DNA of 64,000 nt from Verrucomicrobiales bacterium. Lineage in GTDB: Bacteria > Verrucomicrobiota > Verrucomicrobiia > Verrucomicrobiales > Verrucomicrobiaceae. The position numbers and the translations under genes are program-made. Within the stretch, counting starts at the first letter, position 1. Every line of letters starts with the position of its first letter. Below are positions 1 through 64,000 of this stretch, one piece after another. The stretch lies in contig JBBRNC010000008.1 of NCBI GenBank assembly GCA_038230495.1, positions 30,378 to 94,377 on the forward strand. Reading direction: 5' to 3'. The notes under the pieces are model-generated. The model saw nothing but the letters and a program-made list of their open reading frames with translations. It searched no databases and had not been told where the DNA came from.

Positions 1-246
1 ATCCAAGGAACTACCTCAAGAAAGCCGAGCAAGGTCTCTGCGTGCGCTTGAAACAAGCGTGCGACGATCTGCTCAGCACGGGTAAGACGCTTTTTGGGAA
101 AGTGTGAATCTCGCTGCAAGGCGTCCATCGAAACAAGATGGAGCGCGAGTATGCCGCTAGGCTACTCGCCAATTTTTGGTCTTCCACGTCGCAGGAAAGT
201 TTGGCGAGTGGTCTGCGACACACTCGCGCTCCGTCTCTCTTTAGAG

Positions 247-810
247 CTACGGTGCCGCGCATTCCTCGACCAGCTTCCGGCTCTCCGCCGAAAGCTTGGC
301 GATGGGGTATTCCACCTTGGTGCCGTTGGGCATCTTGAAGATCACGCTCTGCCCGGTCACGCCGCCGAAGCCGGCCTTGATGGAGACGCCCTCGGCATTC
401 GTCCATTTCATGATTGGCGGCAGATCTTTCTTTACCGCCAGCTTCGGGGCGTTGGCATCGAAGGCTGCGCCCTCTTTGATCCATTGACGAATTTTCTCCT
501 GATCCTCTTTCGAGAGGCTGCCTTTGGGAGGCATGTGATTCTTTGCTTCGGGATCAGATATAACCTCGAAGAAATGACTGCTACCGGGACTGCCGGGTTC
601 GATGTTTAGATTGGGTCCGATGTCGTGGGCGAATCGTTTGAGATTGTCGAATACGAAGCCGCCCTTCTCTTTCTTCCGCTGTTCGCTGTGACACTCGTAA
701 CAGCTTTTCGACAGGATCGGTTTGATGTCCTTTTCAAAATCCACAGCAACGAGCCGCATGGCGCAGCCAATGGTCAGAGAAAATATAATGGCGAGGGGGT
801 GCCTAAGCAT
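247..810 (-). CDS. Secreted PSCyt1-type cytochrome c domain protein with C-terminal SHD1-like module
   Basis: N-terminal hydrophobic signal; CYECHS heme-binding CxxCH motif; C-terminal KWTNAEG...IAKLSAESRKLV module resembling SLA1-homology (SHD1) domain. ORF track 247..840, start trimmed to the Met before the signal peptide. Confidence 0.5.
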   Translation of the reverse strand: MLRHPLAIIFSLTIGCAMRLVAVDFEKDIKPILSKSCYECHSEQRKKEKGGFVFDNLKRFAHDIGPNLNIEPGSPGSSHFFEVISDPEAKNHMPPKGSLSKEDQEKIRQWIKEGAAFDANAPKLAVKKDLPPIMKWTNAEGVSIKAGFGGVTGQSVIFKMPNGTKVEYPIAKLSAESRKLVEECAAP

Positions 811-1052
811 GCTGGCAAATGGAACGAATTCTATGTTCAAAGTCTTAGGATAATCTTAGAAAAGGAGCTGCGAGTTCATGGTTGATAGTTGTTAGTTGAG
901 AGCCAGACATTGACACAATAAGATCGAATATAATGGTTAATCCATATGTGAGATGGGTATGCACATTCATGGAATTCATTTTTAGGCTCTCAACTATACA
1001 CTCTAAACTCTCAACTTCTTTTCTTGGATAATCTGCGCCCTCGCTCACGCAA

Positions 1053-1814
1053 GTGCTTGCCCTGATGCGCGACCCGCGTTCAATGACCGGAGTGTCCCAC
1101 GCGCCCCAGCCCAATGCCCTCGCCGATTTGCTGCTCACTGTCGTGCTGCCCTCGCTGGTGCTCGATCAACTCAGCGAGCCTGCCCGACTCGGCCCGTTCT
1201 GGGCGCTTGTGATCTCCCTGCTGTTTCCGGTGGGCTTCGGTATCTGGTGCTGGTGGAAAAAATCCGGTTGGAACCTTTTCTCTATACTCGGTTTCGTCAC
1301 CATCCTGCTCAGCGGTGGACTCGGACTTCTCAAGCTCGATGCCTTCTGGTTCGCCATTAAGGAAAGCGCTATGCCGCTCGCACTCGGCGCGGCGTTCCCA
1401 TTGAGCCATTTCTTTGGCAAGCCGCTCATCAGTGTGCTGGTTATGCAGCCGCAACTGCTGAACCTGCGCGCCCTTCACACCGCGCTCGATACGCCGGAGA
1501 AACAGCGCGGATTCCAAACCGCTCTCATGCACGGCTCATGGTGGATCGGACTGGCCACAGTCGGTTCATCCATTGGGAATTTCTTTCTCGCTATCTATCT
1601 ACTTAATGGAAAAGAACCGGGCGGTGAAGCTTTCGTCAAAGGCATCGGCACCCTAAACTGGGCGAGCATTCTAGTCATCGGCATTCCGCTCTGCGCCGTG
1701 ATGCTGCTCGTCTTCGTTTTCATGATCCGCAAAATTCAGCGGATCACCGGACTGGAACGTGCGGACCTAATGAATCCGGGGCGGACGGTTCGCCGTCAGA
1801 TCACGCCCGAGTAA
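1053..1814 (+). CDS. Multi-pass inner membrane protein, unknown function
   Basis: 253-aa ORF with about 6 hydrophobic helices; divergent from the cytochrome gene across an AT-rich 210-bp promoter region; start codon uncertain. Confidence 0.4.
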   Translation: MLALMRDPRSMTGVSHAPQPNALADLLLTVVLPSLVLDQLSEPARLGPFWALVISLLFPVGFGIWCWWKKSGWNLFSILGFVTILLSGGLGLLKLDAFWFAIKESAMPLALGAAFPLSHFFGKPLISVLVMQPQLLNLRALHTALDTPEKQRGFQTALMHGSWWIGLATVGSSIGNFFLAIYLLNGKEPGGEAFVKGIGTLNWASILVIGIPLCAVMLLVFVFMIRKIQRITGLERADLMNPGRTVRRQITPE

Positions 1815-1821
1815 TTGCGAT

Positions 1822-2625
1822 TCAGCCCAGCTTGTTTTCCTGAAGATAATTGCTCACCGCTTTGATGATCTCGAAGAAGCTGCCGCTCTCTAAGCTCGCG
1901 CCACCAACGAGTGCGCCATCCACATCGGGCTGGGCGATGATCTCGGCCATGTTGTTGGGCTTGACGCTGCCGCCGTATTGAATGCGGATTTTGCTCGCAG
2001 TGTCGGTGTCGAACATGGAGCCGAGAACCTGACGGATGAAAGCGTGCGCTTCTTGCGCTTGCTCCGGAGAGGCGGTGCGTCCGGTGCCGATGGCCCAGAC
2101 GGGTTCATAGGCGATGACTATATCCTGCAAGCGACGCGAACCAACTTCGGCGAGACTTTCACGCAGTTGTGATTCGAGGATTTTTTCAATCAAGCCGCCA
2201 TCGCGTTCTTCCAGTGTTTCACCGACGCAGAGAATCGGGTGCAATCTGGCTTCCAACGCGGCAAGAACCTTGGCGTTCACGATCTGATTGGTCTCGCCAT
2301 ACAAGGCACGGCGCTCACTGTGGCCAAGGATGACATGACGGACGCCACATTCTTTCAGCATGAGCGCACTGATCTCACCAGTGTGGGCGCCGCTGGGATG
2401 CTGGCTCATATTTTGTGCGCCGAGTTCCACGACTTCGGTGCGCCCGCTCTGAATCAATTCCTGAGCTTTAGGCAGGGAGATGAACGGCGGCACGATGACG
2501 ACCTGCACCGGTGAACTGTCCAGAATAAGGCGGAGGAAGGAACGAAGATATTTCTCCGTGTCGGACGGAGGATTGTTCATCTTCCAGTTCGCGGCGACGA
2601 TGGGTTTGCGGAATACGGGGGGCAT
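1822..2625 (-). CDS. tpiA: Triosephosphate isomerase
   Basis: IVAANWKMN N-terminus, AYEPVWAIGTG active-site motif, 267 aa. Confidence 0.9.
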   Translation of the reverse strand: MPPVFRKPIVAANWKMNNPPSDTEKYLRSFLRLILDSSPVQVVIVPPFISLPKAQELIQSGRTEVVELGAQNMSQHPSGAHTGEISALMLKECGVRHVILGHSERRALYGETNQIVNAKVLAALEARLHPILCVGETLEERDGGLIEKILESQLRESLAEVGSRRLQDIVIAYEPVWAIGTGRTASPEQAQEAHAFIRQVLGSMFDTDTASKIRIQYGGSVKPNNMAEIIAQPDVDGALVGGASLESGSFFEIIKAVSNYLQENKLG

Positions 2626-2629
2626 ATGA

Positions 2630-3127
2630 CTATTTATTACTCCAATTTACATCACTTGGTTTTTTGCTGTCCTTGAAAGCGGCGAGTCCTTTTTCTACAT
2701 ATGGTTTCATCGAACCCATGGACCCATCGGCTTTGTAAATATCCATAGGAGCATCGTTTCCGTTATGCTTTTGACCCAAAATTGCTTCCCAACTTTGCCC
2801 TCTATGGACAAATTCAAAAATCCAATATCTTTGGCGATCATTCGGATCGTGGAGTTTGACTTTCCCGTAATATGCAATTTTCCCGCCTTCATCTTTGCGT
2901 TCAACTCCGAGAATTTCAGCCTTATATGCGGCAACAAATTCTTCTCTTTTATTGATATGTCCGCCCAAGGTGGTGGTTTCACGTAAACACATATCACCCG
3001 CATACCAAAAAATCTCAGGAAGGACGCGACAAAGCAATTCCAGATTCGACTTGGCGCGTTGAGTGTTGTCATCCGCACCCATTAGCTGAAGCGAAAAAAG
3101 CATTACGAGTGAAAAAACGGACTTCAT
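2630..3127 (-). CDS. Small secreted hypothetical protein embedded in the gap-pgk-tpiA operon
   Basis: 165-aa ORF with N-terminal signal-like hydrophobic segment; lies in a markedly AT-rich segment (roughly 42% GC by eye) between pgk and tpiA. Confidence 0.5.
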   Translation of the reverse strand: MKSVFSLVMLFSLQLMGADDNTQRAKSNLELLCRVLPEIFWYAGDMCLRETTTLGGHINKREEFVAAYKAEILGVERKDEGGKIAYYGKVKLHDPNDRQRYWIFEFVHRGQSWEAILGQKHNGNDAPMDIYKADGSMGSMKPYVEKGLAAFKDSKKPSDVNWSNK

Positions 3128-3185
3128 GGGGTAATCAAAATATACGGATAGAAATGATAAATTTTTAAAACTCTACACCACACCG

Positions 3186-4400
3186 TTAACGCTCCTGCAG
3201 CGCGGCAACTCCGGGGAGTTCCTTACCTTCGAGCAGTTCGAGGCTGGCACCGCCGCCAGTGGAGATGAAGGTCATTTTATCGGCGAGTTTTGCTTTCTTC
3301 ACGGCCTTCACGCTGTCACCACCACCGATGATGGTTTTGGCACTGCTATTGGCAGCCACGGCTTCGGCGATGTCAAAAGTGCCTTTCGAGCTTTCCTTGA
3401 TTTCAAATACGCCCATCGGCCCATTCCAGATGACTGTCTTGGCTTTGGCGATTTCGGCAGCGAATATTTTTACGGTCTCAGGGCCGATATCAACGCCTTC
3501 CCAACCGTCCGGGATGCTTCCACCGGGCGTGGTGAATTTCGTATTGCCGAGTTTCTTGGCATCAAAATCAAAAGCGTCGGTGATCATGGAGTCCACGGGA
3601 ATGAGCAGCTTCACGCCGCGTTCCTTGGCCTTGTCGAGCGCAGCCTGCGCAATGGGTTCCCACTCGGGCTTGTAGAGGCTCTTCCCGATCGTGATGCCAT
3701 TAACGAGCTTCATGAAAGTGTAAGCCATACCGCCACCGATGATGATGGTGTCGGCCTTTTCGAGCAGGCGATTGATGACACCGATCTTATCATTCACTTT
3801 TGCACCGCCAAGGATCACCACGAAAGGACGCTCGGGATTTTCCAGTTCGTCATGCAGCCAGGTCAATTCCTTCTCCATTAACAAACCGGAAACAGCAGGT
3901 AAATAGGCTGCAACACCCGCAGTCGAACTGTGCGCGCGATGCGCGGAGCCGAAGGCGTCGTTCACATAAATTTCCGCGAGGTCAGCCATCTGCTCGGCGA
4001 GTTCCGCGTCGTTCTTTTCTTCGCCTGCGTGGAAACGCACATTCTCTAGCAGCAGCACACCGCCATTGCCCAAAGCAATCGCCTTGGCCTTAGCATCGGC
4101 GCCGATGCAATCATCCGCGAAATCCACAGGACGGCCCAACATTTCGCTGAGACAAGCCGCGACGGGCTTGAGTGATTGCTTAGGATCGCGCTGGCCTTTC
4201 GGACGGCCAAGATGGCTGCAAAGAATCAGCTTCGCGCCCTGCTCGATGAGGTAATTCAACGTGGGCAGTGTTTCCTTGATGCGGGTGTCATCGGTGATGA
4301 CCATCGTGCCGTTCTGGTCGTCGAGGGGCACGTTGAAATCCACGCGGACGAGGCAGCGCTTGCCGCTCACATCAATGTCACGAATGCTTTTTTTTGCCAT
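3186..4400 (-). CDS. pgk: Phosphoglycerate kinase
   Basis: RVDFNVP N-terminal motif, 404 aa, canonical PGK length and conserved blocks. Confidence 0.95.
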
Positions 4401-4410
4401 TTGGATGAAG

Positions 4411-4442
4411 GGATAAAAAACGGGCGGCGCACTCGCCGCCCG
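4411..4442 (-). terminator. Stem-loop plus T-run between gap and pgk (partial terminator or processing site)
   Basis: On the minus strand, GC stem CGGGCGGCG-AGTGC-CGCCGCCCG followed by TTTTTTATCC; located between the gap stop and the pgk start. Confidence 0.5.
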
Positions 4443-4459
4443 TCATAAATTACGAATTC

Positions 4460-5599
<1,140 letters not shown>

Positions 5600-5685
5600 T
5601 CAACCGGTGAATACCCCCTCTGAAAGCAAGCCTCGGGCCATTCTGACACATTACGTGGCTGTCCATGCCGCGACTGCCTATTGAG

Positions 5686-5726
5686 GGGCAAAAAAGTGGC
5701 CCGGCGGACTCCCATCCGCCGGGCCT
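5686..5726 (-). terminator. Rho-independent terminator downstream of the men operon
   Basis: Minus strand reads GGCCCGGCGGATGGGAGTCCGCCGGGCC followed by ACTTTTTTGCCCC; lies 3' of menE and upstream of the gap promoter region. Confidence 0.65.
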
Positions 5727-5959
5727 TAGGCATCTACCTCAACACATGTTCCGGTCACCCGGAACTTAATTTACAACAACCAATCACTCTTAATTTGCAG
5801 CGCGGCGTGTTAACCGCACAACGCTGTATTAGGTTAGAATCCTTACTCGATCTTCTGTTCAAAATTGTTGAACTTTTTTTATATTCCCGCCCAAGCCCCT
5901 AAATACCCCCTAAAATCGAGCCTTTCTGGACGGCTTTTTGACGGAAATTATAGAAATTT

Positions 5960-7099
5960 TTAGGCGCTCAAGAACTTTCTTATCACCTCGCGGTCCAACT
6001 TGCCCAGTGCGCTCCGTGGAATTTTTGGCACAACGGCACTTTCCTCGATTTCCTCTATTCCAGCACTTAGGATATTGAACCGCTCCCGCAGTTCTTCGAG
6101 TTCCAGCGCACTTAACTCCCCAACCAGCACCAGTTTGCTTCCCCTCCGAGCATCGGGCAAGGCACAGACGGCGACACAATGCGGCACGTCAGTGAGCGAT
6201 TCCAATCGTGATTGCAATACCTCTATATTAACCAGCTCGCCCATGACCTTTACCAATGAAGATTCACGCGCGAGGAAATTTAAGCTGCGTCGAATCCCTC
6301 GATCTCTGATGTCCACATGATCGCGCGTGAGCAGTCCCCATGACGAATCCATTTCCATCCAACGCCACACATTGCTTTCCTTGATTGCATAGCCGGAGGC
6401 CAGCGCCGGACCGCGCACCGACAGCCGCTGATCTTCATCGGTCTGCAAATCCCAGATCGGCAGCACTTCCAAAACATCCGGATCAAACTCGCGCCGCAGA
6501 CCCTCCAGCGAACTAGTCGCAATTTGTGAAGCCGTCTCCGTCATGCCGTAACTTTGCAGCACTGGCCAGCCAAGCTGCCTCGCTTCATTCCCGATTCCAC
6601 GGTTCAGGCCCGCACCACCCACCACGACAGCTCGTAGCGATAATGGCGCAATAATTTTCGCCTGCACGAGATCAAATACCTGCGTCGGCACCAACGATGT
6701 CAGTGTGATTTTTTCCTCCGCACAGTTCTTCGCAAACTTCACCGCATCCCATTTCCCGCTCATCTGAACAAACGACGCGCCGCTCGCGAAGCATCGCGCC
6801 AAGATGGAAAATCCGCCGACATGATGCAGCGGCAACGCAATGAGCCAGCGATCTCGCGAAGATGCTTCCAGATGCGCGTTCACCGCCTGCGCTGAAGCCA
6901 GCATCGCAGCACGCGACAGTCCGCACCATTTGGGCGCACCCTCGCTGCCGCTGGTTTGAAAAAAAATCAGGCTACGTGTGGCATCACTGCTTGCTGCAAA
7001 CTCAGCCAGACCAGCGGCATCACCCGCTCGATGCGGATTTACAGCGACATTAAAATCGCTGCCGCGCCAGAAGACTTCATTATCAAAAGCGGATGTCAT
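5960..7099 (-). CDS. menE: Short AMP-binding acyl-CoA synthetase, probable o-succinylbenzoate-CoA ligase
   Basis: TSGSEGAPK adenylation P-loop motif, YGMTE block; 379 aa; first gene of a menE-menC-menA-menB arrangement. Confidence 0.6.
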   Translation of the reverse strand: MTSAFDNEVFWRGSDFNVAVNPHRAGDAAGLAEFAASSDATRSLIFFQTSGSEGAPKWCGLSRAAMLASAQAVNAHLEASSRDRWLIALPLHHVGGFSILARCFASGASFVQMSGKWDAVKFAKNCAEEKITLTSLVPTQVFDLVQAKIIAPLSLRAVVVGGAGLNRGIGNEARQLGWPVLQSYGMTETASQIATSSLEGLRREFDPDVLEVLPIWDLQTDEDQRLSVRGPALASGYAIKESNVWRWMEMDSSWGLLTRDHVDIRDRGIRRSLNFLARESSLVKVMGELVNIEVLQSRLESLTDVPHCVAVCALPDARRGSKLVLVGELSALELEELRERFNILSAGIEEIEESAVVPKIPRSALGKLDREVIRKFLSA

Positions 7100-7192
7100 C
7101 GCAAATCCGTAGCAGCCGACGTGAGGAGGCTCAAACTTAATCGCCTAGCACTTTACAACACCGCTGAAAACAGAGCCTCCTTACGTCGGCTG

Positions 7193-8197
7193 CTACAAAG
7201 TGCACCAAGGAAGATTTGACAGCACATCATCAAATCCAAGCCCGGTGCCGTTGCGATCCACTTGCAGCTTCCCGCCATGCGAACTCAATCGCTCGAAGAA
7301 CGCATCTTTCTCAAACAGATGCTCCGTGCACAGACCGCACAAATCCATCCGCGCCCCAAATTCACGCCAAGCCAGCGCGGCTTCATACGCGGCGAAACTT
7401 TGTCCAATGGCGTGATCCATTGCGGAGGTAATCACGATGCGCGCATTTGCCGGAATCCCAGCCATCGTGCTGCGCCACTCGCGCCGACCCGGCTTGAGCA
7501 CGGCGACTTCATAGCCCCACTGAGTCGAACGCGCATCATCCGTTCGCATCAATCCTTTGTCACACGCGAGCCGAACGCCAAACTTTGTCTGAGCTGCGCT
7601 CCAAGCCGCCGCATCATACGGAAATGGATCCTCGATGAAATCAATCCGCTCGCGCACCCGGTCAGACATAGCGCCCATGAAGTCCGTGAATCGCGATTCA
7701 GTGAGGCACGAATTAAAATCAACGCGCAGCTTCAACTGAGCGTTACCCGAGAGCGCGACCAGCGTCTCTAATACATTGAGCGTCTTCTCGATTTCAGGAG
7801 ACCCCTTAGTCTTGATGGCCAGCCAGCCTTCTTGAATGACCCGCTGCATTTGAGGTTCAAGCGCCTGATTCTGATCGAGCGAAAAATGCGAGGGCGGAAT
7901 CTCCAATCCCGCAAACAAACTCACCCCGCGTCTCCGCGCCTCACCGTCCACTGCCGCCATGCGCAAGGCACGCTCGATGACTTTCGACGTGCCGCCGTCG
8001 CGCAGATTATTTAATTGTTCATCAATAGGCGCGTCACCGAACTCCGGCCACGGATGCAAGCAGCCGATGCCATCATCCACTTTGATTAGAGCACCATGAA
8101 ATTCACGACGCTGAGACACGGCATTGAGCGAGCCGCTGGAGCGAAGAACGTAAGGCTGGAATTGAACGGCGGACACGTTGAAAACTAGATAAGGCAA
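7193..8197 (-). CDS. menC: o-Succinylbenzoate synthase (enolase superfamily)
   Basis: Enolase-superfamily architecture (KLRVDFN, IEDP blocks), 334 aa, flanked by menE and menA with a 13-bp overlap. Confidence 0.65.
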   Translation of the reverse strand: MPYLVFNVSAVQFQPYVLRSSGSLNAVSQRREFHGALIKVDDGIGCLHPWPEFGDAPIDEQLNNLRDGGTSKVIERALRMAAVDGEARRRGVSLFAGLEIPPSHFSLDQNQALEPQMQRVIQEGWLAIKTKGSPEIEKTLNVLETLVALSGNAQLKLRVDFNSCLTESRFTDFMGAMSDRVRERIDFIEDPFPYDAAAWSAAQTKFGVRLACDKGLMRTDDARSTQWGYEVAVLKPGRREWRSTMAGIPANARIVITSAMDHAIGQSFAAYEAALAWREFGARMDLCGLCTEHLFEKDAFFERLSSHGGKLQVDRNGTGLGFDDVLSNLPWCTL

Positions 8198-9099
8198 ATC
8201 GCCATCAAACTAAAGAGGATGGAGAATCCGAGAAGATGCGCGCCTGCCATAGCAAGATCACGATTACTATCCTTTGAGGGTTCGTTAACCCAGATGGAGT
8301 TCGTGATAACCATAGCGAACGGAAACATGATCCAAGGCAATCCCCAGACCAACCACTTATCGGGCCGCCAGTTCAGTTGCAGCAGATACGTCCCGATGAA
8401 AAGTGCAGTGATCTCAATTCGCGCAAATCGTTTTCCAAACCTCACCGCCAGCGTGCGCTTTCCCGTCTTCGTGTCTTCTTCAATATCTCGCAGGTTGTTG
8501 ATTGCGATAAGGATAGTGCTCAACATACCGATTTGAAGTCCCGCGATCACAGCCTCGAAGTGCCAGTGTCCGCTTTGCACAAAGGCTGAACCCGTAACTG
8601 CGATTAAGCCAAAAAAGAGCACCACGAAAAGTTCGCCGAGTCCGCGATACGCCAACGGCATTGGCCCGCCCGTATAGCCGTAGCAGAACCAAAGCGATGG
8701 AATGCCGATGGCGATGATGGGCCAACCGCGATAGATAAACAAAGGCACGGCCAGCAACGTTGCGAGCGCGAGCACGCCCGCAGCGACCCACATGACCGTC
8801 TTCGCGGGCATCATGCCGGAGGCGGTGATGCGCAATGGCCCGAGGCGTTCCTTCGTATCACTGCCCTTCATGCCATCCACGGCGTCATTAAATAGATTGG
8901 TCGCGATTTGCAAACACATGCAACTACCGAGCGTCGCGAGTGCGAGCCAGATACTAAATTGCCCGCTCAATTTCCATCCAATTGTGATGCCGACCAGCAC
9001 TGGCGCGATGGCGGCTCCGAGCGTCTTCGGACGCGCAGCGAGGAGCCAGGGTTTGAGATTGGGCATCGCGCAAAGTAGGCGATGCCTCCGGCTTCGCAA
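8185..9099 (-). CDS. menA: 1,4-dihydroxy-2-naphthoate octaprenyltransferase (UbiA family)
   Basis: N-terminal LAARPKTL motif, NDxxDxxxD Asp-rich motif (NDAVDGMKGSD), 8-9 TM helices, 304 aa. Confidence 0.8.
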   Translation of the reverse strand: MRSRRHRLLCAMPNLKPWLLAARPKTLGAAIAPVLVGITIGWKLSGQFSIWLALATLGSCMCLQIATNLFNDAVDGMKGSDTKERLGPLRITASGMMPAKTVMWVAAGVLALATLLAVPLFIYRGWPIIAIGIPSLWFCYGYTGGPMPLAYRGLGELFVVLFFGLIAVTGSAFVQSGHWHFEAVIAGLQIGMLSTILIAINNLRDIEEDTKTGKRTLAVRFGKRFARIEITALFIGTYLLQLNWRPDKWLVWGLPWIMFPFAMVITNSIWVNEPSKDSNRDLAMAGAHLLGFSILFSLMAICLI

Positions 9100-9157
9100 T
9101 TCCTCAAAGAGGGACGCCCATCTTGCGAGGCTGAAGGCGCTCGCCTAATATAATGTC

Positions 9158-9889
9158 ATGGCCTACATCTTCGCACTCTTCGTCATCACGCTGGTCTCGC
9201 TCCTCATCATTCGCGTGGGCACGACAGCGCTGATGATGACAGGCCTGAGCTGGGACACGGCCAGCTTTCAGTCTTACTCCGCATTCTTCGGCGTGGGCTT
9301 CACGACGAAGGAGGCAGAATTAGTAATGAATCATCCTGTGCGGCGGCGGATCATCCGCGATCTCATTGTTGCAGGAAACGTCGGCCTGACCTCTGGCTTG
9401 GTGACGTTGATCGTTACCGTGTTGCAGGAAAAAACCTGGCTCAATCCGTTAACGGCCATCGGAGCAATCATTGGCACCATCATTATTCTGCTGCTGCTTT
9501 TCAAAATCGGCATCTTCCAACGGTTGCTCGATCATGTAATCCGAAGGGCGCTTGAGAAAGCTGGCATCGTGCGTGCGCTCGACTACGAATTACTGCTGCG
9601 CATCCAGTCGGGTTTCTGCGTATCCGAAATTGAAATCATGGCCGATACTTGTCTTTGCGGGAAGATGCTCAAAGAAACACGACCTGCTGAATGGGGCGTA
9701 TTAATCATGGCCATTTCACGGGATGGAATAGTGATGGATGGCATCCCTGGACCGAAGACCGTGGTGCAAGCAGGCGATGTGATTACCGCTTACGGTCACG
9801 AAACTGAATTAAAAAAACTGCTATCTAAGGAACTTCCACAGGACATCGATGTGCCACTGGCATATCAAAAAGATAGTCCAGTATCTTAG
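9158..9889 (+). CDS. Membrane protein with C-terminal TrkA-C (RCK_C) domain
   Basis: N-terminal TM helices; C-terminal EIEIMADTC...GDVITAYGHETELKKL resembles RCK_C; interrupts the men cluster on the opposite strand. Confidence 0.5.
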   Translation: MAYIFALFVITLVSLLIIRVGTTALMMTGLSWDTASFQSYSAFFGVGFTTKEAELVMNHPVRRRIIRDLIVAGNVGLTSGLVTLIVTVLQEKTWLNPLTAIGAIIGTIIILLLLFKIGIFQRLLDHVIRRALEKAGIVRALDYELLLRIQSGFCVSEIEIMADTCLCGKMLKETRPAEWGVLIMAISRDGIVMDGIPGPKTVVQAGDVITAYGHETELKKLLSKELPQDIDVPLAYQKDSPVS

Positions 9890-9908
9890 CCTGACTTTCG
9901 CTTCATCA

Positions 9909-10721
9909 CTACGGCACTCGCGGAAACTTCGAGAAATCCGGCTCGCGCTTCTCGATGAAGGCGTTCTTCCCCTCCTTAGCTTCCTCGCTCATATAATAGA
10001 GCAGCGTGGCATTCCCTGCGAGATCGAGCAGACCCATCTGGCCGTCACAATCGGCATTGAGCGCGGACTTGAGACAGCGCAGCGCGAGTGGCGAATGCTT
10101 CATGATTTCTCGCGCCCATTTTAACGTCTCGATTTCGAGATCGGCCAGCGGCACCACCGTGTTCACCAAGCCCATGTCGAGCGCCTGTTGCGCATTGTAT
10201 TGGCGGCAGAGATACCAAATTTCCCGCGCCTTTTTCTGTCCGACAATGCGCGCGAGATAGCTGCTGCCTAACCCGCCGTCGAATGAACCGACCTTCGGAC
10301 CTGTTTGACCAAATCGCGCGTTGTCCGCGGCTATCGTGAGATCACAGACAACGTGCAGCACATGCCCGCCGCCGATGGCGTAACCGGCTACCATCGCGAT
10401 AACGGGCTTGGGAATGCTGCGGATTTTCTTTTGCAGATCGAGCACGTTCAAGCGCGGCACGCCGTCGCTGCCGACATAGCCCGCGTGGCCGCGCACTTTC
10501 TGATCGCCGCCGGAGCAGAACGCGTCCGGCCCTTCGCCCGTGAGAATGATGACGCCGACCTTCGGGTCTTCATGTGCGATGTCGAAGGCCTCCAGCATTT
10601 CCTTTACGGTGAGCGGGCGGAAGGCGTTGCGCACCTTCGGGCGATTGATGGTGATCTTAGCGATGCCATCGCTGGTCTTCTCCAGTTTGATGTCGGTGAA
10701 TTCTTTAATGGGTTTCCACAT
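9909..10721 (-). CDS. menB: 1,4-dihydroxy-2-naphthoyl-CoA synthase (crotonase family)
   Basis: [42 protein letters not shown] blocks diagnostic of MenB; 270 aa. Confidence 0.9.
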
Positions 10722-10727
10722 GATGCA

Positions 10728-11918
10728 TTACTCGTAGCGGATTTCTTCAAACACGCCACCACCAAGCAATCGCTCACCATCATAAATCGCACAAATTTGT
10801 CCGGGCGTTAGGGCGCGTTGCGGCTCGTCAAAAATAAGCTCGGCGCACAGTTCGGTGCCGCGCTCGAACGGTTTATATTCCGCAGCGGCAGCGGGACTGC
10901 GATAGCGCGGCATAGCATCGAGCCTGCGCGGTTGCGTCAAGTCGGGGCCAGTGGTGGAGATGTTGTTGATCGTGCAACGACGCGCCCAGAGCAGCGGCGT
11001 GTCGGGACGTTCAATGGCAATGACGAGGGCATTCGACTCCATGCGTTTGGCGACAACGACATAGGCTTGCTTATAAAGATTGCTTGCCACGCCAAGTCCC
11101 TTGCGCTGGCCTAGCGTGTAGAGATGCAGGCCGCGATGTTCGCCGAGAACCTTGCCTGAAAGATCAACAATGGGGCCGGGCTTGTCCGGCACGAAGGTGC
11201 GCAGGAAATCTTCCATCTTCACTTCACCGATGAAGCAGATGCCTTGGCTATCTTTCTTCTCGGCTGTCTTCAATCCAAACTCTCTCGCGAGTTCACGCAG
11301 CTCCGGCTTCAACAGATGCCCTATGGGAAAGCGCGCGATCTCCACCTGCTCGGGCCGCATCATGGCGAGAAAGTATGTCTGGTCTTTGTTGGGATCAGCG
11401 CCCTTAAGAACTTCTGAATACGAACATTGAACATTGAACATTGAACTCTGAACATTGAGACTCGCAGCAACGCGTTCCGATTTCGGATTTGCCTCATTCA
11501 ATGTTGAATGTTCGACGTTCAATGTTCGATGTTCGACGCGCCTCGCATAGTGTCCGGTCGCGATGGCATCGAAGCCGTTGTCCCGCGCCCATTCCCAGAG
11601 CACGCCGAATTTCATCTCGCGATTGCACATCACATCAGGATTGGGCGTGATGCCTTGCGTGTAGCCTTCGAGAAGATATTTCACGACTTTCTCGCGATAC
11701 TCCTTCATCAGGTTCACGACGCGGAACTCAATACCGAGCTTGTCCGCGACAGCTCGTGCATCCTCGATGTCCTCTTGCCACGGGCAATGGCCAATGATGT
11801 TCTCTTCATTGATCCAGTTCTTCATGTAAGCACCAGACACGTCATATCCCTCGCGGACCAACAGCGCGGCGGCCACGCTGCTGTCCACGCCTCCGGACAT
11901 GGCGACGAGAATTTTCAT
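10728..11918 (-). CDS. mnmA: tRNA 2-thiouridine(34) synthase MnmA, carrying an in-frame ~34-aa insertion
   Basis: [19 protein letters not shown]-loop, DQSYFL-like block (NKDQTYFL), GICFIGE block; 396 aa versus about 360 typical. Confidence 0.9.
11421..11535. repeat. Imperfect ~115-bp palindromic element of tandem GAACATT heptamers, inside mnmA
   Basis: Left arm CGAACATTGAACATTGAACATTGAACTCTGAACATTGAG and right arm CTCATTCAATGTTGAATGTTCGACGTTCAATGTTCGATGTTCG are about 85% reverse-complementary; central TCCGATTTCGGA hairpin. Confidence 0.8.
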
Positions 11919-12048
11919 GTCGATTCAATAATGCAAAATTTGCAATGATCCAAGGAATGATGGCGTCTCCCCGTCACCCACACCCATGACGGCGAGACGC
12001 CATCATTCCTTGTGTTGCCTTTTGCCTCTGTTCCGCCATTCATGACGT

Positions 12049-12771
12049 ATGTCCAAAATCGAAAAAGTCCCGACCGCCCAGTTCAATCCATTCTACGGGT
12101 GCGCGATTCTCGTGATCATGGTGCTGACTTTCGGCGGCATTGTGACGTGGATGATCTATAGCGGCATCGAGCAGGATCGACAGATCGCTACTTTCACCAC
12201 GGAAAACGCGCCACCGTTGCCGGCACTCGGCGTGAGCGACGGCGAGAAAGTAGCCTTGAAAAACAAGCTCACACTATTCGCCGAGTCCGTATCGAAGGGT
12301 GATGCGGCTCAACTCTCGCTCAGCGTCGATGATGCCAATGCTCTGCTCATTCTGGCTGCGGACGCTGGAATCGGTGAAGACAAGGAAAGTTTGTCTTATC
12401 GCGAAATGCTGCGCTTCACTGGCTTCGACAACAAATCGCAATTCGTGAGCGGGAGCTTGCGAATGCCCATCAACAAACTGCCTTGGGCCGGTGGTGACAA
12501 ACGCTACCTTGTCGGCTCTGCCAGCTTCAAACCAGACGTGGAGAACGGAAATTTTTCTTTGAAAATCGAGACCATCACCGTTCCCGGCAAGATCGTGAGC
12601 GAAGGATTCGTCAACAACATGAAAACCATGGACTGGCTCAGTCTGGCGAAACAAAAGGACAATAAAATCGCGGAAGCCTTGAAAAAAGTATCCACCTGCC
12701 GCATCGCCGAGGATGGTAGCGCTCTCATTTTAGATTGCGCCAAGACGGCGCCGCCTAGTGCGAAACCATGA
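12049..12771 (+). CDS. Membrane-anchored hypothetical protein
   Basis: 240-aa ORF with a single N-terminal TM helix; no recognisable motifs. Confidence 0.4.
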   Translation: MSKIEKVPTAQFNPFYGCAILVIMVLTFGGIVTWMIYSGIEQDRQIATFTTENAPPLPALGVSDGEKVALKNKLTLFAESVSKGDAAQLSLSVDDANALLILAADAGIGEDKESLSYREMLRFTGFDNKSQFVSGSLRMPINKLPWAGGDKRYLVGSASFKPDVENGNFSLKIETITVPGKIVSEGFVNNMKTMDWLSLAKQKDNKIAEALKKVSTCRIAEDGSALILDCAKTAPPSAKP

Positions 12772-12817
12772 ACGGATGGTTGATTAAATCCGTCAGTGCT
12801 GGATTAGTATAGAAGCG

Positions 12818-13372
12818 GTGTTTGCCGCGACGCACATGGAAAATCCTTGGACCACCCTCAGTTCGCGAGTTGCGTATGACAATCCTTGGATTCGGGTGCG
12901 CGAGGATCAAGTGATCAATCCCAGCGGCGGCCCCGGCATTTACGGAGTGGTGGAATACAAGAACCGCGCCGTGGGCGTTATCCCGATTGACGACGCTGGG
13001 CACACTTGGCTGGTCGGCCAGTATCGCTACACTCACCACAGCTATGAATGGGAAATCCCCGAGGGCGGCTGCCCGGAGAACGAGGATTTGCTGGACTGCG
13101 CCAAGCGCGAGCTGCTGGAAGAGACAGGCATCGTCGCCGGTCACTATGAACTGATCCTCGAGGACGTTCAGCTTTCCAACTCCACCACTAATGAGGTCGC
13201 CAACATCTATATAGCGCGCGGCTTGAATTTCACCGAGGCCCAGCCTGAGGCCACGGAAAAGCTGACCGTGAAGCGCGTGTTGCTAGAGGAAGCCATCGAA
13301 ATGGCCCGCGACGGCACTATCCGGGACGGCATGTCCGTTCTGGGGCTGCTCTGGCTAGGAAGCCAGCCCTAG
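12818..13372 (+). CDS. NUDIX hydrolase (ADP-ribose pyrophosphatase-like)
   Basis: NUDIX box EGGCPENEDLLDCAKRELLEETGI; 184 aa. Confidence 0.7.
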   Translation: MFAATHMENPWTTLSSRVAYDNPWIRVREDQVINPSGGPGIYGVVEYKNRAVGVIPIDDAGHTWLVGQYRYTHHSYEWEIPEGGCPENEDLLDCAKRELLEETGIVAGHYELILEDVQLSNSTTNEVANIYIARGLNFTEAQPEATEKLTVKRVLLEEAIEMARDGTIRDGMSVLGLLWLGSQP

Positions 13373-13468
13373 CCGGGCGTTAATTTCCGCGAATCGGCTA
13401 GCCGGAGTTGACACCACGGGTGCGGCATGTATTTTCGCCGCCCTCAATTCACCCCCAAGTCGCAAGCC

Positions 13469-13972
13469 ATGGCCCACACGCAAGTCATCCTCAAGGAAAA
13501 AATCATCAACCTCGGCGCTGAAGGCGACCTAGTGAAAGTTCGTGCCGGATTCGCCCGCAATTTCCTCCTGCCCCAAGGCAAGGCTTTTGCAGCCACGAAG
13601 AGCAATCTCACCCAACTCGAGAGCCTCAAGAAAATTCGCGCCGAACGCGAAACGAAAGAACTCGAAGAAGCGGAAAAAACAGCCGTCAAACTCCGCCGCC
13701 TCAAGCTCAAGCTCACCCTCGCCACTGGTCAGGGAGGCAAAGCTTTCGGCTCCATCACCGCGATGGACATTCAAAAAGCCGTGGCCGAGAGCAGCGCGAA
13801 AGTCGATCTCGAGAAGCATCAAATCGAACTCGACAAGCCAATCAAGAGCACTGGCAGCTTCGATATCCCAGTCAAACTGCACAACGATATCGAGTGCGTC
13901 ATCAAGCTCGTTGTTTCTGCCGCTGATGGCAAAAACGCGGGCGGCGAAAGCTCCGAAGATTCCGAAGGCTAA
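13469..13972 (+). CDS. rplI: 50S ribosomal protein L9
   Basis: MAHTQVILKEKIINLGAEGDLVKVRAGFARNFLLPQGKA is the canonical L9 N-domain; ORF track start 13427 trimmed to the internal Met. Confidence 0.85.
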   Translation: MAHTQVILKEKIINLGAEGDLVKVRAGFARNFLLPQGKAFAATKSNLTQLESLKKIRAERETKELEEAEKTAVKLRRLKLKLTLATGQGGKAFGSITAMDIQKAVAESSAKVDLEKHQIELDKPIKSTGSFDIPVKLHNDIECVIKLVVSAADGKNAGGESSEDSEG

Positions 13973-14010
13973 TTCAGTCCGGCTCGTTAATCATCGAGCA
14001 CTAATCTTTA

Positions 14011-14041
14011 AAACGACGGTTTCATCACCGTCGTTTTTTTG
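14011..14041 (+). terminator. Rho-independent terminator after rplI
   Basis: ACGACGGT-TTCATC-ACCGTCGT stem-loop followed by TTTTTTTT. Confidence 0.7.
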
Positions 14042-14103
14042 TGCCTATATTCGAAGCGCCTAGCCGTATTGAGTTATTCACATCAATTCACATACGATGA
14101 TGG

Positions 14104-15624
14104 TTGCTTCATGCGCGACACGCGGCAAATTTTATTCCCTTTATTATGTCGGAACCTTCTAACATCGCCCCTTTCGACCCCAACGCAGTAGCCGCCCCCA
14201 GCGCCCCTGCTTTGCAAAAGGCCATCGCGCCCAGTCCGCGCGGAACAGAGTCCATGCGGGCCATGCCTTACAGCGATGACGCAGAGAAGGGCGTGCTCTC
14301 CTGCTTCCTGCAGAACCCCGTGGATGTGCTGGACGATGCACAGGTGAATCTTTCCGCAGAAGCTTTTTATCATCCGGGTAACCGCCTCATTTTCGAGGAG
14401 CTGATGGGCTTCAATAACCAACTAGGTAAGGCACTCGACCTCGTCACTTTCTCTCAGCATCTCATCGACAAAAATCTCATGGACAAGATCGGCGGGCCTT
14501 CCACGCTTGCCGAATTGCTGAACTTCGTCCCCACACCCGCGCACTATCCTTACTATCGCGGCATTCTACGGGACAAGCATCTCCTGCGTCGCGTCATCGG
14601 CGCCTGCACCGAGGGCATCCAGAGTGCCTACGAGTATCAAGAGGATGTGCCCGGTTTGCTCGACCGCGTAGAGCAACGCATCCTCGCCGTGCGCGAGGAA
14701 TCGCAGACGCGGGACAACATCAAGCCGCTCAAAGACCACGTCTCCGAGGCCATCGACGCCATGCAGGAGATGATCAAGAATCCCGGCATGTTGCGCGGGC
14801 TTTCCACCGGCTACGGCCTGCTCGACAAGCTGACCAACGGCCTGCAAAAAAGCGAAATGTTCGTCATTGCCGCAAGGCCTTCCATGGGCAAGACCTCGCT
14901 GGCCATGAACATGGTCGAGCACATCGCCCTTGTGCAGAAAAAGCCCGTCGCCGTTTTCAGCCTGGAAATGAGCGCTTCCATGCTCGTGCAGCGTCTCATT
15001 GTCGCCCGCGCAGGTGTCAATATGGGGAAAATCCACGGCGGCCTTCTCGCTCGCGAAGAAATGCGCGCCGTCATGAAAGCCTGCACCGAGCTTCAAGACG
15101 CGAACATTTTTATCGACGACACACCGGGTCTCGAAATCCTCGAACTACGGGCCAAGGCGCGACGATTGAAAAAGCAATACGGCATTGAACTCGTCGCCAT
15201 CGATTACCTCCAGCTCCTCACCTCCGGCAGCAAACGCGGCAAGGAAAACCGCCAAATCGAGATCGCAGAAATCTCCGCCGGCATCAAGGGTCTCGCCAAA
15301 GAACTGAACATCCCCGTGCTCGTGCTCGCCCAACTTAACCGTCAGGTGGAGCAGAATAAGAATCAAAAGCCCATGCTCAGTCACCTGCGTGAATCAGGTT
15401 CCATCGAGCAAGATGCTGACGTGGTCGGCCTGCTCACCCGTTCCGACTACGCGGGAGCCAAACAGGAAGACGCCGACGGCGCAGAAGATGAAAGCAAGAA
15501 AGGTGAGTCCGAACTCATCATCGCCAAGAATCGTAACGGCCCCACCGACAGCGTTCCACTCCGCTTCAAAGGCGAACTCATGCGCTTCACCGAGCGCGAG
15601 TTCGAGCGCGGATCAGATCATTGA
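14104..15624 (+). CDS. dnaB: Replicative DNA helicase DnaB
   Basis: Walker A ARPSMGKTS, LSTGYGLLD, DYLQLL, SGSIEQDADVV blocks; follows rplI as usual; exact start uncertain (possibly 14146). Confidence 0.9.
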   Translation: MLHARHAANFIPFIMSEPSNIAPFDPNAVAAPSAPALQKAIAPSPRGTESMRAMPYSDDAEKGVLSCFLQNPVDVLDDAQVNLSAEAFYHPGNRLIFEELMGFNNQLGKALDLVTFSQHLIDKNLMDKIGGPSTLAELLNFVPTPAHYPYYRGILRDKHLLRRVIGACTEGIQSAYEYQEDVPGLLDRVEQRILAVREESQTRDNIKPLKDHVSEAIDAMQEMIKNPGMLRGLSTGYGLLDKLTNGLQKSEMFVIAARPSMGKTSLAMNMVEHIALVQKKPVAVFSLEMSASMLVQRLIVARAGVNMGKIHGGLLAREEMRAVMKACTELQDANIFIDDTPGLEILELRAKARRLKKQYGIELVAIDYLQLLTSGSKRGKENRQIEIAEISAGIKGLAKELNIPVLVLAQLNRQVEQNKNQKPMLSHLRESGSIEQDADVVGLLTRSDYAGAKQEDADGAEDESKKGESELIIAKNRNGPTDSVPLRFKGELMRFTEREFERGSDH

Positions 15625-15679
15625 ATTTCTCTGGTCCAACTCAGGGGCCGGGTTGCTTCACATCCATGACTATCACGCA

Positions 15680-18556
15680 TCACGCCGCAATCCCACGAAT
15701 ATACGTCGCCACATAATCCACCACGCGATCGAACACGCGTTTCTTGCTGGGTCCTCGCTCCATAACCCTCAATGGTATTAGGATGAGTTCGGCAATGTCC
15801 GGGTCCGGCAACGGCTCTTTGCCGGTATAGACATAGCGGTCGATGACCTTTTTCAATTTGTCGGCATCAAGATGTTCTTCTTCGACAAGCCGATCGAAAG
15901 CTGCCAGGCGTTCTTTTTCCCAAAATGCTTCAAAAGTCTCGGGAATCTCCGCCGCGCTACCTGCCGCTGGTAAATTCGTTTCGATAAACTTCTCAATCAG
16001 CTCTTTCTTGCTCCGCAGTTCAATGTCGCTGGCTACGCTGTCGAGAATGAGCTTTCTGATCGCAGGTGCTTCGGTTGCATCCGCTCCGTAGAGTTTCGCC
16101 AACAGCGTCAGGATATACTGCACGTTGATTACGTCGCGGTGGATCAGTTCCAGTTCAAAGTCCACGTCGTTGAGGATGGATGCCTTGTCCTTCGTGTTGT
16201 CAGTTTTGACCTTGTCGTAGAGGTCCAGATAAGCGCTGCGATAGTCGGCGAAACGCTGCCCAGTCATCGCGAGGTCGTCGTTTTGGAACTCGGAAAACGA
16301 TTCGAGGATGTTCCGCAGACGCATCAGCTCGCGGAAAATCTTCACGAACAGCATCTCCGCCTCCTCGTCCTTCAGTTCCTTCACGCTCGCCACCGTGGGT
16401 GTGAGTTTGCGCAGTTCTTCAACAACCTCGTTGAACCGCTTCACATACTCCTCATAGGGCGGGACAAAGATTTCCTCCTTCGCCTTCACATTGGAGAAGA
16501 GCGCGATGGCCTCATCCGTGCGCTTCTTGAGGTTGCGGAAGACAACGATGTTCCCCTGACTCTTTACCTCGTTGAGGATGCGGTTTGTTCGAGAGTAAGC
16601 CTGCACCAGCCCGTGGAAGCGCAGATTCTTGTCCACGTAGAGCGTGTTCAGCGTCTTGCTGTCGAAGCCGGTGAGAAACATGTTCACCACCAGCAGCAGG
16701 TCCACCTTCCGTTCCTTCACCTTCTTGGCGATGTCCTGATAGTAGTTATAAAAGCTCTGCGTGTCCTTGGTGGAGTAGTTCGTGGCGAACATTCCGTTGT
16801 AGTCGCCGATGAAGCGCTCCAGCTTGTCGCGGGTGTGCGGGTTTCCGCCGTCACCGCCGATGATCTCGCTGTCTCCGTCCAGGATACCGTCCGCGTCTTT
16901 GTCCTCCTCATTGCTGGTGTAGCTGAAGATCGTCGCCACGCGCAGCTTGTGCTTTCCTTCGGTCTTCCGCTTGGCGAACAGCTCATAGTATTTGATCAGC
17001 ACATCCACGTTGCTCACGCACATCATCGCGGTGAACTCCTTGTTCCGCGTCTTCACCGCGTGATGTTCAATGATGTAGTCCGTGATCTTCTCCAGCCGCG
17101 CCGGGGACTCCATCAACTCGCGCGTGTCGATCCCTTCCACCTCAATGTCCACTTCTGTAGCCGTGCCGGGCTTCTTCTTGTAACGGCCCACATACTCCAC
17201 GGCAAACTTCAGCACATTCTCGTCCTTGATCGCATCCGTGATCACATAGCTGTGCAGCTTCTGGTGGAAGAGGTCTTTCGTCGTGTGCTTCTTCCCGTCC
17301 TTAGTCGCTGCGTTGTCGGCGAAGATCGGCGTGCCGGTGAAGCCGAACATCTGGTGATTGCGGAAGAAGCCGGTGATCCGCTTATGGGTGTCGCCGAACT
17401 GGCTGCGGTGGCACTCATCGAAGATGAAAATGATCCTCTCGTCTTGGAGCTTCGCCATCTTCTCCAGATACTGCGGCTTGCTGATCGCCGCGTTCAGCTT
17501 TTGCAGCGTGGTAACGATCAGCTTGGTGTCGTCGGTGAACTGCTGCACCAGCTTGTGTGTGTTGTTCGTGCTGTCCACGCTCCCTTTGCTGAAGCCGTTG
17601 AACTCTTTGATCGTCTGATAATCTAAATCCTTGCGATCCACCACGAAGACGACTTTATAAATGCCGGGCAGGCCGGTGAGAATCTGCGCCGCCTTGAAGC
17701 TCGTCAACGTCTTGCCGCTGCCAGTTGTGTGCCAGACATAGCCATTGGCGTCTGTCTCCGGTGGGAACTTCACTCGCTCCACGATGCGCACCACCGCGTA
17801 GTATTGATATGGGCGCAGCACCATCAGGATTTTGTCCGTCGCATTGAGCACGATGTATTTCCCGATCATCGTGCCGAGGTGCTCGCGATTGAGGAAGGCG
17901 GTGGCAAAGGGCGTCAGTTCACGGATCGTCTTGTTGTCCTCAGCCGCCCAGTAAAAGGTTTGCTTGAAGGATTGCCGCCGCGCGTTGGCGTAATACTTTG
18001 TGTTCACCCCATTGGAAATCACGAAGAGCTGGACGTAGTGAAACAAGCCTTGCCCGCTCCAGAAGCTGTGTTTCTGGTAACGCTGAATCTGGTTGAACGC
18101 TTCCTTCATCTCCAGCCCGCGCCGCTTTAGTTCGATCTGCACCAGCGGCATGCCATTGACGAGGATCGTCACGTCGTAGCGATTCTTGTAGCTGCCCTCC
18201 ATGGCTACTTGCTGCGTCACCTGATAGCGATTCCGCAGCGGATTCACGGAGTCGAAGAACTCCAGATACGTCACCGTCCCGTCATCGCGGTTCAGCTTCA
18301 TCCGGTCGCGCAGGATTTTCGCCTTCTCGAAGACACCCGCGCTTTTCGTGAGGTGATGCATCACCTGTGTGAACTCGCCTGCCGTCAGCGCCACGCCGTT
18401 GAATGCCTCTAATTGCGCCTTCAGGTTCGCCAGCATCGAAGCCTCGTCCGTCACCGCCGCCTTCGCGTAGCCCATGCCCACGAGCTGCGCGACGAGCGCA
18501 TCCTCCAGCACCTGCTCGGGTTGGGTCATCGGAACAATGTTGAGGGAGGTGCTCAC
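15680..18556 (-). CDS. hsdR: Type I restriction enzyme R subunit (HsdR), SF2 helicase/endonuclease
   Basis: HTTGSGKTLTSF Walker A, DECHRSQ DEAD-box II, 958 aa, typical HsdR length; 4-bp overlap with the upstream gene. Confidence 0.9.
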   Translation of the reverse strand: MSTSLNIVPMTQPEQVLEDALVAQLVGMGYAKAAVTDEASMLANLKAQLEAFNGVALTAGEFTQVMHHLTKSAGVFEKAKILRDRMKLNRDDGTVTYLEFFDSVNPLRNRYQVTQQVAMEGSYKNRYDVTILVNGMPLVQIELKRRGLEMKEAFNQIQRYQKHSFWSGQGLFHYVQLFVISNGVNTKYYANARRQSFKQTFYWAAEDNKTIRELTPFATAFLNREHLGTMIGKYIVLNATDKILMVLRPYQYYAVVRIVERVKFPPETDANGYVWHTTGSGKTLTSFKAAQILTGLPGIYKVVFVVDRKDLDYQTIKEFNGFSKGSVDSTNNTHKLVQQFTDDTKLIVTTLQKLNAAISKPQYLEKMAKLQDERIIFIFDECHRSQFGDTHKRITGFFRNHQMFGFTGTPIFADNAATKDGKKHTTKDLFHQKLHSYVITDAIKDENVLKFAVEYVGRYKKKPGTATEVDIEVEGIDTRELMESPARLEKITDYIIEHHAVKTRNKEFTAMMCVSNVDVLIKYYELFAKRKTEGKHKLRVATIFSYTSNEEDKDADGILDGDSEIIGGDGGNPHTRDKLERFIGDYNGMFATNYSTKDTQSFYNYYQDIAKKVKERKVDLLLVVNMFLTGFDSKTLNTLYVDKNLRFHGLVQAYSRTNRILNEVKSQGNIVVFRNLKKRTDEAIALFSNVKAKEEIFVPPYEEYVKRFNEVVEELRKLTPTVASVKELKDEEAEMLFVKIFRELMRLRNILESFSEFQNDDLAMTGQRFADYRSAYLDLYDKVKTDNTKDKASILNDVDFELELIHRDVINVQYILTLLAKLYGADATEAPAIRKLILDSVASDIELRSKKELIEKFIETNLPAAGSAAEIPETFEAFWEKERLAAFDRLVEEEHLDADKLKKVIDRYVYTGKEPLPDPDIAELILIPLRVMERGPSKKRVFDRVVDYVATYIRGIAA

Positions 18557-19263
18557 GCCTTCGTGTAGGCTTGTTTTTCGTGGTTGGGAGTGTCTGGGAA
18601 AGCCCTTCGGAGACGCTTGTCTTTACACAGCTTCGATAGAAAATCCTGCCGGAGTGTTCTCTCTCCTCGGTCCATGATTTTTGCCAGAGAGCTAATCGTC
18701 ACAAAATGTCCTTCACATACCTGAACAATCAGGTCCTCCAGTTCCTTCCGGTCGATTTTTCCTTTTGTTCTTGGGAGAGTCGCCATCGCCTCCAGTTTCT
18801 CGCGGAAATCTTGAGTCAGTTTATCCACGGAATCCACAAAAGGCAGTCGAAACTGTTCGGCGACCAGCCGCCCGACTTCATCGCGTTTGAGAACCTGTTT
18901 GCCCTCGATAATTGTGGAGCTAGGCCCGATAATTGTAGAGCTGCCCGTCAAAATTGTAGAGCTCGGATCGATAATGATAGTGCTGCCGGGACCAAAAATG
19001 TCATCAGGGTTGGCGGTATCGAAAAGCACTTTCAGAATCTTGTCCGGCTTTTCAATCGAGTTGAAGGCGAACTTCCCCTCCTTCTCCTTCACCCCCAGCA
19101 GCACGATCCCACCATGCATATTCGCCATGGCTGAATAGCTTCTCCAAAAGTCCTGAGGCAATTCTCCTTTTCCATCACGTCCAGCCGCCAACTTGCATTC
19201 GAGTTCATAGTACTCGCGCAGTTGCTCTAGGTCAGCCGTGTTTTGTAGTGGAAACGAGATCAT
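18553..19263 (-). CDS. AlbA_2-like (Schlafen-type) DNA-binding domain protein with C-terminal HTH; contains internal 7-aa tandem repeats
   Basis: N-terminal EQLREYYELECK...IVLLGVKEKEGKF resembles PF04326-type putative DNA-binding domain; PSSTII x3-4 repeats; sits between hsdS and hsdR. Confidence 0.5.
   Translation of the reverse strand: MISFPLQNTADLEQLREYYELECKLAAGRDGKGELPQDFWRSYSAMANMHGGIVLLGVKEKEGKFAFNSIEKPDKILKVLFDTANPDDIFGPGSTIIIDPSSTILTGSSTIIGPSSTIIEGKQVLKRDEVGRLVAEQFRLPFVDSVDKLTQDFREKLEAMATLPRTKGKIDRKELEDLIVQVCEGHFVTISSLAKIMDRGERTLRQDFLSKLCKDKRLRRAFPDTPNHEKQAYTKA
18906..18990. repeat. Four tandem imperfect ~21-bp repeats (CGATAATTGTAGAGCT-like) inside the AlbA_2-like gene
   Basis: cgataattgtggagctaggcc / cgataattgtagagctgcccgt / caaaattgtagagctcggat / cgataatgatagtgctgccggg; encode [GD]PSSTII repeats on the minus strand. 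Confidence 0.75.
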
Positions 19264-19284
19264 GGCGGTTGAACAGAGGCAAGG

Positions 19285-20460
19285 TTAAACAAACATTTGC
19301 TGAAGCAACCCGCGTTTGAAGGTTTGGGTGTGGGTGATCTGCGCGGCCACGGTTTCTATCTTGCGGTCGAGCGCTGTGAGGAAGTTGGCGATCTTGGTTT
19401 GTTCTGCTTGGCAAGGAAGCCCCATTTCCAAACCAGAGATGTCTTCTTTTGTGAATCCTTGAATCGACGTCCCTTGGTTGAAAGTTAGAAGTTTGTTCAG
19501 TGAAAACTTCAAGAAGTAAGCAACAAAGTATGGATTAGCATTCGAAGGAATCAGGCTGGTGAAATCCTGACTCGTGCAAAGGTCCGAAGGAGCGACGACT
19601 GCCTTTCCGACCCCGACCCTTGAAACAATCAGAACGCTGCCTTTCGGAACCAGTTTAGTGGCTGATTCTGCAATGGCCTCGCTGGTGATGAAGCGATTAA
19701 TTCTGATTTGTGTGATGCTCTCTTGCACAAGGTCGGAGCTGGAAACCCAAGGAATACTTCCGCTCCAATATTTTTTCTCGGATTTGCTGGGTGTTCCTCC
19801 GCCAATGAATTTGCCAAGCGTTCCGAAGGTAGTCTCCTCCCAATCGGGGAATTCATTGCCGTGGTCGTCTTGGAAGCGGAGGGCTTGGGTAAAGAGTTGT
19901 TGCATCACGCCTTTCTTGTAAGCCTCCAGCAGAGCTTTCTTTTGGCTCAGTTGCGCCAGCCGCCCATCCACCGCCGTCAAGAAATTCGCAATTTTCCGCT
20001 GCTCGGGTAGGAAGGGGGAACTAATGCTGTAACCTCCGATCTGTGGTCCAGTGAGTTGAGGAACGCCCGTTGATTCAATGAAAAATGGTATTCTGCTTAT
20101 CGCACTCTCGAAAAAGTTGACGTCACCAGCAGCCCGAGGCCGGAGCACGAGCAGCCTTACTATCGGAACGAATCGCTCGTGACGAGCGTGGGGCGTCCCA
20201 AGGTTTCCTCTTCCCGAAACCGTAACACAGCCTCCTTCCTCTTTGTAGTAACTCGCATAGCCGTAGAACCCCTTGTCAGTCTCCGCGTTTGCAAAGACTG
20301 GATATGGAAAATCGTCTGTCTTGGTTTTAGACAGCCTCTCTTTGTCGATGTCGCCTCCAGCTCCAATACGGAATACTTCACTGAGTTCATTAGTTTCCCA
20401 GCTCTCCGTAAATTCGGAAAACCTCAATTTGGGCACGCTCATGGTCTGCTCCATCTTCAT
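19285..20460 (-). CDS. hsdS: Type I restriction-modification specificity subunit (HsdS), two target-recognition domains
   Basis: Two TRD halves separated and followed by conserved coiled regions (LTALDRKIE..., FLTAVDGRLAQL); 391 aa; lower GC. Confidence 0.85.
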   Translation of the reverse strand: MKMEQTMSVPKLRFSEFTESWETNELSEVFRIGAGGDIDKERLSKTKTDDFPYPVFANAETDKGFYGYASYYKEEGGCVTVSGRGNLGTPHARHERFVPIVRLLVLRPRAAGDVNFFESAISRIPFFIESTGVPQLTGPQIGGYSISSPFLPEQRKIANFLTAVDGRLAQLSQKKALLEAYKKGVMQQLFTQALRFQDDHGNEFPDWEETTFGTLGKFIGGGTPSKSEKKYWSGSIPWVSSSDLVQESITQIRINRFITSEAIAESATKLVPKGSVLIVSRVGVGKAVVAPSDLCTSQDFTSLIPSNANPYFVAYFLKFSLNKLLTFNQGTSIQGFTKEDISGLEMGLPCQAEQTKIANFLTALDRKIETVAAQITHTQTFKRGLLQQMFV

Positions 20461-21515
20461 TCCGTGTCCTCCTCTTTGGCCTCAAATCTGGCCCTTGAAA
20501 GCTGGATGGCTTCGTGGAGTTTTTGTTGCAGGAGTTGACGGTCGGGCAGACCGGTGAGGTATTCGGCGACGTGGATGCCGGTGCCGCTGAGTTCCAGCAG
20601 CTCGATCTGCTCAGTCTTTTTTCCGGCGCAGAGGATGAGGCCGAGGGGCGGTTCCTCGCCGGGCTGTTGTTCATGCTTAGCCAGCCAGCGGAGGTAGAGT
20701 TCCATCTGGCCTTTATACTCGGCTTTGAAGTCGCCGAGCTTGAGGTCGATGGCGATGAGGCGCTTGAGCCGCCGGTGATAAAAAAGGAGGTCGATGTAGA
20801 AATCATCCGAGTCGATCTGGATGCGGAATTGTCGGGCCTGAAAGGTGAAGCCGTCTCCCATTTCGAGGAGGAAGTTTTCCAACTCACGCAGGATGGCGTC
20901 CTCCAAGTCCTTTTCCAGATAGCGGTCTTTCAGCCCCAGGAAATCGAGGATGTAGGGATCGCGGAAAACGAGTGAGGGGGTGAGTTTGTCCTCTTCTCTC
21001 AAGGCGGAGAGTTCGGCCTTGGCGACTTCCGCTGGCTGCTTGGAGATGGCGGTGCGCTCGAAAAGCATGGAGTCGATCTTCGAGCGCAAGGTGCGGACGC
21101 TCCAGCGCTCAATGCGGCACATCTCGGCGTAAAAGTCCCGCTGGAGGTCGTCTTTGAGGGGTATAATTTCTTTGAAATGGGACCATCCCAATTGTCGCGA
21201 CAGTGTAGCAACAATTTCACCCTCCGAGAACACTTGGTTAAACCTGACCATCCGGGTGAGGGCGGAGTAGTTGTAACCGCTCCCAAACTCTGCCGTCAAA
21301 GTTTGCGACAGTGTAGCAAGAATCTCCTTCCCATACCCAGCCCGCTTGTTTCCAAGGACTTCAGTCTGGATGCGCTTGCCGATGCGCCAGTAGAGAAGCG
21401 TCAACGCCGCGTTGGCAACTCCGGCCAGCGCGGTTCGAGTCTGCTGGATCATGCTCCGCACATCGGAGACGACACCGGCTGGGCTTTCGATGATGGTGAA
21501 GTCGGCGTCCTTCAT
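20457..21515 (-). CDS. DUF1016/YhcG-like PDDEXK nuclease-domain protein
   Basis: N-terminal LLYWRIGKRIQTEVL...GYGKEILATLSQTL signature of the YhcG family; 352 aa; inserted between hsdM and hsdS as is common for this family. Confidence 0.75.
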   Translation of the reverse strand: MKDADFTIIESPAGVVSDVRSMIQQTRTALAGVANAALTLLYWRIGKRIQTEVLGNKRAGYGKEILATLSQTLTAEFGSGYNYSALTRMVRFNQVFSEGEIVATLSRQLGWSHFKEIIPLKDDLQRDFYAEMCRIERWSVRTLRSKIDSMLFERTAISKQPAEVAKAELSALREEDKLTPSLVFRDPYILDFLGLKDRYLEKDLEDAILRELENFLLEMGDGFTFQARQFRIQIDSDDFYIDLLFYHRRLKRLIAIDLKLGDFKAEYKGQMELYLRWLAKHEQQPGEEPPLGLILCAGKKTEQIELLELSGTGIHVAEYLTGLPDRQLLQQKLHEAIQLSRARFEAKEEDTE

Positions 21516-21518
21516 GAC

Positions 21519-23087
21519 TCAAAAAGGTGGTTTGATTCCCAACTCTGCACAAAAGGCTGCGATGGTAGCATTCGTCCCGCTCATTTCCTGCTCCAGCGTG
21601 GCGAGTTGGGCGGAGACGGCGGCGAGGTCGATGGATTCCTCCGCGTCGAAGGTATCGACGTAGCGCGGGATGTTCAGGTTGTAGTCGTTGGCCTCGACCT
21701 CGCTGCGCTCGGCGACTTTGCTGAATTTCTCGATGCTCTCGCGCTTCCGGTAGGTGCTGACGATGCGCTCTATGTCCTCGGGGCGGAGTTGGTTTTGATT
21801 GCCGACTTTTTCAAAGTGCTGGCTGGCGTCGATGAAGAGGATGTCGTCGGGATGCTCGCGCTGCTTTTTCAGCACGAGGATGCAGGTGGGGATGCCGGTG
21901 CCGTAGAAGATGTTGGCCGGGAGGCCGATGACCGCGTCGAGGTAGTTGCAATCCTCGATGAGATACTTGCGGATGTGGCCTTCTGCCGCGCCGCGAAACA
22001 AGACGCCGTGCGGGAGGACGCAGGCCATGGTGGCACCGCTATCGAGGTGGTGGACCATGTGCTGGACGAAGGCGAAGTCGGCCTTGGTTTTAGGAGCCAG
22101 TTTGCCATAGGCGCTGAAGCGGTCGTCGCTCTCATGGATGGCGCTGGCGGACCAGTTGGCGGAGAAGGGCGGATTGGCGACGATGGCCTCGAAGCGCAAA
22201 TCGGCGTGCTCGGGCGCGGGATGCTCCAGGGTGTCCTCGTTCTTCAGGTCGAAGCGCTGGTAGTGGACACCGTGCAGAATCATGTTCATGCGGGCGAGGT
22301 TGTAGGTCGTGGGGTTCATCTCCTGCCCGTAGAAGTGGCCCACGTCCTCAACCTCCTTCGCCACGCGCAGCAGCAACGAGCCGGAGCCGCAGGTGGGATC
22401 ATAGACGCTTTTTAGCTTGGTCTTTCCGGTGGTGACGATCTTCGCTAAAATGGTGCTGACCTCCTGCGGCGTGTAGAACTCGCCGGCCTTCTTCCCCGCC
22501 CCGCTGGCGAACTGGCCGATGAGGTATTCGTAGGCATCGCCCAGCACGTCGGCCTCGGTATCGGCGAGGCGGAAGTCGATGCCATCGAGGTGGACGAGGA
22601 CTTTGGCGATGAGTTCGTTTTTCTGGTTCTCGGTCTTGCCGAGCTTCGACGAGCCGAGGTCGAGGTCCTCGAACAAGCCCTCGAAGTCGTCCTCACTGTC
22701 ATGGCCCATGGTGCTGGCCTCGATGTGCTTGAGGATGGCGGTGAGGTCTTCCAAGATGAAATTGTCCGTCTTCTGCGCACCCTTTTCGGCGACCTTGTGG
22801 AAGAGTTCGGACGGCTTCAGAAAATAGCCCAGCCGCCCGATGCATTCCTCCTGAATGGCTACGAGCATTTCCTTCCCCTTCTTGGTGGACTCGTCGATGT
22901 CGGCGAATTTGATCCCGTCATTCTTCAGGATGTCATCCGCGAAGAGGTGCATCCGCTCGGAGAGGTATTTGTAAAAGATGAAACCGAGGATGTAGTCGCG
23001 AAACTCATCAGCCCCCATCTTCCCGCGCAGGGTGTTGGCGATGTTCCAGAGCTGGGATTGGAGCGTCTTTTTGTGGTCGTCGGACAT
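21519..23087 (-). CDS. hsdM: Type I restriction-modification DNA methyltransferase subunit (HsdM), N6-adenine
   Basis: N-terminal HsdM_N helix (LWNIANTLRG), SAM motif DPTCGSGSLL, catalytic NPPF; 522 aa. Confidence 0.9.
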   Translation of the reverse strand: MSDDHKKTLQSQLWNIANTLRGKMGADEFRDYILGFIFYKYLSERMHLFADDILKNDGIKFADIDESTKKGKEMLVAIQEECIGRLGYFLKPSELFHKVAEKGAQKTDNFILEDLTAILKHIEASTMGHDSEDDFEGLFEDLDLGSSKLGKTENQKNELIAKVLVHLDGIDFRLADTEADVLGDAYEYLIGQFASGAGKKAGEFYTPQEVSTILAKIVTTGKTKLKSVYDPTCGSGSLLLRVAKEVEDVGHFYGQEMNPTTYNLARMNMILHGVHYQRFDLKNEDTLEHPAPEHADLRFEAIVANPPFSANWSASAIHESDDRFSAYGKLAPKTKADFAFVQHMVHHLDSGATMACVLPHGVLFRGAAEGHIRKYLIEDCNYLDAVIGLPANIFYGTGIPTCILVLKKQREHPDDILFIDASQHFEKVGNQNQLRPEDIERIVSTYRKRESIEKFSKVAERSEVEANDYNLNIPRYVDTFDAEESIDLAAVSAQLATLEQEMSGTNATIAAFCAELGIKPPF

Positions 23088-23250
23088 GAAGTATTTTTAA
23101 GTGTGGCTCGGCATTTATATCTAAGACAAGTCGCAGAGAAGAAAGAACTACACGTCAGCGAACAGACAAGTCCAGAATTTTAGACCACACGGTATAAATT
23201 TTACCTTGGAATATGTTGCTCCGCGGGCAGATGATCTTCATTAACGCAAA

Positions 23251-23943
23251 TCAATCGCGGCAGGCTTTCACGACAAAATCCAAAAGCGCAGCACTGAGCG
23301 GCTGGACACGCAGATCAATGGGTGCCAGCAGACCGTCGTTCATCAGAATGATGTTGCCACGATGCGTGTCAGAAATCACCACGTTCCTTTCAGGATCAAA
23401 GTAAGCCACTTCCCCGCTGACTGTGAAGCGCTTCCAGCCGTTACCGGTGAAAAAGTCGTTGATCTGAGCCAGCGTTGCTGGTTCTCCTTCGATGGCCTGC
23501 TGCTGGATCACCAGCCTCAGTCTGCTATCCGCTTCCCACACTCCGAGAAAGCTCACCGTGTCGCCAAACATCTCGTTGTGCAGTTGCCATCGTTCAAGAT
23601 AGGCGATGGGCGATGACCGCTCATCTTCGTCCTGCCGGTAGAGCACCTGCATCCCGAAAAAATCCGGCCATGTGATCTTCAAATAAGTGTTCTTATCCGG
23701 TTGAAACCAGACCTGATGCTCGTTGCCCTCCTCATCGGGCTTCCGGCTCAGTTCTGTGGGCGGGCCTGATAGGAGGAAGAATCCTCTCTCACACGCGTAG
23801 TCCCTGAAGATTCTGACCTCTTCGAGGTAATGGGTAGAACCGCCCTGAACATGCGAAGCTGCTTCACAGCGGCTTCGTAGCTCTTCAACGTGTGCTTCGA
23901 GCGGGATTCCCGCAATTGATCGGCCAGACTCATTGGAGGACAT
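23251..23943 (-). CDS. Hypothetical protein with HipA-C-like kinase-fold catalytic motifs
   Basis: ISDTHRGNIILMNDG (D-x-H-x-x-N catalytic-loop-like) followed by LLAPIDL (resembles the HipA LAPxYD activation segment); 230 aa, no P-loop seen. Confidence 0.4.
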   Translation of the reverse strand: MSSNESGRSIAGIPLEAHVEELRSRCEAASHVQGGSTHYLEEVRIFRDYACERGFFLLSGPPTELSRKPDEEGNEHQVWFQPDKNTYLKITWPDFFGMQVLYRQDEDERSSPIAYLERWQLHNEMFGDTVSFLGVWEADSRLRLVIQQQAIEGEPATLAQINDFFTGNGWKRFTVSGEVAYFDPERNVVISDTHRGNIILMNDGLLAPIDLRVQPLSAALLDFVVKACRD

Positions 23944-24690
23944 TGGTTTGGAATTCGTTAAAGTTCAAGTGCCATCATTCAGACAAACATCAACAGAACT
24001 TAGCCCTGCTTCGCAAAGCCGAAGTATTGTTGGTTAAAAATCGTTGCTCAGCATAAATGCAACCCACTGTCCATGTTCCTACTGAACAGGTTATTGCCAC
24101 TTGCTCACAAGTTATTCACAACGCGCCAAGCCTTGATTTTAGGGGCTTCGGGCTATGCCACGAACGCTTTGCCCTGATTTCATAAGGCTTGCGGAATGAA
24201 GCCTTGATGGAACTGCATTTCCCACGCCGTGGAACGCCTGCTTTTGTGCTGTGGAACGAAAACGTCACATTGGCGAATAACTGCCTATCCCCATAAACAG
24301 GCCCTTCCAGCGCTTTTTATGGAATAGACGCGAAATCTCCGCTCCTCTACTACTGACGTAAAACGTTGCCGTTCAGTGTTTTACTGTTTCACTTTTCCGA
24401 TGTGACATTCGTAGCACACAACAACAAATTTGAACCAATTCCTCATTCATGCCGACATCCATTGCTCGTCGCCAGTGTCCCTGTCTAACAAATCCGTAAC
24501 CTGCCCGATTATCCCGCCAAATAATAATTCTCCAATTTTTTCGGCACGCATCGTAGCACTATACTTCTTCCACTGCCCAGTGCGTCAGCATCCAAATGGC
24601 TAAAAGGTTAACAAATAGGCAAGTTATTCACAGCCCGCGCATTTACCCTGTAAACGCACGATCAGCCACTGCCCCTTACCTTGTCCGATC

Positions 24691-25653
24691 CTATTTCCCC
24701 CACTGAATCGCACCGAGGAGATCGCCGAGATCGCGGGCGGCTTTGGCCACGCGTTCTTCACCCCAGACACGGAATTTCTCCTTGGTGTCAGGCTTGAGAT
24801 TCAGATAGAGCGTCCAATAACTCCCGGTGCGCGGGAAGCGTTTTCCGAACTTGAGTTCCGCATAGATCATGCGCGAAGTCTCGGCAGAATCCATGGCCCA
24901 CTGAGGCGGACATTCGCGGCAGGGGCCGTTGTTGGCGGGTTTGAGCTCCGCCATTTTCTTGCGGATGATGACAGCGAGCTTGACCTCAGTCTCTGCGGTC
25001 ATGGCCACGACGTTTTCGTCCCAATACCGGTGCAGTGGAAGTTCCTTGGTGAGCAGGAGCTTGTTGCCGCCGCTGTCTTTGGCCTCGGGATTTTTCGCCG
25101 CCTCGTCGGGACTAGTGATGAGGGTCGCGCGGCCATCGTCATCGAATTTGAAAAATCCCGCCGCCACATGCAGTGGCTGATGCACGTCGCCGCCCAGATG
25201 AACGAGCCAGCGCAAGGCATCGCGCTTGCTCATGAACTCTGATTTGCCTTCGAGAACATCGATGCACTTCCCGATAGTGGCCACAATGTCGTTATCTGCG
25301 ATGAAGCGTTTGTCTTGGGCGTATGTTTTGATGTCGAGCGGCAGGTCCAGATAGTGCCACGAGGAATTGTCCGGGTGGGCTTCTGTGAAGGCTTTGCCTT
25401 CGGGAGTTTCGGAAAACCTGCCAGAGCGCGATTTCATTTTCGAGTGCCGGATGTCATCGGGCCAGATGGATGCGTCCTCAATGCTTTCGCCTGCGAGGAT
25501 TTCCTTCACCTTAGCGGCTGCGACAGGATTCGTTTTCTGAAGTTGCTCCAAAGCCAGTGTGGCAATGGTGCGGTGGCCCAGCGGCCCCCAAGCAAATGCA
25601 GGTGCGCTCATCAACAAGGCCAGAGCGGTGATCAGAAGGGCGGTTAGTTTCAT
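24691..25653 (-). CDS. S1/P1-family secreted zinc nuclease
   Basis: Signal peptide then mature N-terminus WGPLGHRT (Trp1/His ligands), conserved His/Asp clusters; ORF track start 25692 trimmed to MKLTALL. Confidence 0.75.
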   Translation of the reverse strand: MKLTALLITALALLMSAPAFAWGPLGHRTIATLALEQLQKTNPVAAAKVKEILAGESIEDASIWPDDIRHSKMKSRSGRFSETPEGKAFTEAHPDNSSWHYLDLPLDIKTYAQDKRFIADNDIVATIGKCIDVLEGKSEFMSKRDALRWLVHLGGDVHQPLHVAAGFFKFDDDGRATLITSPDEAAKNPEAKDSGGNKLLLTKELPLHRYWDENVVAMTAETEVKLAVIIRKKMAELKPANNGPCRECPPQWAMDSAETSRMIYAELKFGKRFPRTGSYWTLYLNLKPDTKEKFRVWGEERVAKAARDLGDLLGAIQWGK

Positions 25654-25698
25654 AGGTGAAGAATGATGGATTATATACGATTTGTCCCGCAAATTATT

Positions 25699-27642
25699 TC
25701 ATTCCACGCTGGCCTCGGCGATTTTCGCCAATTCTTCCCAACGACTGTAAAGAACGGGCACGGACTTTTTCGTGATCTCCAGTTCCGCGATCAAACCACC
25801 AACCTCACTGGCACGCGTGATAAAAAATTCAGAGTCGCTCAGCATGGTCTCTAGTTCGGACACGCGCGACTCCGATTTAAGTATCGTCGCTTCCATGCCT
25901 TCAAGTTCCTCGCGTTCTTTAAAGCTCAGCTTGCGCGGGCGAGCTTTTTTTGCTGCCTGCTGCTTTTCCAGCCTGCTGACTTCCGCGAGATAATTGCGGT
26001 CACGCAGTTCACGCTCTTTGCGCTTCTCCAAATAATACGAATAGTTTCCCGGCTGAACAAAAACGCCCGCGTCTTCAAACGCGACGACCTGATCGCAGAT
26101 GCGGTCGAGAAAATAACGGTCATGGCTCACCACCAGCACACAGCCGTCGAAGTCCGCCAGCGCCTCTTCCAGCATTCGCAGACTGGGCAGATCGAGATCG
26201 TTCGTCGGTTCATCCAGCACGATGACATTGCCTCCGTGACGCAATACTTTCGCCAGTGTGAGTCGGGCACGCTCGCCGCCAGAGAGCCGGTCCACGCGCT
26301 CGTTCACGCGATCATCAGTGAACAAAAATCGCTTCAGATACGACCGCGCGTTCATGCGCTGATTGCCGAACATGACCGTCTCCGCGCCGTCCGCCACTTC
26401 CAGGAGCACGGTGCGTTCGCCATTTAAAGTCATGCGCGTCTGGTCGATATAATTGAAGGCAACTTTTTTTCCGATGGTCACCTCGCCTTCATCCGGCGCC
26501 CGCGTGCCGAGGCATTGGCGTAGCAATGTGGTCTTGCCCGCGCCATTGCGCCCCACGATGCCAGTGCATTGACCCGGTTTCATGGAGAGCGTCAGACCAC
26601 GGAACAACCAGCGCTCGTCCGCGCCTTCGCCAACTTTCGCACCAGCGTTTTCCAGATTGATCGCGATGTCGCCGATCTGCGGTGGCGGCGGAATAAGCAA
26701 ATCCATCTCGCGTTCTTCCGGCGGAGCCTCCTGACCTTCGATTTGATAAAAGGTGTCGAGCCGATGTCGCGCCTTGGTGCCGCGCGCTTTCACGCCCGCG
26801 CGAACCCATTCAAGTTCCACGCGCAAGAAGCGCTGACGCCGACGCTCAGATTGTTCCGCGATCTGATGGCGCACGGCCTTGGACTCCAGATAGGCGGTGT
26901 AGTTTCCGGGATGCGAAAAGCATCGTCCATCGGCCAACTCGATGATGCGCGTCGCGATTACATCAAGGAAGTATCGGTCATGCGTAACGAATATCACCGC
27001 ACCTTTAAAATCATGCAGGAACTCCTCAAGCCAGCGAATGGACTCCGCATCGAGATGGTTCGTCGGCTCATCGAGCAACAGCAAATCCGGCTCAGCCACA
27101 AGGGCGCGACACAGCGCAACGCGACGTTTCTCCCCGCCGGAAAGCGGCCCGACCAGCGCATCCAGCGGCGGCGCAGAAAGTGCCGTGGCCTCCGACTTGA
27201 TGCGCGTTTGCAGATTCCATCCGTCCGCCTCATCAATGCGATGATGCAGATCAGCCAGCACCTTCTCGCTGCCCTCTCCCTCTTCGTATCGGCGAATCCA
27301 CTCCATCAGGTCCGCCGCGCCAGCCTCGATGTTTTGCAGCACCGTCATTTCTCCATCGAGCTCAAACTCCTGCGGCAGATAACCGACGCGCAAGCCTCGG
27401 CGACGCGATACGGTGCCGGAGTCTGGATCATCTGTGCCCGCGAGAATTTTCAGCAGACTCGTCTTCCCGCAGCCGTTGCGCCCCACCAGTCCGACCTTCT
27501 CACCCGGCGACACCGCGAGCGACACGCTCTCCAGCAAGGCCTGATAGCCATAGGCCAGGGCGATTTCATTGGCGGACAATAATGGATGCGGAATAGAACT
27601 CATATGATATGGGGGCCATTGTGATAACGCTGGCAAGCCCAC
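25699..27642 (-). CDS. ABC-F family ATPase (translation factor/ribosome-associated type)
   Basis: Two ABC cassettes, each with Walker A (GRNGCGKTS; GRNGAGKTT), signature LSGGE, Walker B LLLDEPTNHLD; no TM domain; 647 aa. Confidence 0.85.
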   Translation of the reverse strand: MGLPALSQWPPYHMSSIPHPLLSANEIALAYGYQALLESVSLAVSPGEKVGLVGRNGCGKTSLLKILAGTDDPDSGTVSRRRGLRVGYLPQEFELDGEMTVLQNIEAGAADLMEWIRRYEEGEGSEKVLADLHHRIDEADGWNLQTRIKSEATALSAPPLDALVGPLSGGEKRRVALCRALVAEPDLLLLDEPTNHLDAESIRWLEEFLHDFKGAVIFVTHDRYFLDVIATRIIELADGRCFSHPGNYTAYLESKAVRHQIAEQSERRRQRFLRVELEWVRAGVKARGTKARHRLDTFYQIEGQEAPPEEREMDLLIPPPPQIGDIAINLENAGAKVGEGADERWLFRGLTLSMKPGQCTGIVGRNGAGKTTLLRQCLGTRAPDEGEVTIGKKVAFNYIDQTRMTLNGERTVLLEVADGAETVMFGNQRMNARSYLKRFLFTDDRVNERVDRLSGGERARLTLAKVLRHGGNVIVLDEPTNDLDLPSLRMLEEALADFDGCVLVVSHDRYFLDRICDQVVAFEDAGVFVQPGNYSYYLEKRKERELRDRNYLAEVSRLEKQQAAKKARPRKLSFKEREELEGMEATILKSESRVSELETMLSDSEFFITRASEVGGLIAELEITKKSVPVLYSRWEELAKIAEASVE

Positions 27643-27665
27643 AGGACAAGCCCTAGGGTGACAAA

Positions 27666-27965
27666 ATGAAATTGCAACAAAACCAAGTCTGGCGGCTGCA
27701 CGACCAATTCATCCGGATCGTTAATCTGGAACGGATGTGCGTGGACTACAAAACGATGACTGATCTCGCCAATCGCACCGGCACTCATCGCCGCATCACT
27801 AAAAAAGAATTCTGCCGGATGATGAAAGGCGCTGTGCTGTTGACGCCCGAAGAGGATCAAGTGCTCAGGGCCGTCTTGCAGACGAATGAGGTGGACGATT
27901 CCGCCAAAACTGAAACTGATCCTGCTGTCGAAGATATTGCGGAGGACGCTGAGGCGAAATGCTGA
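27666..27965 (+). CDS. Small hypothetical protein, possible HTH
   Basis: 99-aa ORF, acidic C-terminus; overlaps the next gene by 7 nt, suggesting coupling. Confidence 0.3.
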   Translation: MKLQQNQVWRLHDQFIRIVNLERMCVDYKTMTDLANRTGTHRRITKKEFCRMMKGAVLLTPEEDQVLRAVLQTNEVDDSAKTETDPAVEDIAEDAEAKC

Positions 27966-28318
27966 AAATTTACACCTACAAGTCTTGCTCCACCTGCCGC
28001 AACGCGACCGCATGGTTAAGAGCGCAAGGCATCAACTTTGAAGAACATCCCATTCGCGAGACGCCTCCGACATTGCTCGAACTCCAGTCCATGCTTGCAG
28101 CGCGTGAAGGAAATATCCGATCACTCTTCAACACCTCCGGTCTCGATTACCGCGCCCTGAATCTCAAGGACAAGCTTCCTACCATGAAGCCGGACGAAGC
28201 GCTCCGTCTCCTGCAAACGAACGGCAATCTCGTGAAGCGCCCCTTTGCACTCGAAGAATCCAAGGGCATCCATCTACTCGGCTTCCGCGAATCAGAGTGG
28301 AGCGCGACGCTCTCGTAA
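27959..28318 (+). CDS. ArsC/Spx-family thioredoxin-fold protein (CxxC)
   Basis: MLKIYTYKSCSTCRNATAWL N-terminus with CxxC, KRPF near the C-terminus; 119 aa. Confidence 0.7.
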   Translation: MLKIYTYKSCSTCRNATAWLRAQGINFEEHPIRETPPTLLELQSMLAAREGNIRSLFNTSGLDYRALNLKDKLPTMKPDEALRLLQTNGNLVKRPFALEESKGIHLLGFRESEWSATLS

Positions 28319-28350
28319 ATTCGCCAGCTTCATTTAACTCCCCGCATCTC

Positions 28351-28716
28351 ATGTATAAAACCGGCCAGCGCATTGTCTGTATCAACGACGACTTCGAGCC
28401 GTGGGTCTATGATCTCTACCGCGCCTTGCCCAAGAAGGACAAAATCTACACTGTGCGCGCCATCGGCATGGGGCGATCTAATCCGCAGTTTACCGTCAAT
28501 GATGACGCGCAGATCAAGCTCACTGGTGCCGAGTTTGATTTCCTCATTCTCCTAACGGAACTCCTCAATCCCGACGATCCGCATTCCAGCGCGAAACAGG
28601 AACTTGGATTTCGCGCGGAACGTTTCGCACCCTTGCAAGAAGACTATGAGGAGGAAAAAGAATACGAACTCGTCGGCGCTGGGAAAGCCAAGGAGTGGGA
28701 GCCGCAGCCCAGTTGA
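28351..28716 (+). CDS. Hypothetical protein
   Basis: ORF track 28297..28716, trimmed to MYKTGQ after the stop of the upstream gene; no motifs recognised. Confidence 0.35.
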   Translation: MYKTGQRIVCINDDFEPWVYDLYRALPKKDKIYTVRAIGMGRSNPQFTVNDDAQIKLTGAEFDFLILLTELLNPDDPHSSAKQELGFRAERFAPLQEDYEEEKEYELVGAGKAKEWEPQPS

Positions 28717-28743
28717 ATGATTGATGGATTTAGTGACTAAGAA

Positions 28744-29523
28744 ATGCTTGCCAAGGCTCCAATCTCCACTCAAATCTCAATCCTTATGTTCGTTCGCACA
28801 TTGTTAGTCCTATCAGTCGCCGTTACCATGCCGTTCCAGTTGAATGCGCAGAACGCATCCGCAAAAAAAGGCTGGGGAGGTGATCCGGCCTCGGCCACCA
28901 AACTTAAGGCGCACTGGCATTACAATTGGTGGACAAACGGCAAATCAAGTCACGGCTTGGAATTTGTCCCGATGGTAAAAGGAAAAAAACAAGTGAACGA
29001 CACGGTGCTCAAAGCTATCAAGAGCAATGGCGCGAAAGTCATCCTCTGCTTGAACGAACCGGAACGCGCCTCGCAAGGCGACACCACTGTTGAAGAAGCC
29101 CTCAATCTCTGGCCAAAGCTTATGAAGACTGGCCTGCGCCTCGGAAGTCCCGCGCCCTCATCCGATGCTGCTGGTATGGCTTGGCTGGATACTTTTATGC
29201 AGGGTGTCGAGAAGAAGAAACTGCGAGTCGATTTCATCGCCCTACACTGGTATCGCAGTTCCGATCCCGACAAGTTTGAGGAATTTTTAAAAGAGATTCA
29301 CGACAAATATAAGCGCCCCATTTGGGTTACAGAGTTCAATTCCCAATACTCCAAAGGAGACCGTGACCAATTTGCCGCTCAGGCCTTCAAAATTTGTGAC
29401 CGCCTCGATTTCGTTGAACGCTACAGTTACTTCACCACCAAACCCGGCGAACCCGGCAGCTTGTGGAAAGATGGCGGACACAAGGAACTCACTCCGCTCG
29501 GTAAGGACTACACATCCCATTGA
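28744..29523 (+). CDS. Secreted glycoside hydrolase, GH128-like (Glyco_hydro_cc)
   Basis: Signal peptide; conserved LCLNEPE (catalytic Glu) and VTEFN (nucleophile Glu) blocks typical of the GH128/Glyco_hydro_cc fold. Confidence 0.65.
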   Translation: MLAKAPISTQISILMFVRTLLVLSVAVTMPFQLNAQNASAKKGWGGDPASATKLKAHWHYNWWTNGKSSHGLEFVPMVKGKKQVNDTVLKAIKSNGAKVILCLNEPERASQGDTTVEEALNLWPKLMKTGLRLGSPAPSSDAAGMAWLDTFMQGVEKKKLRVDFIALHWYRSSDPDKFEEFLKEIHDKYKRPIWVTEFNSQYSKGDRDQFAAQAFKICDRLDFVERYSYFTTKPGEPGSLWKDGGHKELTPLGKDYTSH

Positions 29524-29549
29524 GTGCTGGTTGTAACAGTGAAGATGAA

Positions 29550-30329
29550 ATGCTTGCCAATTCTCCAATTTCCACACAAATCCCGGCTCTTATGTTCCTT
29601 CGCCTATTCTTAGTTCTGACGATCGCTGTTATAACGCCATTTCAGTTGAATGCGGAAAACGCTTCTGCAAAAAAAGGCTGGGGAGGTGATCCTGCCACCG
29701 CCACCAAACTTAAGGCTCACTGGTATTACAACTGGTGGACAAACGGCAAATCAAGTCCTGATCTGGAATACGTTCCGATGGTAAAAGGGAAAAAACAAGT
29801 CAATGAGAAGACGCTCGATGCCATCAAGGCCAGCGGCGCAAAAGTTCTGCTCTGCTTGAACGAACCGGAACGTGACTCGCAAGGTGACACCACCGTTGAC
29901 GAAGCCCTCAATCTCTGGCCCAAGCTTATGAAGACCGGCCTGCGCCTCGGAAGTCCCGCGCCCTCTTCCGATCATGGCGGCATGGCATGGCTGGATCGCT
30001 TCATGCAGGGCGTTGCCAAAAGGAAGCTCCGGGTCGATTTCATCGCTTTGCACTGGTATCGCAGTTCCAACCCCAAGGAGTTTGAGGATTTTTTAAAAGA
30101 GATTCACCACAAGTATAAACGCCCCATCTGGGTTACTGAGTTCAATTCCCAATACTCCAAAGGGGACCGCGACCACTTTGCAGTGCAAGCCTTCAAAATC
30201 TGTGACCGCCTAGATTTCGTCGAGCGCTACAGTTACTTCAGCGCCAAACCCGGTCACCCCGGCAGCTTATTTAAAGAAGGCGGACACTCGGAATTGACGC
30301 ACCTCGGAGAAGACTACCTCCGGCATTAA
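29550..30329 (+). CDS. Secreted GH128-like glycoside hydrolase, tandem paralog of the preceding gene
   Basis: About 80% aa identity to 28744..29523 along the full length, same LCLNEPE/VTEFN motifs; ORF track start 29520 trimmed to the MLANSPIST Met. Confidence 0.65.
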   Translation: MLANSPISTQIPALMFLRLFLVLTIAVITPFQLNAENASAKKGWGGDPATATKLKAHWYYNWWTNGKSSPDLEYVPMVKGKKQVNEKTLDAIKASGAKVLLCLNEPERDSQGDTTVDEALNLWPKLMKTGLRLGSPAPSSDHGGMAWLDRFMQGVAKRKLRVDFIALHWYRSSNPKEFEDFLKEIHHKYKRPIWVTEFNSQYSKGDRDHFAVQAFKICDRLDFVERYSYFSAKPGHPGSLFKEGGHSELTHLGEDYLRH

Positions 30330-30404
30330 TGACATTGTTCGTCGATAGCTATCGACAGCAAGAATCGGGTGGGATCACGGCCCAGATGCGATTAGGATCG
30401 GTGG

Positions 30405-31241
30405 ATGAATGACTATGACCGGATCGCCGCCGTGATTCGATTTATGGACGGACATCACACCGTCCAGCCCTCTCTCGCCGATCTCGCCGCGGCAAGCAAT
30501 TTGAGCGAATCTCATTTCCACCGGCTCTTTCATCGCTGGGCCGGTGTCACGCCGAAGGACTTTCTGCAATGCCTCACGCTCGAACATGCGAAGCACCGCT
30601 TGCGCGAATCGGCCAGCGTCATGGATGCCGCGCTCGATACAGGCTTGTCTGGGCCAGGTCGCTTGCACGATCTGCTCGTGACCATCGAAGCCGCATCGCC
30701 AGGCGAGTTCAAGAGCGGTGGTCGCGGCCTGAGCATCGAATGGGGCTTGGCTGAAAGTCCTTTCGGTTCATGCAGTCTGGGCTGGAACTCACGCGGCATA
30801 TGTCATCTGGTTTTTCGTGAAACGGATGAAGCCAGCGTCGAACCACCTGAACTTCGTGCCATGTGGCCTAATGCGGAGTTGCGCCGCAATGACAAAAAAG
30901 CGCGGCATCAGTCGGAAATCATTTTTCATCGCGCCGCGTCGTTTGGCACCACGCTAAAAACTATTGTTCGCGCCACGCCGTTTCAATTGAAAGTCTGGCG
31001 CGCCTTGCTCCGCATTCCAGAAGGTTGTGTCACGAGTTATGGCTCAATTGCGGATTCCATCGGCAATCCCAAAGCATCACGTGCAGTCGGCAGCGCCTGC
31101 GGCTCGAATGCCATCGCCTATCTCATCCCGTGTCATCGCGTCATCCGCGAGACGGGCGTGATTCAGGGTTATAGGTGGGGCCAGACGCGCAAGCAGGCGC
31201 TTCTGGCGTGGGAATCGTCGCGCACTTTTGAAAACTCGTGA
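30405..31241 (+). CDS. Ada-like bifunctional regulator: AraC-type HTH plus O6-methylguanine-DNA-protein-cysteine methyltransferase
   Basis: N-terminal AraC HTH (LSESHFHRLFHRWAGVTPKDF); C-terminal MGMT active site IPCHRVI with SRAVGSACGSN; 278 aa. Confidence 0.8.
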   Translation: MNDYDRIAAVIRFMDGHHTVQPSLADLAAASNLSESHFHRLFHRWAGVTPKDFLQCLTLEHAKHRLRESASVMDAALDTGLSGPGRLHDLLVTIEAASPGEFKSGGRGLSIEWGLAESPFGSCSLGWNSRGICHLVFRETDEASVEPPELRAMWPNAELRRNDKKARHQSEIIFHRAASFGTTLKTIVRATPFQLKVWRALLRIPEGCVTSYGSIADSIGNPKASRAVGSACGSNAIAYLIPCHRVIRETGVIQGYRWGQTRKQALLAWESSRTFENS

Positions 31242-31348
31242 CCTGCACCCACTCCTGTTTAACACAGCACAAACATACAGCGTAAATTGTTCTAATGATT
31301 CCTGCCAGTGCCGGGGAAAAATCTCCCGGCACTGGTCCACATTTGCCG

Positions 31349-32653
31349 TCAGTTTTTATGCTCGGGCATAGGCACGTTCAGCAGCATGTTCGGATGACTC
31401 AGTCCACCCATGAAATAGGTGGGGAAACGTCCATCCCACTTATCATACTGCTTCTGCTGTGTGTCGAGCGTGCGGAGTTGTATGAAGATGGGACTGCAGT
31501 TGGCGAGCGATTCGTTCACTAGATGGATGGCCTTGGCCTCGGCTGTCGCTTCGAGTGTCCTGCGTTCTGCGTCAGCAGTGGCTTTCATGGTAATCTTCTC
31601 GGCATCGGCTTTTGCAGCAAGAAGAACGCGCTCGTTGGTCTTGGCCTGGGCTTCAAACTCGGCAAGTGCCACGTTCTTCTTTTGTTGGGCAACGAAGACC
31701 TCATCAATGGACTGCTGAATTTTCGGATTCTCATACGTCATGCCTCCGAACATGCCGATGGTGGTGATGCTGATGCCGCGTTTGCTGAAAAATGGCACAA
31801 GGTCGCCGTCGAGAGCGCCCATGATGTCACTCTTTCTTTCACGCAACTGATCCAGAGGGAACTTTGCCGCAGTCTCCGCAGCTAACTTTTGAATACGCGC
31901 GCGAATCTCTGAATCCATGACGGACTGGAGCGAGCCGGAGGGATACATGTAAAGGAACTTCGCAGAGTCTTCCTCTTTGATATAGGCCGTGCAAGAAACA
32001 CCCATGCTAAAACCAACACTGTCGGCTGATTCAATCCAGATGGCTTTGTCGCTTCCCTTTTGGCTGGCAGCCGAGGAGTTCCACTCACGCGTGACTGGCG
32101 AACGATCAACCTTCAAGACCGCAACGGTGGGAATCCAAGTTCCGCTGAACCAAAGACGTCCATTAGCCTGCCAGCGATGCGGCACCTGGATGCGTTTGGT
32201 CAGCACCTTGGACTGGTTGAGATATTCCTCGCTATTGAACCGGACTTGAACATCCTGTTTTTCCTTCGCGTCCTCCAATGGGATGACGAAGGCCGTTTCG
32301 TTGTTATTTACCTGAAGATATTCCACCTCGTCATAGGGCTTGCAGCTTGGTAACAACAAGGTGCCCAACGCGAGCATGACGACAGTGCTAGTCACGCGAC
32401 GCGATTTCCGATTCATCCACACACTGCGCACAATGAGAAGCGCGATGACTCCTGTTAACAGGCCGAGGAGAGTATTCAAGACCCGGAACAGCTCCACGTT
32501 CGTCCGGGCCGTTGTGAATTCCACACTCCCTCCACGAGCAGCATCGAGTGCGGAGGCGGTAACTAGATGCGGTTGCACCCAGACATCTGAGATGAGCTGA
32601 CTGCCACAGAGCGTAAGAGCACATAGGGCAAGAAATAATATTTTCGTTTTCAT
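31349..32653 (-). CDS. SPFH/band-7 (flotillin/YqiK-like) membrane protein
   Basis: N-terminal signal/TM, second TM, then SPFH domain and a C-terminal Ala/Glu-rich coiled coil (AEFEAQAKTNERVLLAAKADAEKI); ORF track start 32809 trimmed to MKTKILFL. Confidence 0.6.
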   Translation of the reverse strand: MKTKILFLALCALTLCGSQLISDVWVQPHLVTASALDAARGGSVEFTTARTNVELFRVLNTLLGLLTGVIALLIVRSVWMNRKSRRVTSTVVMLALGTLLLPSCKPYDEVEYLQVNNNETAFVIPLEDAKEKQDVQVRFNSEEYLNQSKVLTKRIQVPHRWQANGRLWFSGTWIPTVAVLKVDRSPVTREWNSSAASQKGSDKAIWIESADSVGFSMGVSCTAYIKEEDSAKFLYMYPSGSLQSVMDSEIRARIQKLAAETAAKFPLDQLRERKSDIMGALDGDLVPFFSKRGISITTIGMFGGMTYENPKIQQSIDEVFVAQQKKNVALAEFEAQAKTNERVLLAAKADAEKITMKATADAERRTLEATAEAKAIHLVNESLANCSPIFIQLRTLDTQQKQYDKWDGRFPTYFMGGLSHPNMLLNVPMPEHKN

Positions 32654-33241
32654 AATGGTGATTCTATTTTTACAGATTGATTCCGCTGATGTTGGAACGC
32701 AGCCGCACAATCCCCAGCGAAATGGGATGGCGGAGTTTTTGATTGTCGCGGCAAAACTTGACCGCGACTCTGACTCTAAGGAGTCAGATGATAAGTGACC
32801 GGTGCACACCTAGGGTGGCCCGTCGCGTCGTCCTGTGTCTGTATGCATGATAGTAGCGCCTCGCGTTAATGATCCGCGGTCTGCGCTGCGCATGGCACTC
32901 GCTTCCCGTGAATCGTTGTCTCACGGGGCGAACATGACCCCCACCACTCGGTGGGGCAGAGGATCGCCCTCCCAATACACCTGCGAGGTTAGCTGTCGGA
33001 CTAGGTCTTGGAAGTGACCCCAAAGTATGTTACCACACTTCGTGCGCCCCTTCCCAGCGGCTTTTGGAAGGCTGCTGGGAGTTCGGTTCCCCCGTGTCAG
33101 CCCCCAGGAAGGAAGGCCGACTTCGGCTGCGTCTTCTTTCAAAGACACGATGAAACTAATAGCAAGAATCAATGGGAAATCAAATGGAATCGGATAGTGC
33201 AATTATCGATTCTGCACTCGTATGAGTTATCGCGGGGTTAT

Positions 33242-34309
33242 TCACTCGGGCTGAAAAAACAGCGTGAACTCGTGCCGGTTGTAAGTCAGGTGCGTCTGCG
33301 CGAACAACTTCAATCCACCGATGGCTGCTGCTCTTACGATTTCATCAAAAAGTTCCAGCGGTGCATGCACTGTTTCTATGCGCGGAATTTTCAGAGTGAA
33401 AATAACCAGCCCATTCTTCTTCAAAAATACTGACAGCCTGATGACCTGATTGATTGATTCGTGAGGGTCGCCATTCATGTCTGAAAGCAACGCATCATAT
33501 TTCGCGCCCGTCTCTGGTTGAAATTCCGCCACGTTACCACGCACAAATTTTAGCCCGCGCTGATTATGCAGCCGAGCATCTAAAACCGCTACATCTAGCG
33601 CCGTCACGCGCTGTCCCCGCGCCAGCAATTCCGCCGTCATCCCACCGGGACTCGCTCCAAGCTCCAGCCAGTGACTGCCCGCAGGCAGCGGCATGCGATA
33701 CAGTAAAAGATAATGCAAGGCCTCGGCGATCTTCGCCCCGGCGCGACTGATAAGATCAGGCGATTCCACGCCGATGTATTTGCTCCCTCCGGCATAGAAG
33801 CCGTTGGCTGCGCGAGGACTTTGCATACCGCAGAACAATCCTTCCTTACCTACGAGACAGAACAACGTCTCCGCCTCAGGATTCTGCTGCTCCACCTCCT
33901 TCACTCGCAGAGGCGGAAAAAGTTGGAGCACGCGACCGCGCAGATTCGTGGCCAGACTTTTGTAGTAACGATCCGGCGATCCCGCATTGATCTGGCCGAC
34001 GAGAATCGTCTGCGGATTCCGCACCCCGAATTTCTTGAACAATGTCTGCGCCGCCTTCTCGACGAAGCCTTCCATCTTCTGAGGATTGCAGGGCCACGCG
34101 TGTTCTAATGGCAGGTTCCAGCGGACAAATTTCGCTGCGCCCGAGTGCCTCACAGCCTCGGTCTGCTGCGTCTTGATCAAATAATATTCGTTGCCCAGCT
34201 TAGTGCAAATTTGCGCATGGAAGCGTTGCAGAATCTCATCCGCGATGCCTGAAAAAATCTCCGGGATGCGCACTAGCCACGCGACCACATTGTTCTGATC
34301 TGCATTCAT
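33242..34309 (-). CDS. rlmM: RlmM-like 23S rRNA 2'-O-ribose methyltransferase (THUMP-like N-domain plus FtsJ-like MTase)
   Basis: SAM motif LELGASPGGMT, catalytic region DMNGDP, 355 aa; 4-bp overlap with the upstream LRR-kinase gene. Confidence 0.6.
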   Translation of the reverse strand: MNADQNNVVAWLVRIPEIFSGIADEILQRFHAQICTKLGNEYYLIKTQQTEAVRHSGAAKFVRWNLPLEHAWPCNPQKMEGFVEKAAQTLFKKFGVRNPQTILVGQINAGSPDRYYKSLATNLRGRVLQLFPPLRVKEVEQQNPEAETLFCLVGKEGLFCGMQSPRAANGFYAGGSKYIGVESPDLISRAGAKIAEALHYLLLYRMPLPAGSHWLELGASPGGMTAELLARGQRVTALDVAVLDARLHNQRGLKFVRGNVAEFQPETGAKYDALLSDMNGDPHESINQVIRLSVFLKKNGLVIFTLKIPRIETVHAPLELFDEIVRAAAIGGLKLFAQTHLTYNRHEFTLFFQPE

Positions 34310-35640
34310 AGCGTTATTTTCACAAGCCGCGCGAGTTCCGATTCAATCTCCGCAAACAAAGGCCGCGCTGACACCTCTGCCGCAATGCAGCGCGCTTGCA
34401 AGGCCCGCAATCCATCCATGACCGGCTTTTGTGCTGGCTCCAATACCACGCGATCCAATAACTCTTCCAGCAGACATGCAAACGCGCGGACTTCGATTCG
34501 TTGCAACGCGGATGACGCCCGGTTCTCCATCGCTGAATAGAATGAGGCCGCGCCGAAGTCACCCAAGAGACAGTGCCCGTCTTCATGCCACAACACATTA
34601 TGCGCGTAGAGATCGCCGTGCATGATGCCCCGCACATGAAGCCGTTGCGCCGCAGAAGCAATACCACGCGCGATACGAAACGATACGGAGAGGGTAAAGT
34701 TTTGATCTTCCGCATAAAGATCGCGCGTGCACGAATCAAAATCTGGCGGCCCGGCGAGTGTGCGGAATTCGGGTTCAATCAATGACATCACTAGCCCTTC
34801 GCTTCGCATCGGATGATTCACGATGCGCCCCATCACCTCGATCAAATTTGGATGCGCACCGGCAGCGAGACACGCGGCCATTTCGCTAGCAGGCAGTCCG
34901 TCACTGGTGACTGCGCCTTTGAAAACCTTCACTGCCACCGATTGCGACACATCACCGCTCGCTGATCGCCAAGACGCACGATGAATCACGCCCGAGGCTC
35001 CCTCGCCGAGTTGCTCATGCAACTCAATCTGCGCCCAATCAATCTCCGCCATCACGTCTGAATCATTATCCAACGCGTTCGCACAAGGATTGCCCGCCAG
35101 TGCCAGCCATGACAACTTCGGCAGCGAAAGCAGCCACTCCGGCAAGGCGCGGAGATTGTTAGCCGCCAGCCGGATGAGTTCCAGATTCTTGCACGCCGCC
35201 ATCTCCACAGGTAGCTCGTCGAGTTGATTGCCAGCGAGCATCAGCTTCTGCAACCGAGTGCAGCGCCCGATGGTCGGCGGCAACTTGCGGATTCGATTGT
35301 CCGTGAGACTCAGCCAGCGCAAAGCCGGAGAAAACGCGCCCTCATCCACGGAATCAATGCGGTTTGATTTGAAACCGATCATGCTCAGATTCTCGCAATC
35401 GCTGAGCACGGCGGGAAGATGAGTAAAGTCGTTCGATGAACAAAAGAGGATGCGCAACTTGCGCAGTCGGCCCAGATCATCCGGCAGTGTGGAGAGCCGG
35501 TTGTTCGTCAGACTGAGAACCTCCAGCGAATCCGCCAGATCAAAAATCTCTCGCGGAAACTCCGTTAGCCCGCAGGCCAGTTCCAGCCGAGTCGCCCCGG
35601 CCAGCTTTCCGGCGCGCAATAATTCAAGAGTGTCCATCAT
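34306..35640 (-). CDS. Leucine-rich-repeat protein fused to a eukaryotic-like Ser/Thr protein kinase domain
   Basis: About 7 LRRs (LxxLxLxxNxL: LEVLSLTNNRLSTLP, LRILFCSSNDFTHLP, LRWLSLTDNRIRKLP...) then a kinase with GEGASG loop, VAVKVFK lysine, HGDLYAHNVLW catalytic loop and LGDFGAA. Confidence 0.75.
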   Translation of the reverse strand: MMDTLELLRAGKLAGATRLELACGLTEFPREIFDLADSLEVLSLTNNRLSTLPDDLGRLRKLRILFCSSNDFTHLPAVLSDCENLSMIGFKSNRIDSVDEGAFSPALRWLSLTDNRIRKLPPTIGRCTRLQKLMLAGNQLDELPVEMAACKNLELIRLAANNLRALPEWLLSLPKLSWLALAGNPCANALDNDSDVMAEIDWAQIELHEQLGEGASGVIHRASWRSASGDVSQSVAVKVFKGAVTSDGLPASEMAACLAAGAHPNLIEVMGRIVNHPMRSEGLVMSLIEPEFRTLAGPPDFDSCTRDLYAEDQNFTLSVSFRIARGIASAAQRLHVRGIMHGDLYAHNVLWHEDGHCLLGDFGAASFYSAMENRASSALQRIEVRAFACLLEELLDRVVLEPAQKPVMDGLRALQARCIAAEVSARPLFAEIESELARLVKITL

Positions 35641-35674
35641 GAATGGCGTCGTGCTGTTCGTGGCGAGAGCAATG

Positions 35675-36397
35675 TTACGGACTCAGCCGCGAGCGCAACC
35701 AGCCGCCTTCCTTTCGCGAGAAGCTAAACCGATCATGCAGGCGGCTCGGTCTTCCCTGCCAGAATTCGATTTCATCAGGAGCGAGCACGTAGCCGCCCCA
35801 GTTCGGGGGGAGCGGGACTTGGCCTTCGGGAAATTTTTCGGTGAGTTCGCGCTCACGATTCTCCAGCCATGCGCGATCCGGGATGCGCTCGCTTTGTTCG
35901 CTAACCCACGCGCCGATCTGGCTGCCGTAAGGACGTGATTGAAAATAGGTGTCTGATTCTTCATGACTGAGACGGCTGACGATGCCGCGAACGCAGACCT
36001 GTCTTTCGCGTTCTTTCCAGAAGATGGTGAGCGCAGCCTTTGGGTTCGTCGCGAGTTCGCGGCCTTTGCGGCTGTTGTAATTCGTGAAGAAGGAGAAGCC
36101 GCGCGTGTCGAAGCCCTTCAGTAAAACTGTGCGACAAGATGGCTGGCCATCTGCGGAAACGGTTGCGAGCGTCATGGCGTTCGGTTCCACCAAGGCGGCT
36201 GCGATGGCGTCGTCGAGCCAAAGTTTGAAAAGCACGAAGGGATCACCGGGCAGCGTGGCCTCGTCGAGTGCACCTTTTTCGTAATTCAGGCGCAAGTCGG
36301 CGAGATTCGGTTTGCCAGAGGGCGATGCTGATGGATAGAAGACGGACACAAGACAAGGATGAAGGATGAAAGATGGAGGAGCAAGTAATCTAAGCAA
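35675..36397 (-). CDS. pdxH: Pyridoxamine 5'-phosphate oxidase
   Basis: FMN-binding split-barrel blocks and the conserved C-terminal [13 protein letters not shown] motif; exact start uncertain. Confidence 0.85.
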
Positions 36398-36400
36398 ACC

Positions 36401-36958
36401 ATGAGCACGACCCCCGGAGTTTTATCAAGCCTCGAACGCGTGCTGCTGGATGCAGGCACGATCCAACGTCGTGTTGCAGAGATGGCTGCGGAGATCGAGC
36501 GCGATTTCGCCGGGCGTGAGTTGAGTGTGGTGACGCTGATGGACGGGGCTTTGTTCTTCGTGGCAGACCTGCTGCGGGCTATTAACTTACCAGTGCGGCT
36601 GCACACGCTGACGGTCAGCAGCTATCATGGCGGCACCAGTTCCAGTGGGCGTGTGCATTTGGCGCAGCAGCTTCCCTTTGATCTGACAACGCGCCATGTG
36701 CTGCTGATTGACGACATCCTCGACACTGGCCTGACGCTGGCGACCGTGCGTGAGCGCATCCTCGCAGAATGCAAACCGATAACGCTGCGTGTGGCCGTGC
36801 TCCTAAGTAAACAGCGGGAACGTGAACGCGAAGTGCCAGTGGATTACGCAGGATTTGAGATCGCAGATGAGTTTGTCGTCGGCTACGGCATGGATTATCA
36901 GGGACACTACCGGAATCTGCCGTGCATCGGGATTCTGAATCCGGGGAAGGCAGAGTGA
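36401..36958 (+). CDS. hpt: Hypoxanthine-guanine phosphoribosyltransferase
   Basis: PRPP-binding motif [14 protein letters not shown]; 185 aa. Confidence 0.85.
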
Positions 36959-37007
36959 AGAAAGGAACGATGGAAGATTGGAATGTTGGAATACTGAAAG
37001 GCATGTG

Positions 37008-37253
37008 ATGAAAGTTCGTGTTCTATTTTTTTCCGTGCTTCGCGACATCGTTGGCACTGACGAGTGGACAATGGAAATGCCTGATGACGCATCGGTAAGC
37101 GATCTCCTCGATGAGGCCTTCACGCGTTGGCCAAAGCTAAAGGATTGGGACGCCAGCCTACTGATCGCTGTCGATCAATCCTACACAAAACGCGATACCA
37201 CGCTGCATGACGGCGCAGAAGTTGCCCTCATGCCGCCGGTGCAAGGAGGATGA
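37008..37253 (+). CDS. moaD: MoaD/ThiS-family sulfur carrier protein
   Basis: 82-aa beta-grasp ORF ending in the diglycine PPVQGG; ORF track start 36978 trimmed to MKVRVLF. Confidence 0.65.
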   Translation: MKVRVLFFSVLRDIVGTDEWTMEMPDDASVSDLLDEAFTRWPKLKDWDASLLIAVDQSYTKRDTTLHDGAEVALMPPVQGG

Positions 37254-37317
37254 AATAATGAGTGATGAATAGACTTCCAGCCCGTTCCATAACTCATAAC
37301 TCATAACCCGTCCTCCC

Positions 37318-38370
37318 ATGCCCTGCCCTTTCCTCCCCCTGCCCTCGCGCGTCTTCACACACGATGACATGCACGCGCTAGGAAAAGATCGCAGCGCGGT
37401 CTTTTATCATACTGCGCTGAATTACGGGCAGTCGCTGTGGCTGACGGGTTTCCCGGCGAAATCACTATTACTGATCAATCGCGCGCTTTCCTGCAAGCTG
37501 CTGGATGTTGCACTCGATGGTGACGCGAAACCCTATCACGCCATTGCGTGGATTTTGCTGAATCGCCCGGCAGATCGTTTCATTGGAAATCCACGCCGTC
37601 ACTATCAGCATCTCGCCACGCGAATGGTGGAACCGCACAAGGAACTGCGGACTTGGCGCGCATGGGCTTGCTGGTATCTCGCTAAACAATTGCTGGATGA
37701 AGGAGAGTTCCCACCCGATGTGGTGCAAGTGCGCGAGGAACTAATCGTCAAGCCGCGCCGCGCCGACATTGCCAGTAATCTTGTGAAGTTGAGTCCCAGC
37801 GATGATTTGATAGCGTGGCAAGCCGCGCTATCTTGGGCGCAGGAACAAACGGGCCAGCTTCATCGCACAGAGCCGACATTGGTAGATTTTCATCTCATAG
37901 GTGAGGAAGACTTGAATGAAGTGTGGCGGCTGGCACAACTTATCTGGCACGCTGTTTATCCGGACATTATCAGTGTGGCGCAGATTGATTACATGCTGAA
38001 GGAAAGGTATGCGCCCGCAGTATTGCTAAATGATCTGGCGCGCGGAGTTCACATGTCGCTAATTCGCGAAGGCCCGGATAACATCGGCTTTATAGCGTGG
38101 GAGGCCTTGCCTGACGGAGTGGCGTTTCTGCATAAGCTCTATGTGCTCCCCGCCCGACACGGATGCGGCGTAGGTGCGCAGGCTTTGCGTTGGGTCGCAG
38201 AACAGGCCCGCACTGCCGGCATGACTTGCGTCAGCCTGCGAGTGAACCGCAAAAATCTGAAGGCGATCCGGGCCTATCTCCGCGAAGGATTTTTATTTGA
38301 GCAAGACGTGTGCACTGAGATCGGTGAAGGCTACGTGATGGACGATCATGTGATGACGCGTCCACTTTGA
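37318..38370 (+). CDS. Two-domain protein with C-terminal GNAT N-acetyltransferase
   Basis: C-terminal HKLYVLPARHGCGVGAQAL (GNAT motif A); N-terminal ~200 aa of unknown function. Confidence 0.55.
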   Translation: MPCPFLPLPSRVFTHDDMHALGKDRSAVFYHTALNYGQSLWLTGFPAKSLLLINRALSCKLLDVALDGDAKPYHAIAWILLNRPADRFIGNPRRHYQHLATRMVEPHKELRTWRAWACWYLAKQLLDEGEFPPDVVQVREELIVKPRRADIASNLVKLSPSDDLIAWQAALSWAQEQTGQLHRTEPTLVDFHLIGEEDLNEVWRLAQLIWHAVYPDIISVAQIDYMLKERYAPAVLLNDLARGVHMSLIREGPDNIGFIAWEALPDGVAFLHKLYVLPARHGCGVGAQALRWVAEQARTAGMTCVSLRVNRKNLKAIRAYLREGFLFEQDVCTEIGEGYVMDDHVMTRPL

Positions 38371-38376
38371 ATCGCG

Positions 38377-39174
38377 TCACTGTAATGTGAGGCGTTCTAT
38401 GAGGAATTTAATTTTCTCGTAACTGAAGTTCACCACGTCCGCAGTGGGGTGATCCTGAACATCCTGCCAGTGGCGCTGAAGCTGGTCGAGCAATACCCCA
38501 AGACGGGCAATGGATTCATCGGCGCGAACGGGAGCACTGAGCTTATTGAATTGTTCACTCAAATCTTTGAGCAGACTTATGGAACCAATGCAGATGGTTT
38601 TATTCTGCAAGTCTGGATCATTGCTAACAATGCTAGAACTGATCTCCAATAATCGCACCCACACGCCCAAATCCACGAGTAACGCTAGGTCTTCATCCTT
38701 CTGTTCATTGAGCAATTTTACGATCTGCGGCACGGTGTCAGAAATCTGCTTACGCACCGCAACCCAGTCGCCAGTCTCCGCCATCTTCGACTGCGCAAGT
38801 ATGCTCGGAGTGACCTTCTCACTAACACCTAGCACTTTGCAGTAGCTGAGCAGTTCCTGATTGTTGTTCTTGAACTGCTGGGCGTCCGCTGCCTGCATGG
38901 CCAGAAAAGAATTTGCGACCAGACTGCCTAAAGTAAATGCGACGCGCAAGCGCTCAGTGGACGGTGTTGGCGGAGGCGTGCGGAAAAGCTGACGCCAACG
39001 CGCTTTGGTTTGCTGGGCCAGATTATCGAGGAATTCAGTGGGTGTGATCCGCTTCTCGATTTCAGGTGCTTTGTCCTGCCCTATGACTGGTTGAAAACAA
39101 AAAAGGCCGCCGACGATCATGATGGAGCAGGCGATGATGCGCGGAAATTTTCCGCCTATTAGCTCGGTTGCCAT
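38377..39174 (-). CDS. Secreted hypothetical protein, translationally coupled to glmS
   Basis: The ATG overlaps the glmS stop by 1 nt (TGATG on the minus strand); signal-like IIACSIMIVGGLF; ORF track start 39303 trimmed. Confidence 0.45.
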   Translation of the reverse strand: MATELIGGKFPRIIACSIMIVGGLFCFQPVIGQDKAPEIEKRITPTEFLDNLAQQTKARWRQLFRTPPPTPSTERLRVAFTLGSLVANSFLAMQAADAQQFKNNNQELLSYCKVLGVSEKVTPSILAQSKMAETGDWVAVRKQISDTVPQIVKLLNEQKDEDLALLVDLGVWVRLLEISSSIVSNDPDLQNKTICIGSISLLKDLSEQFNKLSAPVRADESIARLGVLLDQLQRHWQDVQDHPTADVVNFSYEKIKFLIERLTLQ

Positions 39175-41024
39175 CACTCTACGGTCACGCTCTTGGCTAG
39201 GTTTCTGGGCTTGTCCACATCGCAACCGCGCGCTACGGCGACGTAGTAAGCCAGAAGCTGCAACGGGATCACGGTGAGGAGCGGGCTGAGAATGGACGGG
39301 CACGATGGTATGTAGATGACATCATCGGCGATTCGTTCAAGTTTCGTCTGCCCCTCAGTCGTAATTGCGATGACCGGACCCTTTCGCGCCTTGACCTCCT
39401 CGATGTTGCTCATGTTTTTATCGAATACCGCATCATCTGGCGCTATGAACACGCTGGGCAATTCCGGTTTCACCAAAGCGATGATGCCGTGCTTCAATTC
39501 CGCGCTGGGATGGCCGCTGGCATAGATGTAGCTGATTTCCTTCATCTTCAGCGCACCCTCCATGGCCACGGGATAATTGTTCTGCCGGCCCATGAAAAGC
39601 ATGCCCTCAACGTGCGCGTATTTGTTCGCGATCTCGCGGATGCGATCTGCCTGTTTCAGAATGGAGGCGATCTTATCGGGAATGGTCTCCAGTTCGTCAA
39701 TCATGTCCAGGCCGTCGGTGGTGGACAGATGATGGATGCGGCCAAAGAGCAGCCCCAGCAGAGTGAGCACCGCGACCTGGGAAGTGAAACTTTTCGTCGC
39801 TGCCACTCCAATTTCTGGTCCGGCATGGATGTAGATGCCGCCGTCCGTCTCGCGCGCGATGGTGCTGGCGACGTTATTGACGATGCCGAGAACTTTCATG
39901 CCCTTGCGCTTCGCCTCGCGCAACGCAGCTAGAGTATCAATCGTCTCGCCACTCTGGCTGATGACGAACTGTAAAGTGTTCTTATCCGTGGGCACGTTGC
40001 GGTAACGGAACTCGCTGGCGAACTCCACCTCGGTGGGAATGCGCGCGAGCGACTCCATGAGATACTCCCCGACCATGCACGCATGATGTGCCGTGCCGCA
40101 GCCGCTAAAAATGATGCGCTCGATGCGCCGCAGTTCGAGCGGAGACATCTGCAAGCCACCCAGCACTGCCGTGGCCTCCTCACGCGAAAGACGCCCGCGC
40201 ATGGCATTGCGCAGCGAGACCGGCTGCTCGTAAATTTCCTTGAGCATGAAATGCTCGAAGTCGCCCTTCTCCGCTTCCTCCTCACTGAAATCAACTCGGC
40301 TCACCAGCACATTCGCCACACCGCCTTCCAGCGATTGCACCTCAAAAGTATCTCGCCGTAGCGTAACAATGTCGTAGTCATTCAGATAAATCACATCGCG
40401 AGTGTGGGCGACGATAGCAGACACATCACTGGCGAGATAATTCTCACCCTGGCCCAAGCCGATCACCAAAGGGCTGCCAAGCCTCGCACCCACGATCACA
40501 TCCGGCGCATCCACATGAATCACGGCGATGCCATAAGTTCCCTTGATCTTGGCGAGGGCGTTTTGCACGGCAGACACCAACCTTTGAACAGGTTCCTTCT
40601 CGACTGATGAATCATAATTCGCCCCTATCAAATGAGCGAGCACCTCAGTGTCAGTCTCCGAAGTGAAGACATGCCCGTCGGCTGCCAAGCGTTCGCGCAG
40701 CGTGATATAATTTTCAATCACTCCGTTGTGAACCAGCGCCAGATTGCCCGACTGGTCACGATGCGGGTGCGCGTTTTCATCAGTGGGTGCTCCATGTGTG
40801 GCCCAGCGGGTGTGACTAATTCCAACATCGCCCTGCGGCTGACGCTCAGCCACCATCTGTCGCAAATTTTCAATCCGTCCGGCGCGACGCAGCACTTCAA
40901 GCTTTCCCTCATGCTGCAAGGCCATCCCCGAAGAATCGTAGCCGCGATATTCCAGACGTCGTAATCCATCCAGAAGAATGGGACTCGCCTGCCGTTTGCC
41001 GATATATCCGATGATGCCGCACAT
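39174..41024 (-). CDS. glmS: Glutamine--fructose-6-phosphate aminotransferase
   Basis: MCGIIGY Ntn-amidotransferase start, two SIS domains, C-terminal KSVTVE; ORF track start 41060 trimmed to the catalytic Cys2 Met. Confidence 0.95.
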   Translation of the reverse strand: MCGIIGYIGKRQASPILLDGLRRLEYRGYDSSGMALQHEGKLEVLRRAGRIENLRQMVAERQPQGDVGISHTRWATHGAPTDENAHPHRDQSGNLALVHNGVIENYITLRERLAADGHVFTSETDTEVLAHLIGANYDSSVEKEPVQRLVSAVQNALAKIKGTYGIAVIHVDAPDVIVGARLGSPLVIGLGQGENYLASDVSAIVAHTRDVIYLNDYDIVTLRRDTFEVQSLEGGVANVLVSRVDFSEEEAEKGDFEHFMLKEIYEQPVSLRNAMRGRLSREEATAVLGGLQMSPLELRRIERIIFSGCGTAHHACMVGEYLMESLARIPTEVEFASEFRYRNVPTDKNTLQFVISQSGETIDTLAALREAKRKGMKVLGIVNNVASTIARETDGGIYIHAGPEIGVAATKSFTSQVAVLTLLGLLFGRIHHLSTTDGLDMIDELETIPDKIASILKQADRIREIANKYAHVEGMLFMGRQNNYPVAMEGALKMKEISYIYASGHPSAELKHGIIALVKPELPSVFIAPDDAVFDKNMSNIEEVKARKGPVIAITTEGQTKLERIADDVIYIPSCPSILSPLLTVIPLQLLAYYVAVARGCDVDKPRNLAKSVTVE

Positions 41025-41086
41025 GAAGTGAAAACTTAATGCCGAATTGAGAAGGGTCAAATTGCCGCTCGAGTTTGTAATATAAA

Positions 41087-42427
41087 TTGACGCGCGAATT
41101 CAACTCCGCATCATCCAAAATCATGATAATCTGGAAAGGCCGTGGTCTATTAATTCTACTATTTGCTGCACTTGGCGCCATGGCCTTTGCCGCAGCGTTT
41201 AAAGCCATATCACATGGCCCCCTAAGCGAATGGAATACCGTCGCGGGTATGATTGGAGCAAGTGTCGGAATCTGGGTATGCGCCATGACAGTTTGTAAAC
41301 CTAACCAACAAACATTTCTCGATCCAGCAACGCGCAGTCCGATCGTTCTCAAGCGCACACATGACCTCTATTTTCTATCTGCTAGGAGTTGGGCGATCCT
41401 GATCAGCCTTGTTACAGTGGCCACCATTATGCTCACTTTAGCAGCGGTTTCGCCGCTGAATAAACCTGCTGAACCGTCATCTTTATCGGGCAAGACCACA
41501 TCTGAATTTACTAATGCCAATAGACTGATTGATATTTATAAAGACAAAGTCGCGCACGGCAACACAGCCGCAGCAGAGAGCCTCGCAGAAGTGTTTGCAA
41601 CGAATCTCTCCAGCCTGCGCGATGAAGCCATTAGTAAAGGCCGATCATCCTCCTTTTCGGCGACCAAGGGACGCTTTCTTACTTACTGTCACATCGCTGG
41701 TAATGGTGTGTGCTTCATGGTTCATGTGCCTGAACTGCGCAAATTTAAGACTGACGCAAAAGACGCTATCGCCCAGCTTGCCTGGATAGTCGCGAGTGCA
41801 GCCGCCAAAGAAATGAACCCTCCAGCAACTAGGATTGCGATAGGAATTCGTGGCGCGATTCTCTACGACCGCACATGGGTAGGGACTCCTGTGAAAGATA
41901 TTGATAATCCCGAGGCCACCATTCAGAGCCGCTCTAGCGATTCCGATGATGCTAAAAACTTGCTATCGGATTTCCTCGTTGAAATTGAGAAAAGAACTCC
42001 TCCAGTTTTGGAAACCACGCCAATATCTAGTCCTGGAAAGAAGAAACCAAAATTGGTGAAATCCAATTCTCCAACTTCAACTGTTGTCGAAACGGTTAAA
42101 ACTCCTGTCACCGCCGTTGTTGTTCCAACTCCTATTGCAACAACTGAGCCAAAGCCAACACCCGCAACCGCGCCGGAAGTCCCATCAATAACGCCACCTC
42201 CTGCACCGCCAATTCTACCCACCGCCGTCCGTGAATGGAATGACAGTGCGGGACGACCCTTGAAAGCGTCACTGGAACGATTCACTTCACCGGCTTGCGA
42301 CACGGCAGAATTCAAGCGAGAGGACGGTCAAGCGTTTCAAATTTCTGTCAGTAAATTTTCTCAGAAGGACCAGGATGACATCAATAAAATTGCTGAGAAG
42401 GTGAAGGCTGAGCAGAGCGGAAAGTAG
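41087..42427 (+). CDS. Membrane protein with Pro/Thr-rich linker and C-terminal SHD1-like module
   Basis: Several N-terminal TM helices, TPVTAVVVPTPIATTEPKPTPATAPEVP linker, C-terminal REWNDSAGRPLKASL...SKFSQKDQDDINKI; start uncertain. Confidence 0.45.
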   Translation: MTREFNSASSKIMIIWKGRGLLILLFAALGAMAFAAAFKAISHGPLSEWNTVAGMIGASVGIWVCAMTVCKPNQQTFLDPATRSPIVLKRTHDLYFLSARSWAILISLVTVATIMLTLAAVSPLNKPAEPSSLSGKTTSEFTNANRLIDIYKDKVAHGNTAAAESLAEVFATNLSSLRDEAISKGRSSSFSATKGRFLTYCHIAGNGVCFMVHVPELRKFKTDAKDAIAQLAWIVASAAAKEMNPPATRIAIGIRGAILYDRTWVGTPVKDIDNPEATIQSRSSDSDDAKNLLSDFLVEIEKRTPPVLETTPISSPGKKKPKLVKSNSPTSTVVETVKTPVTAVVVPTPIATTEPKPTPATAPEVPSITPPPAPPILPTAVREWNDSAGRPLKASLERFTSPACDTAEFKREDGQAFQISVSKFSQKDQDDINKIAEKVKAEQSGK

Positions 42428-42435
42428 AACCATTC

Positions 42436-43734
42436 TCAAAAGCTTTTCCACGCGCGAAAACACTCGACGAATCCGCTGGCGAAGTCCTGTGGTCTTGCGG
42501 TGATCCAGGTGGCGATCTGATCAGGCTTGAAGAATGCACCGCTCGCGATTTCATCGGGCGCGAAATTCATTGGGCCGTTGTGCTGTGCGCGATGAAGCTC
42601 GACGAACTCCCAGCCAGTTTTTTGGGTCGCAGGAATCTTCGCGATGCATTGCGTCTCAGCTTCGATGCCGAGTTCCTCTTTCAATTCCCGCACGGCTGCG
42701 GTCGCATAGTCCTCGCCCGCATCGAGATGACCGGCGGCGCTTGAGTCCCAAGCCAGCGGATGCACATCCTTCAAATGCGAGCGCTGTTGCAGCCAGAGTT
42801 CGCCGTGTTTGTTGAAGACAAAAATATGCACGGCGCGGTGAATGAGATTTTTTGCGTGGACTTCGCCTCGCGGAGCCTGGCCGGTAACTTCATTGAGTTC
42901 GTTCACCACATCAAACATCTCGCTGGCCTTCTGACCGCGATCTTCCTCATGCCGTCCTTCATAGTGTCGCGTGAGCTGAACCCACTCAGCGAGTGAAAGC
43001 TCCTCGGCGCGGAGCATGGGCGTCTTCCCAAGTTCGGCAAACAGCGGCTCCCATCCGTCGGGCGGCGGTGGCATAACATTTTTTAATTGCTTCCTTCTCT
43101 GGGAAAATGCCACACGCACGAGACGGTCGAAGACCTTGCGATCAAACACTGGCAGCGAGCCTGTGGCGCGCGGTGTGAGTCGAACGACGGCAGAATCCAC
43201 TCTCGGCCTAGGTTTGAACGCTTCCGGCGGCACTACACGCAGCACTTCGACATTCCAATGCTGTTGCACCAACAAGCTGAGTGCGCCGTAGCCATCCTGC
43301 CCGCACTGGGCAGCTAGCCGATCACACACTTCCTTTTGTAACATGAAGACCGCCTCGTTCACTGGTGTGGGCGAAGCTAGAAAGCGGCGCAGAATGGGCT
43401 GTCCCATTGAGTAGGGAAGATTGCCGATGACTTTCAGTCCTCCGAATCGAAAGAGTGGTCGCAAATCATAGCTCGTGGCGTCGCCATGCCAGACTTCTAC
43501 ATCGGCACGCCTGGAATACTCGACGTGCAAATTGTCGGCGAGAAAATTATCTTTCTCGATGAGCAACAACTTCTCACAACGGCCCACGAGATATTTCGTC
43601 AGCGCTCCCTGCCCCGGCCCGATCTCGATGACCAACGGTGCACCATCAGGCCGGATTTGATCCGCGATCCAGCGCGAGATGCTTTCATCGAGCAGGAAAT
43701 TCTGCCCGAGACTTTTCTTGTGAACAAATGACAT
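42436..43734 (-). CDS. rsmA: Fusion protein: 16S rRNA (adenine1518/1519-N6)-dimethyltransferase KsgA/RsmA plus C-terminal NUDIX hydrolase
   Basis: N-terminal LGQNFLLDESI and EIGPGQGALT SAM motif of KsgA; C-terminal NUDIX box GHLDAGEDYATAAVRELKEELGI; a single uninterrupted ORF; start set at MSFVHKK. Confidence 0.75.
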   Translation of the reverse strand: MSFVHKKSLGQNFLLDESISRWIADQIRPDGAPLVIEIGPGQGALTKYLVGRCEKLLLIEKDNFLADNLHVEYSRRADVEVWHGDATSYDLRPLFRFGGLKVIGNLPYSMGQPILRRFLASPTPVNEAVFMLQKEVCDRLAAQCGQDGYGALSLLVQQHWNVEVLRVVPPEAFKPRPRVDSAVVRLTPRATGSLPVFDRKVFDRLVRVAFSQRRKQLKNVMPPPPDGWEPLFAELGKTPMLRAEELSLAEWVQLTRHYEGRHEEDRGQKASEMFDVVNELNEVTGQAPRGEVHAKNLIHRAVHIFVFNKHGELWLQQRSHLKDVHPLAWDSSAAGHLDAGEDYATAAVRELKEELGIEAETQCIAKIPATQKTGWEFVELHRAQHNGPMNFAPDEIASGAFFKPDQIATWITARPQDFASGFVECFRAWKSF

Positions 43735-43816
43735 CGCGGAGACTCGCGCAGAGAAAGGCGTGAAGCAAATCCAGCGAGCAGGTAACGCCATACACGCGCT
43801 ACTATTTATACTCCAT

Positions 43817-46570
43817 TTATGAGATCAACTTCCGTGCTTCAGCGAGCGCGGCATCGACCTTCGCAACATCTTTACCACCGCCTCGCGCGAAGTCTGGTTT
43901 GCCGCCGCCTTTGCCACCGACAATGGGCGCAATGGCTTGGATGATCTTGCCGGCTTGCACCTTAGCTTGGTGCTCTTTTGAGACGGATGCAATCAAGGCG
44001 ACGTTGCTGCCGCCAGTGGTCGCGAGCACGACGATGCCGTTGAAGTTGCCTTTCAAGGCATCGCTCACGGCGACGGCGTAATCGGCATCGACATCGCCGA
44101 GATTCACGATGATGGCGTTGTTCTCGGCTTTGCTCAGGAGGTCTTTCGCTCGGCCTGCGGCTTCGCGTTGTTGCGCGGCCTTGAGCGTCTTCTCGAGTTC
44201 CTTCTGCTGCGTAAGGAGTTGATCGAGCTTCTTTTCGAGATCAGCCGCGCCTTGTGCACTCACTTTTCCAGCAAGAAGTTTTATCAACTCCGCATCGGCA
44301 CGCGCGGCGTTGTAGGCTTCGAGTCCGGCGATGGCTTCGATGCGGCGCACACCACTCGCGACGGCGCTTTCACTGACGAGGCGGAACAGGCCGATCTCAC
44401 CAGTGCTTCTCGTGTGAGTGCCGCCGCAGAGTTCCATGCTGTATCCATTGAGCTTGTGCGGCTGGCCGCCGATCTGCACGACGCGGACGAGGTCTCCATA
44501 CTTCTCGCCGAAGAGCGCCATGATGCCGGGATTGGCCTTGGCTTCGACGTAGGGGACTTCGCTCCAGGAAACAGATTCGTTGGCGACGACGCGTTCGTTA
44601 ACGAGACGCTCGATGTCGGCGATTTGCTGCGCGGTGAGTGCGGCACTGTTGAAGTCGAAGGTGAGCTTGTCGGGCGTGACGCTGGAGCCTTTCTGCGTGG
44701 CGTCCTTGTTCACCACTTCATGCAACGCCCAATGCAAGATGTGCGTGACAGTGTGGTGGCGCTCAATGGCGTGACGACGCGGCGCATCGACGAAGAGTTT
44801 CACCGTGGCATCGACGGCAGGAGCTTCATCACCTTCGAGGAAGTGCAGCCAGGTGTTGCCGACTTTGGTGGTGGCGCTGATCGGATAGGTGTTCGCGCCA
44901 AGGATGAGCTGGCCGCTGTCGCCGATCTGCCCGCCCATCTCGGCGTAGCAAGTGGAGACATCGAGCACGATAGCGGTCTTGTCCTTCATCTCGACGACCT
45001 CGAGCACTTTTACATCAGCTTCGAGCGTGTCGTAACCGATGAACTTGGTCGGCGCCTTGGTCTCGATTTCACTGACGGAGACGACTTGCTTGTTCTTCTT
45101 GCCGGCTTCGCGCGCCATGGCCTTTTGCTTCTCCATGAGTTCGTTGAAGCCATCGACATCAACTGTGAGACTGCGCTCGCGAGCCATGAGTTCAGTAAGG
45201 TCGAGCGGGAAACCTTGCTCGTCATAAAGTTTGAAGGCGAAAGCACCATCAATGGTTTTCCCAGAGTTGGCCGCATCTTCAAACAACGAGATGCCTTTAT
45301 CCAAGGTCCGATTGAAACTCTCCTCTTCCACCTTCAGCACCGCTTTGATCTGCTCCTTCTTCGTCCGCACTTCGGGGAACACATCGCCCATCTGCGTGGC
45401 GAGAACATCGACGAGCTTGTAGAAGAACGGTTCTTTGAACTCGAGCGTGCGGCCATACTTCACGGCGCGGCGGAGGATTCTTCTCAGGGTGTAGTTGCGG
45501 TCGGAGTTGCCGGGCTGGATGCCGTCGGCGATGGCGAAACTGAGGGTGCGCAGGTGGTCGGCGATGACGCGGAAGGCGACATCGATTTTCTCCTGCTCGG
45601 TCACGGGCACGACGTGGCCTTGCTCATTGGCCTTGGGCAGCGTGCTCGCATAGGTCTTGCCGCTGAGCTTGGTGAGTTCGTCAAAGATGGGTTTGAAGAC
45701 GTCGGTGTCGTAGTTGCTAATCTTCGTGTTCTCGAAGTCGGTGAAGTTCTTCGTGCCTTGGATGATGCTGCACACGCGCTCGAAGCCCATGCCGGTATCG
45801 ACGTGCTGCGCAGGCAGCGGGACGAAGCTGCCGTCGGGGTTGGCGTTGTATTGAATGAAGACGTTGTTCCAGATCTCGATGCAGCTCGCATCGCTGCCGT
45901 TGACCAACAGGGCACCAGCACGCTGGCGATCTTCATCGAGCGCGATGGGGCCGGGGGTGAGGTCGATGTGGATTTCAGTGCACGGGCCGCAGGGGCCGGT
46001 GTCGCCCATCATCCAGAAGTTGTCCTTCTTATTGCCGTTGACGATGTGGATGTCGGGATCGAGACCGATGCTGCGGAATTTTTCGGCCCACATGTCCCAA
46101 GCTTCCGTGTCACGCTCGGCGGGGTCGTTTGGACCGGGATGGTAGATGGTGGCGAACACGCGGGTCGGTGGGAACTTCCAGCGCTCGATGATGAGTTCCC
46201 AGGCCCAAGAGATGGCGTCTTTTTTGAAATAATCACCGAAGCTCCAGTTGCCGAGCATCTCGAAGAGCGTGTGGTGGTAGGTATCAAGGCCCACGTCTTC
46301 GAGGTCGTTGTGCTTGCCGCCAGCGCGAATGCATTTCTGTGTGTCCGCCGCGCGAGTCGGCAATCCTTTGTGCAAGACGCCGGGCCAGGTATCCACATCC
46401 GCACTGCGCTCGCCGAGGAAGATGGGCACGAACTGATTCATGCCTGCATTGGTGAAGATGCGCGCGCCATCGCGGCTGGTGTAGCCGACGTTGTCACTCG
46501 GGACGATGGTGTGTTGCTTCTCTTTGAAGAAGTCGAGGAAGCTTTGCCGGATTTGCGCGGAGGTCATCAT
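43817..46570 (-). CDS. alaS: Alanine--tRNA ligase
   Basis: Class II core, editing-domain HxxxH-CxxxH region (HTVTHILHWALHEV...CGGTH), C-terminal DHHA1; 917 aa. Confidence 0.95.
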   Translation of the reverse strand: MMTSAQIRQSFLDFFKEKQHTIVPSDNVGYTSRDGARIFTNAGMNQFVPIFLGERSADVDTWPGVLHKGLPTRAADTQKCIRAGGKHNDLEDVGLDTYHHTLFEMLGNWSFGDYFKKDAISWAWELIIERWKFPPTRVFATIYHPGPNDPAERDTEAWDMWAEKFRSIGLDPDIHIVNGNKKDNFWMMGDTGPCGPCTEIHIDLTPGPIALDEDRQRAGALLVNGSDASCIEIWNNVFIQYNANPDGSFVPLPAQHVDTGMGFERVCSIIQGTKNFTDFENTKISNYDTDVFKPIFDELTKLSGKTYASTLPKANEQGHVVPVTEQEKIDVAFRVIADHLRTLSFAIADGIQPGNSDRNYTLRRILRRAVKYGRTLEFKEPFFYKLVDVLATQMGDVFPEVRTKKEQIKAVLKVEEESFNRTLDKGISLFEDAANSGKTIDGAFAFKLYDEQGFPLDLTELMARERSLTVDVDGFNELMEKQKAMAREAGKKNKQVVSVSEIETKAPTKFIGYDTLEADVKVLEVVEMKDKTAIVLDVSTCYAEMGGQIGDSGQLILGANTYPISATTKVGNTWLHFLEGDEAPAVDATVKLFVDAPRRHAIERHHTVTHILHWALHEVVNKDATQKGSSVTPDKLTFDFNSAALTAQQIADIERLVNERVVANESVSWSEVPYVEAKANPGIMALFGEKYGDLVRVVQIGGQPHKLNGYSMELCGGTHTRSTGEIGLFRLVSESAVASGVRRIEAIAGLEAYNAARADAELIKLLAGKVSAQGAADLEKKLDQLLTQQKELEKTLKAAQQREAAGRAKDLLSKAENNAIIVNLGDVDADYAVAVSDALKGNFNGIVVLATTGGSNVALIASVSKEHQAKVQAGKIIQAIAPIVGGKGGGKPDFARGGGKDVAKVDAALAEARKLIS

Positions 46571-46732
46571 GGGGCGGGCATTGAAAACCAGAATGCGCGG
46601 GTGCTCAAGGCATTGTTCTTGCTTGTGAAGGTTGCTTGGAGCAGTAAGATCGAATCATGCTGCTGGCATTCAAGATGCTGGAAACTCTCCAACGAATCGA
46701 AGCTAAACAAAAATAACCTGCATAATAAAACT

Positions 46733-47142
46733 ATGAGCACACTAGAAGACCAATCCAATCAGAGCGCACCGTCCACCCCTCCTGCGGTATCAACCGGAGG
46801 CAGCTTGAGTAAGAATGAGCAGAACATGGGAATGCTGTGTCACCTTCTGGCACTGTCGGGTTTCCTCATCCCCTCGGCAATCTCATTGGTCCGCTTGTCT
46901 TGTGGTTGGTGAAAAAGGAGGAGATGCCCTTCGTCGATAGCCAAGGTAAGGAGTCGCTGAACTTTCAGATCACGACCTCGATCTTTGCTGTTGTAGGATT
47001 TTTACTGTGCTTTGTCCTCATCGGATTTCTGGTTCTGCCTCTGGTTCTGATTTTCGATCTCGTCTGTGTCATTCTTGCTTCCATCGAGACATCCAATGGC
47101 AAGCCCTATCGTTATCCGTTCTGCATTCGCCTTATCAAATAA
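46733..47142 (+). pseudogene. DUF4870-family small membrane protein gene split by a -1 frameshift
   Basis: Frame-2 ORF MSTLEDQ...MLCHLLALSGFLIPS... ends at 46912; frame-1 continuation ...PLGNLIGPLVLWLVKKEEMPFVDSQGKE... matches the contiguous DUF4870 consensus; shift lies near a CCCC run at about 46871. Confidence 0.5.
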
Positions 47143-47156
47143 AGGCTGGGCACTTA

Positions 47157-47779
47157 TGAAACTGACCGCCATTCTCACCTCCATCCTCATCGCCACCGCC
47201 CACGCCGGCAGCCCTGCCATCATCTTCGATGGTGAAACGCTCAAAGGTTGGGAGGGTGACACGACACTGTGGCATGTGAAAGATGGCGCGATCACCGCCG
47301 GCTCGCCGGATAAAAAGCAGGAGCGCAATGAGTTCCTCAGCACGAACAAAAGCTACGGCGACTTCGAGTTGCATCTGAAGTTCAAGCTCGAAGGCGATCC
47401 CAAGACTGGTTTCGTGAACAGCGGCGTGCAGTTCCGCAGCGAGCGTCATGCCGACGGTCACGAAATGATCGGTTATCAAGCCGACATCGGTGATCCGAAA
47501 TACTGGGGCGCACTCTATGACGAGTCACGTCGCAAGAAGGTGCTGGCGGAGCCGGACATGACCAAATTGGAGCCAGAGCTGAAGCGCAACGACTGGAATG
47601 ATTTAACGATCATCTGCCGGGGCGCGAACATCAAAATCATCATCAATAACGTGACCACTGTGGACTACACAGAAGAAGACAAAAGCATTCCGCTGACCGG
47701 AAAGATCGGGCTGCAAATCCACGGCGGCGCAAACACTACGGTGTCCTTTAAGAACATCATGATCGCCACTTTGAAGTGA
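47157..47779 (+). CDS. Secreted DUF1080 (3-keto-disaccharide hydrolase-like, LamG-fold) protein
   Basis: Signal peptide; IFDGETLKGWEGD...WHVKDGAI...NEFL...GNSGVQFR...IGLQIHGG pattern typical of DUF1080; ORF track start 47066 trimmed. Confidence 0.7.
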
Positions 47780-47799
47780 CTGCTGGCGCAGCCCGGAGG

Positions 47800-50442
47800 T
47801 CACGCCTTTTTATCTTCCAGACCCTGCTTGATCACGAAGATGATTTGCGCGTGATGCGGACGGTTTGATTCAACGACGTCAGGCTCTTCTGCTTCCATCT
47901 TTTTCTGGATTCGCTGCAATTCATAAAGCGCGACTGAGCGGGCGGCGGCAAAATGGGTTTTGCCTTTCACGATACTGATCAAGCGATCCACATAGTCGAT
48001 CTGCAAATTCTGCCGGACGGTGCTCACGGGCGCGTTCGCGGCCTCGCCATTCATGATCGTCAGAGTGAGGTCGCGCATCATCTGATGCAAGGGATAGCCA
48101 TTCCCATAAAGTGCGCTGTCGAGGATGCGGTTCTGCGTGTTCGCGTGAAGCAGATGATCGAGCAAAGCGCGCTGAAAAGTGAGCACGCGTGTATGAAGCT
48201 TGGGGTCTTCTCCGGTTTCTCTGAAATCAAAGCCGCGGCGTTGCTGCTGAAGATGGCGCAGCAAATCTTCTGGCACCTGCCATGAGTCGGGGCCAAAAGC
48301 GAACTTGGCGAGCGCAGCCATCGCGGCTTTCTGCTTCTCAGCTTCCACAGGCTTGAAGGGATCAGGCGTGTTTTCTTTGACCTGCCCGACGAAGGCACGC
48401 TCCACATAAACTCCGCCAACGTATCGACTGATGGCGGTTAGCGCATTGCTCTTCTCTGTGCTGAGCGAGATGTAGCTCTGCAAAAGTTCCTGCCAGCTCC
48501 GGCCTTCTTTGGGGCGATCAGCCATCAGCTTTCCGATGGCCTGCTGCACGATCTCGCATCGCTCCGTGCCATAAGCGACGGGATCGCTGCTCATGTCGAA
48601 CACTTGGGCGCGCGGATCAATTCCCTTGCCGGGCATACGCATGTCATCCGCATCATTGGCGAAGCCTAACTGCGGTTCATTCGAGCGACTCGCGATTACG
48701 GCCAGTCGCTTAGATTCGGCTACTGCATCCGGCAAAGCCTCGCTGTATCCGTAGGCAATAGCCCAGTCATCATAGACACCTGGGGCGTCCATGTAATACT
48801 GGCCCTGATGCTTTTTATCGGGGCCGAGGTTGAGCGGCATGTAATCCATCACGGATGCACTTAGCCCGGTTTTCTCAGTCAGAGCGCGGTCGCGAAGATC
48901 TGCAGGAGAGTGGAGATGGCTGGCGCGGAAATTATGATTGAGACCGAGCGTGTGCCCAAGTTCATGGAGGATGAGCTGGGACATGGACTCCTTCAGCATC
49001 GTGTCAAAATCTACCTGATCTGCTTTACGCAAGCGCAGCATGTTCGATCCGAATAGCAGACCCTGCTGGGTCATCGTGGCCGCCATGCAAGCGTGTTGAT
49101 CGAACGCGGCATCGCCATTGCTTTTCGACAGTCCGGCCATTCCAAGTTCATCCCAGAGGCGGTGCGCCATCACGCGATTCTTCACGAAACTGAACTCAAA
49201 CATAATGTCCGCACCGAGAATCTGTCCCGTGCGCGGATTGGCAAAGCTCGGCCCGTAGCCGCCGAACGGAGCCTTGGGCGAAGATGTCCAGCGCAGGACA
49301 TTATGATCAAGGTCGCCAGCGTTCCATTTGGCGTCATCGGGCTGCACATTGACGACGAGAGCATTTTTAAATCCGATCTTTTCAAAGGACTTGTTCCAGA
49401 GTAGTGCGGCATTTTTGATGGTCTCGCGAAACTCAAGTGGCGTGGTGTTCTCAATCCACCACACGATTGGTTCCACCGGCTCGCTCAAGGCGGCCTCGGG
49501 TTCCTTCTTTTTTAGATTCCAGCGATGAATGAAATCGCGATAGGGCGTGGCCTCGGTCGAAATCTGGTCGGTGAGATGCGTCATGAAATAGCCCACGCGC
49601 GGATCGTCGGAGCGCGGCTGGTAATCATTCTCCGGCATGGCCACCAGCGTGTGCTGCACGCGAATGCTCACGTAGCGCGGATCAGCCATGTCCTGCAATC
49701 CCTTGGCATCATCCTCCTGCTTAGACGGCGTGGGATTTTCATAAACGTAGTCAACCACGAAAAACGTATTGCGAGGATAGGAACCCCAACGGGTGAACTT
49801 GGTCTTCGATTCGGAGAGCTTTCCGAGCACCGCCTTGCCTTCGGGGCCGGATGAACTCGGCTTCACTTGCATGAATGCCTCTCTCAAGAATAGACTGCCC
49901 GCGCTGACGAGAAAGCCTTCATCGTTCGATGCGATGATCGGTTCCGAGGCCACAATCGCGTTGCTGATGTTCGCGTTTGCGGCGCGAGCCAGCGGATGTT
50001 CGGGATCAAAATAATACGCGGTGTTTTGCAGAATGAACTCCAGCTTGCCATAGAGCTTCGAGATCGTGAAAACTTCACTCTCAGCAAACTGTCCCCGGTT
50101 GCGCCCGGCTTGCACCACTCCGTCAACCACGTGCGAGAAATAGATGAACTCCCGTTTGATCTGATCTTTTTTAACAAAGAGATAGAGCGCTCCAGTTTCG
50201 CGATCGGCGAAGACCTGAAACAGTCCTTTAAATTCCTGACAGTTCTTCGTGACGTCAGCGATGCTCTTTTTCTTAGGTGAAGCATCGGCTGGAGTAGCGT
50301 GATCGGCTGGCTTCGCGGGGGCGACCTGCGGCGCGGGTTGCGGCGTTTCGGGTTTAGGTTGTGGCTGCGGCTCAGGCGTCTGCGCGACTAAGGACGCGGC
50401 AGAAATCGCCGTTGCGAGAAAGAGCTTTAGGGTATGTTTCAT
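47800..50442 (-). CDS. Secreted zinc-dependent metalloprotease (DUF4953/DUF5117 family)
   Basis: Signal peptide, Pro/Gln-rich linker, HELGHTLGLNHN zinc-binding HExxH motif; 880 aa. Confidence 0.75.
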   Translation of the reverse strand: MKHTLKLFLATAISAASLVAQTPEPQPQPKPETPQPAPQVAPAKPADHATPADASPKKKSIADVTKNCQEFKGLFQVFADRETGALYLFVKKDQIKREFIYFSHVVDGVVQAGRNRGQFAESEVFTISKLYGKLEFILQNTAYYFDPEHPLARAANANISNAIVASEPIIASNDEGFLVSAGSLFLREAFMQVKPSSSGPEGKAVLGKLSESKTKFTRWGSYPRNTFFVVDYVYENPTPSKQEDDAKGLQDMADPRYVSIRVQHTLVAMPENDYQPRSDDPRVGYFMTHLTDQISTEATPYRDFIHRWNLKKKEPEAALSEPVEPIVWWIENTTPLEFRETIKNAALLWNKSFEKIGFKNALVVNVQPDDAKWNAGDLDHNVLRWTSSPKAPFGGYGPSFANPRTGQILGADIMFEFSFVKNRVMAHRLWDELGMAGLSKSNGDAAFDQHACMAATMTQQGLLFGSNMLRLRKADQVDFDTMLKESMSQLILHELGHTLGLNHNFRASHLHSPADLRDRALTEKTGLSASVMDYMPLNLGPDKKHQGQYYMDAPGVYDDWAIAYGYSEALPDAVAESKRLAVIASRSNEPQLGFANDADDMRMPGKGIDPRAQVFDMSSDPVAYGTERCEIVQQAIGKLMADRPKEGRSWQELLQSYISLSTEKSNALTAISRYVGGVYVERAFVGQVKENTPDPFKPVEAEKQKAAMAALAKFAFGPDSWQVPEDLLRHLQQQRRGFDFRETGEDPKLHTRVLTFQRALLDHLLHANTQNRILDSALYGNGYPLHQMMRDLTLTIMNGEAANAPVSTVRQNLQIDYVDRLISIVKGKTHFAAARSVALYELQRIQKKMEAEEPDVVESNRPHHAQIIFVIKQGLEDKKA

Positions 50443-50512
50443 TAGTAGATAAGGTATAAGCGATCAGCACTGGTGTTCTTACCAGAATCAATTCGGGCAA
50501 TCCATTTGATCC

Positions 50513-51472
50513 CTAGCGCTTTGGTCTGCGCACTCTAAAAAACAGAAGGATTGCCGCGCTGCCAACTAACAGTGCCGACGAGGGTTCGGGCACGGCAACA
50601 ATGCTTTGAATCTCCGCTGCACTGCTGCTCACACGCGAAAGATAAAGTGATGATGGGCCGGTGACCGAAATCCAGATGCTGCCGTTTTGCTCATAATATC
50701 CGCTGGTATCGAACAGCGCCGCCGTGAATGAATTGGAACCATCCGCACTGGCCGAGAACGGGCCATTTTCAACTCCGTAATTGATGCCCACGAGTTGCCA
50801 CACTCCGCCCACATTGATAAAGGCTCCGCCACCGGAGTCACCGCCCGAAAGGGTGAACTCTTCCAGACTCGGTAACGGATTAAAGTCCGCCACCAGCAAT
50901 GGCCCTACCCCGCTGCTCACCGAGCCGGTGAAGTTGTTCACTCCCCAACGTGCGACGCCGTCGCTCCCGTTGGTGCTGTAGCCTTTCAAGACGCTGCTCA
51001 GTGTGACATCCGCGCCGCGCGGCCCGCCACGCCCCGTGCCCACAAATTCTGCCGTCAAATCCGCGTTACCAGTATATACTGGCGCGTAGGTTGAAAATAT
51101 TCCTCCAGTAATCTGATAAATGCGTAAGTCGGTGCCCGCGATGTCCCAGTAGCCGGTGCCGCCATTGGCGCTGGTGTTAATGGAATAATTCACCGTGGCC
51201 GCACCGCTGAAAATCGTGTCGTATGAAAACGTAGAACTGTTCACTCCGATGTGTTGCGCAGTGATGAACATCGTGGGCGAAATCATAGTCCCCAGATAAC
51301 TGCCGAAATAGCCTTCATACTGCCATCCAGAGTCTACATACGTCCCAGTCGGAGCAGCGATGTTGTGCGAGGCATCGCCCGTGTCGTAAAACAGAATGCC
51401 CTGAGCCACAGGCGCGAATGCCATCAAAAACGACAGCACTACAATCGGAAAAATGAGAGGACGACGCGACAT
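50513..51472 (-). CDS. Secreted PEP-CTERM sorting-domain protein
   Basis: N-terminal signal; C-terminal VPEPSSALLVGSAAILLFFRVRRPKR (PEP motif + TM + basic tail). Confidence 0.7.
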   Translation of the reverse strand: MSRRPLIFPIVVLSFLMAFAPVAQGILFYDTGDASHNIAAPTGTYVDSGWQYEGYFGSYLGTMISPTMFITAQHIGVNSSTFSYDTIFSGAATVNYSINTSANGGTGYWDIAGTDLRIYQITGGIFSTYAPVYTGNADLTAEFVGTGRGGPRGADVTLSSVLKGYSTNGSDGVARWGVNNFTGSVSSGVGPLLVADFNPLPSLEEFTLSGGDSGGGAFINVGGVWQLVGINYGVENGPFSASADGSNSFTAALFDTSGYYEQNGSIWISVTGPSSLYLSRVSSSAAEIQSIVAVPEPSSALLVGSAAILLFFRVRRPKR

Positions 51473-51543
51473 GAAACAGGAAGTCGCTTAATTTATAGTA
51501 ATTATAAGCAATAGCAAGCCACATCGCTCTCACGAAGGACAAC

Positions 51544-51655
51544 GTAGGTGATGCGTCTCGCTTCACTCACCGGTTCCCGTCCCATGATAAACGACTTCAC
51601 TCCCACGTGGTCATGGGTCTTTCGTGGAGTGAGTGAAGCGAGACGCATCACCTAC
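51544..51655. repeat. Perfect 27-bp inverted repeat with 58-bp spacer containing a nested inverted repeat
   Basis: GTAGGTGATGCGTCTCGCTTCACTCAC ... GTGAGTGAAGCGAGACGCATCACCTAC; inner CCCATGA...TCATGGG; immediately 3' of the mpl stop and 5' of the PEP-CTERM gene. Confidence 0.85.
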
Positions 51656-51658
51656 ATT

Positions 51659-53041
51659 CTAAAGCCGCTCCATGAGCTTTTGATGTATGCCTTCAAATCC
51701 GCCGTTGCTAAAGACGATCACCACATCGCCCGATTTCACCAGCGGCTTCAAGCGCGCGATGATCGCGTCCACTCCGGTTTCATGAAAGGCTTCGCGACCC
51801 GCCGCTCGAACTGCTGCAGCCACGGCATCCACATCCAGAAGCTGACCGGCAGGAACTTTCTCTGGTGTGTTCACCGCCGCGATGATTGAGCCATCGGCCT
51901 CCTTGAGCGCGGTGATGAGTTCGTTCTGGAGAAGATTGCGCCGACTGGTGTTGGAGCGCGGTTCAAACAAGGCCCACAAACGCGCGCCCTTGTATCGCTG
52001 GCGCAGACCGCGCAAGGTCTCGCGGATAGCGGTCGGATGATGGCCGAAATCGTCAATGATGTGAATGCCATTCACGGTGCCGCGTTCCGTCTGACGTCGC
52101 AGCACACCCCTGAACTCCAGCAGCGCCGCGCGAATCTGGGCATCGCTCAATCCCGCATGACGCGCCGCGCATACGGCCATCGCAGCATTGCGCACATTGA
52201 ACTCGCCGACCATCGGCACGATGAAATTTTCGCCATTCAACTCGAAGCCTGTGTGCTCCGCCGCTGCATCCGTGATTTTGATTTTGATCTCGCAATCTTC
52301 GCCAATGCCAACGGTTGAAACCGGCGCGGGACAGTCCTTGATCAAAGCCCGGCAGTTGTCTTCGTCGCCATTCAAGAAAACACGCCCTGTTCGCGGCACG
52401 AGCTTCAACATGCGCGTGAACTCGCGCTGAATGTCCTTCACGGACTCGAAGATGTCCGCGTGATCCATTTCGAGATTGTTGACGATGACGCACTCAGGCA
52501 GGTAGTGGATGAACTTCGAGCGTTTGTCGAAGAAGGCGGTGTCGTATTCATCGCCCTCAATCACAAAAAACTCCGAGGCATTGAAGCGCGCGCCCACTGC
52601 AAAATTGTCCGGCACACCGCCGATGAGATAGCCCGGGTTTTTGCCTGCGTGCTCTAGCAGCCAAGCTAGAATCGAGGTCGTGGTCGTTTTTCCATGGGTG
52701 CCAGTGACGACTAAATTCCGTCGCCCTTGCAGAACTTGAGAGCGCAGCAGTTCCGCGAGAGAAGTAAAAGGCAATCGGCGTTCGAGCACCGCCTCGACCT
52801 CTGGATTGCCACGCGAAATGGCGTTGCCCACCACGATGCAGTCTGCTTCTGCGGGCAAGTTTTCTGGCTTGTAGCCTTCCATTACTTTGATGCCGCACTT
52901 CTCCAGCATCGTGGACATCGGTGGATAAACTTTTTGATCCGAGCCGGTGATGACATGTCCGGCCACGCGCATGGCCGCAGCCGCAGAGCCCATCGCCGTG
53001 CCGCCGATGCCGATGAAGTGAAAGTGTTTGGGGGAAGCCAT
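51659..53041 (-). CDS. mpl: Mur ligase family; probable UDP-N-acetylmuramate:L-Ala-gamma-D-Glu-meso-DAP ligase (Mpl), possibly MurC
   Basis: HFHFIGIGGTAMGSAA N-terminal motif, Mur ligase middle domain GTHGKTTTTS; about 460 aa; not within a dcw cluster. Confidence 0.6.
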   Translation of the reverse strand: MASPKHFHFIGIGGTAMGSAAAAMRVAGHVITGSDQKVYPPMSTMLEKCGIKVMEGYKPENLPAEADCIVVGNAISRGNPEVEAVLERRLPFTSLAELLRSQVLQGRRNLVVTGTHGKTTTTSILAWLLEHAGKNPGYLIGGVPDNFAVGARFNASEFFVIEGDEYDTAFFDKRSKFIHYLPECVIVNNLEMDHADIFESVKDIQREFTRMLKLVPRTGRVFLNGDEDNCRALIKDCPAPVSTVGIGEDCEIKIKITDAAAEHTGFELNGENFIVPMVGEFNVRNAAMAVCAARHAGLSDAQIRAALLEFRGVLRRQTERGTVNGIHIIDDFGHHPTAIRETLRGLRQRYKGARLWALFEPRSNTSRRNLLQNELITALKEADGSIIAAVNTPEKVPAGQLLDVDAVAAAVRAAGREAFHETGVDAIIARLKPLVKSGDVVIVFSNGGFEGIHQKLMERL

Positions 53042-53154
53042 CAGAGCCGCGTTCCTTACTTCGCGATGAGCGAAGCGCAACTTTGGAGTGAAATTTGGAG
53101 CGCGGCGAATTTGACTGGACGGACGTGCGCAGTTCCATCATCCTTTCCGACAAT

Positions 53155-54472
53155 GAAACGCCACTCCTGCCTCCAGCTTGAGATGTTTTCGATCCTGCTC
53201 CTTCTGAGCACCAGCGTCGTTGCGCGAGAATGGAAAGACAGCGCGGGCAGAAAAATTGAAGCTGACATTCTCGGCATCGAACAAGGCAACGCCGTCGTGA
53301 TCGTGCAAGGCAAGCAACGCGCCAAGCTGCCTCTAGCCAAACTGTCTGCTGATGACCAAACATGGTTGAAGGAATGGGCCAAGGATAAATCCCCCGCGCA
53401 ACAGCTCCCGCTTCCGATCTGGCCCGAGACCGTGCTCCAGCCAGAGATCAAGCTCACAGGCGGAAAATCCAAAGATGGAGTCTTCGTTTTCCACAGCCCG
53501 CATTATGAATTTAATTGCGACGCTGAAGTATCCGCATCCGTGATCAATGACTTCGCCACCGTCGCTGAAGGCACACTGAAATTAATCTACTCGTTACCGC
53601 TGCGCTTCGCTCCATTGGAGGGCCGCACCTTTGGCGCACGCATCTGCCAGAGCCGCACGGCTTACGAACGCGCAGGCGGCCCACCCGGCAGCGGGGGCGT
53701 GTTCATCATGGGAAACATGAGCGGCCAAGGCGTGCTCCTCGTTCCATTCGAGAGTCTGGGCATCGAGAAATTCGCGGGACACAATACTAAGAGTTACAAC
53801 TATCACTCCACCGTGCTCATTCATGAGATGGCGCATCAGACCACAGCGGAACTGCTGCCGCTCATGCCCAAATGGGTTGCGGAAGGCCTGGCCGAATACG
53901 CAGGTAACATGATCTATCGCAACGGAGTGTTCTATCTCGGTGCCCGCGACCGCTTGCAGGCCTTGCACACGCGGCTGGATACCTACGATAAGCTCTCGCG
54001 AGAACAAGACGCGCAAGTAATGGCCTCGCCCTCTAATAAACCGCCCGCTCCCGCGAATGCTACGCCGACTCGCCTACCGGAAAGCTGGATCATGCGCCCT
54101 AGCGAACTGGTGAAAAAAACTGACCGCGACTGGAGCACTAATGTCAATAATCGCGCCGCTCATATCCAGCTCCATCGCATGTATCTCTCCTCCATGTTCC
54201 TCGTGCATTACTATCTCCACATGGCCGACAATGGTGAAGCGCGCCGCATCCGCTTATACTTTGACGAACTGGCCACCGACTCCGCCTGGTTCCGCACTCA
54301 GGGACGCGGCGGCGAACCCGCCCCCTCTTACCTTAAGAGCGATTCTTCCATCGAAGACATTCGCAGTCACTATGCGCGTCATCTTTTCTCAGCAAGTGAT
54401 CTCGCCGCGCTCGATGCGGATTTCCGCGCGAAATATGTTGCTCTGGGGTTCAGGATTCCGGAGTGGAAGTGA
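53155..54472 (+). CDS. Secreted protein with N-terminal SHD1-like module and HExxH (HEMAHQ) metallopeptidase-like motif
   Basis: Signal peptide; REWKDSAGRKIEADILG...AKLSADDQTWLKEWA; later IHEMAHQ; ORF track 52727..54472, start trimmed to MKRHSCLQ. Confidence 0.5.
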
Positions 54473-54506
54473 ACTGGCTGTTTTTTTGATAAAATACTGG
54501 AAAATC

Positions 54507-54575
54507 CCCGTGAATGAACAGCTTCCGGCTCATCCAAAAGTAACTCCATCTGGAGATCAGCGTCAGATAGTGTCT
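54507..54575. repeat. Degenerate ~66-bp copy of the pgsA 3' end (left boundary of the DUF433/DUF5615 cassette)
   Basis: ccgtgaatgaacagcttccggctcatccaaaagtaactccatctggagatcagcgtcagatagtg is about 75% identical to 55210..55275; minus-strand translation LTLISRWSYFWMSRKLFIHGDF versus the PgsA C-terminus LTLISGWSYFYKNRSLFLNGAG. Confidence 0.75.
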
Positions 54576-54642
54576 GTGCTGCTCCGCGACACGGTTCTGC
54601 GTGCGCCTTGACTCGTGATGCCAAAATAGCTAACTTCCCAAC

Positions 54643-54879
54643 ATGAATTACCGAGAGCGTATTATGATCGATCCACGCATTCGCAGCGGCAAGCCCTGCA
54701 TACGCGGCACACGGATCGCAGTGGCGGACGTTTTCGATTACCTCGGTGGCGGCATGACCATTGCCGAAGTGCTGGACGATTTTCCTGACCTGACCGCCGA
54801 CGACATTCAGGCGTGCTTTGCGTTTGCCGCTGACAGTGACCGCCGCCTAAACGTCGTTCCGCATGCAGTTGCTCTTTGA
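54643..54879 (+). CDS. DUF433-family putative antitoxin
   Basis: IDPRIRSGKPCIRGTRIAV...FPDLTADDIQACFAFAA is the DUF433 consensus; 78 aa. Confidence 0.7.
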   Translation: MNYRERIMIDPRIRSGKPCIRGTRIAVADVFDYLGGGMTIAEVLDDFPDLTADDIQACFAFAADSDRRLNVVPHAVAL

Positions 54880-55201
54880 TGAGAATCTTTCTCCCAAGCT
54901 GCCTCGCTTGGTGGAGATGCTTTTCCCCAACAGCACGCACGTCCGCGAGTGCGGGCTGCTTGGCCAACCCGACGAGGAAGTGTGGGAGTATGCGCGCACC
55001 CACGGCTTAGCCATCATCACGAAGGACTCCGACTTTCATCAGCGCAGTATGCTTTACGGCCATCCACCCAAAATCGTCTGGCTACGTATTGGCAACTGCA
55101 CCCGAGAGCAACTCGTCCAACTAATCACGGCACACGAACTGGTTATACACGCGCTCGACACAGACCCCTTCGAAGCTGTGCTCATCCTCTCCTCACCCTA
55201 A
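54863..55201 (+). CDS. DUF5615-family (PIN-like) putative toxin
   Basis: MQLLFDENLSPKL...GLLGQPDEEVWEYARTHGLAIITKDSDF matches the DUF5615 consensus; overlaps DUF433 by 17 nt. Confidence 0.7.
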   Translation: MQLLFDENLSPKLPRLVEMLFPNSTHVRECGLLGQPDEEVWEYARTHGLAIITKDSDFHQRSMLYGHPPKIVWLRIGNCTREQLVQLITAHELVIHALDTDPFEAVLILSSP

Positions 55202-55824
55202 CTCCCCGCTCCGTTGAGAAACAGTGAGCGGTTTTTATAAAAGTAACTCCAGCCGGAGATCAGTGTCAGTGAAACCATGATGGCGAGACAGGAGAAGCCG
55301 AACACGTGGGGCGAGAACCATTTCCACTCGAACGCATGGGCGGCCCATTGCATCATCGGTTCGCCACCGCCAGGGCCGGGTGGCTCTGCGCTGGCGCGCG
55401 CGGCCATGAAATAGACGACGGTGATCATCTGCCAGAGGGTTTTGTGCTTGCCGAGTTTCTCTGCGGCCAGCACCGCGCCCTTGTTCATCGCGAGCAGGCG
55501 AATGCCAGTCACGAAGAACTCGCGAGCTAACACCACGATCACCGTCCATGCGGGTAGTCGCAATGGCTCGCGCGGCTCAGCCGCCAGCATCACTAGGGCC
55601 GCAGCCATGAGAATCTTGTCTGCCAGTGGATCCATCAGCTTGCCGAAATCCGTGACGAGATTCTGCCGACGAGCGATCTCGCCATCGAGGTAATCCGTGA
55701 ATGATGCGACGAGGAATATGATCAACGCCCACGACACTCGGTTTTCTAGCGGGACATAAAACAACACGACGAACACCACCGTCAGCAGAAGACGGGCAAT
55801 GGTGAGTTTGTTAGGAAGATTCAT
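55198..55824 (-). CDS. pgsA: CDP-diacylglycerol--glycerol-3-phosphate 3-phosphatidyltransferase
   Basis: CDP-alcohol phosphatidyltransferase motif DYLDGEIARRQNLVTDFGKLMDPLADK; 208 aa. Confidence 0.85.
   Translation of the reverse strand: MNLPNKLTIARLLLTVVFVVLFYVPLENRVSWALIIFLVASFTDYLDGEIARRQNLVTDFGKLMDPLADKILMAAALVMLAAEPREPLRLPAWTVIVVLAREFFVTGIRLLAMNKGAVLAAEKLGKHKTLWQMITVVYFMAARASAEPPGPGGGEPMMQWAAHAFEWKWFSPHVFGFSCLAIMVSLTLISGWSYFYKNRSLFLNGAGS
55210..55278. repeat. Intact pgsA 3'-terminal segment, right copy of the direct repeat flanking the TA cassette
   Basis: See 54507..54575; this copy encodes the actual PgsA C-terminus. Confidence 0.75.
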
Positions 55825-55871
55825 GCGCGTTGCGTCGAACCGTTGTTAGAAGCAGACGATGCAAAGTCAAT

Positions 55872-56315
55872 TCACCTTTCGGAAAACACCGGCTTTTTCC
55901 AAATAGGCACGCTGGTCTTGATCTCTTTTAGATACCACCGGCACAGATCAAATGAGAGCGCACTGTGCTTTGTCCGCACGCGAATGATGATGCTCGGTTC
56001 TTTCGCGGGAACAAAGCCAAGCCGATGCCTGATCTCGACATGATGCGCCCCATGCTCGACTTGGGCGCGTTCGCAGAGGGCCGCGAGTTCGTTGTCGGCC
56101 ATCGGGCGATAAGCGCTGTATTCGATCCCGCTGATCGGCTGGCCATCTTCCTCGCCGCGCACCACCCCGAGAAATTGCGTCTCCGCGCCCTCGCCATCGG
56201 CAAATACCGTAGGCCCGGCGATGATCGGGCTTTCTGAAAGATGGATGGTGAACGCGGGCATGAACACACGATCCATCGCGATTTCTGCCGCAACATCAAG
56301 CTTGCCGTTTGCCAT
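55872..56315 (-). CDS. moaE: Molybdopterin synthase catalytic subunit
   Basis: MoaE fold blocks (HRLGFVPAKEPSIIIRV); 147 aa; moaD lies 19 kb away. Confidence 0.75.
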   Translation of the reverse strand: MANGKLDVAAEIAMDRVFMPAFTIHLSESPIIAGPTVFADGEGAETQFLGVVRGEEDGQPISGIEYSAYRPMADNELAALCERAQVEHGAHHVEIRHRLGFVPAKEPSIIIRVRTKHSALSFDLCRWYLKEIKTSVPIWKKPVFSER

Positions 56316-56338
56316 CGGAGTCTGTTAATCTTAGCCTC

Positions 56339-56836
56339 ATGAACTCGCACAGACTTTGTTTCAAGCCGTTAGTTATCGCGATCTTGCTGGCCGCATGGGC
56401 TGATTTGGCCAGCGCTCAAGTCGTGCCCGCGTCGCCGAAAGGATTCACCACCCGCACCACTGGCGGCGGCAGTTCGAGCAATATCGGTGTGACCAGCCAG
56501 CCCAAGCCACAGGAAAAAACTGTTCGCACCATCTCCTACATTTCGCTGAGCGAACCCCGTCAGTGGAAAAGCGCCGATGGGAAATCGCTACTTGGAAAGC
56601 TCATCGCCTTCGAGGATTTGATAGTGGAAACAAAAATCGCAGCGGACGCCAAACCATCTCCCTCTGCGCCACCGCTGATGCCAGATCATCCGACCGTGGT
56701 GCGCGATGCCAAAGCGCGGCTCTTCATTGACAGCAAACCCGTCGAGGTGGCGCTAGCTAGGCTCAGTGAGGACGACCAGAAATTCATTGAAAACATCCGC
56801 GCCAGCATCACGGCATCGGCCACTAAGAAGAACTGA
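56339..56836 (+). CDS. Secreted hypothetical protein with SHD1-like module
   Basis: Signal peptide; RQWKSADGKSLLGKLIAFED... and ...VEVALARLSEDDQKFIENI; ORF track start 56309 trimmed. Confidence 0.45.
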   Translation: MNSHRLCFKPLVIAILLAAWADLASAQVVPASPKGFTTRTTGGGSSSNIGVTSQPKPQEKTVRTISYISLSEPRQWKSADGKSLLGKLIAFEDLIVETKIAADAKPSPSAPPLMPDHPTVVRDAKARLFIDSKPVEVALARLSEDDQKFIENIRASITASATKKN

Positions 56837-56951
56837 GCTGAAGATTCATGCGATGCATGAAGAATTTCCCAGTTGCCAAGCGGCTGGTTGAGGCTAGTTG
56901 AATCCCCGCTTTGTCAGAACGACTGCGGATAACTCGACACTAAAAAAGAAC

Positions 56952-58394
56952 ATGAGCAACAAAAGTGATTTCGGATTGATCGGCCTCGCCGTGATGGGAC
57001 AGAACCTAGTCTTGAACGTGGAAAGCCGCGGCTTCCAAGTCAGCGTCTTCAACCGCACCACCGCCACCACGGACGAGTTCATCGCCAAGCATCCCGGCAA
57101 GAAACTCGTCGGCTGCCACACGCTCGAAGAATTCGTTCAAAGCCTCGCCACGCCGCGCAAAATTCACATCATGGTCAAATCCACCGCCACGGCCGACAGT
57201 GATCGCGATGCCGTGGACGCAGTGATTGAACAGCTCATTCCGCTTCTCTCGAAAGACGACATCATCATTGACGGCGGTAACTCCTTCTACAAAACCACCG
57301 AACGTCGCGATGCCTATCTCACCGGCAAAGGACTGCGCTTCATCGGCGCAGGCGTGAGCGGTGGAGAAGAAGGCGCGCGCAAAGGCCCGAGCATCATGCC
57401 CGGCGGCCCTGCGAGCACTTGGGAAGTAATGAAGCCCATCTTTGAGAGCATCGCCGCGAAAGTGGACGGCGAGCCTTGCGTCATTCACATCGGCCCCGGC
57501 GGCGCTGGCCATTACGTGAAGATGATCCACAACGGCATTGAGTATGGCGACATGCAGCTCATCTGCGAGGCCTACAACATTTTCAAACACGCTGGCTTCA
57601 CCACCGACGAAATGGCCGCGATCTTCAACGAATGGAACGATGGCGACCTGCAAAGCTATCTGATCCAGATCACCGGAAAAGCGCTTGAACAAAAAGACCC
57701 TGAGACCGGCAAGCCCATCGTTGAACTCATCCAGGACAAGGCCGGACAAAAAGGCACAGGCCAATGGACACTGATCAATGCTGCGGAAAACGCCGTCGTC
57801 ATCAGCACCATCAACGCCGCCGTGGAAGCCCGCATTCTGTCGAGCCAGAAGAAACAACGCGTCGCCGCCAGCACTCAGCTCGCTGGCCCTGACGGCACCA
57901 TCAAGACCGATAAGGCTGCCCTTGTGAAAAAAGTCCACGACGCTCTCTACGCCTCGAAGATCATCAGCTACGCCCAAGGTCTCGACCTCATCAAAACGAT
58001 GGGGGAGAAAAAGAACTGGGGTCTCGACCTCGGACGCATCGCCGCCATCTGGCGCGGCGGCTGCATCATCCGCGCGAAATTCCTCAATCGCATCACCGAC
58101 GCCTATCGCAGCAATCCCGCGCTAGTGAACCTCATGCTCGATCCCTTCTTCAAAGACCTAATCAGCAAGACCCAGCAAAACTGGCGCGAGGTCGTCGCCC
58201 TCACCACTCTCAACGGCATCCCCGTCCCCGCATTCTCCGCGAGCCTCGGTTACTACGACAGCTACCGCGCCGAACGCCTCCCCGCGAATCTCCTCCAAGC
58301 CCAAAGAGATTTCTTCGGCGCTCATACCTACGAGCGCACCGACAAACCCGAAGGCCAGTTCTTCCATACGGAATGGCCGGAGGTGATTGGGTAG
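56952..58394 (+). CDS. gnd: 6-phosphogluconate dehydrogenase (decarboxylating)
   Basis: GLIGLAVMGQNLVLN Rossmann N-terminus, IIDGGNS, full-length about 480 aa; ORF track start 56898 trimmed. Confidence 0.9.
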   Translation: MSNKSDFGLIGLAVMGQNLVLNVESRGFQVSVFNRTTATTDEFIAKHPGKKLVGCHTLEEFVQSLATPRKIHIMVKSTATADSDRDAVDAVIEQLIPLLSKDDIIIDGGNSFYKTTERRDAYLTGKGLRFIGAGVSGGEEGARKGPSIMPGGPASTWEVMKPIFESIAAKVDGEPCVIHIGPGGAGHYVKMIHNGIEYGDMQLICEAYNIFKHAGFTTDEMAAIFNEWNDGDLQSYLIQITGKALEQKDPETGKPIVELIQDKAGQKGTGQWTLINAAENAVVISTINAAVEARILSSQKKQRVAASTQLAGPDGTIKTDKAALVKKVHDALYASKIISYAQGLDLIKTMGEKKNWGLDLGRIAAIWRGGCIIRAKFLNRITDAYRSNPALVNLMLDPFFKDLISKTQQNWREVVALTTLNGIPVPAFSASLGYYDSYRAERLPANLLQAQRDFFGAHTYERTDKPEGQFFHTEWPEVIG

Positions 58395-58397
58395 GCA
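58330..58397. repeat. gnd 3'-terminal segment, left copy of a ~66-bp direct repeat flanking the hicAB cassette
   Basis: cgagcgcaccgacaaacccgaaggccagttcttccatacggaatggccggaggtgattgggtaggc is about 90% identical to 58876..58942. Confidence 0.8.
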
Positions 58398-58416
58398 ACC
58401 ACAAAACGATCTTTTC

Positions 58417-58617
58417 ATGCCGCGAAAAATCCGCCAGCTTGCCCAAGACCTGATGGGTGCCGGTTTCGCTTTGCGATCTGGCGGCAAGGGATCCCACCGT
58501 AAATTCACACATCCCAATTTGGACGGATTTGCTTTGTTATCGGGAAAAGATGGCGAGGATGCAAAACACTATCAGGAAAAGCATGTTCGTGATAAGATAC
58601 GGGAGTCAAAATCATGA
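58417..58617 (+). CDS. hicA: HicA/YcfA-family type II toxin (mRNA interferase)
   Basis: MPRKIRQLAQDLMGAGF...GGKGSHRKFTHP...HYQEKHVRDKI fits the HicA family; about 66 aa; starts just after the gnd stop. Confidence 0.7.
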   Translation: MPRKIRQLAQDLMGAGFALRSGGKGSHRKFTHPNLDGFALLSGKDGEDAKHYQEKHVRDKIRESKS

Positions 58618-58856
58618 GAACAACCATTCAACAGCTCGCCGACAACTACGTGAAACTCGTGCGATGGAGTGACGAGGACAGTTGCTTTGTGGGCAGCATC
58701 CCGGACTTGTGTGGCGACTGCTGCCACGGTGATACACCTGGCGAGGTTTACGATCAGCTGGTGGAAATCGCCGAAGATTTGGTTGCCACAGCTCAGCGCG
58801 ATGGCCTTACTCTACCCATAGTCCGCACAAAAGTTATGATGGAAATGGCGTCTTGA
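58614..58856 (+). CDS. hicB: HicB-family (UPF0150) antitoxin
   Basis: YVKLVRWSDEDSCFVGSIPDLCGDCCHGDTPGEVYDQLVEIAEDLV fits HicB; ATGA 4-nt overlap with hicA. Confidence 0.7.
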   Translation: MRTTIQQLADNYVKLVRWSDEDSCFVGSIPDLCGDCCHGDTPGEVYDQLVEIAEDLVATAQRDGLTLPIVRTKVMMEMAS

Positions 58857-58867
58857 ATCTTTTAGCG

Positions 58868-58942
58868 CCTACACCACGAACGCACCGACAAACCCGAAGG
58901 CCAGATGTTCCACACGGAATGGCCAGAGGTGATTGGGTAGGC
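58868..58942. repeat. Degenerate copy of the gnd 3' end (right boundary of the hicAB cassette)
   Basis: cgaacgcaccgacaaacccgaaggccagatgttccacacggaatggccagaggtgattgggtaggc; would encode ERTDKPEGQMFHTEWPEVIG-stop versus the genuine ...GQFFHTEWPEVIG-stop. Confidence 0.8.
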
Positions 58943-58982
58943 CGCCGCTCAAGAGACGGACAGGAGCATCCGACTTGTCAGT

Positions 58983-59366
58983 TCACGTCTGAGGAAATAT
59001 TAAATCCTCGGCGTGATCCCCTACCTGATTCCTGAGTTCGTGAATGTAGGGAAAGCCCATGGCCATCCAGGTTTCATCCTGATCCAACGGCGATACAAAC
59101 TCATCAAGTCGATCCTCTTGTTCCGCGATTACGAGACGCGTCAGATGCTCGGATACCGCCGGAACAAGCCTTTCAAGAAATCGACCGAAAGCCGGTTGAT
59201 CTAAAAATTCAAATGCAGCCGTCGTCATCCGAAGCATTTTTTCAGAATCCGCGACAATGTCAGGTCCGTCCAGCAGCACGGCAGCTTGAAGACCTTGGGA
59301 TTGCTGAAGAATCTCGAATCTCGTGACCAACATCATGACCCGCAGGCGCTCTGGAAGAAGTTCCAA
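58983..59366 (-). CDS. HEPN-domain protein (Rx4-6H motif)
   Basis: ELRNQVGDH matches the HEPN R-x4-6-H motif; all-helical 127-aa protein. Confidence 0.45.
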   Translation of the reverse strand: MELLPERLRVMMLVTRFEILQQSQGLQAAVLLDGPDIVADSEKMLRMTTAAFEFLDQPAFGRFLERLVPAVSEHLTRLVIAEQEDRLDEFVSPLDQDETWMAMGFPYIHELRNQVGDHAEDLIFPQT

Positions 59367-59434
59367 CGCCTTGAACTCCTTTTGATGCGACTAAAGAAAC
59401 TCAGCGGCCTTTTTCGTGGAAACCACCCATCACC

Positions 59435-59650
59435 TTGGTTATCCTCTTGCCAATGGCTTCCGACCTCACTCCTGAATATATCGCCACGCTGCGTCGCATG
59501 ACGGGTGCACAAAAGCTGCGCACAGCTTTCGGACTCTACTGGTCCGCGCGGAAGCTGAAAGCGGCTCGCTTGCGGGAGCAGCACCCCGAATGGAGCGAGG
59601 ACAGGGTGCAGCAGCGCGTGAAGGAAATTTTCAAACATGCCGTTACCTGA
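59435..59650 (+). CDS. Small hypothetical protein, upstream partner of the nucleotidyltransferase
   Basis: 71-aa ORF (possibly starting at MASDLTPEY) overlapping the next gene by 14 nt. Confidence 0.3.
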   Translation: MVILLPMASDLTPEYIATLRRMTGAQKLRTAFGLYWSARKLKAARLREQHPEWSEDRVQQRVKEIFKHAVT

Positions 59651-60203
59651 GCCATTTCTCATATTCACCCGGAAGCTCAATGAACTGGGCCTTCGCTACA
59701 TGGTGAGCGGCAGCGTCGCAGCGATCTACTACGGCGAGCCCCGCATGACCAATGACGTGGATATCATCGTCTTTCTCAAGCGCGAAGATGCAGTCCGCAT
59801 TGAACAAGCATTCCCTGCTGACGAGTTCTATTGCCCACCACAAGAAGTCATACAGATCGAACTGTCACGCCCGCAACGCGGTCATTTCAACCTGATCCAT
59901 CACGATACCGGATTCAAGGCCGACATCTACCTCACAGGTCACGACAAACTGCATGAATGGGGTCTCGCCCATGCCCGCACCGCAGACCTTGAAGGCGACT
60001 ACGTAATCTTCGCCCCACCGGAATATGTTATCATCAGGAAGCTCCAGTTTTACCGCGAAGGAGACGCAGCGAAACATCTGCGTGACATCAGCCGGATGTT
60101 GTCGAGCCTGGGTGATGAATGGGATCACCAGCCATTGATCGAACTCATTCAGCAGCATGGTCTGGAACATGAGTGGCAGAGCGCACTGAAGTTCAGTGAT
60201 TAA
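59637..60203 (+). CDS. Minimal nucleotidyltransferase (MNT)-fold protein
   Basis: GSVAAIYYGEPRMTNDVDIIV carries the GS...DxD signature of the pol-beta-type nucleotidyltransferase fold; 188 aa. Confidence 0.55.
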   Translation: MPLPEPFLIFTRKLNELGLRYMVSGSVAAIYYGEPRMTNDVDIIVFLKREDAVRIEQAFPADEFYCPPQEVIQIELSRPQRGHFNLIHHDTGFKADIYLTGHDKLHEWGLAHARTADLEGDYVIFAPPEYVIIRKLQFYREGDAAKHLRDISRMLSSLGDEWDHQPLIELIQQHGLEHEWQSALKFSD

Positions 60204-60350
60204 AGCAGTGCATTGTCTGGCCTATGAATCTGGCAGCGCCTTCTCAGCGATGACCATGTGGAGGCGGTGCAGAAAAGCTTGAGAGGCGTGGCGCCACGCG
60301 TAACACAACTCGTCCCGACTGTGTTACTCCACTCGACGCGATAATGAATC

Positions 60351-61457
60351 TCACGCCTTCACCGCCCAGCGCAGTTTCGCGGGCGCGGCTCTGGAGTTGA
60401 GACGGATTTCTTCTGCTGTGGGACGCTGCACTTCATCGCTGATGGCTGAGAAAATGCCGCTGCGCTCGGCGGTTTGGAAGCATTTTTTTACACGACGATC
60501 CTCGCCGGAGTGGAACGTGAGAATTGCAACCCGTCCACCAGAACGGAGACAGTCTGGCAGTTCACGCAGGAAGGAATCGAGCGCGCTGAATTCCTCATTT
60601 ACAGCGATTCGCAAGGCTTGAAACACGCGGCGCGTGGTGGTCGCTACAGCATCTTCACTCATATGACGCGGCAGGTTCTTTTTCACTGCCGACGCGAGAA
60701 CTTGAGTGCCAGCATAATTCTGGCCAGCTAGCACTTCAGCGAGGGCTGAGGCATGGGGTTCGTCAGCGTTTTCTTTGAGCAAGGCTGCTAATTTTTCGGC
60801 ACTGATTATTCGCAAGAGATCACGCGCGGAGACTCCGCGCTGTGGGTTCATGCGCATGTCGAGCGGGCCGTCGTTTTTGAAACTGAAGCCGCGTGCGGGG
60901 TTATCCAGTTGCATGGAGGACACGCCGAGATCGGCGAGGATCACGTCTGCTCCGACGCTCCATCCTATTTCATCAAGAGCACGGCGAACTCCGGCAAAGT
61001 TCGTGCGCTGCACGGTCAGGCATTTGTCAGGAAACCCGAGCGTGCGCAGTCGCGTCTCCGTCTTCACTATCTCAATGGGATCCTGATCCAGTCCGAGCAG
61101 ACAACCCTTGGGCTGCAGCGCGCGGAGCAGCGCCTCGGCGTGACCGCCATAGCCGAGTGTGGCATCCACCACTCGTTCACCCGGCTGCGGTGCAAGCACT
61201 TCCATAATTTCCGCGAGCATGATCGGCACATGTTGCCCAGCGGGTGTCTTGCCGGATGCGCGCACTTTGGCAACGGTATCCGCGTATCGCTCCGGCTGAT
61301 GTTCTTTGTATTTGTCCTCGAAACGGCGCGGATTTTTTCCGCCATATCGCTTTCTACGCTGATGCTTCGGCGCAGGCACATCGGCATTAGATTGGTCGGA
61401 AGGATCTATCATCTGGATGACGAGACGCCGGATGATCTCCGAGGTCAAGTTTTCCAA
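60351..61457 (-). CDS. rsmH: 16S rRNA (cytosine1402-N4)-methyltransferase RsmH/MraW with ~70-aa basic N-terminal extension
   Basis: HVPIMLAEIMEVL, VDATLGYGGHA, LGLDQDP blocks; not followed by ftsL/ftsI on this strand. Confidence 0.85.
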   Translation of the reverse strand: MENLTSEIIRRLVIQMIDPSDQSNADVPAPKHQRRKRYGGKNPRRFEDKYKEHQPERYADTVAKVRASGKTPAGQHVPIMLAEIMEVLAPQPGERVVDATLGYGGHAEALLRALQPKGCLLGLDQDPIEIVKTETRLRTLGFPDKCLTVQRTNFAGVRRALDEIGWSVGADVILADLGVSSMQLDNPARGFSFKNDGPLDMRMNPQRGVSARDLLRIISAEKLAALLKENADEPHASALAEVLAGQNYAGTQVLASAVKKNLPRHMSEDAVATTTRRVFQALRIAVNEEFSALDSFLRELPDCLRSGGRVAILTFHSGEDRRVKKCFQTAERSGIFSAISDEVQRPTAEEIRLNSRAAPAKLRWAVKA

Positions 61458-61534
61458 GAAGCGGTTGCGTGGCTTGCTAGACTCAGTGTTCTTCTCCGCT
61501 TGCCTGAGGCTAAAGTCAGTAACAATGTCATGTC

Positions 61535-62713
61535 ATGAATGCATCACGATTCGCCACTGCCGCCGTCTTATTGCTAACCCTCGTGTCAGCAGGTCACGCC
61601 GCTGATACTCTGCTGAAAAGCGCGACTTATTGCCGGACGCTCGATGAAAACCAGTCAGCGAAAGACAAGGCAGAATCGTTTTATCCCGATGAAAAAATTC
61701 GCCTCTCGATTGAGTTGAAGGGACGGCCGAAAAGTGGAATCGCGACAGCGAAATTTTTCTTTCAAGACCAACTGATCGCGGAAGCCAAGGTGGATGTGGC
61801 GGAGGTGAACAAGGGCGTGATGTTTTCCATCGGTCAGAACACTTTTGTGGGTTTCAGCTTGAAGCCCAACGCGGCTCTGCCGGTGGGCGCGGTCTATCAT
61901 ACAGATGTGACCTTTGATGGTGCAGCACTGGGCAGCTTTCCCTTTGTGGTCGCGCCACCGAAGGATTCTATCCCGAGCAAGATCAACTCCGTGACATTAG
62001 CGCGCGGCATTGATGATAAGAGCGCCCCAGTGGATGAGACGCGGGCATTCACGAACTTGCAAAAAGTTGTGCTGGCTGGGCGCGGCGACCTCGGGAACGG
62101 CTCATGGCTGGAAGTAAACTGGATGGTCGGCGGCAAACTTGATCCGGCGGGAACGAAGAGTTTCACGATGGAGGAAAACAAAAAGGATGTGCCATTTTAT
62201 TTTTCATTCTTTCCGAAAGGCGGTTGGCCGGAAGGCGCGCATGAAGTCGTGGTCGTGGTGAACGGAAAGGAATCGTCCAGAGAGAAGTTCTCGGTCAAGG
62301 CCGACGCGAATGTGAAGCCGGGCAAACCAGCAGTCGCGAAGGTTTCATTCTTCCACGACAACGGCAAAGGAGCGCCCGATGAAGCTGCGAAATCTTTTGG
62401 AACGGACGATAAGATATTCCATGCTGAGTTCTCGCTGACCGCGCCCGCCATAGTGCAGGGCACACGGGTGATCTGGACTCTCGTGGAAGCAGCGGGTGAA
62501 AAAAATCAAGAGATCGCGGTGGCTCCTATCAAGGCCGAAGGCGCACAAAAATCTCTCACCAGTTTATTGCGGGCCAAAAATGGATTGCCGCCGGGGAAAT
62601 ACCGCGTGCAACTTCTGCTCGGCGACGAGGAGTTGGGCATACAGGACTTCGATGTGGTGGAGGCAGAGAAAAGCGTTCCCTCTGTCGGTGGTGGTTTAAA
62701 ACCCAAAAAATAG
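61535..62713 (+). CDS. Secreted hypothetical protein
   Basis: Signal peptide MNASRFATAAVLLLTLVSAGHA; 392 aa; beta-rich composition. Confidence 0.4.
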   Translation: MNASRFATAAVLLLTLVSAGHAADTLLKSATYCRTLDENQSAKDKAESFYPDEKIRLSIELKGRPKSGIATAKFFFQDQLIAEAKVDVAEVNKGVMFSIGQNTFVGFSLKPNAALPVGAVYHTDVTFDGAALGSFPFVVAPPKDSIPSKINSVTLARGIDDKSAPVDETRAFTNLQKVVLAGRGDLGNGSWLEVNWMVGGKLDPAGTKSFTMEENKKDVPFYFSFFPKGGWPEGAHEVVVVVNGKESSREKFSVKADANVKPGKPAVAKVSFFHDNGKGAPDEAAKSFGTDDKIFHAEFSLTAPAIVQGTRVIWTLVEAAGEKNQEIAVAPIKAEGAQKSLTSLLRAKNGLPPGKYRVQLLLGDEELGIQDFDVVEAEKSVPSVGGGLKPKK

Positions 62714-62746
62714 AATTGATTCAGGTCAATTCCAAACTTGCAATAA

Positions 62747-63298
62747 TCACTGCTGCGGGACCAATATGCGTTTCGGACTCCATGAGTTCACGACTTCGAC
62801 AGTCGTTCCTACATTGACATGATCGAAGATGAACTGCGCACTCTCGCGAGGCATCCGTATGCAGCCATGTGAAGCGGGATAGCCCGGCAACAAGCCCTCA
62901 TGCATGCCGAACTCGGTCTGTCCCATGCGCATCCAGAAGGGCATGGGACATTTGTAGATGTTGGAAATCTTGCCGGTTCGGACTTTATCCTTGATCGCGA
63001 ATGCGCCGCGCGGTGTGCGGAAGCCAACCACAGCGCTGGAGATCGGTGTATCGAAGGCGACTTGATTGCCATTGATAAGATAGATGCGCTGAGTGCCTAT
63101 GCTCACAATCATGCGCAATTCTGCATTCGGTGTATCGAGAACGCCGGGATAAATATGCGGTGCATCTTGCACGAGCTTCTGGGAGTTCACTTGCAACTTG
63201 GTGCCGTTCGGACTTGCGAAAGCCACAAGCTCATCCGCGAATGCGCTTCTCCCGAAAAAAATTACCAACGCGACCAAGCTGATGACACCAGCTTTCAC
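62747..63298 (-). CDS. L,D-transpeptidase (YkuD fold)
   Basis: Catalytic HEGLLPGYPASHGCIRMP motif (His/Cys); signal peptide. Confidence 0.75.
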   Translation of the reverse strand: MKAGVISLVALVIFFGRSAFADELVAFASPNGTKLQVNSQKLVQDAPHIYPGVLDTPNAELRMIVSIGTQRIYLINGNQVAFDTPISSAVVGFRTPRGAFAIKDKVRTGKISNIYKCPMPFWMRMGQTEFGMHEGLLPGYPASHGCIRMPRESAQFIFDHVNVGTTVEVVNSWSPKRILVPQQ

Positions 63299-64000
63299 GC
63301 TGCGATCGCGCTGCCGTGACTGCTGCCGCTGCTGAGAACGCGATGCACGACTTGCGAGAGCATGGAGGCCACGTAGGGCTTGGGCAAGACCTCGGCAAAG
63401 CCCGCTGAAGTATATTCTTGCCGCATCTGCTCCACGAGTCCGCCACTGGACGCGATCACTTTGGCACGCGGATCAAAGGCGATAATTTCCCGCATGGCCT
63501 CCTCGCCGCTTAATCCACCGGCGAGCGTGAGATCCATGATGACTACATCTGCCGGGTCATTCGCACGGGCGAGTTGCTGATAGGTGCGCACGCCGTCTTC
63601 GCCATTATGCGCTGCGAAGACACGATAGCCGCAGCGCTTGAGCACGGCGACGGTCGCGATCAGAAGATCGGGTTCATCGTCCACCAACAAAATGGAACCA
63701 GTGCCGCGCATCAAAGTTTGTGGCGCGCGTGATTCCACCTTCGCGGGTGCCAGATGAGTAGCTGGCAGAAAGAAGGTGAACTCGGTGCCGGTGCCGATCA
63801 TGGAGGACACGCGAATGTCTCCGCCATGATCTTCAATGATGCGCTTGCAGGTCATCAAGCCGACACCGTTGCCGCGTTGCTTGGTCGTGAATGATTCATT
63901 GAAGAGTCGCAACACTGTCTCTGGCGACATGCCTGCTCCACGATCGCGCACAATGATTTCGACATAGCGACCCGGCGCGATTTTTTTGTCGCCTTGAGTG
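63295..64000 (-). CDS. Hybrid sensor histidine kinase/response regulator, C-terminal part (5' end beyond the window)
   Basis: HATPase_c boxes (VRDRGAGM, GNGVGLMTCKRIIEDHGG, GTGTEFTF) then a receiver domain (LLVDDEPD...VVIMDLTLAGG); reading frame stays open to the window end. Confidence 0.7.
   Translation of the reverse strand, partial: TQGDKKIAPGRYVEIIVRDRGAGMSPETVLRLFNESFTTKQRGNGVGLMTCKRIIEDHGGDIRVSSMIGTGTEFTFFLPATHLAPAKVESRAPQTLMRGTGSILLVDDEPDLLIATVAVLKRCGYRVFAAHNGEDGVRTYQQLARANDPADVVIMDLTLAGGLSGEEAMREIIAFDPRAKVIASSGGLVEQMRQEYTSAGFAEVLPKPYVASMLSQVVHRVLSSGSSHGSAIAA

Follow-up and report, generated by a model that had tools for sequence, protein, structure and literature searches.

Gene organization of the operon

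The window, a 64,000-nt stretch of Verrucomicrobiales DNA, carries five tightly packed, co-oriented minus-strand ORFs between positions 15680 and 23087: hsdM, a DUF1016/YhcG gene, hsdS, a 236-aa ORF (ORF236) and hsdR. An earlier sequence-only reading had given the same order over exactly this span, with the fourth gene described as AlbA_2-like. The operon is chromosomal and convergent with dnaB.

The gene boundaries are as tight as had been claimed. The hsdM stop is followed after 3 nt by the ATG of the DUF1016 gene, which overlaps hsdS by 4 bp (ATGA) with a GGAGG 8 nt upstream; 21 nt then separate the hsdS stop from the ATG of ORF236, and ORF236 overlaps hsdR by 4 bp (GTGA). The GTG start of hsdR is a mechanical ORF call. 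An ATG at codon 10, 23 nt past the ORF236 stop, is where the alignment with the nearest HsdR begins, which makes this ATG an equally possible start. The sole sizeable minus-strand gap that separates hsdM from the kinase-like gene upstream is a 163-nt non-coding leader (23088..23250), the presumed promoter region, in which a consensus scan did not detect a sigma-70 site. The same scan gave no minus-strand terminator-like site inside 15680-23087, and nothing exceeded shuffle expectation.

The core restriction-modification genes

The product of hsdM (21519..23087, minus strand) is a 522-aa type I N6-adenine DNA methyltransferase subunit that matches Pfam N6_Mtase (7.5e-109) and HsdM_N (1.5e-20) as well as TIGR00497 hsdM (445.8 bits, cutoff 242.75; E 2e-133), contains the motifs DPTCGSG (230) and NPPF (305), and shares 89.5% identity with its counterpart in locus L002. 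This locus comes from the Akkermansiaceae MAGs that supply the closest relatives. The 958-aa restriction/translocase subunit encoded by hsdR (15680..18556, minus strand) is EcoR124I-like (type IC). It has the Pfam domains HSDR_N, SWI2_SNF2/ResIII, T1R_D3-like and EcoR124_C (domain E 1e-38 to 1e-68), a TIGR00348 hsdR match of 491.7 bits (E 3.7e-147), the motifs GSGKT (279) and DECH (380), and 81.8% identity to L002 HsdR. The 391-aa specificity subunit, encoded by hsdS (19285..20460, minus strand), has two target-recognition domains (TRDs), with Pfam Methylase_S matching in two stretches (5.2e-40) and PADLOC Specificity_I at 4e-83. By BLASTP, the C-terminal half alone aligns with L002 HsdS (46%), and a codon alignment gives about 27% identity for the N-terminal third, a divergence pattern typical of TRD swapping.

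With N6_Mtase, Methylase_S and HsdR domain and TIGR matches far beyond chance, the type I assignment holds. The lower GC content that had been noted for hsdS is also borne out (0.50, vs 0.59 for hsdM and 0.55 for hsdR; GC3 0.56, 0.84 and 0.78, respectively), and ORF236 is equally GC-poor (GC 0.50, GC3 0.56). Likeness to EcoR124I and EcoR124II (type IC) is seen in the phmmer match of HsdR residues 12-758 to their HsdR (2w00, 4be7; E about 1e-182), in the EcoR124_C domain, and in the canonical hsdM/hsdS/hsdR set and catalytic motifs. Unlike those systems, the operon described here has two extra genes interleaved. HsdM and HsdS would form an M2S1 methyltransferase marking a bipartite target, to which HsdR would be added to give an ATP-driven, translocating endonuclease cleaving DNA that lacks the modification. 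Since all catalytic motifs are present, the core system is probably functional, and the R-M operon appears to be ordinary and intact.

An intact DUF1016 gene between hsdM and hsdS

The gene nested between hsdM and hsdS (20457..21515, minus strand) encodes a 352-aa DUF1016/YhcG-family PD-(D/E)XK nuclease. Both Pfam domains, DUF1016_N (8.4e-44) and YhcG_C (6.5e-47), exceed their gathering scores, the best PADLOC model is PDC-S02 (PDLC04807, 5.3e-129), and a D...D-L-K motif, DSDDFYIDLLFYHRRLKRLIAIDLK, begins at residue 235, so that the catalytic motifs are intact here as in HsdM and HsdR. This supports the family assignment made previously. With both domains and the nuclease motif shared, no feature sets this copy apart from the family (COG4804; PADLOC PDC-S02), for which a sequence search yielded no solved structure. 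The association with type I systems had been described as known but unexplained, which agrees with the PADLOC model and with the literature: type I loci with DUF1016 inside have been reported (Milman et al. 2023, PMC9881135), the annotation is statistically enriched beside type I genes (PMC9881135), and there is a single case of DUF1016 between type I core genes in PMC1189080.

On plasmids, the nearest homologues (57-63% identity) are encoded by genes that stand alone, one beside an RHS/H-NS region, one beside imuABC, and one beside an integrase in a Shedu/AAA-helicase island. Because its closest homologues stand alone, the DUF1016 gene has the look of an autonomous unit lodged within the operon. 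Its product, with an alpha-helical N-domain, would most likely be an auxiliary nuclease-type defence protein that borrows the transcription of the operon and does not serve as an obligate R-M subunit.

ORF236 as the product of an internal deletion

ORF236 (18553..19263, minus strand) had been read as encoding an AlbA_2-like DNA-binding protein. Against Pfam SLFN_AlbA_2 it scores 22.6 bits, below the gathering score of 25.3, and the match is confined to positions 1-45 of the 118 in the profile. Its full-length orthologue matches positions 1-117 of the 118 and also HATPase_c_4. By tblastn, the 657-aa orthologue in L002 aligns to ORF236 in two same-frame segments, residues 1-85 (73%) and 503-657 (61%) of the query, which marks ORF236 as a deletion derivative with about 417 residues absent. 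A standalone AlbA_2 DNA-binding protein was therefore rejected: about half of the Schlafen domain and the whole ATPase are lost. Judged from these alignments, ORF236 is what is left of a gutted Schlafen(AlbA_2)-GHKL ATPase-wHTH accessory gene.

Three parts can be distinguished. The retained N-terminal Schlafen fragment (residues 1-85; 19009..19263, minus strand) carries the nuclease motif E17-x4-E22-x-K24, the Schlafen box S44AMAN48, GGIVLLGV and GVKE; the motifs were located by regular expression and compared with the published definition, E(x)4(D/E)xK and SAFAN (bioRxiv 10.64898/2026.05.29.728809). This fragment is without a complete fold, and its AF2 pLDDT is 47-59. It is followed by a low-complexity repeat linker, GPGSTIIIDPSSTILTGSSTIIGPSSTIIEG (18904..19008, minus strand; pLDDT 26-34), which includes a 21-nt direct repeat at 18906-18947; homologues have equivalent linker repeats (SSTIS/SSPNL/SSSLL). 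The retained C-terminal domain (residues ~121-236; 18556..18903, minus strand), ending in AFPDTPNHEKQAYTKA, is a predicted winged helix with pLDDT 80-86 over residues ~125-220. In Foldseek it is closest to winged helices of the MarR family and of Z-alpha (for Z-alpha, 63 columns at an rmsd of 1.6 A), each of these best matches having an E above 0.09. One homologue has a weak match to Fic-like_C.

Comparison with full-length relatives places the deletion junction at codons 85-86 (AAC CCT, Asn-Pro; 19006..19011, minus strand). Both junction sides carry A/T-N-(N)-P in these relatives, for example '...GCG AAC AAC CCC GGC' on the N-side in L002 and '...ACA AAT CCA GAT GAT' on the C-side in L080, which is consistent with an origin of ORF236 by microhomology-mediated deletion of about 417 codons. 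We gave very little credence to ORF236 being an artefact of assembly or annotation, whether through a repeat having collapsed or through a wrong join across the repeat linker. The deletion does end beside that linker, and MAGs with frameshifts are the source of many related sequences. However, an independent Logan assembly (L001, run SRR19962015) has the same ORF236, with 2 mismatches in 9279 nt, and the junction lies in unique sequence outside the repeat, with a non-repetitive N-side.

Full-length relatives and their possible role

The full-length family, here called X, comprises proteins of 650-700 aa with a Schlafen/AlbA_2 nuclease, a GHKL ATPase, a winged helix, a repeat linker and a C-terminal winged helix. 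Of 54 full-length homologues, 53 keep the nuclease motif, 51 the Schlafen box and 41-46 the GHKL boxes. In many type I operons X separates hsdS from hsdR, for example in an annotated hsdM-hsdS-X-hsdR set on plasmid NZ_AP022626.1, and at least 30 of the 54 are followed on their own strand by hsdR, so this position is more usual than the sequence-only reading had supposed. X is also found away from R-M genes, and these stand-alone homologues weaken any obligatory coupling.

Two studies from 2026 report Schlafen-ATPases that are linked to R-M systems (bioRxiv 10.64898/2026.05.29.728809, PMC13462974). In that work, a "Schlatpase" combines Schlafen with a GHKL ATPase and is encoded by a stand-alone gene inside type I operons, and cluster 7 of the R-M-linked Schlafens joins Schlafen, ATPase and DNA-binding parts. 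Characterised prokaryotic Schlafens are tRNases whose activity is licensed by the sensor or ATPase fused to them. X resembles both groups in being encoded by a separate gene within type I operons, in having SLFN_AlbA_2 with HATPase_c_4 and in keeping E(x)4(D/E)xK, the Schlafen box and the GHKL boxes. It differs from them in its repeat linker and second, C-terminal winged helix (AFPDTPNHEKQAY end), and the copy in the window differs further from Schlatpases in having no GHKL domain at all. Another parallel is PrrC, which is encoded in the hsdS-hsdR interval of the type IC EcoprrI locus and which the R-M enzyme holds latent until a phage anti-restriction peptide triggers it (PMC1484252, PMC12707154). 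X occupies the same position in a type IC operon and likewise joins an NTPase to an RNase-type domain, which in PrrC are an ABC-type NTPase and an anticodon nuclease. X, with its Schlafen/AlbA_2, GHKL ATPase and winged-helix parts, is unrelated in sequence and has the nuclease at the N-terminus, where PrrC has it at the C-terminus, and the copy in the window is without the NTPase and half the nuclease. By analogy with prokaryotic Schlafens and PrrC, full-length X would most likely be a latent RNase back-up to restriction; such a tRNase-guard role is an inference.

Relic or functional short protein

In our interpretation, ORF236 is the leftover of an in-frame, microhomology-type deletion of ~417 codons in a Schlafen nuclease-GHKL ATPase-wHTH-linker-wHTH gene. 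Lacking the ATPase, the first wHTH and half the nuclease fold, it would almost certainly be incapable of the latent-RNase role, would at most supply a small winged-helix protein, and is most likely a disarmed relic. The acidic nuclease residues, the Schlafen box and the predicted C-terminal fold mean that it may keep a residual or new function. A stronger version, which we consider rather unlikely, is that disarming has been repeatedly selected and that ORF236 is a functional small winged-helix protein with a Schlafen fragment at its N-terminus. Such a protein might act as a regulator of the operon, attach to the R-M complex, or interfere with oligomers of the full-length Schlafen-ATPase by poisoning or titrating them. 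The reading frame is open throughout its 236 codons, without a stop or frameshift, and the C-terminal domain is confidently predicted, but the N-terminal part is not predicted to fold. The nominal dN/dS against the L002 orthologue is low (about 0.07-0.09); with dS saturated, it is silent on the period after the deletion. The C-terminal domain is conserved in 118 related loci, but these were found via that domain, which biases its apparent retention.

Other, independent in-frame internal deletions that keep both ends occur in L041 (query residues 1-63 and 397-653), L047/L107 (1-60 and 298-662), one L013 copy and L075, and the protein database holds short forms with other junctions (P0002, P0006, P0008, P0009 and P0010). 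Only in L064 is the internal deletion out of frame, so that 5 of 6 are in frame against an expected 1/3 (binomial p about 0.02). However, this sample is tiny, L075 has a later frameshift, the database forms are in frame by ascertainment, and microhomology in the same codon phase yields an in-frame product automatically. The junction of ORF236 occurs in no second sequence (P0001 is a singleton cluster), and since the junctions of all the short alleles differ, these represent separate recent events and not a conserved short family.

Independent modules or one integrated system

Taking the operon as a whole, we regard it as probable that a type IC R-M operon nests two independent single-gene defence modules, of which DUF1016 is intact and ORF236 is likely a relic. 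Both extra genes are of already-known defence-type kinds, and the recurrent in-frame decay of the Schlafen gene is a modest curiosity. The suggestion of an elaborated system beyond the three core genes was an overstatement: both passengers also occur alone, and the closest relatives are without DUF1016. In its strongest form, the five genes would be one integrated defence system with DUF1016 and the AlbA_2-like protein as obligate Hsd partners. The tight spacing on a single strand, the lack of an internal terminator-like site in the consensus scan and the enrichment of DUF1016 beside type I genes would fit this, as would two distant loci, L055 and L100, where the same five-gene order recurs with DUF1016 in the same slot and X at full length. 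We nevertheless find it highly improbable. The closest relatives of the R-M system (HsdM 89%, HsdR 82%) carry hsdM-hsdS-X(657 aa)-hsdR, and DUF1016 is missing from L002 and L081; the close clade L080/L081/L083 has full-length X immediately before hsdR. The nearest homologues of DUF1016 stand alone, as do several full-length X homologues, and X is gutted here beside intact Hsd genes. Against L002, dS is 0.64 for hsdM and 0.99 for hsdR and is saturated for hsdS and X; this far greater divergence of hsdS and X points to modular exchange.

The operon and its restriction-modification core

Five minus-strand ORFs together occupy the whole of 15680-23087, in the order hsdM (21519-23087, 522 aa), a DUF1016/YhcG gene (20457-21515, 352 aa), hsdS (19285-20460, 391 aa), ORF236 (18553-19263, 236 aa) and hsdR (15680-18556, 958 aa). 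The gene order and tight packing described in the sequence-only reading are borne out by these ORFs and their junctions. By sequence reading, a 3-nt gap separates hsdM from the DUF1016 gene, which overlaps hsdS by ATGA, with a GGAGG 8 nt upstream. The gap between hsdS and ORF236 is 21 nt, and ORF236 overlaps hsdR by GTGA if hsdR starts at GTG (18556). That start is uncertain because the alignment to the closest HsdR opens only at codon 10, an ATG (18529) lying 23 nt past the ORF236 stop; the spacing is tight with either start. A consensus search for promoters and terminators turned up no terminator-like site on the minus strand within the array, and none of its matches exceeded what shuffled sequence gives, which is compatible with a single transcript without proving one. 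On the plus strand, antisense ORFs lie within hsdR (16139-17626, 495 aa) and hsdM (21177-22415, 412 aa); they most likely arise from the high GC3 of hsdR and hsdM and are not genes themselves.

The domain and motif content of the three Hsd proteins assigns the core to type I restriction-modification (R-M), family C (EcoR124I-like), in line with the type I R-M call made earlier. HsdM matches N6_Mtase (7.5e-109), HsdM_N and TIGR00497 (445.8 bits against a cutoff of 242.75), and carries the N6-adenine methyltransferase motifs I, DPTCGSG (DPxCGxG), and IV, NPPF. In HsdS, Methylase_S matches in two stretches, corresponding to two target-recognition domains, and Specificity_I matches over residues 3-391 (4e-83). 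HsdR has HSDR_N (the N-terminal nuclease), SWI2_SNF2/ResIII, T1R_D3-like and EcoR124_C domains plus TIGR00348, and both SF2 motor motifs (GSGKT and DECH), and it aligns with the solved chains of EcoR124I/II HsdR (E about 1e-182). The core enzyme, M2S1 / R2M2S1, is therefore predicted to be functional. No phase-variable hsdS (shufflon, inverted repeats) or tandem-repeat switch was found.

The DUF1016 gene as an intact passenger

The assignment of the second gene to the DUF1016/YhcG PD-(D/E)XK family holds. The 352-aa protein contains DUF1016_N (PF17761, 8.4e-44, 149.4 bits) and YhcG_C (PF06250, 6.5e-47, 159.7 bits), far above the gathering cutoffs of 32.8 and 32.5, and it matches PADLOC PDC-S02 at 5.3e-129, which PADLOC lists as a "candidate" system only. 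The PD-(D/E)XK motif is kept as IDLLFY...AIDLK, i.e. D...D-L-K; compared with the family motif E-D-E(I/L/V)K (PMC1189080), the copy in the window has D-L-K in the last element. A sequence search returned no solved structure for DUF1016/YhcG.

The sequence-only reading had suggested an elaborated R-M/defence island beyond the canonical three genes, which overstates the degree of integration. In the closest relatives of the R-M system, the Akkermansiaceae MAG locus L002 and locus L081, hsdM is followed directly by hsdS and there is no DUF1016 gene. The closest plasmid homologues of the DUF1016 protein (57-63% identity) are stand-alone genes: one is next to an RHS/H-NS region, another next to imuABC, and a third comes after an integrase in a Shedu/AAA-helicase island. 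In two unrelated type I operons (L055 and L100), DUF1016 fills the slot that it has in the window. Because of these three patterns, the DUF1016 gene is best classed, from comparative sequence data, as a module rather than an R-M subunit. That DUF1016 is associated with type I genes has been published before.

ORF236 is a deletion remnant of a Schlafen-ATPase gene

The fourth gene had been taken for an AlbA_2-like DNA-binding protein, and this is wrong in kind. Pfam SLFN_AlbA_2 (PF04326) reaches only 22.6 bits on ORF236 residues 17-65, below the cutoff of 25.3, and aligns to profile positions 1-45 of 118; a full-length orthologue scores 43.9 bits over profile 1-117. When 5.8 billion proteins were searched with ORF236, the matches covered either its N-terminal third or its C-terminal half, and a few short proteins covered both. 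A tblastn search of the window with the 657-aa L002 protein gave two segments in the same frame, query residues 1-85 (73%) and 503-657 (61%), so that about 417 codons are missing from ORF236. The deletion junction is Asn85-Pro86 (AAC CCT, 19011-19006). At the corresponding positions full-length relatives read A-N-N-P on the N-terminal side and T-N-P-D-D on the C-terminal side, and the deletion thus looks like a slip between short same-phase matches. The short form is not an assembly artefact: an independent Logan assembly of the same strain (L001) repeats 9279 nt including ORF236 with only 2 mismatches. Neither a protein search nor an exact-sequence look-up found any other sequence sharing the junction.

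Residues 1-85 keep E17-x4-E22-x-K24 (E17YYELECK24), a Schlafen box (S44AMAN48), GGIVLLGV and the acidic residue in GVKE, where the Schlafen nuclease is defined by an E(x)4(D/E)xK motif and a SAFAN Schlafen box (bioRxiv 10.64898/2026.05.29.728809). The Schlafen domain spans 17-147 in the orthologue, of which ORF236 retains only 17-85; the remainder of the fold, the GHKL ATPase and the first winged helix have been lost, and neither the HATPase_c_4 match nor the GHKL boxes present in the orthologues were found in ORF236. In an AF2 model built from a 40-sequence alignment, pLDDT is 47-59 for residues 1-85, 26-34 for the linker and 80-86 for residues ~125-220. A fold search with this model gave generic winged helices (MarR-family, Z-alpha) as the best matches, all non-significant (E > 0.09), and one ORF236 homologue has a weak Fic-like_C match. 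Going by the model and the domain losses, the ORF236 product would therefore be a winged helix with an N-terminal stub attached that is disordered or only half folded.

The linker (18904-19008, minus strand) contains a 21-nt direct repeat at 18906-18947. In the window and in L002, L006, L018, L022 and L055, short serine-rich repeats always precede the C-terminal winged helix, with a repeat unit that varies by lineage (SSTII/SSTIS, SSPNL, SSSLL, SSPDL), as if the repeats were homogenised within each gene.

The full-length family and its position in type I operons

Scanning with the C-terminal domain of ORF236 recovered 78 loci from one genome per species, and a metagenome scan added 40 (118 related loci). 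In most of them this domain is the end of a 650-700-aa ORF. Two full-length representatives have the Pfam architecture SLFN_AlbA_2 (profile 1-117) plus HATPase_c_4; the alignment places a winged-helix region, the low-complexity repeat linker and, last, the C-terminal domain after these. Of 54 full-length genome copies, 53 carry the nuclease motif, 51 the Schlafen box and 41-46 the GHKL N- and G-boxes.

At least 30 of these 54 copies have an hsdR gene after them on the same strand (within 30 nt in 13), and at least 23 have hsdM or hsdS upstream, both counts being lower bounds because only the Hsd proteins of the window were used for detection and many contigs are short. For example, plasmid NZ_AP022626.1 is annotated with subunit M, subunit S, an "RNA-binding domain-containing protein" (the full-length relative WP_202819455.1) and subunit R in that order. 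The description of a gene between hsdS and hsdR as less common was therefore overstated. The family is also found alone, e.g. in enterobacterial loci.

We take the hsdS-hsdR slot of a type IC operon to be the slot of prrC in EcoprrI. The latent anticodon nuclease PrrC is encoded within the type IC EcoprrI locus, and inhibition of the restriction enzyme by a T4 peptide sets it free (PMC1484252, PMC12707154). ORF236 likewise sits between hsdS and hsdR in a type IC locus, but it lacks the ABC-type NTPase N-domain and the PrrC anticodon-nuclease C-domain (no Pfam, NCBIfam or PADLOC match), and its full-length relatives also have no PrrC-type Pfam match. Schlafen homologues with ATPase and DNA-binding domains that are tightly associated with R-M were described in 2026 as cluster 7, with activation mechanisms undefined, and a CRISPR-associated Schlafen cleaves tRNAs (PMC13462974). 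The Schlafen-GHKL supradomain was named "Schlatpase" in the same year; a pAgo-fused form undergoes ATP-driven tetramerisation and cleaves tRNA, and in type I operons the modules occur as stand-alone genes or HsdS fusions (bioRxiv 10.64898/2026.05.29.728809). The orthologues share this fusion of Schlafen to GHKL/HATPase_c_4, whereas ORF236 is without it. By analogy, we read the full-length protein as most likely a latent RNase that backs up restriction, a reading that does not extend to the gutted copy in the window.

Recurrent decay

Roughly a quarter of the genome loci have a damaged copy of the Schlafen-ATPase gene. Some are frameshifted (L003, L011, L065, L119), others are 5'-truncated (L012, L014, L024, L029, L033, L058, L106 and others), and still others have internal deletions that keep both ends. 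The internal deletions are in frame in five cases (the window, L041, L047/L107, one L013 copy, and L075, which also has a later frameshift) and out of frame in one (L064). By our own arithmetic this exceeds the one-third expectation (p about 0.02). The excess is to be discounted: there are very few events, no two junctions agree, a microhomology in the same phase yields in-frame products by itself, and the C-terminal domain is retained through ascertainment, given the way in which the loci were recovered.

An improbable reading of this pattern is that a Schlafen-GHKL-wHTH RNase in the PrrC slot guards restriction and, being costly or toxic, is repeatedly disarmed in frame, with ORF236 as a selected functional product. 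The deletions would remove the ATPase and nuclease core and keep the N-terminal start and the C-terminal winged helix, and ORF236 would then be, e.g., a regulator, an R-M-binding adaptor or a dominant-negative subunit, not junk. Translational coupling to hsdR was considered as a cause of in-frame deletion and was rejected in general terms. In none of the other in-frame alleles does hsdR follow closely: 1.5 kb separate the two genes in L047, no hsdR is within reach in L041 and L075, and what comes after the deleted L013 copy is another Schlafen-ATPase copy. In L002, the closest full-length orthologue, the gap before hsdR is 170 nt. A dN/dS test of constraint on ORF236 was also set aside: with dS to the nearest orthologue saturated and the junction recurring in no other sequence, the ratio carries no information.

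Two of the related loci have arrangements of their own. L013 (Thiopseudomonas) has two tandem Schlafen-ATPase copies before hsdR at 6765-11390, one internally deleted (535 aa) and one full (691 aa). L075 (Thiocapsa) has a 330-aa ORF at 6591-8183 that matches both DUF1016 and the ends of the Schlafen gene, apparently a deletion fusing the two passengers.

Taken as a whole, the sequence-only reading stands as an observation and in its R-M core and DUF1016 assignments; the kind of the fourth gene and the degrees of unusualness and integration do not. All components of the operon belong to kinds described before, and little in this window will surprise a specialist. Mildly new are a subfamily to which a repeat linker and an extra winged helix at the C-terminus have been added, the way it has repeatedly decayed in frame, and its PrrC-like position in type IC operons. 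The locus is a clean example of type I operons as landing pads for single-gene defence modules, with one passenger intact (DUF1016, PDC-S02) and the other, the Schlafen-ATPase, caught mid-decay. The comparison set, with its 118 loci, annotated plasmid examples and several independently truncated alleles, supplies constructs for testing the idea of a PrrC-like tRNase guard, and it singles out the C-terminal winged helix (residues 121-236 of ORF236) as the place to look for coupling to the R-M enzyme.

Mosaic history and genomic surroundings

The closest R-M system is that of L002, with HsdM 89.5% and HsdR 81.8% identical. Against L002, dS is 0.64 for hsdM, 0.99 for hsdR and about 1.4 for the C-terminal half of hsdS, and it is saturated for the N-terminal third of hsdS and for ORF236. 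The GC3 of ORF236 (0.56) is well below that of its L002 orthologue (0.78). As the sequence-only reading noted, GC is lower in hsdS (0.50, GC3 0.56) than in hsdM (0.59, GC3 0.84) and hsdR (0.55, GC3 0.78); ORF236 is equally low (0.50). From the dS and GC3 contrasts and the missing DUF1016 gene in L002, it can be deduced that the DUF1016-hsdS-ORF236 block differs in history from the flanking hsdM and hsdR, which agrees with the modular exchange known for type I specificity regions. A sliding identity window found no sharp recombination boundary inside hsdM or hsdR; identity falls gradually toward the 3' ends of both.

The L002 system occupies a different chromosomal site and context, and the R-M system is therefore mobile on an evolutionary scale, without obvious mobility genes: there is no tRNA gene in the window and no integrase among the neighbouring ORFs examined. 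On one side, rplI-dnaB (13427-15624, plus strand) is convergent with the operon. The other flank has a 230-aa Kinase-PolyVal protein, a 747-nt ORF-free stretch, an S1/P1 nuclease and an ABC-F ATPase.

The Kinase-PolyVal gene (23251-23943, minus strand; Pfam 1.2e-14) stands upstream of hsdM in the same orientation, with 163 nt (23088-23250) between them, and encodes as a stand-alone protein a kinase domain otherwise described in polyvalent proteins. The protein has no PADLOC or NCBIfam match and no plasmid homologue. The gene is missing from all the related R-M loci screened (L002-L119); only the same-strain assembly has one. Between it and the S1/P1 nuclease gene, the 747 nt at 23944-24690 contain no ORF of at least 60 aa on either strand and no Rfam match and have the lowest GC of the neighbourhood (0.47); this stretch could be the edge of an inserted defence islet. 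The S1/P1-family nuclease (24691-25692, minus strand; 1.1e-30), which adjoins the defence genes, has a hydrophobic N-terminal leader and is apparently secreted.

Further along, the context is that of an ordinary chromosome, with two neighbouring paralogous Glyco_hydro_cc genes at 28744-30329 on the plus strand (1.5e-46 and 4.6e-45), followed by an Ada-like AraC/methyltransferase gene (30405-31241). A 486-aa ORF (31349-32809, minus strand) with a weak SPFH/Band 7 match is preceded upstream by a c-di-AMP riboswitch (32964-33138, minus strand; Rfam RF00379, 46.2 bits, gathering score 38).

Follow-up and report, generated by a model that had tools for sequence, protein, structure and literature searches.

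A leucine-rich repeat kinase of the BLRK family next to an RlmM-like methyltransferase gene in a Verrucomicrobiales bacterium

Judged by its sequence, the 444-aa protein encoded on the minus strand at positions 34306–35640 of the window (the whole stretch of 64,000 nucleotides analysed) is a typical and ordinary member of BLRK ('Bacterial Leucine Rich Repeat Kinase'), a widespread and known orphan family. In the reading that we favour, to which we assign a probability of about 0.6, this protein would be a soluble cytoplasmic BLRK that joins a competent, shortened TK/TKL-type kinase domain to a leucine-rich repeat (LRR) domain whose invariant face docks a conserved partner, and the genes around it would represent mere verrucomicrobial gene order. 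The family is among the few groups of bacterial protein-kinase-like proteins that are nearer to the eukaryotic TK/TKL kinases than to the PknB-type kinases.

The LRR-kinase protein and its family

The presence of an LRR and eukaryotic-like kinase protein in this ORF was confirmed by the ORF list and by a Pfam search, in which both of the domains named in the original prediction were matched (LRR_8, 3.4e-23; Pkinase, 8.6e-12), together with PK_Tyr_Ser-Thr (7.2e-18). An identical protein is already recorded at NCBI, where the family is named 'leucine-rich repeat-containing protein kinase family protein'. The AlphaFold2 (AF2) model of the protein (pLDDT 89.4, pTM 0.86) places an LRR domain (residues 14–190; 35071–35601, minus strand) and a short TK/TKL-like kinase domain (residues 204–444; 34309–35031, minus strand) at either side of a linker of 13 residues. 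Neither a transmembrane segment nor a signal peptide was evident, as had been proposed: the highest Kyte-Doolittle mean over 19 residues was 1.16, and the N-terminus is polar. The GC3 value of the kinase gene (0.634) is on par with those of the neighbouring genes, as is its GC content, and a recent horizontal insertion of the gene was ruled out on this basis.

The BLRK family was named by Kannan et al. (2007, PLoS Biol 5:e17; PMC1821047), whose Dataset S2 contains an HMM carrying this name and its expansion, and whose BLRK FASTA file includes SO4016 along with Burkholderia proteins with the same motifs. At that time the family had fewer than 100 members, and no function was given for it in that paper. 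Full-length comparison by BLASTP of the window kinase with SO4016 from Shewanella oneidensis revealed 48% identity over 447 aa (E = 1e-141). The subdomain XI cysteine, present in 98% of BLRK proteins according to the residue table of the same authors (PMC1821047), corresponds to C418 (LQARC) in the window protein and is invariant in our alignment A1. The arrangement of LRRs followed directly by a kinase-like domain, in a total of about 440 aa, was apparent from the Pfam matches, from the AF2 model and from the uniformity of the family: the kinase domain matched 263 clusters (50% identity) at E ≤ 1e-30, and nearly all of these comprise proteins of 420–480 aa with the kinase located at about residues 200–440. 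Long N-terminal extensions at GC-rich loci were discarded as artefacts of start-codon choice, the sole real fusion being that to an exonuclease described below. More than 8000 homologs were returned, and identities of about 60% were observed with proteins from five phyla, in Verrucomicrobiota, Hymenobacter, Gallionella, Azonexus, Paraburkholderia, Pseudomonas, Cyanobium and Sulfurimonadaceae.

Analysis of the N-terminal domain in the AF2 model revealed β-strands at residues 18, 41, 64, 87, 109, 132, 155 and 178, that is, eight repeats with a period of 22–23 residues, one more than the approximate number of seven in the original prediction. The best PDB matches of this part of the protein include SHOC2 and LRRD1. 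The LRR domain is the best-conserved part of the protein across phyla, with a mean column identity of 0.78 across five phyla vs 0.69 for the kinase domain, and 68 of its positions are invariant, many of them being x positions of the LxxLxLxxN consensus.

Regarding the kinase domain, the four motifs that had been described were found at their expected places on the minus strand: the glycine-rich loop GEGASG (residues 212–217; 34990–35007), VAVK with the catalytic Lys238 (residues 235–238; 34927–34938), the catalytic loop HGDLYAHN, of non-RD type (residues 341–348; 34597–34620), and DFG (residues 361–363; 34552–34560). In addition, the αC glutamate is present as E253. In the alignment (20 sequences from several phyla) residues G212–G217, K238, E253, D343, N348 and D361–G363 are all invariant; within the catalytic loop the same is true of G342, L344, Y345 and H347, and H341 is at least 90% conserved. 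To judge from this alignment, the domain retains all the residues for ATP binding and phosphate transfer (GxGxxG, the VAIK Lys, the αC Glu, the HxD Asp, the Asn and the DFG Asp) and, because these are all kept, the protein would not be a pseudokinase, an outcome that the original prediction had named as contrary to its proposal.

On the other hand, the domain departs from the canonical Hanks-type (ePK/PknB) pattern, since neither the HRD arginine nor an activation loop ending in APE was found. HRD is replaced by HGD, little of the activation segment remains, and both APE and helix αG are missing. In the AF2 model only three helices follow DFG (residues 373–396, 402–418 and 429–443), with a gap of only about 10 residues between DFG and the long first helix. 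The best PDB sequence matches of the domain were EGFR, EphB4, B-Raf and TNNI3K, and the best Foldseek matches Abl, EGFR, B-Raf and FGFR; in the alignment with EphB4, query residues 172–211 correspond to residues 172–252, which amounts to a shortfall of about 40 residues. The NCBIfam PknB model gave 25 bits vs a cutoff of 450. With respect to specificity, the loop reads DLYAHN, which matches neither D[LI]KPxN, the Ser/Thr-type loop according to the rule of Kannan et al. 2007 (PMC1821047), nor the DLAARN type; the Ser/Thr specificity of the predicted kinase is at most putative.

The mechanism that we infer extends to the activity of the kinase, to docking by the LRR domain and to what the partner is. 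In it, the kinase core would be competent without phosphorylation of an activation loop, and would by itself offer substrates only a small surface for binding. The concave face of the LRR solenoid, which is invariant, would dock a conserved cellular partner, which may be the substrate or an activating ligand, and the LRR domain would thereby bring the docked partner to the active site.

The RlmM-like neighbour and its linkage to the kinase

The gene located downstream of the kinase (33242–34309, minus strand) encodes a putative RlmM-like two-domain 2'-O-methyltransferase of 355 aa. The plus strand reads 'tcat' at 34306–34309, corresponding to ATGA on the minus strand, and hence the 4-bp overlap previously noted between the kinase stop codon (TGA) and the methyltransferase start codon (ATG) was read directly from the sequence. 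The pdxH gene (35675–36397, minus strand; NCBIfam pdxH, 273 bits vs a cutoff of 180) had been said to follow on the same strand; the strand is as stated, but the gene lies upstream in the direction of transcription, so that the order is pdxH, LRR-kinase, methyltransferase. The 34-nt spacer between pdxH and the kinase (35641–35674) contains no terminator-like or promoter-like site that we could find, and the three genes are probably co-transcribed.

Identification of the neighbour as rlmM was in agreement with its predicted fold and less secure at the level of sequence. The AF2 model (pLDDT 85.7) superimposed on the structure of E. coli RlmM (4atn) with a TM value of 0.69 over the full length (384 columns), and the runner-up matches, to THUMP methyltransferases, reached a TM of 0.4. 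An N-terminal THUMP-like domain and a C-terminal FtsJ-type domain were recognised in the model, the latter also by Pfam (FtsJ, 33.8 bits, over the cutoff), and the A2 profile matched 4atn with E = 9e-11 in an alignment of the methyltransferase domain that pairs the Asp, Lys and Glu residues of an FtsJ-type site. The NCBIfam RlmM equivalog model (PRK11760) gave 58.1 bits, under its cutoff of 176. Given the modelled fold, the rlmM label appears reasonable.

The linkage of both genes was then evaluated across other genomes in the 80 best-scoring of at least 598 kinase loci, a set that covers Proteobacteria, Bacteroidota, Cyanobacteria, Campylobacterota and Verrucomicrobiota, the last of these being under-sampled. 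None of the 80 loci contained an RlmM-like ORF within 6 kb of the kinase as determined by tblastn. Since tblastn might miss divergent proteobacterial RlmM proteins, the search was rerun with a profile HMM able to detect E. coli RlmM, with the same result; this profile revealed an RlmM-like ORF beside the kinase in seven verrucomicrobial loci and in none elsewhere. Conversely, no kinase was found in 80 loci with a methyltransferase ortholog, of which 53 extend far enough upstream to accommodate one.

The seven loci belong to the window's own clade (L081–L085) and to a second verrucomicrobial clade (L173 and L175), and the pairing is absent from seven other verrucomicrobial kinase lineages, in which the neighbours differ. 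In the gene trees of both the kinase and the methyltransferase these two clades are not sisters. The second clade shows the same kinase to methyltransferase order, with a methyltransferase ortholog 65% identical and with both flanks different. The overlap of 4 bp is present in the window, L084 and L085, and the spacing elsewhere ranges from 13 to 75 nt (13 nt in L081, 51 nt in L173 and 75 nt in L175). Restriction of the linkage to kinases of at least 78% identity was considered and ruled out by P0037 and P0020. The presence of the pair in the window clade and in a second one means that it is not unique to this genome, yet its occurrence is infrequent and limited to a single phylum. The original prediction had allowed that the coupling would be fortuitous if homologs were never linked to rlmM, and the survey comes close to that situation, leaving two verrucomicrobial clades in which the pair has been kept. 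Its survival in non-sister clades with differing flanks goes beyond pure chance and could reflect selection for co-expression.

These data bear on the proposal that ribosome biogenesis is regulated through phosphorylation, by the kinase, of either the RlmM-like methyltransferase or intermediates in 50S assembly, with the overlapping operon as the mark of a partnership. The coupling in the window and two further loci, the recurrence of the same gene order in the second clade and the RlmM-like fold predicted for the neighbour all favour such a role. Nevertheless, the pairing is missing from both sets of 80 loci, from the kinases most closely related to those of the window clade (P0007 and P0008, without the methyltransferase) and from the methyltransferase lineages closest to that clade (L111, L112, L114 and L116, without the kinase), and the overlap is not maintained in all loci where the pair occurs. 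Furthermore, the LRR surface is invariant in phyla where the kinase never adjoins rlmM, and the conserved partner is therefore unlikely to be this methyltransferase. As the adjacency is a local order in some Verrucomicrobia, it lends little support to a control of ribosome assembly, and the step from operon to phospho-regulation made in the original prediction was not borne out; we consider this role improbable. Altogether, the string of pdxH, kinase and methyltransferase genes is a verrucomicrobial gene order and not a conserved functional module, and there is no sign that the methyltransferase is a target of the kinase.

Other neighbours of the family and alternative roles

The search for a conserved partner was extended to all neighbours of the kinase. 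Clustering by BLAST of ORFs located within 4 kb of the kinase grouped at most 12 of the 80 loci, and a Pfam census of the nearest ORF on either side united no more than 7 of 68–71, all of them from Paraburkholderia; neither approach yielded a conserved partner. Most neighbours in this census were unrelated housekeeping genes. The partners that did appear were specific to lineages, and included a YiiD_C thioesterase, RecQ and a WRN-like exonuclease.

The last two of these raise the possibility that the family acts in DNA or nucleic-acid metabolism in concert with components of WRN type, a DEDDy exonuclease and a RecQ helicase. In Gallionellaceae/Sideroxydans, fusions of the kinase with a 3'-5' exonuclease are seen in five cases (P0062, P0086, P0098, P0113 and L001), and the two genes overlap by 4 bp in L002 and lie side by side in L019 and L025; the DEDDy motifs are intact in this exonuclease, and among solved structures it is closest to the exonuclease domain of WRN (2fbt, E = 2.7e-13). 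In L170 and L171, the only two loci where it was found, the RecQ gene precedes the kinase by 9–13 nt, so that its status as a general neighbour was ruled out. Genes for Ogt (seven Paraburkholderia loci), RecG (two), SNF2 helicases (two) and dnaN (one) were also present among the neighbours. Against this proposal, every link is restricted to one lineage, the excess of repair genes is small when counted by lineage, with no significance demonstrated, and most neighbours are, as noted, housekeeping genes without relation to one another. Moreover, neither an exonuclease nor a RecQ homolog was detected in the 64-kb window. We regard a role in DNA metabolism as tentative and rather unlikely, even if it is the strongest of the alternatives.

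A bolder combination of these observations would view BLRK proteins as cytosolic LRR 'receptor' kinases whose invariant LRR face docks nucleic-acid-processing enzymes, with partners captured in cis in different lineages: the WRN-like exonuclease by fusion in Gallionellaceae, RecQ through an operon of a single verrucomicrobial clade, and the RlmM-like methyltransferase in two such clades, that of the window among them. Under such a scheme the kinase of the window would control RlmM and, if this were true, the late maturation of the 50S subunit in this organism. We hold it to be as doubtful as the ribosome-biogenesis role discussed above.

Two further roles were suggested by matches to known systems. 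The first is that of a single-gene anti-phage kinase, in which the LRR domain would sense a phage protein and the kinase would trigger abortive infection, in the manner of PD-T4-6 or Mad6. PADLOC reported matches to mad6 (65.6 bits) and PD-T4-6 (41 bits), and a weak match of the methyltransferase to mad2 (29 bits). Members of the family are very similar although their distribution among phyla is patchy, a pattern that suggests horizontal transfer. A TIR-domain protein is encoded near the kinase in L086, and a toxin-antitoxin pair is present in L175. However, the matches are limited to the generic kinase core (positions 37–211 of 659 in the mad6 profile), with no full-length similarity to either model and no other genes of a MADS system, and the surroundings of the kinase do not resemble defence islands. 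The conservation of the LRR domain, about 78% per column over five phyla, is unlike the pattern expected of an arms-race sensor, and the GC3 value equals that of the neighbours. We find a defence function hard to sustain, somewhat more so than a role in ribosome biogenesis. Assignment of the kinase and methyltransferase to a MADS system was likewise discarded, as the matches correspond to generic domains, the other mad genes are absent and the RlmM-like methyltransferase gene is of vertical descent.

The second is that of a secreted LRR effector acting on eukaryotic hosts, similar to the LRR-bearing type III effectors. This idea derives from matches of the LRR region to the NCBIfam models XopAC (90.9 bits), XopAE, XopL and SlrP, and from the eukaryotic appearance of the kinase domain. 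The scores are far under the cutoffs (90.9 vs 450 bits) and involve the LRRs only, with no effector domain of the Fic or NEL type; the family is frequent in Gallionella, Hymenobacter, Cyanobium and Verrucomicrobiota that are free-living, and no secretion-system genes were found near the kinase loci. An effector function is accordingly very improbable.

A soluble BLRK whose LRR domain docks a conserved partner is thus the reading that we retain. In the literature searched for BLRK, SO4016, bacterial LRR kinases and Hanks-type kinases with LRRs, we found no functional, biochemical or genetic study of the family, nearly twenty years after it was named. An LRR-kinase of P. aeruginosa (gi 9948555) was noted by Krupa and Srinivasan in 2005, and PA1782 appears in the literature merely as a third, unstudied Ser/Thr kinase of that species. 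Identification of the LRR ligand would fill a gap in bacterial signalling, and the family occurs in tractable hosts such as Shewanella oneidensis, strains of the Pseudomonas fluorescens group and Paraburkholderia; the locus in the window would contribute little to such a search.

Comparison with known kinases and with RlmM

Among eukaryotic proteins, the TK/TKL kinases (B-Raf, Eph, EGFR, FGFR, TNNI3K) provide the best matches to the kinase domain in both sequence and fold, and the similarity extends to a subdomain IX-like segment (EVRAFxCLLEELL) and a subdomain XI-like segment (C..x..ARPxF). The window kinase differs from them in the stretch from DFG to subdomain XI, which is shorter by about 40 residues, in the lack of activation loop, APE and αG in its model, and in carrying HGD where they have HRD and DLYAHN where they have DLAARN or DLKxxN. 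With the ROCO/LRRK proteins (LRRK2 and the Dictyostelium Roco kinases), whose architecture had been invoked for this protein, it has in common intracellular SHOC2-type LRRs placed N-terminal to a TKL-like kinase. It does not belong to this group, as no ROC GTPase or COR domain was matched by Pfam and the short linker is found in their place. The combination of an LRR domain and a kinase is also common to the plant LRR receptor kinases (FLS2, BRI1, PEPR1), and non-RD catalytic loops occur in several plant immune receptor kinases. In contrast to the plant receptors, the window protein has no signal peptide or transmembrane helix, its LRRs would be cytoplasmic and the C-lobe of its kinase is truncated, and it cannot be counted among them.

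E. coli RlmM (YgdE), the 2'-O-methyltransferase of C2498 in 23S rRNA, resembles the neighbour of the kinase in approximate size (366 aa) and in the full-length fold predicted for the latter; the two proteins are only 15% identical in the structural alignment, and the neighbour falls under the equivalog cutoff.

The closest resemblance is to BLRK itself. SO4016 has the same architecture and length as the window protein, and both contain CGLTEFPREIFDLAD, MIGFKANRI, LRWLILTDN, LQKLMLAGN, HGDLYAHN and EVRAF. In structure the window protein is no different from the rest of this family, and the sole peculiarity of its locus is the RlmM-like gene next to it.

Membership of the kinase in the BLRK family

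The LRR plus kinase architecture of the original prediction was borne out for the 444-aa product of the kinase ORF (34306..35640, minus strand), since Pfam LRR_8 (3.4e-23) covered its N-terminal 190 residues, and PK_Tyr_Ser-Thr (7.2e-18) and Pkinase (8.6e-12) matched residues 205-384. The motifs GEGASG (residues 212-217), VAVK (235-238), HGDLYAHN (341-348) and DFG (361-363) were read in the protein where they had been placed. The repeats are N-terminal as predicted, their number being eight beta-strands with a 22-23-residue period in the AlphaFold2 model (mean pLDDT 89.4, pTM 0.86), close to the predicted seven or so. As had been stated, no TM segment or signal peptide was seen, given a maximum 19-residue hydropathy mean of 1.16 and a polar N-terminus. 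A role of the kinase as a secreted effector is regarded as extremely improbable. The GC3 value of the gene (0.634) was the same as that of its neighbours.

When 20 homologs from various phyla were aligned, G212-G217, K238, the alphaC glutamate E253, D343, N348 and D361-G363 proved invariant, with H341 conserved at 90% or more. With all catalytic residues kept, the protein is predicted not to be a pseudokinase, the alternative that had been raised for this domain.

More than 8000 homologs were found, named by NCBI 'leucine-rich repeat-containing protein kinase family protein', with identities of about 60% in Verrucomicrobiota, Hymenobacter, Gallionella, Azonexus, Paraburkholderia, Pseudomonas, Cyanobium and Sulfurimonadaceae. 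A search with the kinase domain alone against 1.84 billion cluster representatives gave 263 clusters at E <= 1e-30, nearly all of which measure 420-480 aa and carry the kinase near residues 200-440, so that the architecture is a fixed one. The name BLRK was given to a small family by Kannan et al. 2007 (PMC1821047), whose Dataset S2 HMM describes it as 'Bacterial Leucine Rich Repeat Kinase' and whose FASTA file includes SO4016 of Shewanella oneidensis along with Burkholderia proteins, all sharing the motifs of the window kinase. These motifs and the 48% identity to SO4016 (447 residues, E = 1e-141) place the window kinase in BLRK on sequence grounds. A functional study of this family was not found in our literature search, and the locus is a typical representative of an orphan family that was already known.

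Linkage of the kinase to the methyltransferase and pdxH

The predicted overlap between the kinase and the adjoining methyltransferase ORF (33242..34309, minus strand; 355 aa) was read in the sequence as ATGA, the kinase stop TGA overlapping the ATG of the methyltransferase. The gene pdxH (35675..36397) is indeed a neighbour, but on the coding strand it precedes the kinase instead of following it, and the 34-nt gap between them contained no terminator-like or promoter-like site.

The methyltransferase scored over the cutoff for Pfam FtsJ (33.8 bits) and reached 58 bits vs a cutoff of 176 for NCBIfam RlmM, and phmmer gave no match in PDB. A profile of 17 orthologs matched the methyltransferase domain of E. 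coli RlmM (4atn; 9e-11) and aligned the Asp, Lys and Glu of its active site. On sequence the window methyltransferase is only weakly RlmM-like. The AlphaFold2 model (pLDDT 85.7) matched 4atn over the full length (TM 0.69), followed by THUMP-containing tRNA methyltransferases (TM ~0.4). Based on this modelled fold, 'rlmM-like' seems a fair label; the predicted name rlmM thus held for the fold but not for the sequence score. In Verrucomicrobiales this methyltransferase family is passed on vertically, and its Prosthecobacter members are about 70% identical.

In 80 genome loci of kinase homologs (the best 80 of at least 598, with Verrucomicrobiota under-sampled), tblastn found no RlmM-like or PdxH ORF within 6 kb of the kinase, and a profile HMM able to detect E. 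coli RlmM found no RlmM in the same loci. The largest neighbour family was common to at most 12 of these loci by BLAST clustering, and to at most 7 when the nearest ORFs were tallied by Pfam family. Reciprocally, the kinase was found in 0 of 80 metagenome loci carrying methyltransferase orthologs (54-71% identity), 53 of them with at least 1400 nt upstream. No conserved genomic partner of the BLRK kinase is seen in these samples.

The pairing was observed in the locus of P0003 (79% identity to the kinase), with the order pdxH, kinase, methyltransferase and the 4-bp overlap kept, and in that of P0005 (78%), where an opposite-strand Y1 transposase gene precedes the kinase and a 13-nt gap separates it from the methyltransferase. 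P0037 and P0020 (64-66%) showed the order YiiD_C, kinase, methyltransferase (65% identical to that of the window), GFO_IDH_MocA, which rules out a pairing limited to one genus. Neighbour-joining trees of both proteins indicated that the two pairing clades are not sisters: the kinases nearest to the window clade (P0007, P0008) are without the methyltransferase, and the nearest methyltransferase relatives (L111, L112, L114, L116) without the kinase. The pairing, seen in 2 of about 9 sampled verrucomicrobial lineages, is absent from the others, which show rpiB, YiiD_C, kinase, DACNV; RecQ, kinase; or unrelated neighbours. It is thus a partly kept fragment of verrucomicrobial gene order. Linkage to rlmM stood in these two clades and failed in the broad samples, and regulation of ribosome biogenesis through RlmM, proposed from the coupling, is unsupported by a link so confined and is considered quite unlikely. 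The original observation is confirmed with small corrections; its architecture was right, its functional inference unsupported.

The IS200-type Y1 transposase gene stands in place of pdxH in the P0005 lineage (L081 347-799, L082 305-757, L083 236-688), so the pair outlived a rearrangement of its upstream flank. In the window, hpt (Pribosyltran), a ThiS/MoaD-like gene and a gene for a 350-aa acetyltransferase form a divergent cluster (36401-38370) that shares synteny with the P0003 contigs L084 and L085, which therefore come from genomes close to that of the window.

Other lineage-specific neighbours of the kinase

A DEDDy 3'-5' exonuclease, closest among solved structures to the exonuclease domain of WRN (2fbt, E = 2.7e-13), is tied to the kinase in Gallionellaceae and Sideroxydans, as a fusion (P0062, P0086, P0098, P0113 and L001, 6001-7977), with a 4-bp overlap (L002, 6001-7323 and 7320-7979) or adjoining it (L019, L025). 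Full-length RecQ (DEAD, Helicase_C, RecQ_Zn_bind, RQC, HRDC) ends 9-13 nt before the kinase start in a single verrucomicrobial lineage (L170, 2841-4991 and 5001-6335; L171, 2834-4987 and 5001-6341) and in no other sampled locus. The kinase is thus connected twice, independently, with components of a WRN-like machine. Together with Ogt, RecG, SNF2 and dnaN adjoining the kinase in a few lineages, these links would be consistent with a function in the metabolism of DNA or, more broadly, of nucleic acids. The excess of repair genes is small when counted by lineage and its significance could not be shown; this function is considered unlikely. Phage defence is very improbable: PADLOC matched mad6 (65.6 bits) and PD-T4-6 (41 bits) through the generic kinase core alone, and the kinase contexts are not defence islands.

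The commonest recurring neighbour in the Verrucomicrobiota sampled, missing from the window, was YiiD_C, a 148-aa hotdog-fold thioesterase-like protein encoded 1-31 nt upstream of the kinase in four contigs of two clades (L173 3553-3999, L175 1212-1658, L168 4526-4972, L177 2219-2665); in a third lineage its gene lies 2 kb upstream (L172 1366-1812). A 426-aa protein carrying the Pfam 'probable sensor domain DACNV' is encoded beside the kinase (L168 6362-7642, L177 4068-5348, L017 4645-5892) in two or three lineages of this phylum; its gene lies downstream in two of them and upstream in Luteolibacter. In L086, a 468-aa TIR_2 plus FGE-sulfatase protein (3287-4693) is encoded two genes upstream of the LRR-kinase, with a SUI1 gene between. 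The window also has an ORF for an Ada-like AraC-Ogt protein (30405-31241), some 3 kb away from the kinase, and Ogt is divergently adjacent in seven Paraburkholderia loci (e.g. L023 5158-5775), probably a coincidence plus within-genus synteny.

An invariant LRR face and a reduced kinase domain

We favour, with a probability of roughly 60%, a BLRK kinase with intact catalytic residues and reduced substrate-binding elements, recruiting a partner through its LRR domain and having no conserved genomic partner; family membership, catalytic residues, truncation, the invariant LRR face and the lack of a conserved genomic partner are the observed parts. The family merits study, to which the window contributes just a weak, lineage-specific hint.

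Conservation is higher in the LRR domain than in the kinase domain (mean column identity 0.78 vs 0.69), and many invariant residues of the LRR domain occupy the variable x positions of LxxLxLxxN (e.g. F66, K91, R108, W109, T113, D114, Q131, K132, M134, E154, R157 and W178), suggesting that the concave face binds a conserved ligand. The kinase core would be active without phosphorylation of an activation loop, and would need the LRR domain to recruit the conserved partner.

By the rule given in Kannan et al. 2007 (PMC1821047), [LI]KPx marks a Ser/Thr kinase and [LI]AAR a Tyr kinase; the catalytic loop HGDLYAHN, which is non-RD, fits neither pattern, so the 'Ser/Thr' label is an assumption. The closest solved structures by sequence were EGFR, EphB4, B-Raf, TNNI3K and FGFR, and the closest folds Abl, EGFR, B-Raf and FGFR, with no PknB-type kinase among the best matches of either kind. 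About 40 residues are lost in comparison with EphB4 (query residues 172-211 corresponding to EphB4 residues 172-252), and the model has three helices only past DFG (373-396, 402-418 and 429-443). The stretch EVRAFACLLEELL is similar to subdomain IX of TKL kinases, and ARPLF to subdomain XI; the window kinase thus lacks helix alphaG and the greater part of the activation segment, including APE.

Follow-up and report, generated by a model that had tools for sequence, protein, structure and literature searches.

A conserved fusion of the rRNA dimethyltransferase KsgA to a C-terminal NUDIX domain in Verrucomicrobiota

The window analyzed here is a 64,000-nucleotide stretch of contig JBBRNC010000008.1 from a Verrucomicrobiales bacterium, and its minus strand carries, at 42436..43734, one uninterrupted open reading frame (ORF) of 432 codons plus a stop codon, in which a KsgA/RsmA domain is followed by a short linker and a NUDIX domain (Table 1). 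An earlier in-frame ATG at 43791 would lengthen the gene to 42436..43791 and its product to 451 amino acids (19 additional residues); we favor the start at 43734, since the nearest homologs begin at the equivalent site in an alignment of 15 homologs. An earlier note on this DNA had claimed a 432-amino-acid in-frame fusion of KsgA and NUDIX, with the junction at 42880..42960, directly upstream of alaS. The fusion itself holds: both domains are complete (Pfam, TIGR00755), a Pfam scan placed RrnaAD and NUDIX each well above its gathering score, the motifs LGQNFL (aa 9-14) and EIGPGQGALT (aa 37-46) and the NUDIX box all lie where they had been placed, and the proposed junction agrees with the linker that we delimited. 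The relationship to alaS has to be reversed, however, because alaS (43817..46570) is likewise encoded on the minus strand, with its end 82 bp ahead of the fusion start codon, so that the fusion gene sits directly downstream of it. A scan for promoters and terminators around the fusion gene gave nothing above shuffle expectation.

Table 1. Features of the KsgA-NUDIX fusion gene in the window
Feature	Position	Strand	Details
Whole KsgA-NUDIX fusion gene	42436..43734	minus	ATG at 43734 ('MSFVHKK'); stop codon at 42436..42438
KsgA/RsmA domain, aa 4-256	42967..43725	minus	TIGR00755, Pfam RrnaAD
Linker HYEGRHEEDRGQKASE, aa 257-272	42919..42966	minus	~16 residues
NUDIX domain, YfcD / DR_0079 / IDI clade, aa 273-432	42439..42918	minus	160 residues
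NUDIX box GHLDAGEDYATAAVRELKEELGI, aa 335-357	42664..42732	minus	fits GX5EX7REUXEEXGU exactly
Span with equivalents of the IDI-type metal ligands (His293, His299, His336, Glu376)	42604..42864	minus	profile alignment

KsgA belongs to the very small set of rRNA-modification enzymes that are conserved throughout life. It binds to pre-30S particles at a late stage and, with S-adenosylmethionine (SAM), dimethylates A1518 and A1519 of 16S rRNA, and it is usually regarded as a single-function, stand-alone assembly checkpoint. The N-terminal half of the fused protein scored 222.4 bits with NCBIfam TIGR00755 (ksgA; cutoff, 171) over profile positions 2-254 of 256 and matched Pfam RrnaAD over aa 5-221 (E = 5.8e-50); an Erm identity was rejected, the Erm model remaining below threshold (147 vs a cutoff of 212). 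SAM-binding motif I, acidic motif II, and the catalytic N-L-P-Y motif IV are all present, IEKD lying at aa 59-62 and GNLPY at aa 104-108, and among 44 homologs EIGPGxGxLT, IEKD, GDA, GNLPY, and QRRK are invariant, the last of these being a patch in the C-terminal domain of the KsgA half. This half has the two-domain fold of a SAM-binding Rossmann domain followed by a C-terminal helical RNA-binding domain; it aligns to residues 11-262 of the 273-residue Escherichia coli KsgA and gives Foldseek target-normalized TM scores of 0.86-0.90 against the solved KsgA structures 3TPZ, 1QYR, and 7O5H.

The C-terminal half has the alpha/beta/alpha NUDIX fold and passes the Pfam NUDIX profile over aa 299-408 (E = 5.6e-18; 65.7 bits vs a gathering score of 21.1). 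The G, E, RE, and EE of the NUDIX box do not vary among 18 divergent fusions or among 40 relatives that are either stand-alone or fused, and His293, His299, His336, Glu376, and His303 are invariant among relatives. The nearest solved proteins by sequence are DR_0079 (E = 4.8e-16) and E. coli YfcD (E = 1.9e-15), followed by the type 1 isopentenyl diphosphate (IPP) isomerases (IDI), and by such similarity the NUDIX half is a member of the YfcD / DR_0079 / IPP-isomerase clade. The family profile aligns His293, His299, His336, and Glu376 with the metal ligands H25, H32, H69, and E116 of Salmonella and E. coli IDI, and IDI E114 falls inside an insertion in this alignment (IDI residues in E. coli numbering).

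The position of the IDI catalytic Cys67 is occupied by Ala in the NUDIX half (SAAGH vs SVCGH); this substitution, together with IDI models that stayed below their cutoffs (57.1 vs 105.8 and 76.4 vs 127; TIGR02150 / PRK03759), led us to reject IPP isomerase as its identity. YfcD orthology was rejected as well (NF011922, 81.2 bits vs an equivalog cutoff of 152) in favor of a related subfamily, as was an RppH/decapping type (PRK00714, 33.4 bits vs a cutoff of 116). A Tyr 16-18 residues or a Pro 16 residues past the NUDIX box reportedly marks the ApnA / ADP-ribose subfamilies (the rules of Dunn et al. 1999); here, T-G-W occupies residues 373-375 and the Pro nearest to the box is 11 residues downstream of it, so that neither signature is present. 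Because the NUDIX box is intact and Cys67 is replaced by Ala, hydrolysis rather than isomerization is the predicted reaction; with its canonical box and an IDI-like extra metal site, the NUDIX half should be a hydrolase and is unlikely to be an isomerase.

The whole chain, modeled with AlphaFold2 from a 44-sequence alignment, gave a pLDDT of 91.6 and a pTM of 0.88, and the NUDIX domain modeled alone gave a pTM of 0.87. The linker, which is well conserved within the Verrucomicrobiaceae and variable in Chthoniobacterales-type and more distant fusions, has a pLDDT of ~74, the lowest outside the N terminus. Because the pTM of the whole chain is as high as that of the NUDIX domain alone, the two lobes appear to be fixed relative to one another, and this summary score suggests a compact two-lobed protein in which the NUDIX domain packs rigidly on KsgA. 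Foldseek found no solved structure that spans both halves, every PDB match having a query-normalized TM score of ~0.53.

The fusion recurs widely among related genomes. The best 120 homologs in a collection of 5.8 billion proteins, which reach down to 62% identity, are 425-475 amino acids long and carry both Pfam domains without exception (120/120); the assemblies behind them are from NCBI, JGI, ENA, and Logan, and cultured Prosthecobacter and Phragmitibacter are among the organisms represented. When the NUDIX domain alone was used as the query against 1.84 billion 50%-identity representatives, 32 of the best 150 matches had an N-terminal KsgA, ~23 of them being full length. A one-genome-per-species scan with the family motif WDSSA[AS]GH[LV] gave at least 600 matches, of which the best 80 loci were analyzed; these include Verrucomicrobiaceae, Prosthecobacter, Phragmitibacter, Brevifollis, Rubritalea, Akkermansiaceae, and Chthoniobacterales/'Spartobacteria', and all are labeled Verrucomicrobiota except L046 (an Alphaproteobacteria metagenome-assembled genome [MAG]) and L024 ('uncultured bacterium'). 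KsgA and NUDIX share a single uninterrupted frame in 78/80 of these loci, with KsgA identity falling to ~42%, which establishes that they are fused rather than two genes; such a fusion is unusual for KsgA, which the earlier note describes as normally a stand-alone protein of ~270 amino acids. In the two exceptions, L046 and L074, pieces of KsgA fall in other frames. Both bear MFD isolate names, which we take to denote long-read bins (MAGs) prone to indel errors, and such errors are therefore the likely explanation of the split frames.

Purifying selection is strong on both halves: in comparison with the two closest loci, dN/dS comes to 0.05 for KsgA and to 0.06-0.07 for NUDIX. In 69 of the 78 loci, the NUDIX half is the more conserved of the two (58% vs 46% identity among the distant loci). 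In a neighbor-joining tree, which is rough and poorly resolved, 25 of 30 fused NUDIX domains fall into one clade along with a few short, probably truncated, sequences, and the other five are scattered. Since the single frame recurs across genomes and both halves are under purifying selection, we concluded that the fusion is real, old, and maintained, being conserved over at least two orders of Verrucomicrobiota.

The surroundings of the gene are far more variable. Adjacency to alaS is absent from the related loci (0/80), glmS was found in 2/80 and the convergent ORF in 1/80, and all-against-all clustering of the flanking ORFs gave no family present in more than 17 of the 80 loci; because neighbors are not conserved across these loci, operon context gives no functional clue. 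The closest stand-alone homologs of the NUDIX half (~170-190 amino acids, 45-50% identical) belong to the Opitutales (Nibricoccus aquaticus, Opitutaceae, Puniceicoccaceae, Didemnitutus) and are often labeled 'IPP isomerase' by JGI. We inspected five stand-alone homologs in four distinct neighborhoods, three of the five being named Opitutales by their sources, and ksgA adjoined none of them; as a consequence, an operon that survived from before the fusion is improbable, and probably no such operon preceded it. A gene for an RlmJ-type (PF04378) m6A rRNA methyltransferase is located ~2 kb from the stand-alone homolog at three Opitutaceae loci, and in another lineage the homolog is found near genes for purine nucleoside phosphorylase and adenine deaminase. 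Other members of this NUDIX subfamily occur as tandem duplicates or are joined to different proteins, namely Qng1/Q_salvage (twice), IspD, phosphomevalonate kinase, PlsY, GDPD, DUF374, a BadF+SIS protein, and WD40 repeats. That it has been joined to so many unrelated partners suggests that the subfamily is a promiscuous, portable 'add-on' module.

Taken together, these results make it highly probable that the gene encodes a real, conserved, bifunctional KsgA-NUDIX enzyme, any single guess at the NUDIX substrate being tentative at best. As predicted from sequence, the N-terminal 256 residues would act as the housekeeping KsgA/RsmA that dimethylates A1518/A1519 on the late pre-30S particle, and the ~16-residue linker would lead into a catalytically competent NUDIX pyrophosphohydrolase. 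In the model, the NUDIX lobe may pack against KsgA to form a compact two-lobed enzyme. The NUDIX lobe would most likely hydrolyze a small diphosphate-containing metabolite, candidates being the di- or triphosphate of a nucleoside (modified or pyrimidine), by analogy with DR_0079, or an IPP-like compound, as the IDI-type metal site might indicate; RNA 5' caps are an unlikely substrate. Of the coupling that the earlier note suggested, between a ribosome-biogenesis checkpoint enzyme and nucleotide or cap-like hydrolysis, the nucleotide version may hold and the cap-like one is improbable. The fusion would thereby tie a housecleaning activity stoichiometrically, and probably spatially, to maturation of the small subunit, a coupling that we infer. 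Several points count against this proposal. The His triad, invariant in the fused NUDIX domains, is missing from DR_0079 and YfcD; the stand-alone homologs do not lie beside ksgA and the fusion gene has no conserved neighbors, so that the genomes offer no independent support for a functional link; and the NUDIX subfamily has been joined to many unrelated partners.

The housecleaning activity need not be tied to the ribosome at all. Two unrelated housekeeping genes may have become joined in a single event, in an ancestor shared by Verrucomicrobiales and Chthoniobacterales, with the domains working independently and the fusion, either neutral or merely a means of co-regulation, persisting because it is harmless, and we regard this as possible, if somewhat doubtful. 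It fits well with Opitutales stand-alone homologs that are unlinked to ksgA, with the many unrelated partners of the NUDIX subfamily, and with the lack of a conserved gene neighborhood. It fits less well, although not decisively so, with the retention of the join in 78/80 genomes over a divergence deep enough to bring KsgA identity to ~42%; the short linker and high pTM, which suggest a fixed interface in the model, and the greater conservation of the NUDIX half than of KsgA point the same way but are not decisive either.

At the other extreme, the NUDIX lobe could be mechanistically coupled to KsgA at the nascent 30S subunit, where it might either clear N6-methylated adenine nucleotides set free by rRNA turnover, tidying up after the modification that KsgA makes, or hydrolyze a signaling nucleotide of the Ap4A/ppGpp kind at the assembly checkpoint. 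We consider coupling of this sort unlikely. If true, the signaling version would be a covalent counterpart of the proteobacterial ksgA-apaH operon (ApaH itself is not a NUDIX protein), and either version would reveal a conserved, unrecognized link between the KsgA checkpoint and control of the nucleotide pool.

An equally improbable reading makes the NUDIX lobe an isoprenoid-diphosphate hydrolase that acts on IPP, dimethylallyl diphosphate (DMAPP), or a related small diphosphate, echoing the widespread linkage of ksgA to ispE. Its kinship with IDI, the conserved IDI-type metal site, the joining of the subfamily to IspD and to phosphomevalonate kinase, and the ksgA-ispE operon of Actinobacteria (PMC6009663) all speak for such a substrate. 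However, the IDI models fall below their cutoffs (76 vs 127; 57 vs 105.8), the two fusions are single representatives, and no benefit of such an activity to KsgA is known.

Clearance of methylated nucleotides, considered as a reading in its own right, would have the NUDIX lobe remove N6-methylated adenine nucleotides (m6ATP, m6,2ATP, and their dNTP forms), or other modified nucleotides from rRNA, that are produced when rRNA is turned over and its nucleotides are re-phosphorylated, thereby blocking their re-incorporation. KsgA, the fusion partner, makes m6,2A; Qng1/Q_salvage, to which the same subfamily is fused, is a salvager of a modified nucleotide; and the RlmJ-type gene at the three Opitutaceae loci and the purine nucleoside phosphorylase and adenine deaminase genes of the other lineage are of a kindred nature. 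There are precedents both for the chemistry, the NUDIX enzyme MTH1 acting on and clearing N6-methyl-dATP (PMC7152754), and for the genetic arrangement, in the rluE-nudJ operon of E. coli (PMC3384335). These associations are all weak, however: the three Opitutaceae loci are syntenic and amount to one observation, with other genes intervening, fusions to IspD, phosphomevalonate kinase, PlsY, and GDPD do not agree with this reading, and no residue-level sign of adenine recognition was seen. We therefore hold this reading to be distinctly unlikely.

NUDIX domains are known to act as sensors, as in NrtR, and as a recognition domain, as in MutY. By analogy, the fused domain might be non-catalytic and instead sense a ligand or serve for docking, thereby governing the binding of KsgA to the 30S subunit or its release from it, but the NUDIX-box residues (REx2EE, Gx5E) and the further metal ligands are invariant in fused and stand-alone proteins alike, as is typical of active hydrolases, and this makes such a role very unlikely. 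The chance that two adjacent genes were merged by an assembly or sequencing error (a missing stop codon or a frameshift) is negligible, and we rejected it: although L046 and L074 (2/80) show the KsgA part in other frames, the remaining 78 of 80 independent assemblies and all of the best 120 homologs share a single frame, and the junction has no room for a second start codon or ribosome-binding site, because the linker is only 16 residues long and is conserved.

The preferred reading, a bifunctional KsgA-NUDIX enzyme, thus concerns a conserved KsgA architecture with an uncharacterized NUDIX subtype, and the evidence does not indicate a new mechanism. Both halves are ordinary members of known families, and their joint architecture is already recorded in public databases with Pfam annotation of each domain and the simple product name 'RsmA', but it is apparently undescribed; the portions of the literature on KsgA with Nudix domains that were available to us contained no mention of a KsgA-NUDIX fusion. 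A fusion to an intact pyrophosphohydrolase that is kept across a whole bacterial class, with selection on it as strong as that on KsgA, is a natural 'Rosetta stone' and suggests an unrecognized partner activity for KsgA. It offers a handle both on the repeated linkage of ksgA to nucleotide and diphosphate genes (apaH, ispE) and on the role of the uncharacterized YfcD-like NUDIX clade. Even if the join serves co-expression alone, it raises an annotation issue, a second enzyme being hidden in thousands of 'RsmA' entries.

Set beside known systems, the KsgA half is closest to KsgA/RsmA (E. coli KsgA, PDB 1QYR/7O5H); it is ~35% identical to solved KsgA structures and retains every SAM-binding and catalytic motif as well as the C-terminal RNA-binding domain. 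Canonical KsgA occurs on its own, with ~250-290 amino acids, whereas the fused protein has 432, the last ~11 residues of the E. coli enzyme being replaced here by the linker and the 160-residue NUDIX domain. Among relatives of the NUDIX half, YfcD (PDB 2FKB) is an uncharacterized NUDIX hydrolase that carries no KsgA fusion in E. coli and has only one of the four invariant His residues of the fused domain. Type 1 IDI (PDB 1HX3, 3HYQ) differs in having a degenerate NUDIX box, which is intact in the fused domain, and resembles it in that its metal-site His and Glu ligands have aligned invariant counterparts there. DR_0079 (PDB 1Q27/2O5F), the best sequence match among solved structures, is a stand-alone protein that has no His triad and whose NUDIX box carries Asn in place of the final Gly (PMC5389931). 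We found no other biochemically characterized hydrolase for the YfcD / DR_0079 / IDI clade, and the Deinococcus radiodurans protein is stated to prefer CDP/CTP in the title of Buchko et al. 2008, as quoted in PMC5389931. The sister family acts on IPP.

At the level of gene organization, the ksgA-apaG-apaH and rluE-nudJ operons of E. coli each link an rRNA-modification enzyme to a nucleotide pyrophosphatase (PMC3384335), and the actinobacterial rpfB-ksgA-ispE operon links ksgA to an isoprenoid-pathway gene (PMC6009663). The ksgA-apaG-apaH operon shows that an unexplained connection of KsgA with a nucleotide pyrophosphatase is not unique to the lineage studied here. In all of these operons, however, the partners are separate genes, whereas the fusion described here joins them covalently and with a different NUDIX subfamily.

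The closest relatives are related loci L001 and L002 (~91% amino acid identity), and both retain synteny with the window downstream of the KsgA-NUDIX fusion, L001 having glmS and L002 a homolog of the convergent 446-aa ORF. Upstream of the fusion gene, where the window has alaS, neither L001 nor L002 carries it, and because this adjacency is missing even in such close relatives, we take the arrangement to suggest a recent rearrangement beside the fusion gene. The 446-aa ORF has a central region rich in Pro and Thr, gave no match in a Pfam search, and among the related loci has a homolog only at L002. The 914-aa ORF opposite alaS is most likely not itself a gene but a shadow ORF, of the kind that accompanies a gene whose codon usage is strongly biased.

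Features near the KsgA-NUDIX fusion gene and in related loci
Feature	Location	Strand	Remark
FtsJ-like methyltransferase ORF	window 33242..34309	-	6-9 kb from fusion gene (range joint with PdxH)
Leucine-rich repeats + Ser/Thr protein kinase domain, one protein	window 34306..35640	-	
PdxH (pyridoxamine-5'-phosphate oxidase)	window 35675..36397	-	6-9 kb from fusion gene (range joint with FtsJ-like ORF)
446-aa ORF	window 41087..42427	+	convergent with fusion gene; stop codons 8 bp apart
914-aa ORF	window 44168..46912	+	antisense to alaS (43817..46570, -) over whole alaS length
Split fusion	L046 2228..3495		
Split fusion	L074 2213..3480		
PF04378/stand-alone NUDIX neighbourhood	L081 8754..9644		
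PF04378/stand-alone NUDIX neighbourhood	L086 8023..8898		
PF04378/stand-alone NUDIX neighbourhood	L087 4137..5012		

In two related MAGs, both with MFD isolate names (L046 and L074), the KsgA part of the fusion is broken across two or three reading frames. Indel errors probably account for the split frames; possibly, these fusions are pseudogenes.

The YfcD/IDI-like NUDIX subfamily also has other partners. Metagenomic representatives are fused to Qng1/Q_salvage, IspD, PlsY, GDPD, DUF374, a BadF+SIS (MurQ-like) protein, or WD40 repeats, and a phosphomevalonate kinase fusion carries two NUDIX copies (non-KsgA fusions: P0130, P0208, P0247, P0260, P0229, P0168, P0209, P0200, and P0198). Tandem double-NUDIX proteins of ~330 aa are many. 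In Opitutaceae, a gene for a PF04378 (RlmJ-type, m6A-forming) rRNA methyltransferase lies ~2-3 kb from the stand-alone NUDIX homolog, with Metallophos and DUF386 genes in between; as the three loci are syntenic, this proximity is effectively a single observation.

Elsewhere in the window, one protein joins leucine-rich repeats to a Ser/Thr kinase domain, a eukaryote-like combination that is atypical of bacteria yet recurrent in the PVC group. Although E. coli has a pdxA-ksgA operon, the nearness of PdxH and the FtsJ-like ORF to the fusion gene is probably coincidental.

Follow-up and report, generated by a model that had tools for sequence, protein, structure and literature searches.

A small toxin-antitoxin cassette at a duplicated pgsA 3' end in Verrucomicrobiaceae: a candidate for homology-guided insertion

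How toxin-antitoxin (TA) pairs of bacterial chromosomes move between genomes is, to our knowledge, largely unexplained, and such pairs are called "mobile" mainly from their patchy distribution or from their carriage on plasmids, phages and integrons. The 64-kb stretch of Verrucomicrobiales DNA analyzed here (the window) raised this question at a single locus, where a small TA pair lay between the working 3' end of pgsA and a second, degenerate copy of that end. We asked how the pair could have come to this position. The features of the locus were as follows.

53153..54472, plus strand: geneX, a Verrucomicrobiaceae-conserved ORF of 439 aa with a HEMAH motif and 0 Pfam matches
54473..54507, minus strand: spacer and extreme terminus of the displaced native tail of pgsA, stop codon lost
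54508..54566, minus strand: left repeat, the decaying 3' terminus of the native pgsA after displacement (nt ~13-72 counted from the stop), reading LTLISRWSYFWMSRKLFIH
54567..54605, minus strand: putative remnant, 39 nt long, of the left pgsA copy carried by the cassette, with CGGTTCTGCG at 54592-54601 corresponding to pgsA nt 184-193
54606..54642, plus strand: putative cassette promoter region with -35 box, 17-nt spacer, -10-like box and a very short leader
54643..54879, plus strand: antitoxin DUF433 (COG2442), 78 aa, Pfam PF04255 (E=7e-25)
54863..55201, plus strand: toxin DUF5615/PIN_10 (COG4634, Mut7-C-like PIN), 112 aa, PF18480 (E=1e-33) and PF18478 (E=1e-6)
55198..55272, minus strand: working pgsA tail, the last ~75 nt, ending in LTLISGWSYFYKNRSLFLNGAGS and the stop; cassette-linked, holding the right repeat at 55211-55269
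55198..55824, minus strand: intact pgsA, 208 aa, CDP-OH_P_transf PF01066 (E=1.5e-43)

The cassette and the duplicated end of pgsA

The product of pgsA was a CDP-diacylglycerol-glycerol-3-phosphate 3-phosphatidyltransferase with 95% amino acid identity to P0001. The two TA reading frames took up 559 bp in total with a 17-nt overlap, and both their positions and their Pfam matches agreed with the 0.56-kb DUF433 and DUF5615 module proposed in the preliminary description. The stops of the toxin (55199-55201) and of pgsA (55198-55200), said there to abut, in fact overlapped. It was also borne out that the tiny insert held the TA genes only and carried no recombinase: no integrase or transposase was found in any ORF of at least 120 aa in the window, no terminal inverted repeats were found at the cassette ends, and no tRNA was found. 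Base composition gave no signal of foreignness, the cassette GC of 0.55-0.58 being equal to that of the surroundings. An identical arrangement was present in the independent Logan assembly SRR19962015, and therefore the locus was not an assembly artefact.

The two copies of the pgsA end formed an ungapped direct repeat of 59 nt (54508-54566 and 55211-55269, spacing 703) in which 43 positions (73%) were identical, with 28/31 in a core at 54536-54566 and 55239-55269. The local score was 27, while 500 shuffles averaged 9.1 and never exceeded 14, and a repeat-finding search recovered the same pair at the same spacing. The core pattern occurred at these two places only in the 64 kb, where the chance expectation was 0. 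The core took up the gene-proximal end of the repeat and included 13 consecutive identical positions, TGGAGTTACTTTT. Thus, the earlier estimate of ~66 bp with ~75% identity corresponded to a real similarity far above shuffles. Read on the minus strand, the left repeat gave LTLISRWSYFWMSRKLFIHGDF against the real PgsA end LTLISGWSYFYKNRSLFLNGAGS, exactly the translations first reported, and the frame was kept over 20 codons. This copy had G->R, K->M and N->S changes inside the conserved SGxSYFWKNR motif, and the stretch from the pseudo-tail to the geneX stop (54473-54507) was free of stop codons in all frames. The uneven identity of the repeat (28/31, then 15/28) was at first taken for a core joined to a foreign arm, a view that was set aside since the unevenness partly reflected the fast-evolving, indel-prone last codons; the contrast between nt 1-75 and nt 76-171 of pgsA, given below, was stronger evidence. 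A 12-nt repeat (D3) and the inverted pairs from the repeat search were judged to be chance.

The cassette probably constitutes a type II TA addiction module, in which a DUF433 DNA-binding antitoxin would neutralise a DUF5615 PIN-like nuclease toxin. As is characteristic of the PIN-COG2442 family, predicted by Makarova et al. 2009 (PMC2701414), the DUF433 gene was directly upstream of the toxin gene in one operon, and PF18480 and PF18478 identified the PIN-like domain (COG4634/DUF5615/PIN_10) of the Mut7-C-like group (PMC5499597). By eye, the toxin contained the same FDEN and KDSDF acidic motifs as its homologues. VapBC-type members of the family include Synechocystis VapBC10 (PMC3834315) and M. 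tuberculosis VapBC45 (Rv2018/Rv2019). Growth arrest by the toxin and neutralisation by the antitoxin are known only for VapBC10 within the family, and VapC10 was characterised merely as a PIN-domain toxin (PMC3834315); in the literature on PIN-COG2442 TAs we found no tested member of the DUF5615/COG4634 subgroup. The pair shared with these systems an upstream DUF433 antitoxin overlapping a small PIN-like toxin, an apparent promoter of its own and high mobility between phyla. Unlike them, it had a toxin with a C-terminal extension of two codons (112 aa against the family norm of 110), which ran into the pgsA stop, the homologues ending in VLVLS and a stop. The dN/dS of this toxin between the window and a second carrier, L135, was 0.28, indicating relaxed constraint, and that of the antitoxin was 0.036.

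Upstream of the antitoxin we found a TTGACT -35 box (54608-54613), a 17-nt spacer and a -10-like TAACTT (54631-54636). A scan for consensus promoters and terminators returned nothing convincing and did not call the cassette promoter, yet a promoter function is probable because the CTTGACTC(G) box, ~35 nt before the ATG, was kept in 7 of 9 aligned homologous loci (L092, L096, L098, L099, L100, L122 and the window). There was no conservation upstream of the box across the nine loci. Counted from its -35 box through the end of the toxin gene, the cassette measured ~590 bp, or ~0.8 kb with the pgsA segment. A similarity of ~15 nt between the window and L092 past the toxin stop, CTAACTCC(+6 nt)CGTTSAG, was considered as a conserved cassette end; it was absent in L093 and was set aside because the pgsA stop region explained it.

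Empty sites, carriers and related cassettes

The gene on the far side of the cassette, initially regarded as unrelated, turned out to be a conserved convergent partner of pgsA. Its orthologues (82-87% identity) adjoined pgsA in relatives, and from these comparisons geneX is likely to be the ancestral convergent neighbour. In L083/L084 the site was empty, pgsA and geneX being convergent with their stops 14 nt apart, and in L086 the stops were separated by 8 nt. In all, three related lineages, two of them compared at the DNA level, had an empty site with a gap of 8-14 nt, and in L083/L084 and L086 pgsA directly met the gene at 53153-54472, which marked the cassette as an insertion. None of the cassette-free relatives had a second pgsA tail, which tied the duplication to the cassette. 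The GTDB species representatives were of no use for this comparison, as the best PgsA match there was 56% identical and synteny was not kept.

Two further species, L135 and L139, had the same cassette at the same junction, and all three carriers shared the left junction of CTGCGY with GCGCCTTGACTCG. Both new carriers were short contigs, and L139 stopped inside the antitoxin with its working pgsA tail off the contig. Because one site is occupied by this unit in no fewer than three related Verrucomicrobiaceae species, the cassette looks like a minimal mobile element. The gap between pgsA and geneX also hosted a different TA in L087 (AbrB/PIN, VapBC-type), a RelE/Xre TA in L139 and a 126-aa ORF in a JGI contig of a relative, and is a hotspot. 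A decayed pgsA tail or repeat was sought around the VapBC insertion of L087, and its scores were inside the shuffle range.

The left pgsA copy differed among the carriers. In L139 it comprised nt 1-168 of pgsA with an in-frame stop, plus nt ~179-195. In L135 it comprised nt 164-194 (25/31), a similarity reached by 0/500 shuffles against 4 of 5 orthologues. The window had kept nt 13-72 and the 39-nt remnant, with ~86 nt deleted relative to L135. This remnant by itself was short of statistical significance, and its spacing to the pgsA counterpart, 789, was equal in the window and L135. Taken together, the three sets of remnants show that the left copy was originally ~195 nt long. The duplicated pgsA terminus of the preliminary description was therefore real, but its 66 bp were merely a survivor of this longer copy and not the whole duplication.

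By synonymous divergence, the cassette was younger than the host genes around it. Between the window and L135, the dS of the TA genes was 0.35 (bootstrap 0.23-0.49) and that of pgsA 0.72 (0.53-0.97). Pairwise among the three carriers, the antitoxin dS was 0.28-0.31. Overall, the cassette values of 0.28-0.36 were about half of the 0.45-0.95 of the host genes (pgsA 0.45-0.73 among all species, geneX 0.95), these estimates being based on 78-190 codons and on genes whose synonymous rates may differ. In both pgsA and geneX, the carriers were no closer to each other than to the non-carriers L083 and L087.

The last codons of pgsA had a different history from the rest of the gene. At nt 1-75, the window, L135 and the L139 copy shared 63-65 of 75 positions with each other and 50-55 of 75 with L083 and L087, whereas at nt 76-171 all pairs shared 80-88 of 96. 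This breakpoint near nt 75 coincided with the end of the repeat in the window. Since the last 75 nt grouped the carriers, the working tail arrived with the cassette. The distal copy had the ancestral TGG (Trp; family consensus SYFWKNR), while every cassette-linked tail, including the left copy of L139, had TAT (Tyr), and it was equidistant from all orthologues (40-45/61). The Trp kept in the distal copy and the Tyr in all cassette-linked tails indicate that the distal copy is the displaced native end and the working tail the imported one.

Relatives of the cassette bounded by direct repeats also occurred at other genes. Namely, L101 was bounded by a duplicated 3' end of an ABC-ATPase gene (~115 nt), L110 by a duplicated 3' end of an unknown gene (at least 120 nt), and L105/L106 was located between a tRNA-Ala and a 47-nt copy of the tRNA 3' half. 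Duplicated 3' ends were present at 4 of ~21 DUF433/DUF5615 contexts and, at the same score, at 4 of 1500 random controls (0.3%), a ~70-fold enrichment. The remaining ~17 of 21 contexts had no repeat, and neither had L087, so this insertion mode was not universal. No flanking repeat was found at L132, which covered the full context of the closest toxin homologue (next to a response regulator). The viral contigs searched had no toxin relative, the plasmids searched gave three cyanobacterial matches of which 0 had flanking repeats, and direct repeats were not found around a type I restriction-modification island.

How the cassette may have reached its address

The explanation that we put first, giving it about an even chance, is that a recombinase-free TA unit carrying a segment of pgsA spreads by homology-guided insertion. 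In a source lineage, the cassette would have entered the tiny gap between the convergent stops of pgsA and geneX, and the pgsA 3' end would have been duplicated on both sides at this first insertion ("long target duplication"). The cassette with the last ~195 nt of pgsA would then have moved laterally among related Verrucomicrobiaceae species, its pgsA segment recombining with the resident pgsA and so returning it every time to that address. This could have happened by a Campbell-type single crossover with an excised circle, or by joining through one homologous and one illegitimate end, with a RecA-type activity of the host as the probable agent. Neither a circular or excised form nor a vehicle for transfer was seen. 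In the window, the crossover would have lain ~72-75 nt away from the pgsA stop, pgsA would now end in the cassette-borne tail, the tail of the species itself would have been shifted to the geneX side to decay, and the remainder of the cassette-borne left copy would have been reduced to 39 nt. An active TA pair, by addiction, together with the supply of a working end to an essential gene, may make such an insert hard to lose. Because the unit carries ~195 nt of pgsA homology, host homologous recombination was at least as likely as integration by a recombinase.

Classical site-specific integration was in our judgment rather unlikely. Here an attP site would mimic the pgsA 3' end, and a tyrosine or serine recombinase would have been lost or be encoded elsewhere, leaving a non-autonomous minicassette mobilised in trans. 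The locus did have the exact geometry of attL and attR, the replacement end being element-borne and the native one displaced, and the identical 13 nt of TGGAGTTACTTTT within the 28/31 core as well as the single address in three species would fit; moreover, the cassette between tRNA-Ala and its 3'-half copy had the classic signature of an integrase. However, a recombinase was found neither in the unit nor among the ORFs of at least 120 aa in the 64-kb window, and the ORF lists showed none in the flanks of L105, L101 and L110. All four independent cases consisted essentially of the TA pair alone, and it is unlikely that larger islands decayed repeatedly to this state. The orientation of the TA pair to the target 3' end also differed between the tRNA and protein-gene cases, and the flanks beyond the promoter-to-stop unit were unconserved between loci, so there was no common att arm.

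It was less probable still that a single ancient insertion with a ~195-nt target duplication was inherited vertically, the copies decaying independently, the non-carriers losing the cassette by repeat-mediated deletion and patches being exchanged between species later. Such a history would account for the left junction common to all carriers and for the different deletions of the left copy in three lineages, and long target duplication has documented precedents among restriction-modification units. Both window copies also had TGG (Trp) at repeat codon 7 and CTG at codon 16, which were not present in L083, L087 or L086. Yet the cassette dS was at most half of the host dS in every pair, and the carriers were not mutually closer than to non-carriers in pgsA or geneX. 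The distal Trp would need a two-step reversal from a Tyr-type tail, and recombination between species would still be required, which is the core of the homology-guided explanation. Pure vertical inheritance was rejected on the basis of dS, with the cassette below its hosts, and the present limited data already suggest polyphyletic carriers with star-like, shallow cassette trees.

A very improbable reading leaves repeat and cassette unconnected, through chance or structural similarity or a small pgsA-end duplication before an ordinary illegitimate TA insertion: in its favour, the two short copies agree at just 73% of positions and most TA insertions, including that of L087 at this site, lack flanking repeats, but the alignment score was far beyond shuffles with the frame kept over 20 codons, flanking repeats were ~70-fold enriched over background, and the cassette-free relatives without a second tail and the 168-nt second copy at the same place in L139 already contradict it.

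Comparison with known modes of insertion

[quoted passage not shown] 2000, Gene 259:99; Furuta, Abe and Kobayashi 2010, PMC2853133), for which a cycle of insertion, excision and reinvasion without a recombinase was proposed (PMC2853133). The present unit resembled them as a small selfish or addiction unit without a mobility gene, whose direct repeats matched a sequence present once at the empty site in relatives (here L083/L084 and L086). The RM repeats are tens to hundreds of bp long and often overlap the 3' end of a neighbour gene, as was the case here. In terms of size, the ~590-bp insert lay below the limit of 20 kb set for this mode, and the repeat, 59 nt now and ~195 nt originally, lay above that of 30 bp. 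Unlike the RM units, the cargo was a type II TA pair, and the two copies in the window were of different ancestry, native and imported, rather than both being resident target. The authors attributed long target duplication to DNA double-strand breakage by the restriction enzyme (PMC2853133), and a later review names it for RM only (PMC3874152). The locus links TA mobility to this mode, described only for RM systems, and suggests that the mode is independent of a DNA-cutting restriction enzyme.

The reinvasion step was without evidence in the RM papers, whereas here the same unit was at the same address in three species. The locus holds a sub-kilobase TA unit that has no recombinase, carries a piece of its own target gene and has landed at one address in several species. 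What it left behind can be dated: the native gene end is displaced, the left copy is decaying, and the cassette is younger than its hosts. More tentatively, and as a possibility rather than a probability, DUF433/DUF5615 cassettes and perhaps other TAs may be minimal recombinase-free elements that capture ~50-200 nt of a gene 3' end as an address label, are excised through the repeat, are transferred and re-enter the orthologue by host recombination, and become hard to lose because an essential gene takes its working end from them. If this were true, the locus would be comparative evidence for reinvasion, one step of the virus-like RM cycle proposed by the Kobayashi group, and the cycle would extend to TAs whose toxin is no DNA endonuclease. 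By completing pgsA, the imported segment would have entrenched a selfish cassette as part of an essential gene. The resulting signature, a small addiction module between a working gene 3' end and a degenerate second copy, can be searched for.

Several integrase elements provided a second comparison. The e14 element and phage 21 enter at icd through an integrase and bring a replacement gene end, and tRNA-targeting islands are of the same kind. PAISt likewise targets the 3' terminus of a protein gene, bacA (PMC4057263). As in these elements, a diverged element-borne 3' end kept the target intact, the native end persisted as a displaced pseudo-copy beyond the insert, and relatives had empty sites. 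In contrast, the unit was ~0.8 kb and not 10-100 kb, neither the unit nor the window yielded a recombinase, and related cassettes had no conserved att arms; ~195 nt of homology suffices for host recombination. The TA cassettes of chromosomal integrons, reviewed in PMC2654758, are similar in that a complete TA operon with its promoter forms a sub-kilobase cassette, but here there was no attC-like inverted repeat, integron integrase or attI, and the target was a gene 3' end. Unlike insertion sequences, transposons and MITEs, the cassette had no terminal inverted repeats and no transposase, and its repeat was 59-195 nt against a duplication of 2-14 bp.

Homology-facilitated illegitimate recombination, reportedly described in natural transformation by de Vries and Wackernagel in 2002, was similar in using one short homologous anchor with the other end illegitimate, which fits the abrupt joint at 54566/54567. 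It differed in that it usually deletes recipient DNA, whereas a duplicated segment was left here.

On the joint itself, we observed that the 86-nt deletion and the exact 54566/54567 joint fit a Campbell crossover only with a later deletion or an illegitimate joint.

The cassette and its flanking repeat at pgsA

The two genes of the cassette lay between pgsA, an essential phosphatidyltransferase gene, and geneX, a conserved Verrucomicrobiaceae gene convergent with it.

Genes at the locus
53153-54472, plus strand: geneX, no Pfam family
54643-54879, plus strand: DUF433 ORF, antitoxin gene
54863-55201, plus strand: DUF5615/PIN_10 ORF, toxin gene, overlapping the DUF433 ORF by 17 nt
55198-55824, minus strand: pgsA, its stop overlapping the toxin stop
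55872-56315, minus strand: moaE, neighbour gene

A direct repeat flanked the cassette. Its left copy, on the geneX side (54508-54566), matched the working pgsA tail beside the toxin (55211-55269) at 43 of 59 positions without gaps, including a core of 28/31. Aligning the two segments gave a local score of 27 (maximum of 14 in 500 shuffles), a repeat tool recovered the same pair independently at a spacing of 703, and the core pattern had no further match anywhere in the window. The left copy, when translated in the minus-strand direction, gave LTLISRWSYFWMSRKLFIHGDF, exactly as the preliminary description had it. The ORFs, Pfam and the ungapped alignment likewise confirmed its two-gene module, the 17-nt overlap and the duplicated pgsA end. 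The identical locus was present in an independent assembly. The feature was real and the earlier reading largely right. GeneX itself contained a HEMAH motif, and several orthologues have an SHD1 (SLA1 homology) domain in their annotation; another window protein (247-840) matched both Planctomycete cytochrome c (PSCyt1) and, weakly, SHD1.

Occupation of the junction in related species

The source organism belonged to the Verrucomicrobiaceae, and species-representative genomes were too distant for an empty-site comparison. Closer relatives were found via protein searches followed by contig look-ups. In L083/L084 (PgsA 95% identical in amino acids, 85% in nucleotides) and in L086, pgsA was directly convergent with geneX and the cassette was absent, the gap measuring 14 nt between the two stops in the former and 8 nt in the latter. 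L087 (4597-5431) and L089 had a different TA in the gap, an 835-bp insert co-directional with pgsA that comprised an AbrB-like ORF and a PF01850 PIN gene (VapBC type); no second pgsA tail was detectable in it. The JGI contig of protein P0005 had a 126-aa ORF in the gap. Because these junctions were either empty or differently occupied, the cassette at pgsA is an insertion, and the junction has been struck repeatedly by small addiction modules. In related species L088, a UPF0175/DUF3368 (PIN-like COG2405) TA pair (1177-1916) lay beside cstA, within a few kb of this region, a further sign of a TA-rich neighbourhood.

Two further carriers were identified. None of the toxin's database relatives exceeded 80% identity, and their usual length was 110 aa; one of them, the 112-aa P0212 on L135, belonged to the same DUF433/DUF5615 operon, which there overlapped the stop of a 208-aa pgsA. 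L139, which encoded the geneX orthologue P0125, had the order geneX, spacer, pgsA pseudo-copy, RelE(PF06296)/Xre-like TA, short pgsA-like remnant, promoter and DUF433. The promoter and DUF433 gene were the same as in the window, and the contig ended within that gene. The spacer after geneX was 148 nt and AT-rich. The pseudo-copy covered nt 1-168, counted from the pgsA stop; its tail read LFLNGAVS*, the stop being in frame. The RelE/Xre-like pair (2611-3380) was inside this decaying left copy, its insertion having lost rather than duplicated about 12 nt; L139 is thus a case of one TA nested in the footprint of another.

Joint alignment showed that all three carriers had the joint CTGCGY|GCGCCTTGACTCG, which connected pgsA-like sequence (nt ~179-195) to the -35 box of the cassette. 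The part of the left copy that survived differed between them: nt 13-72 plus a 39-nt remnant in the window, nt 164-194 in L135 (25/31, a score reached by 0 of 500 shuffles against 4 of 5 orthologues), and nt 1-168 plus nt ~179-195 in L139. The motif CGGTTCTGCG in the window's remnant was 789 nt from its pgsA counterpart, and the spacing in L135 was identical. The left copy was therefore once about 195 nt long, and the ~66-bp repeat described earlier is its surviving part. The cassette insert itself, from -35 box to toxin end, was ~590 bp, in agreement with homologous loci, where the CTTGACTC box and both genes were conserved and the flanks were not.

Age of the cassette and origin of the working pgsA end

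Divergence at synonymous sites (dS) and pgsA identity
TA genes, window vs L135: dS 0.35 (bootstrap 0.23-0.49)
Antitoxin, among the three carriers: dS 0.28-0.31
pgsA, window vs L135: dS 0.72 (0.53-0.97)
pgsA, all four species: dS 0.45-0.73
geneX: dS about 0.95
pgsA nt 1-75: window, L135 and L139 copy among themselves 63-65/75; these three vs L083/L087 50-55/75
pgsA nt 76-171: the same three among themselves 81-85/96; vs L083/L087 80-88/96

Because cassette dS was below host dS, and the distances from the non-carriers L083 and L087 to the carriers did not exceed those among the carriers, the cassette is younger than the species splits; it occupied the same site in every carrier. In nt 76-171 of pgsA every pair fell within one range (80-88/96), which placed a breakpoint near nt 75, at the end of the window repeat (nt 72). 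The window's left copy was equidistant from every orthologue (40-45/61) and had TGG (Trp; family consensus SYFWKNR) where all cassette-linked tails, the L139 left copy included, had TAT (Tyr). Moreover, it had G->R, K->M and N->S changes at conserved positions and had lost the stop codon. From these observations we conclude that the left copy is the native pgsA end of this species, now displaced and in decay, and that the working last ~25 codons arrived with the cassette. Since the native tail was mutated and lacked its stop, cassette loss through the repeats would damage pgsA, leaving the insert entrenched.

Between the window and L135 (356-694), the toxin (54863-55201) differed by 25 nonsynonymous and 15 synonymous codons, the antitoxin by 2 and 14, so that at the protein level the toxin evolves far faster. 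The antitoxin (dN/dS 0.036) is evidently under strong purifying selection, while the toxin (dN/dS 0.28) is relaxed and has a 2-codon extension whose end is the pgsA stop read in complement. The difference suggests that constraint on the toxin has loosened, or its toxicity is decaying, with the antitoxin retained. A scan predicted no terminator between the TA operon and pgsA, and TA transcription may therefore continue into pgsA in antisense orientation.

Related cassettes and possible modes of insertion

A scan of the DUF433/DUF5615 family covered about 21 distinct genomic contexts, of which 4 had significant flanking direct repeats: the window and three related cassettes elsewhere.

Repeat-bounded cassettes at other targets
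L101:3416-4464: repeat about 115 nt, 3' end and stop of a convergent oligopeptide ABC-ATPase gene; distal copy frameshifted and abutting the upstream gene's stop; antitoxin preceded by an additional 67-aa ORF
L110:1467-2517: repeat at least 120 nt, ~85% identity, unidentified gene; host ORF now extending antisense into the end of the toxin gene
L105:2369-3456 (also L106): repeat 47 nt, copy of the 3' half of an intact tRNA-Ala; in L105 the toxin is truncated to 93 aa, and REP-like palindromes (AGCCCGCTGAAGCGGGCT) come after it

When 555-bp 'inserts' were placed at random in 1.25 Mb of control DNA, 4 of 1500 trials reached that score. At the closest toxin homologue (L092:626-631, L132:1344-1349), the toxin stop was exactly back-to-back with that of a convergent response regulator (...VLNGS*), so that the two genes met tail to tail just as they do at pgsA, and no flanking repeat was found.

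The suggestion that the insert lacked a recombinase was borne out: only the two TA genes were inserted, and no ORF of at least 120 aa across the 64 kb encoded an integrase, transposase or integron function. Neither terminal inverted repeats nor a tRNA were found in the window. The unit carried ~195 nt of homology to its pgsA target, and the order seen was native tail, cassette-borne remnant, cassette, imported tail and native pgsA body. This order would result from one crossover between an excised circular form and the target, or from one homologous joint combined with one illegitimate joint, and we infer a step of this kind. An integrase acting in trans is a serious rival; the geometry is that of e14 or phage 21 at icd.

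The gene pair was of a known kind: PIN-COG2442 pairs have been predicted as TA systems (PMC2701414), VapBC10 is a validated example (PMC3834315), and COG4634/PIN_10 toxins have been classed as Mut7-C-like PIN domains (PMC5499597). The mode of insertion was closest to the 'insertion with long target duplication' of restriction-modification (RM) units, where repeats of 46-423 bp often overlap gene 3' ends and mobility genes are absent; its authors attributed it to a property of the restriction enzymes and put forward a hypothetical cycle of insertion, excision and reinvasion (PMC2853133). A later review cites it for RM systems only (PMC3874152), and our literature search, incomplete in coverage, found no description of TA pairs with such duplications. 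The new element is the evidence that one site has been colonised in several species by a TA unit of 0.8 kb that is recombinase-free and carries the 3' end of its target.

The window also contained a type I RM island (15680-23943) directly after dnaB (14104-15624); no direct repeats were found flanking it.

Genes of the RM island
15680-18556: HsdR
between HsdR and HsdS: 236-aa ORF without assigned identity
19285-20460: HsdS
20457-21515: YhcG/DUF1016 PDDEXK nuclease
21519-23087: HsdM
23251-23943: 'Kinase-PolyVal' protein

Two adjacent paralogous Glyco_hydro_cc genes (28744-30329) represented a tandem duplication, and a leucine-rich-repeat protein fused to a Ser/Thr/Tyr kinase domain (34306-35640) had a eukaryote-like architecture unusual in a bacterium.
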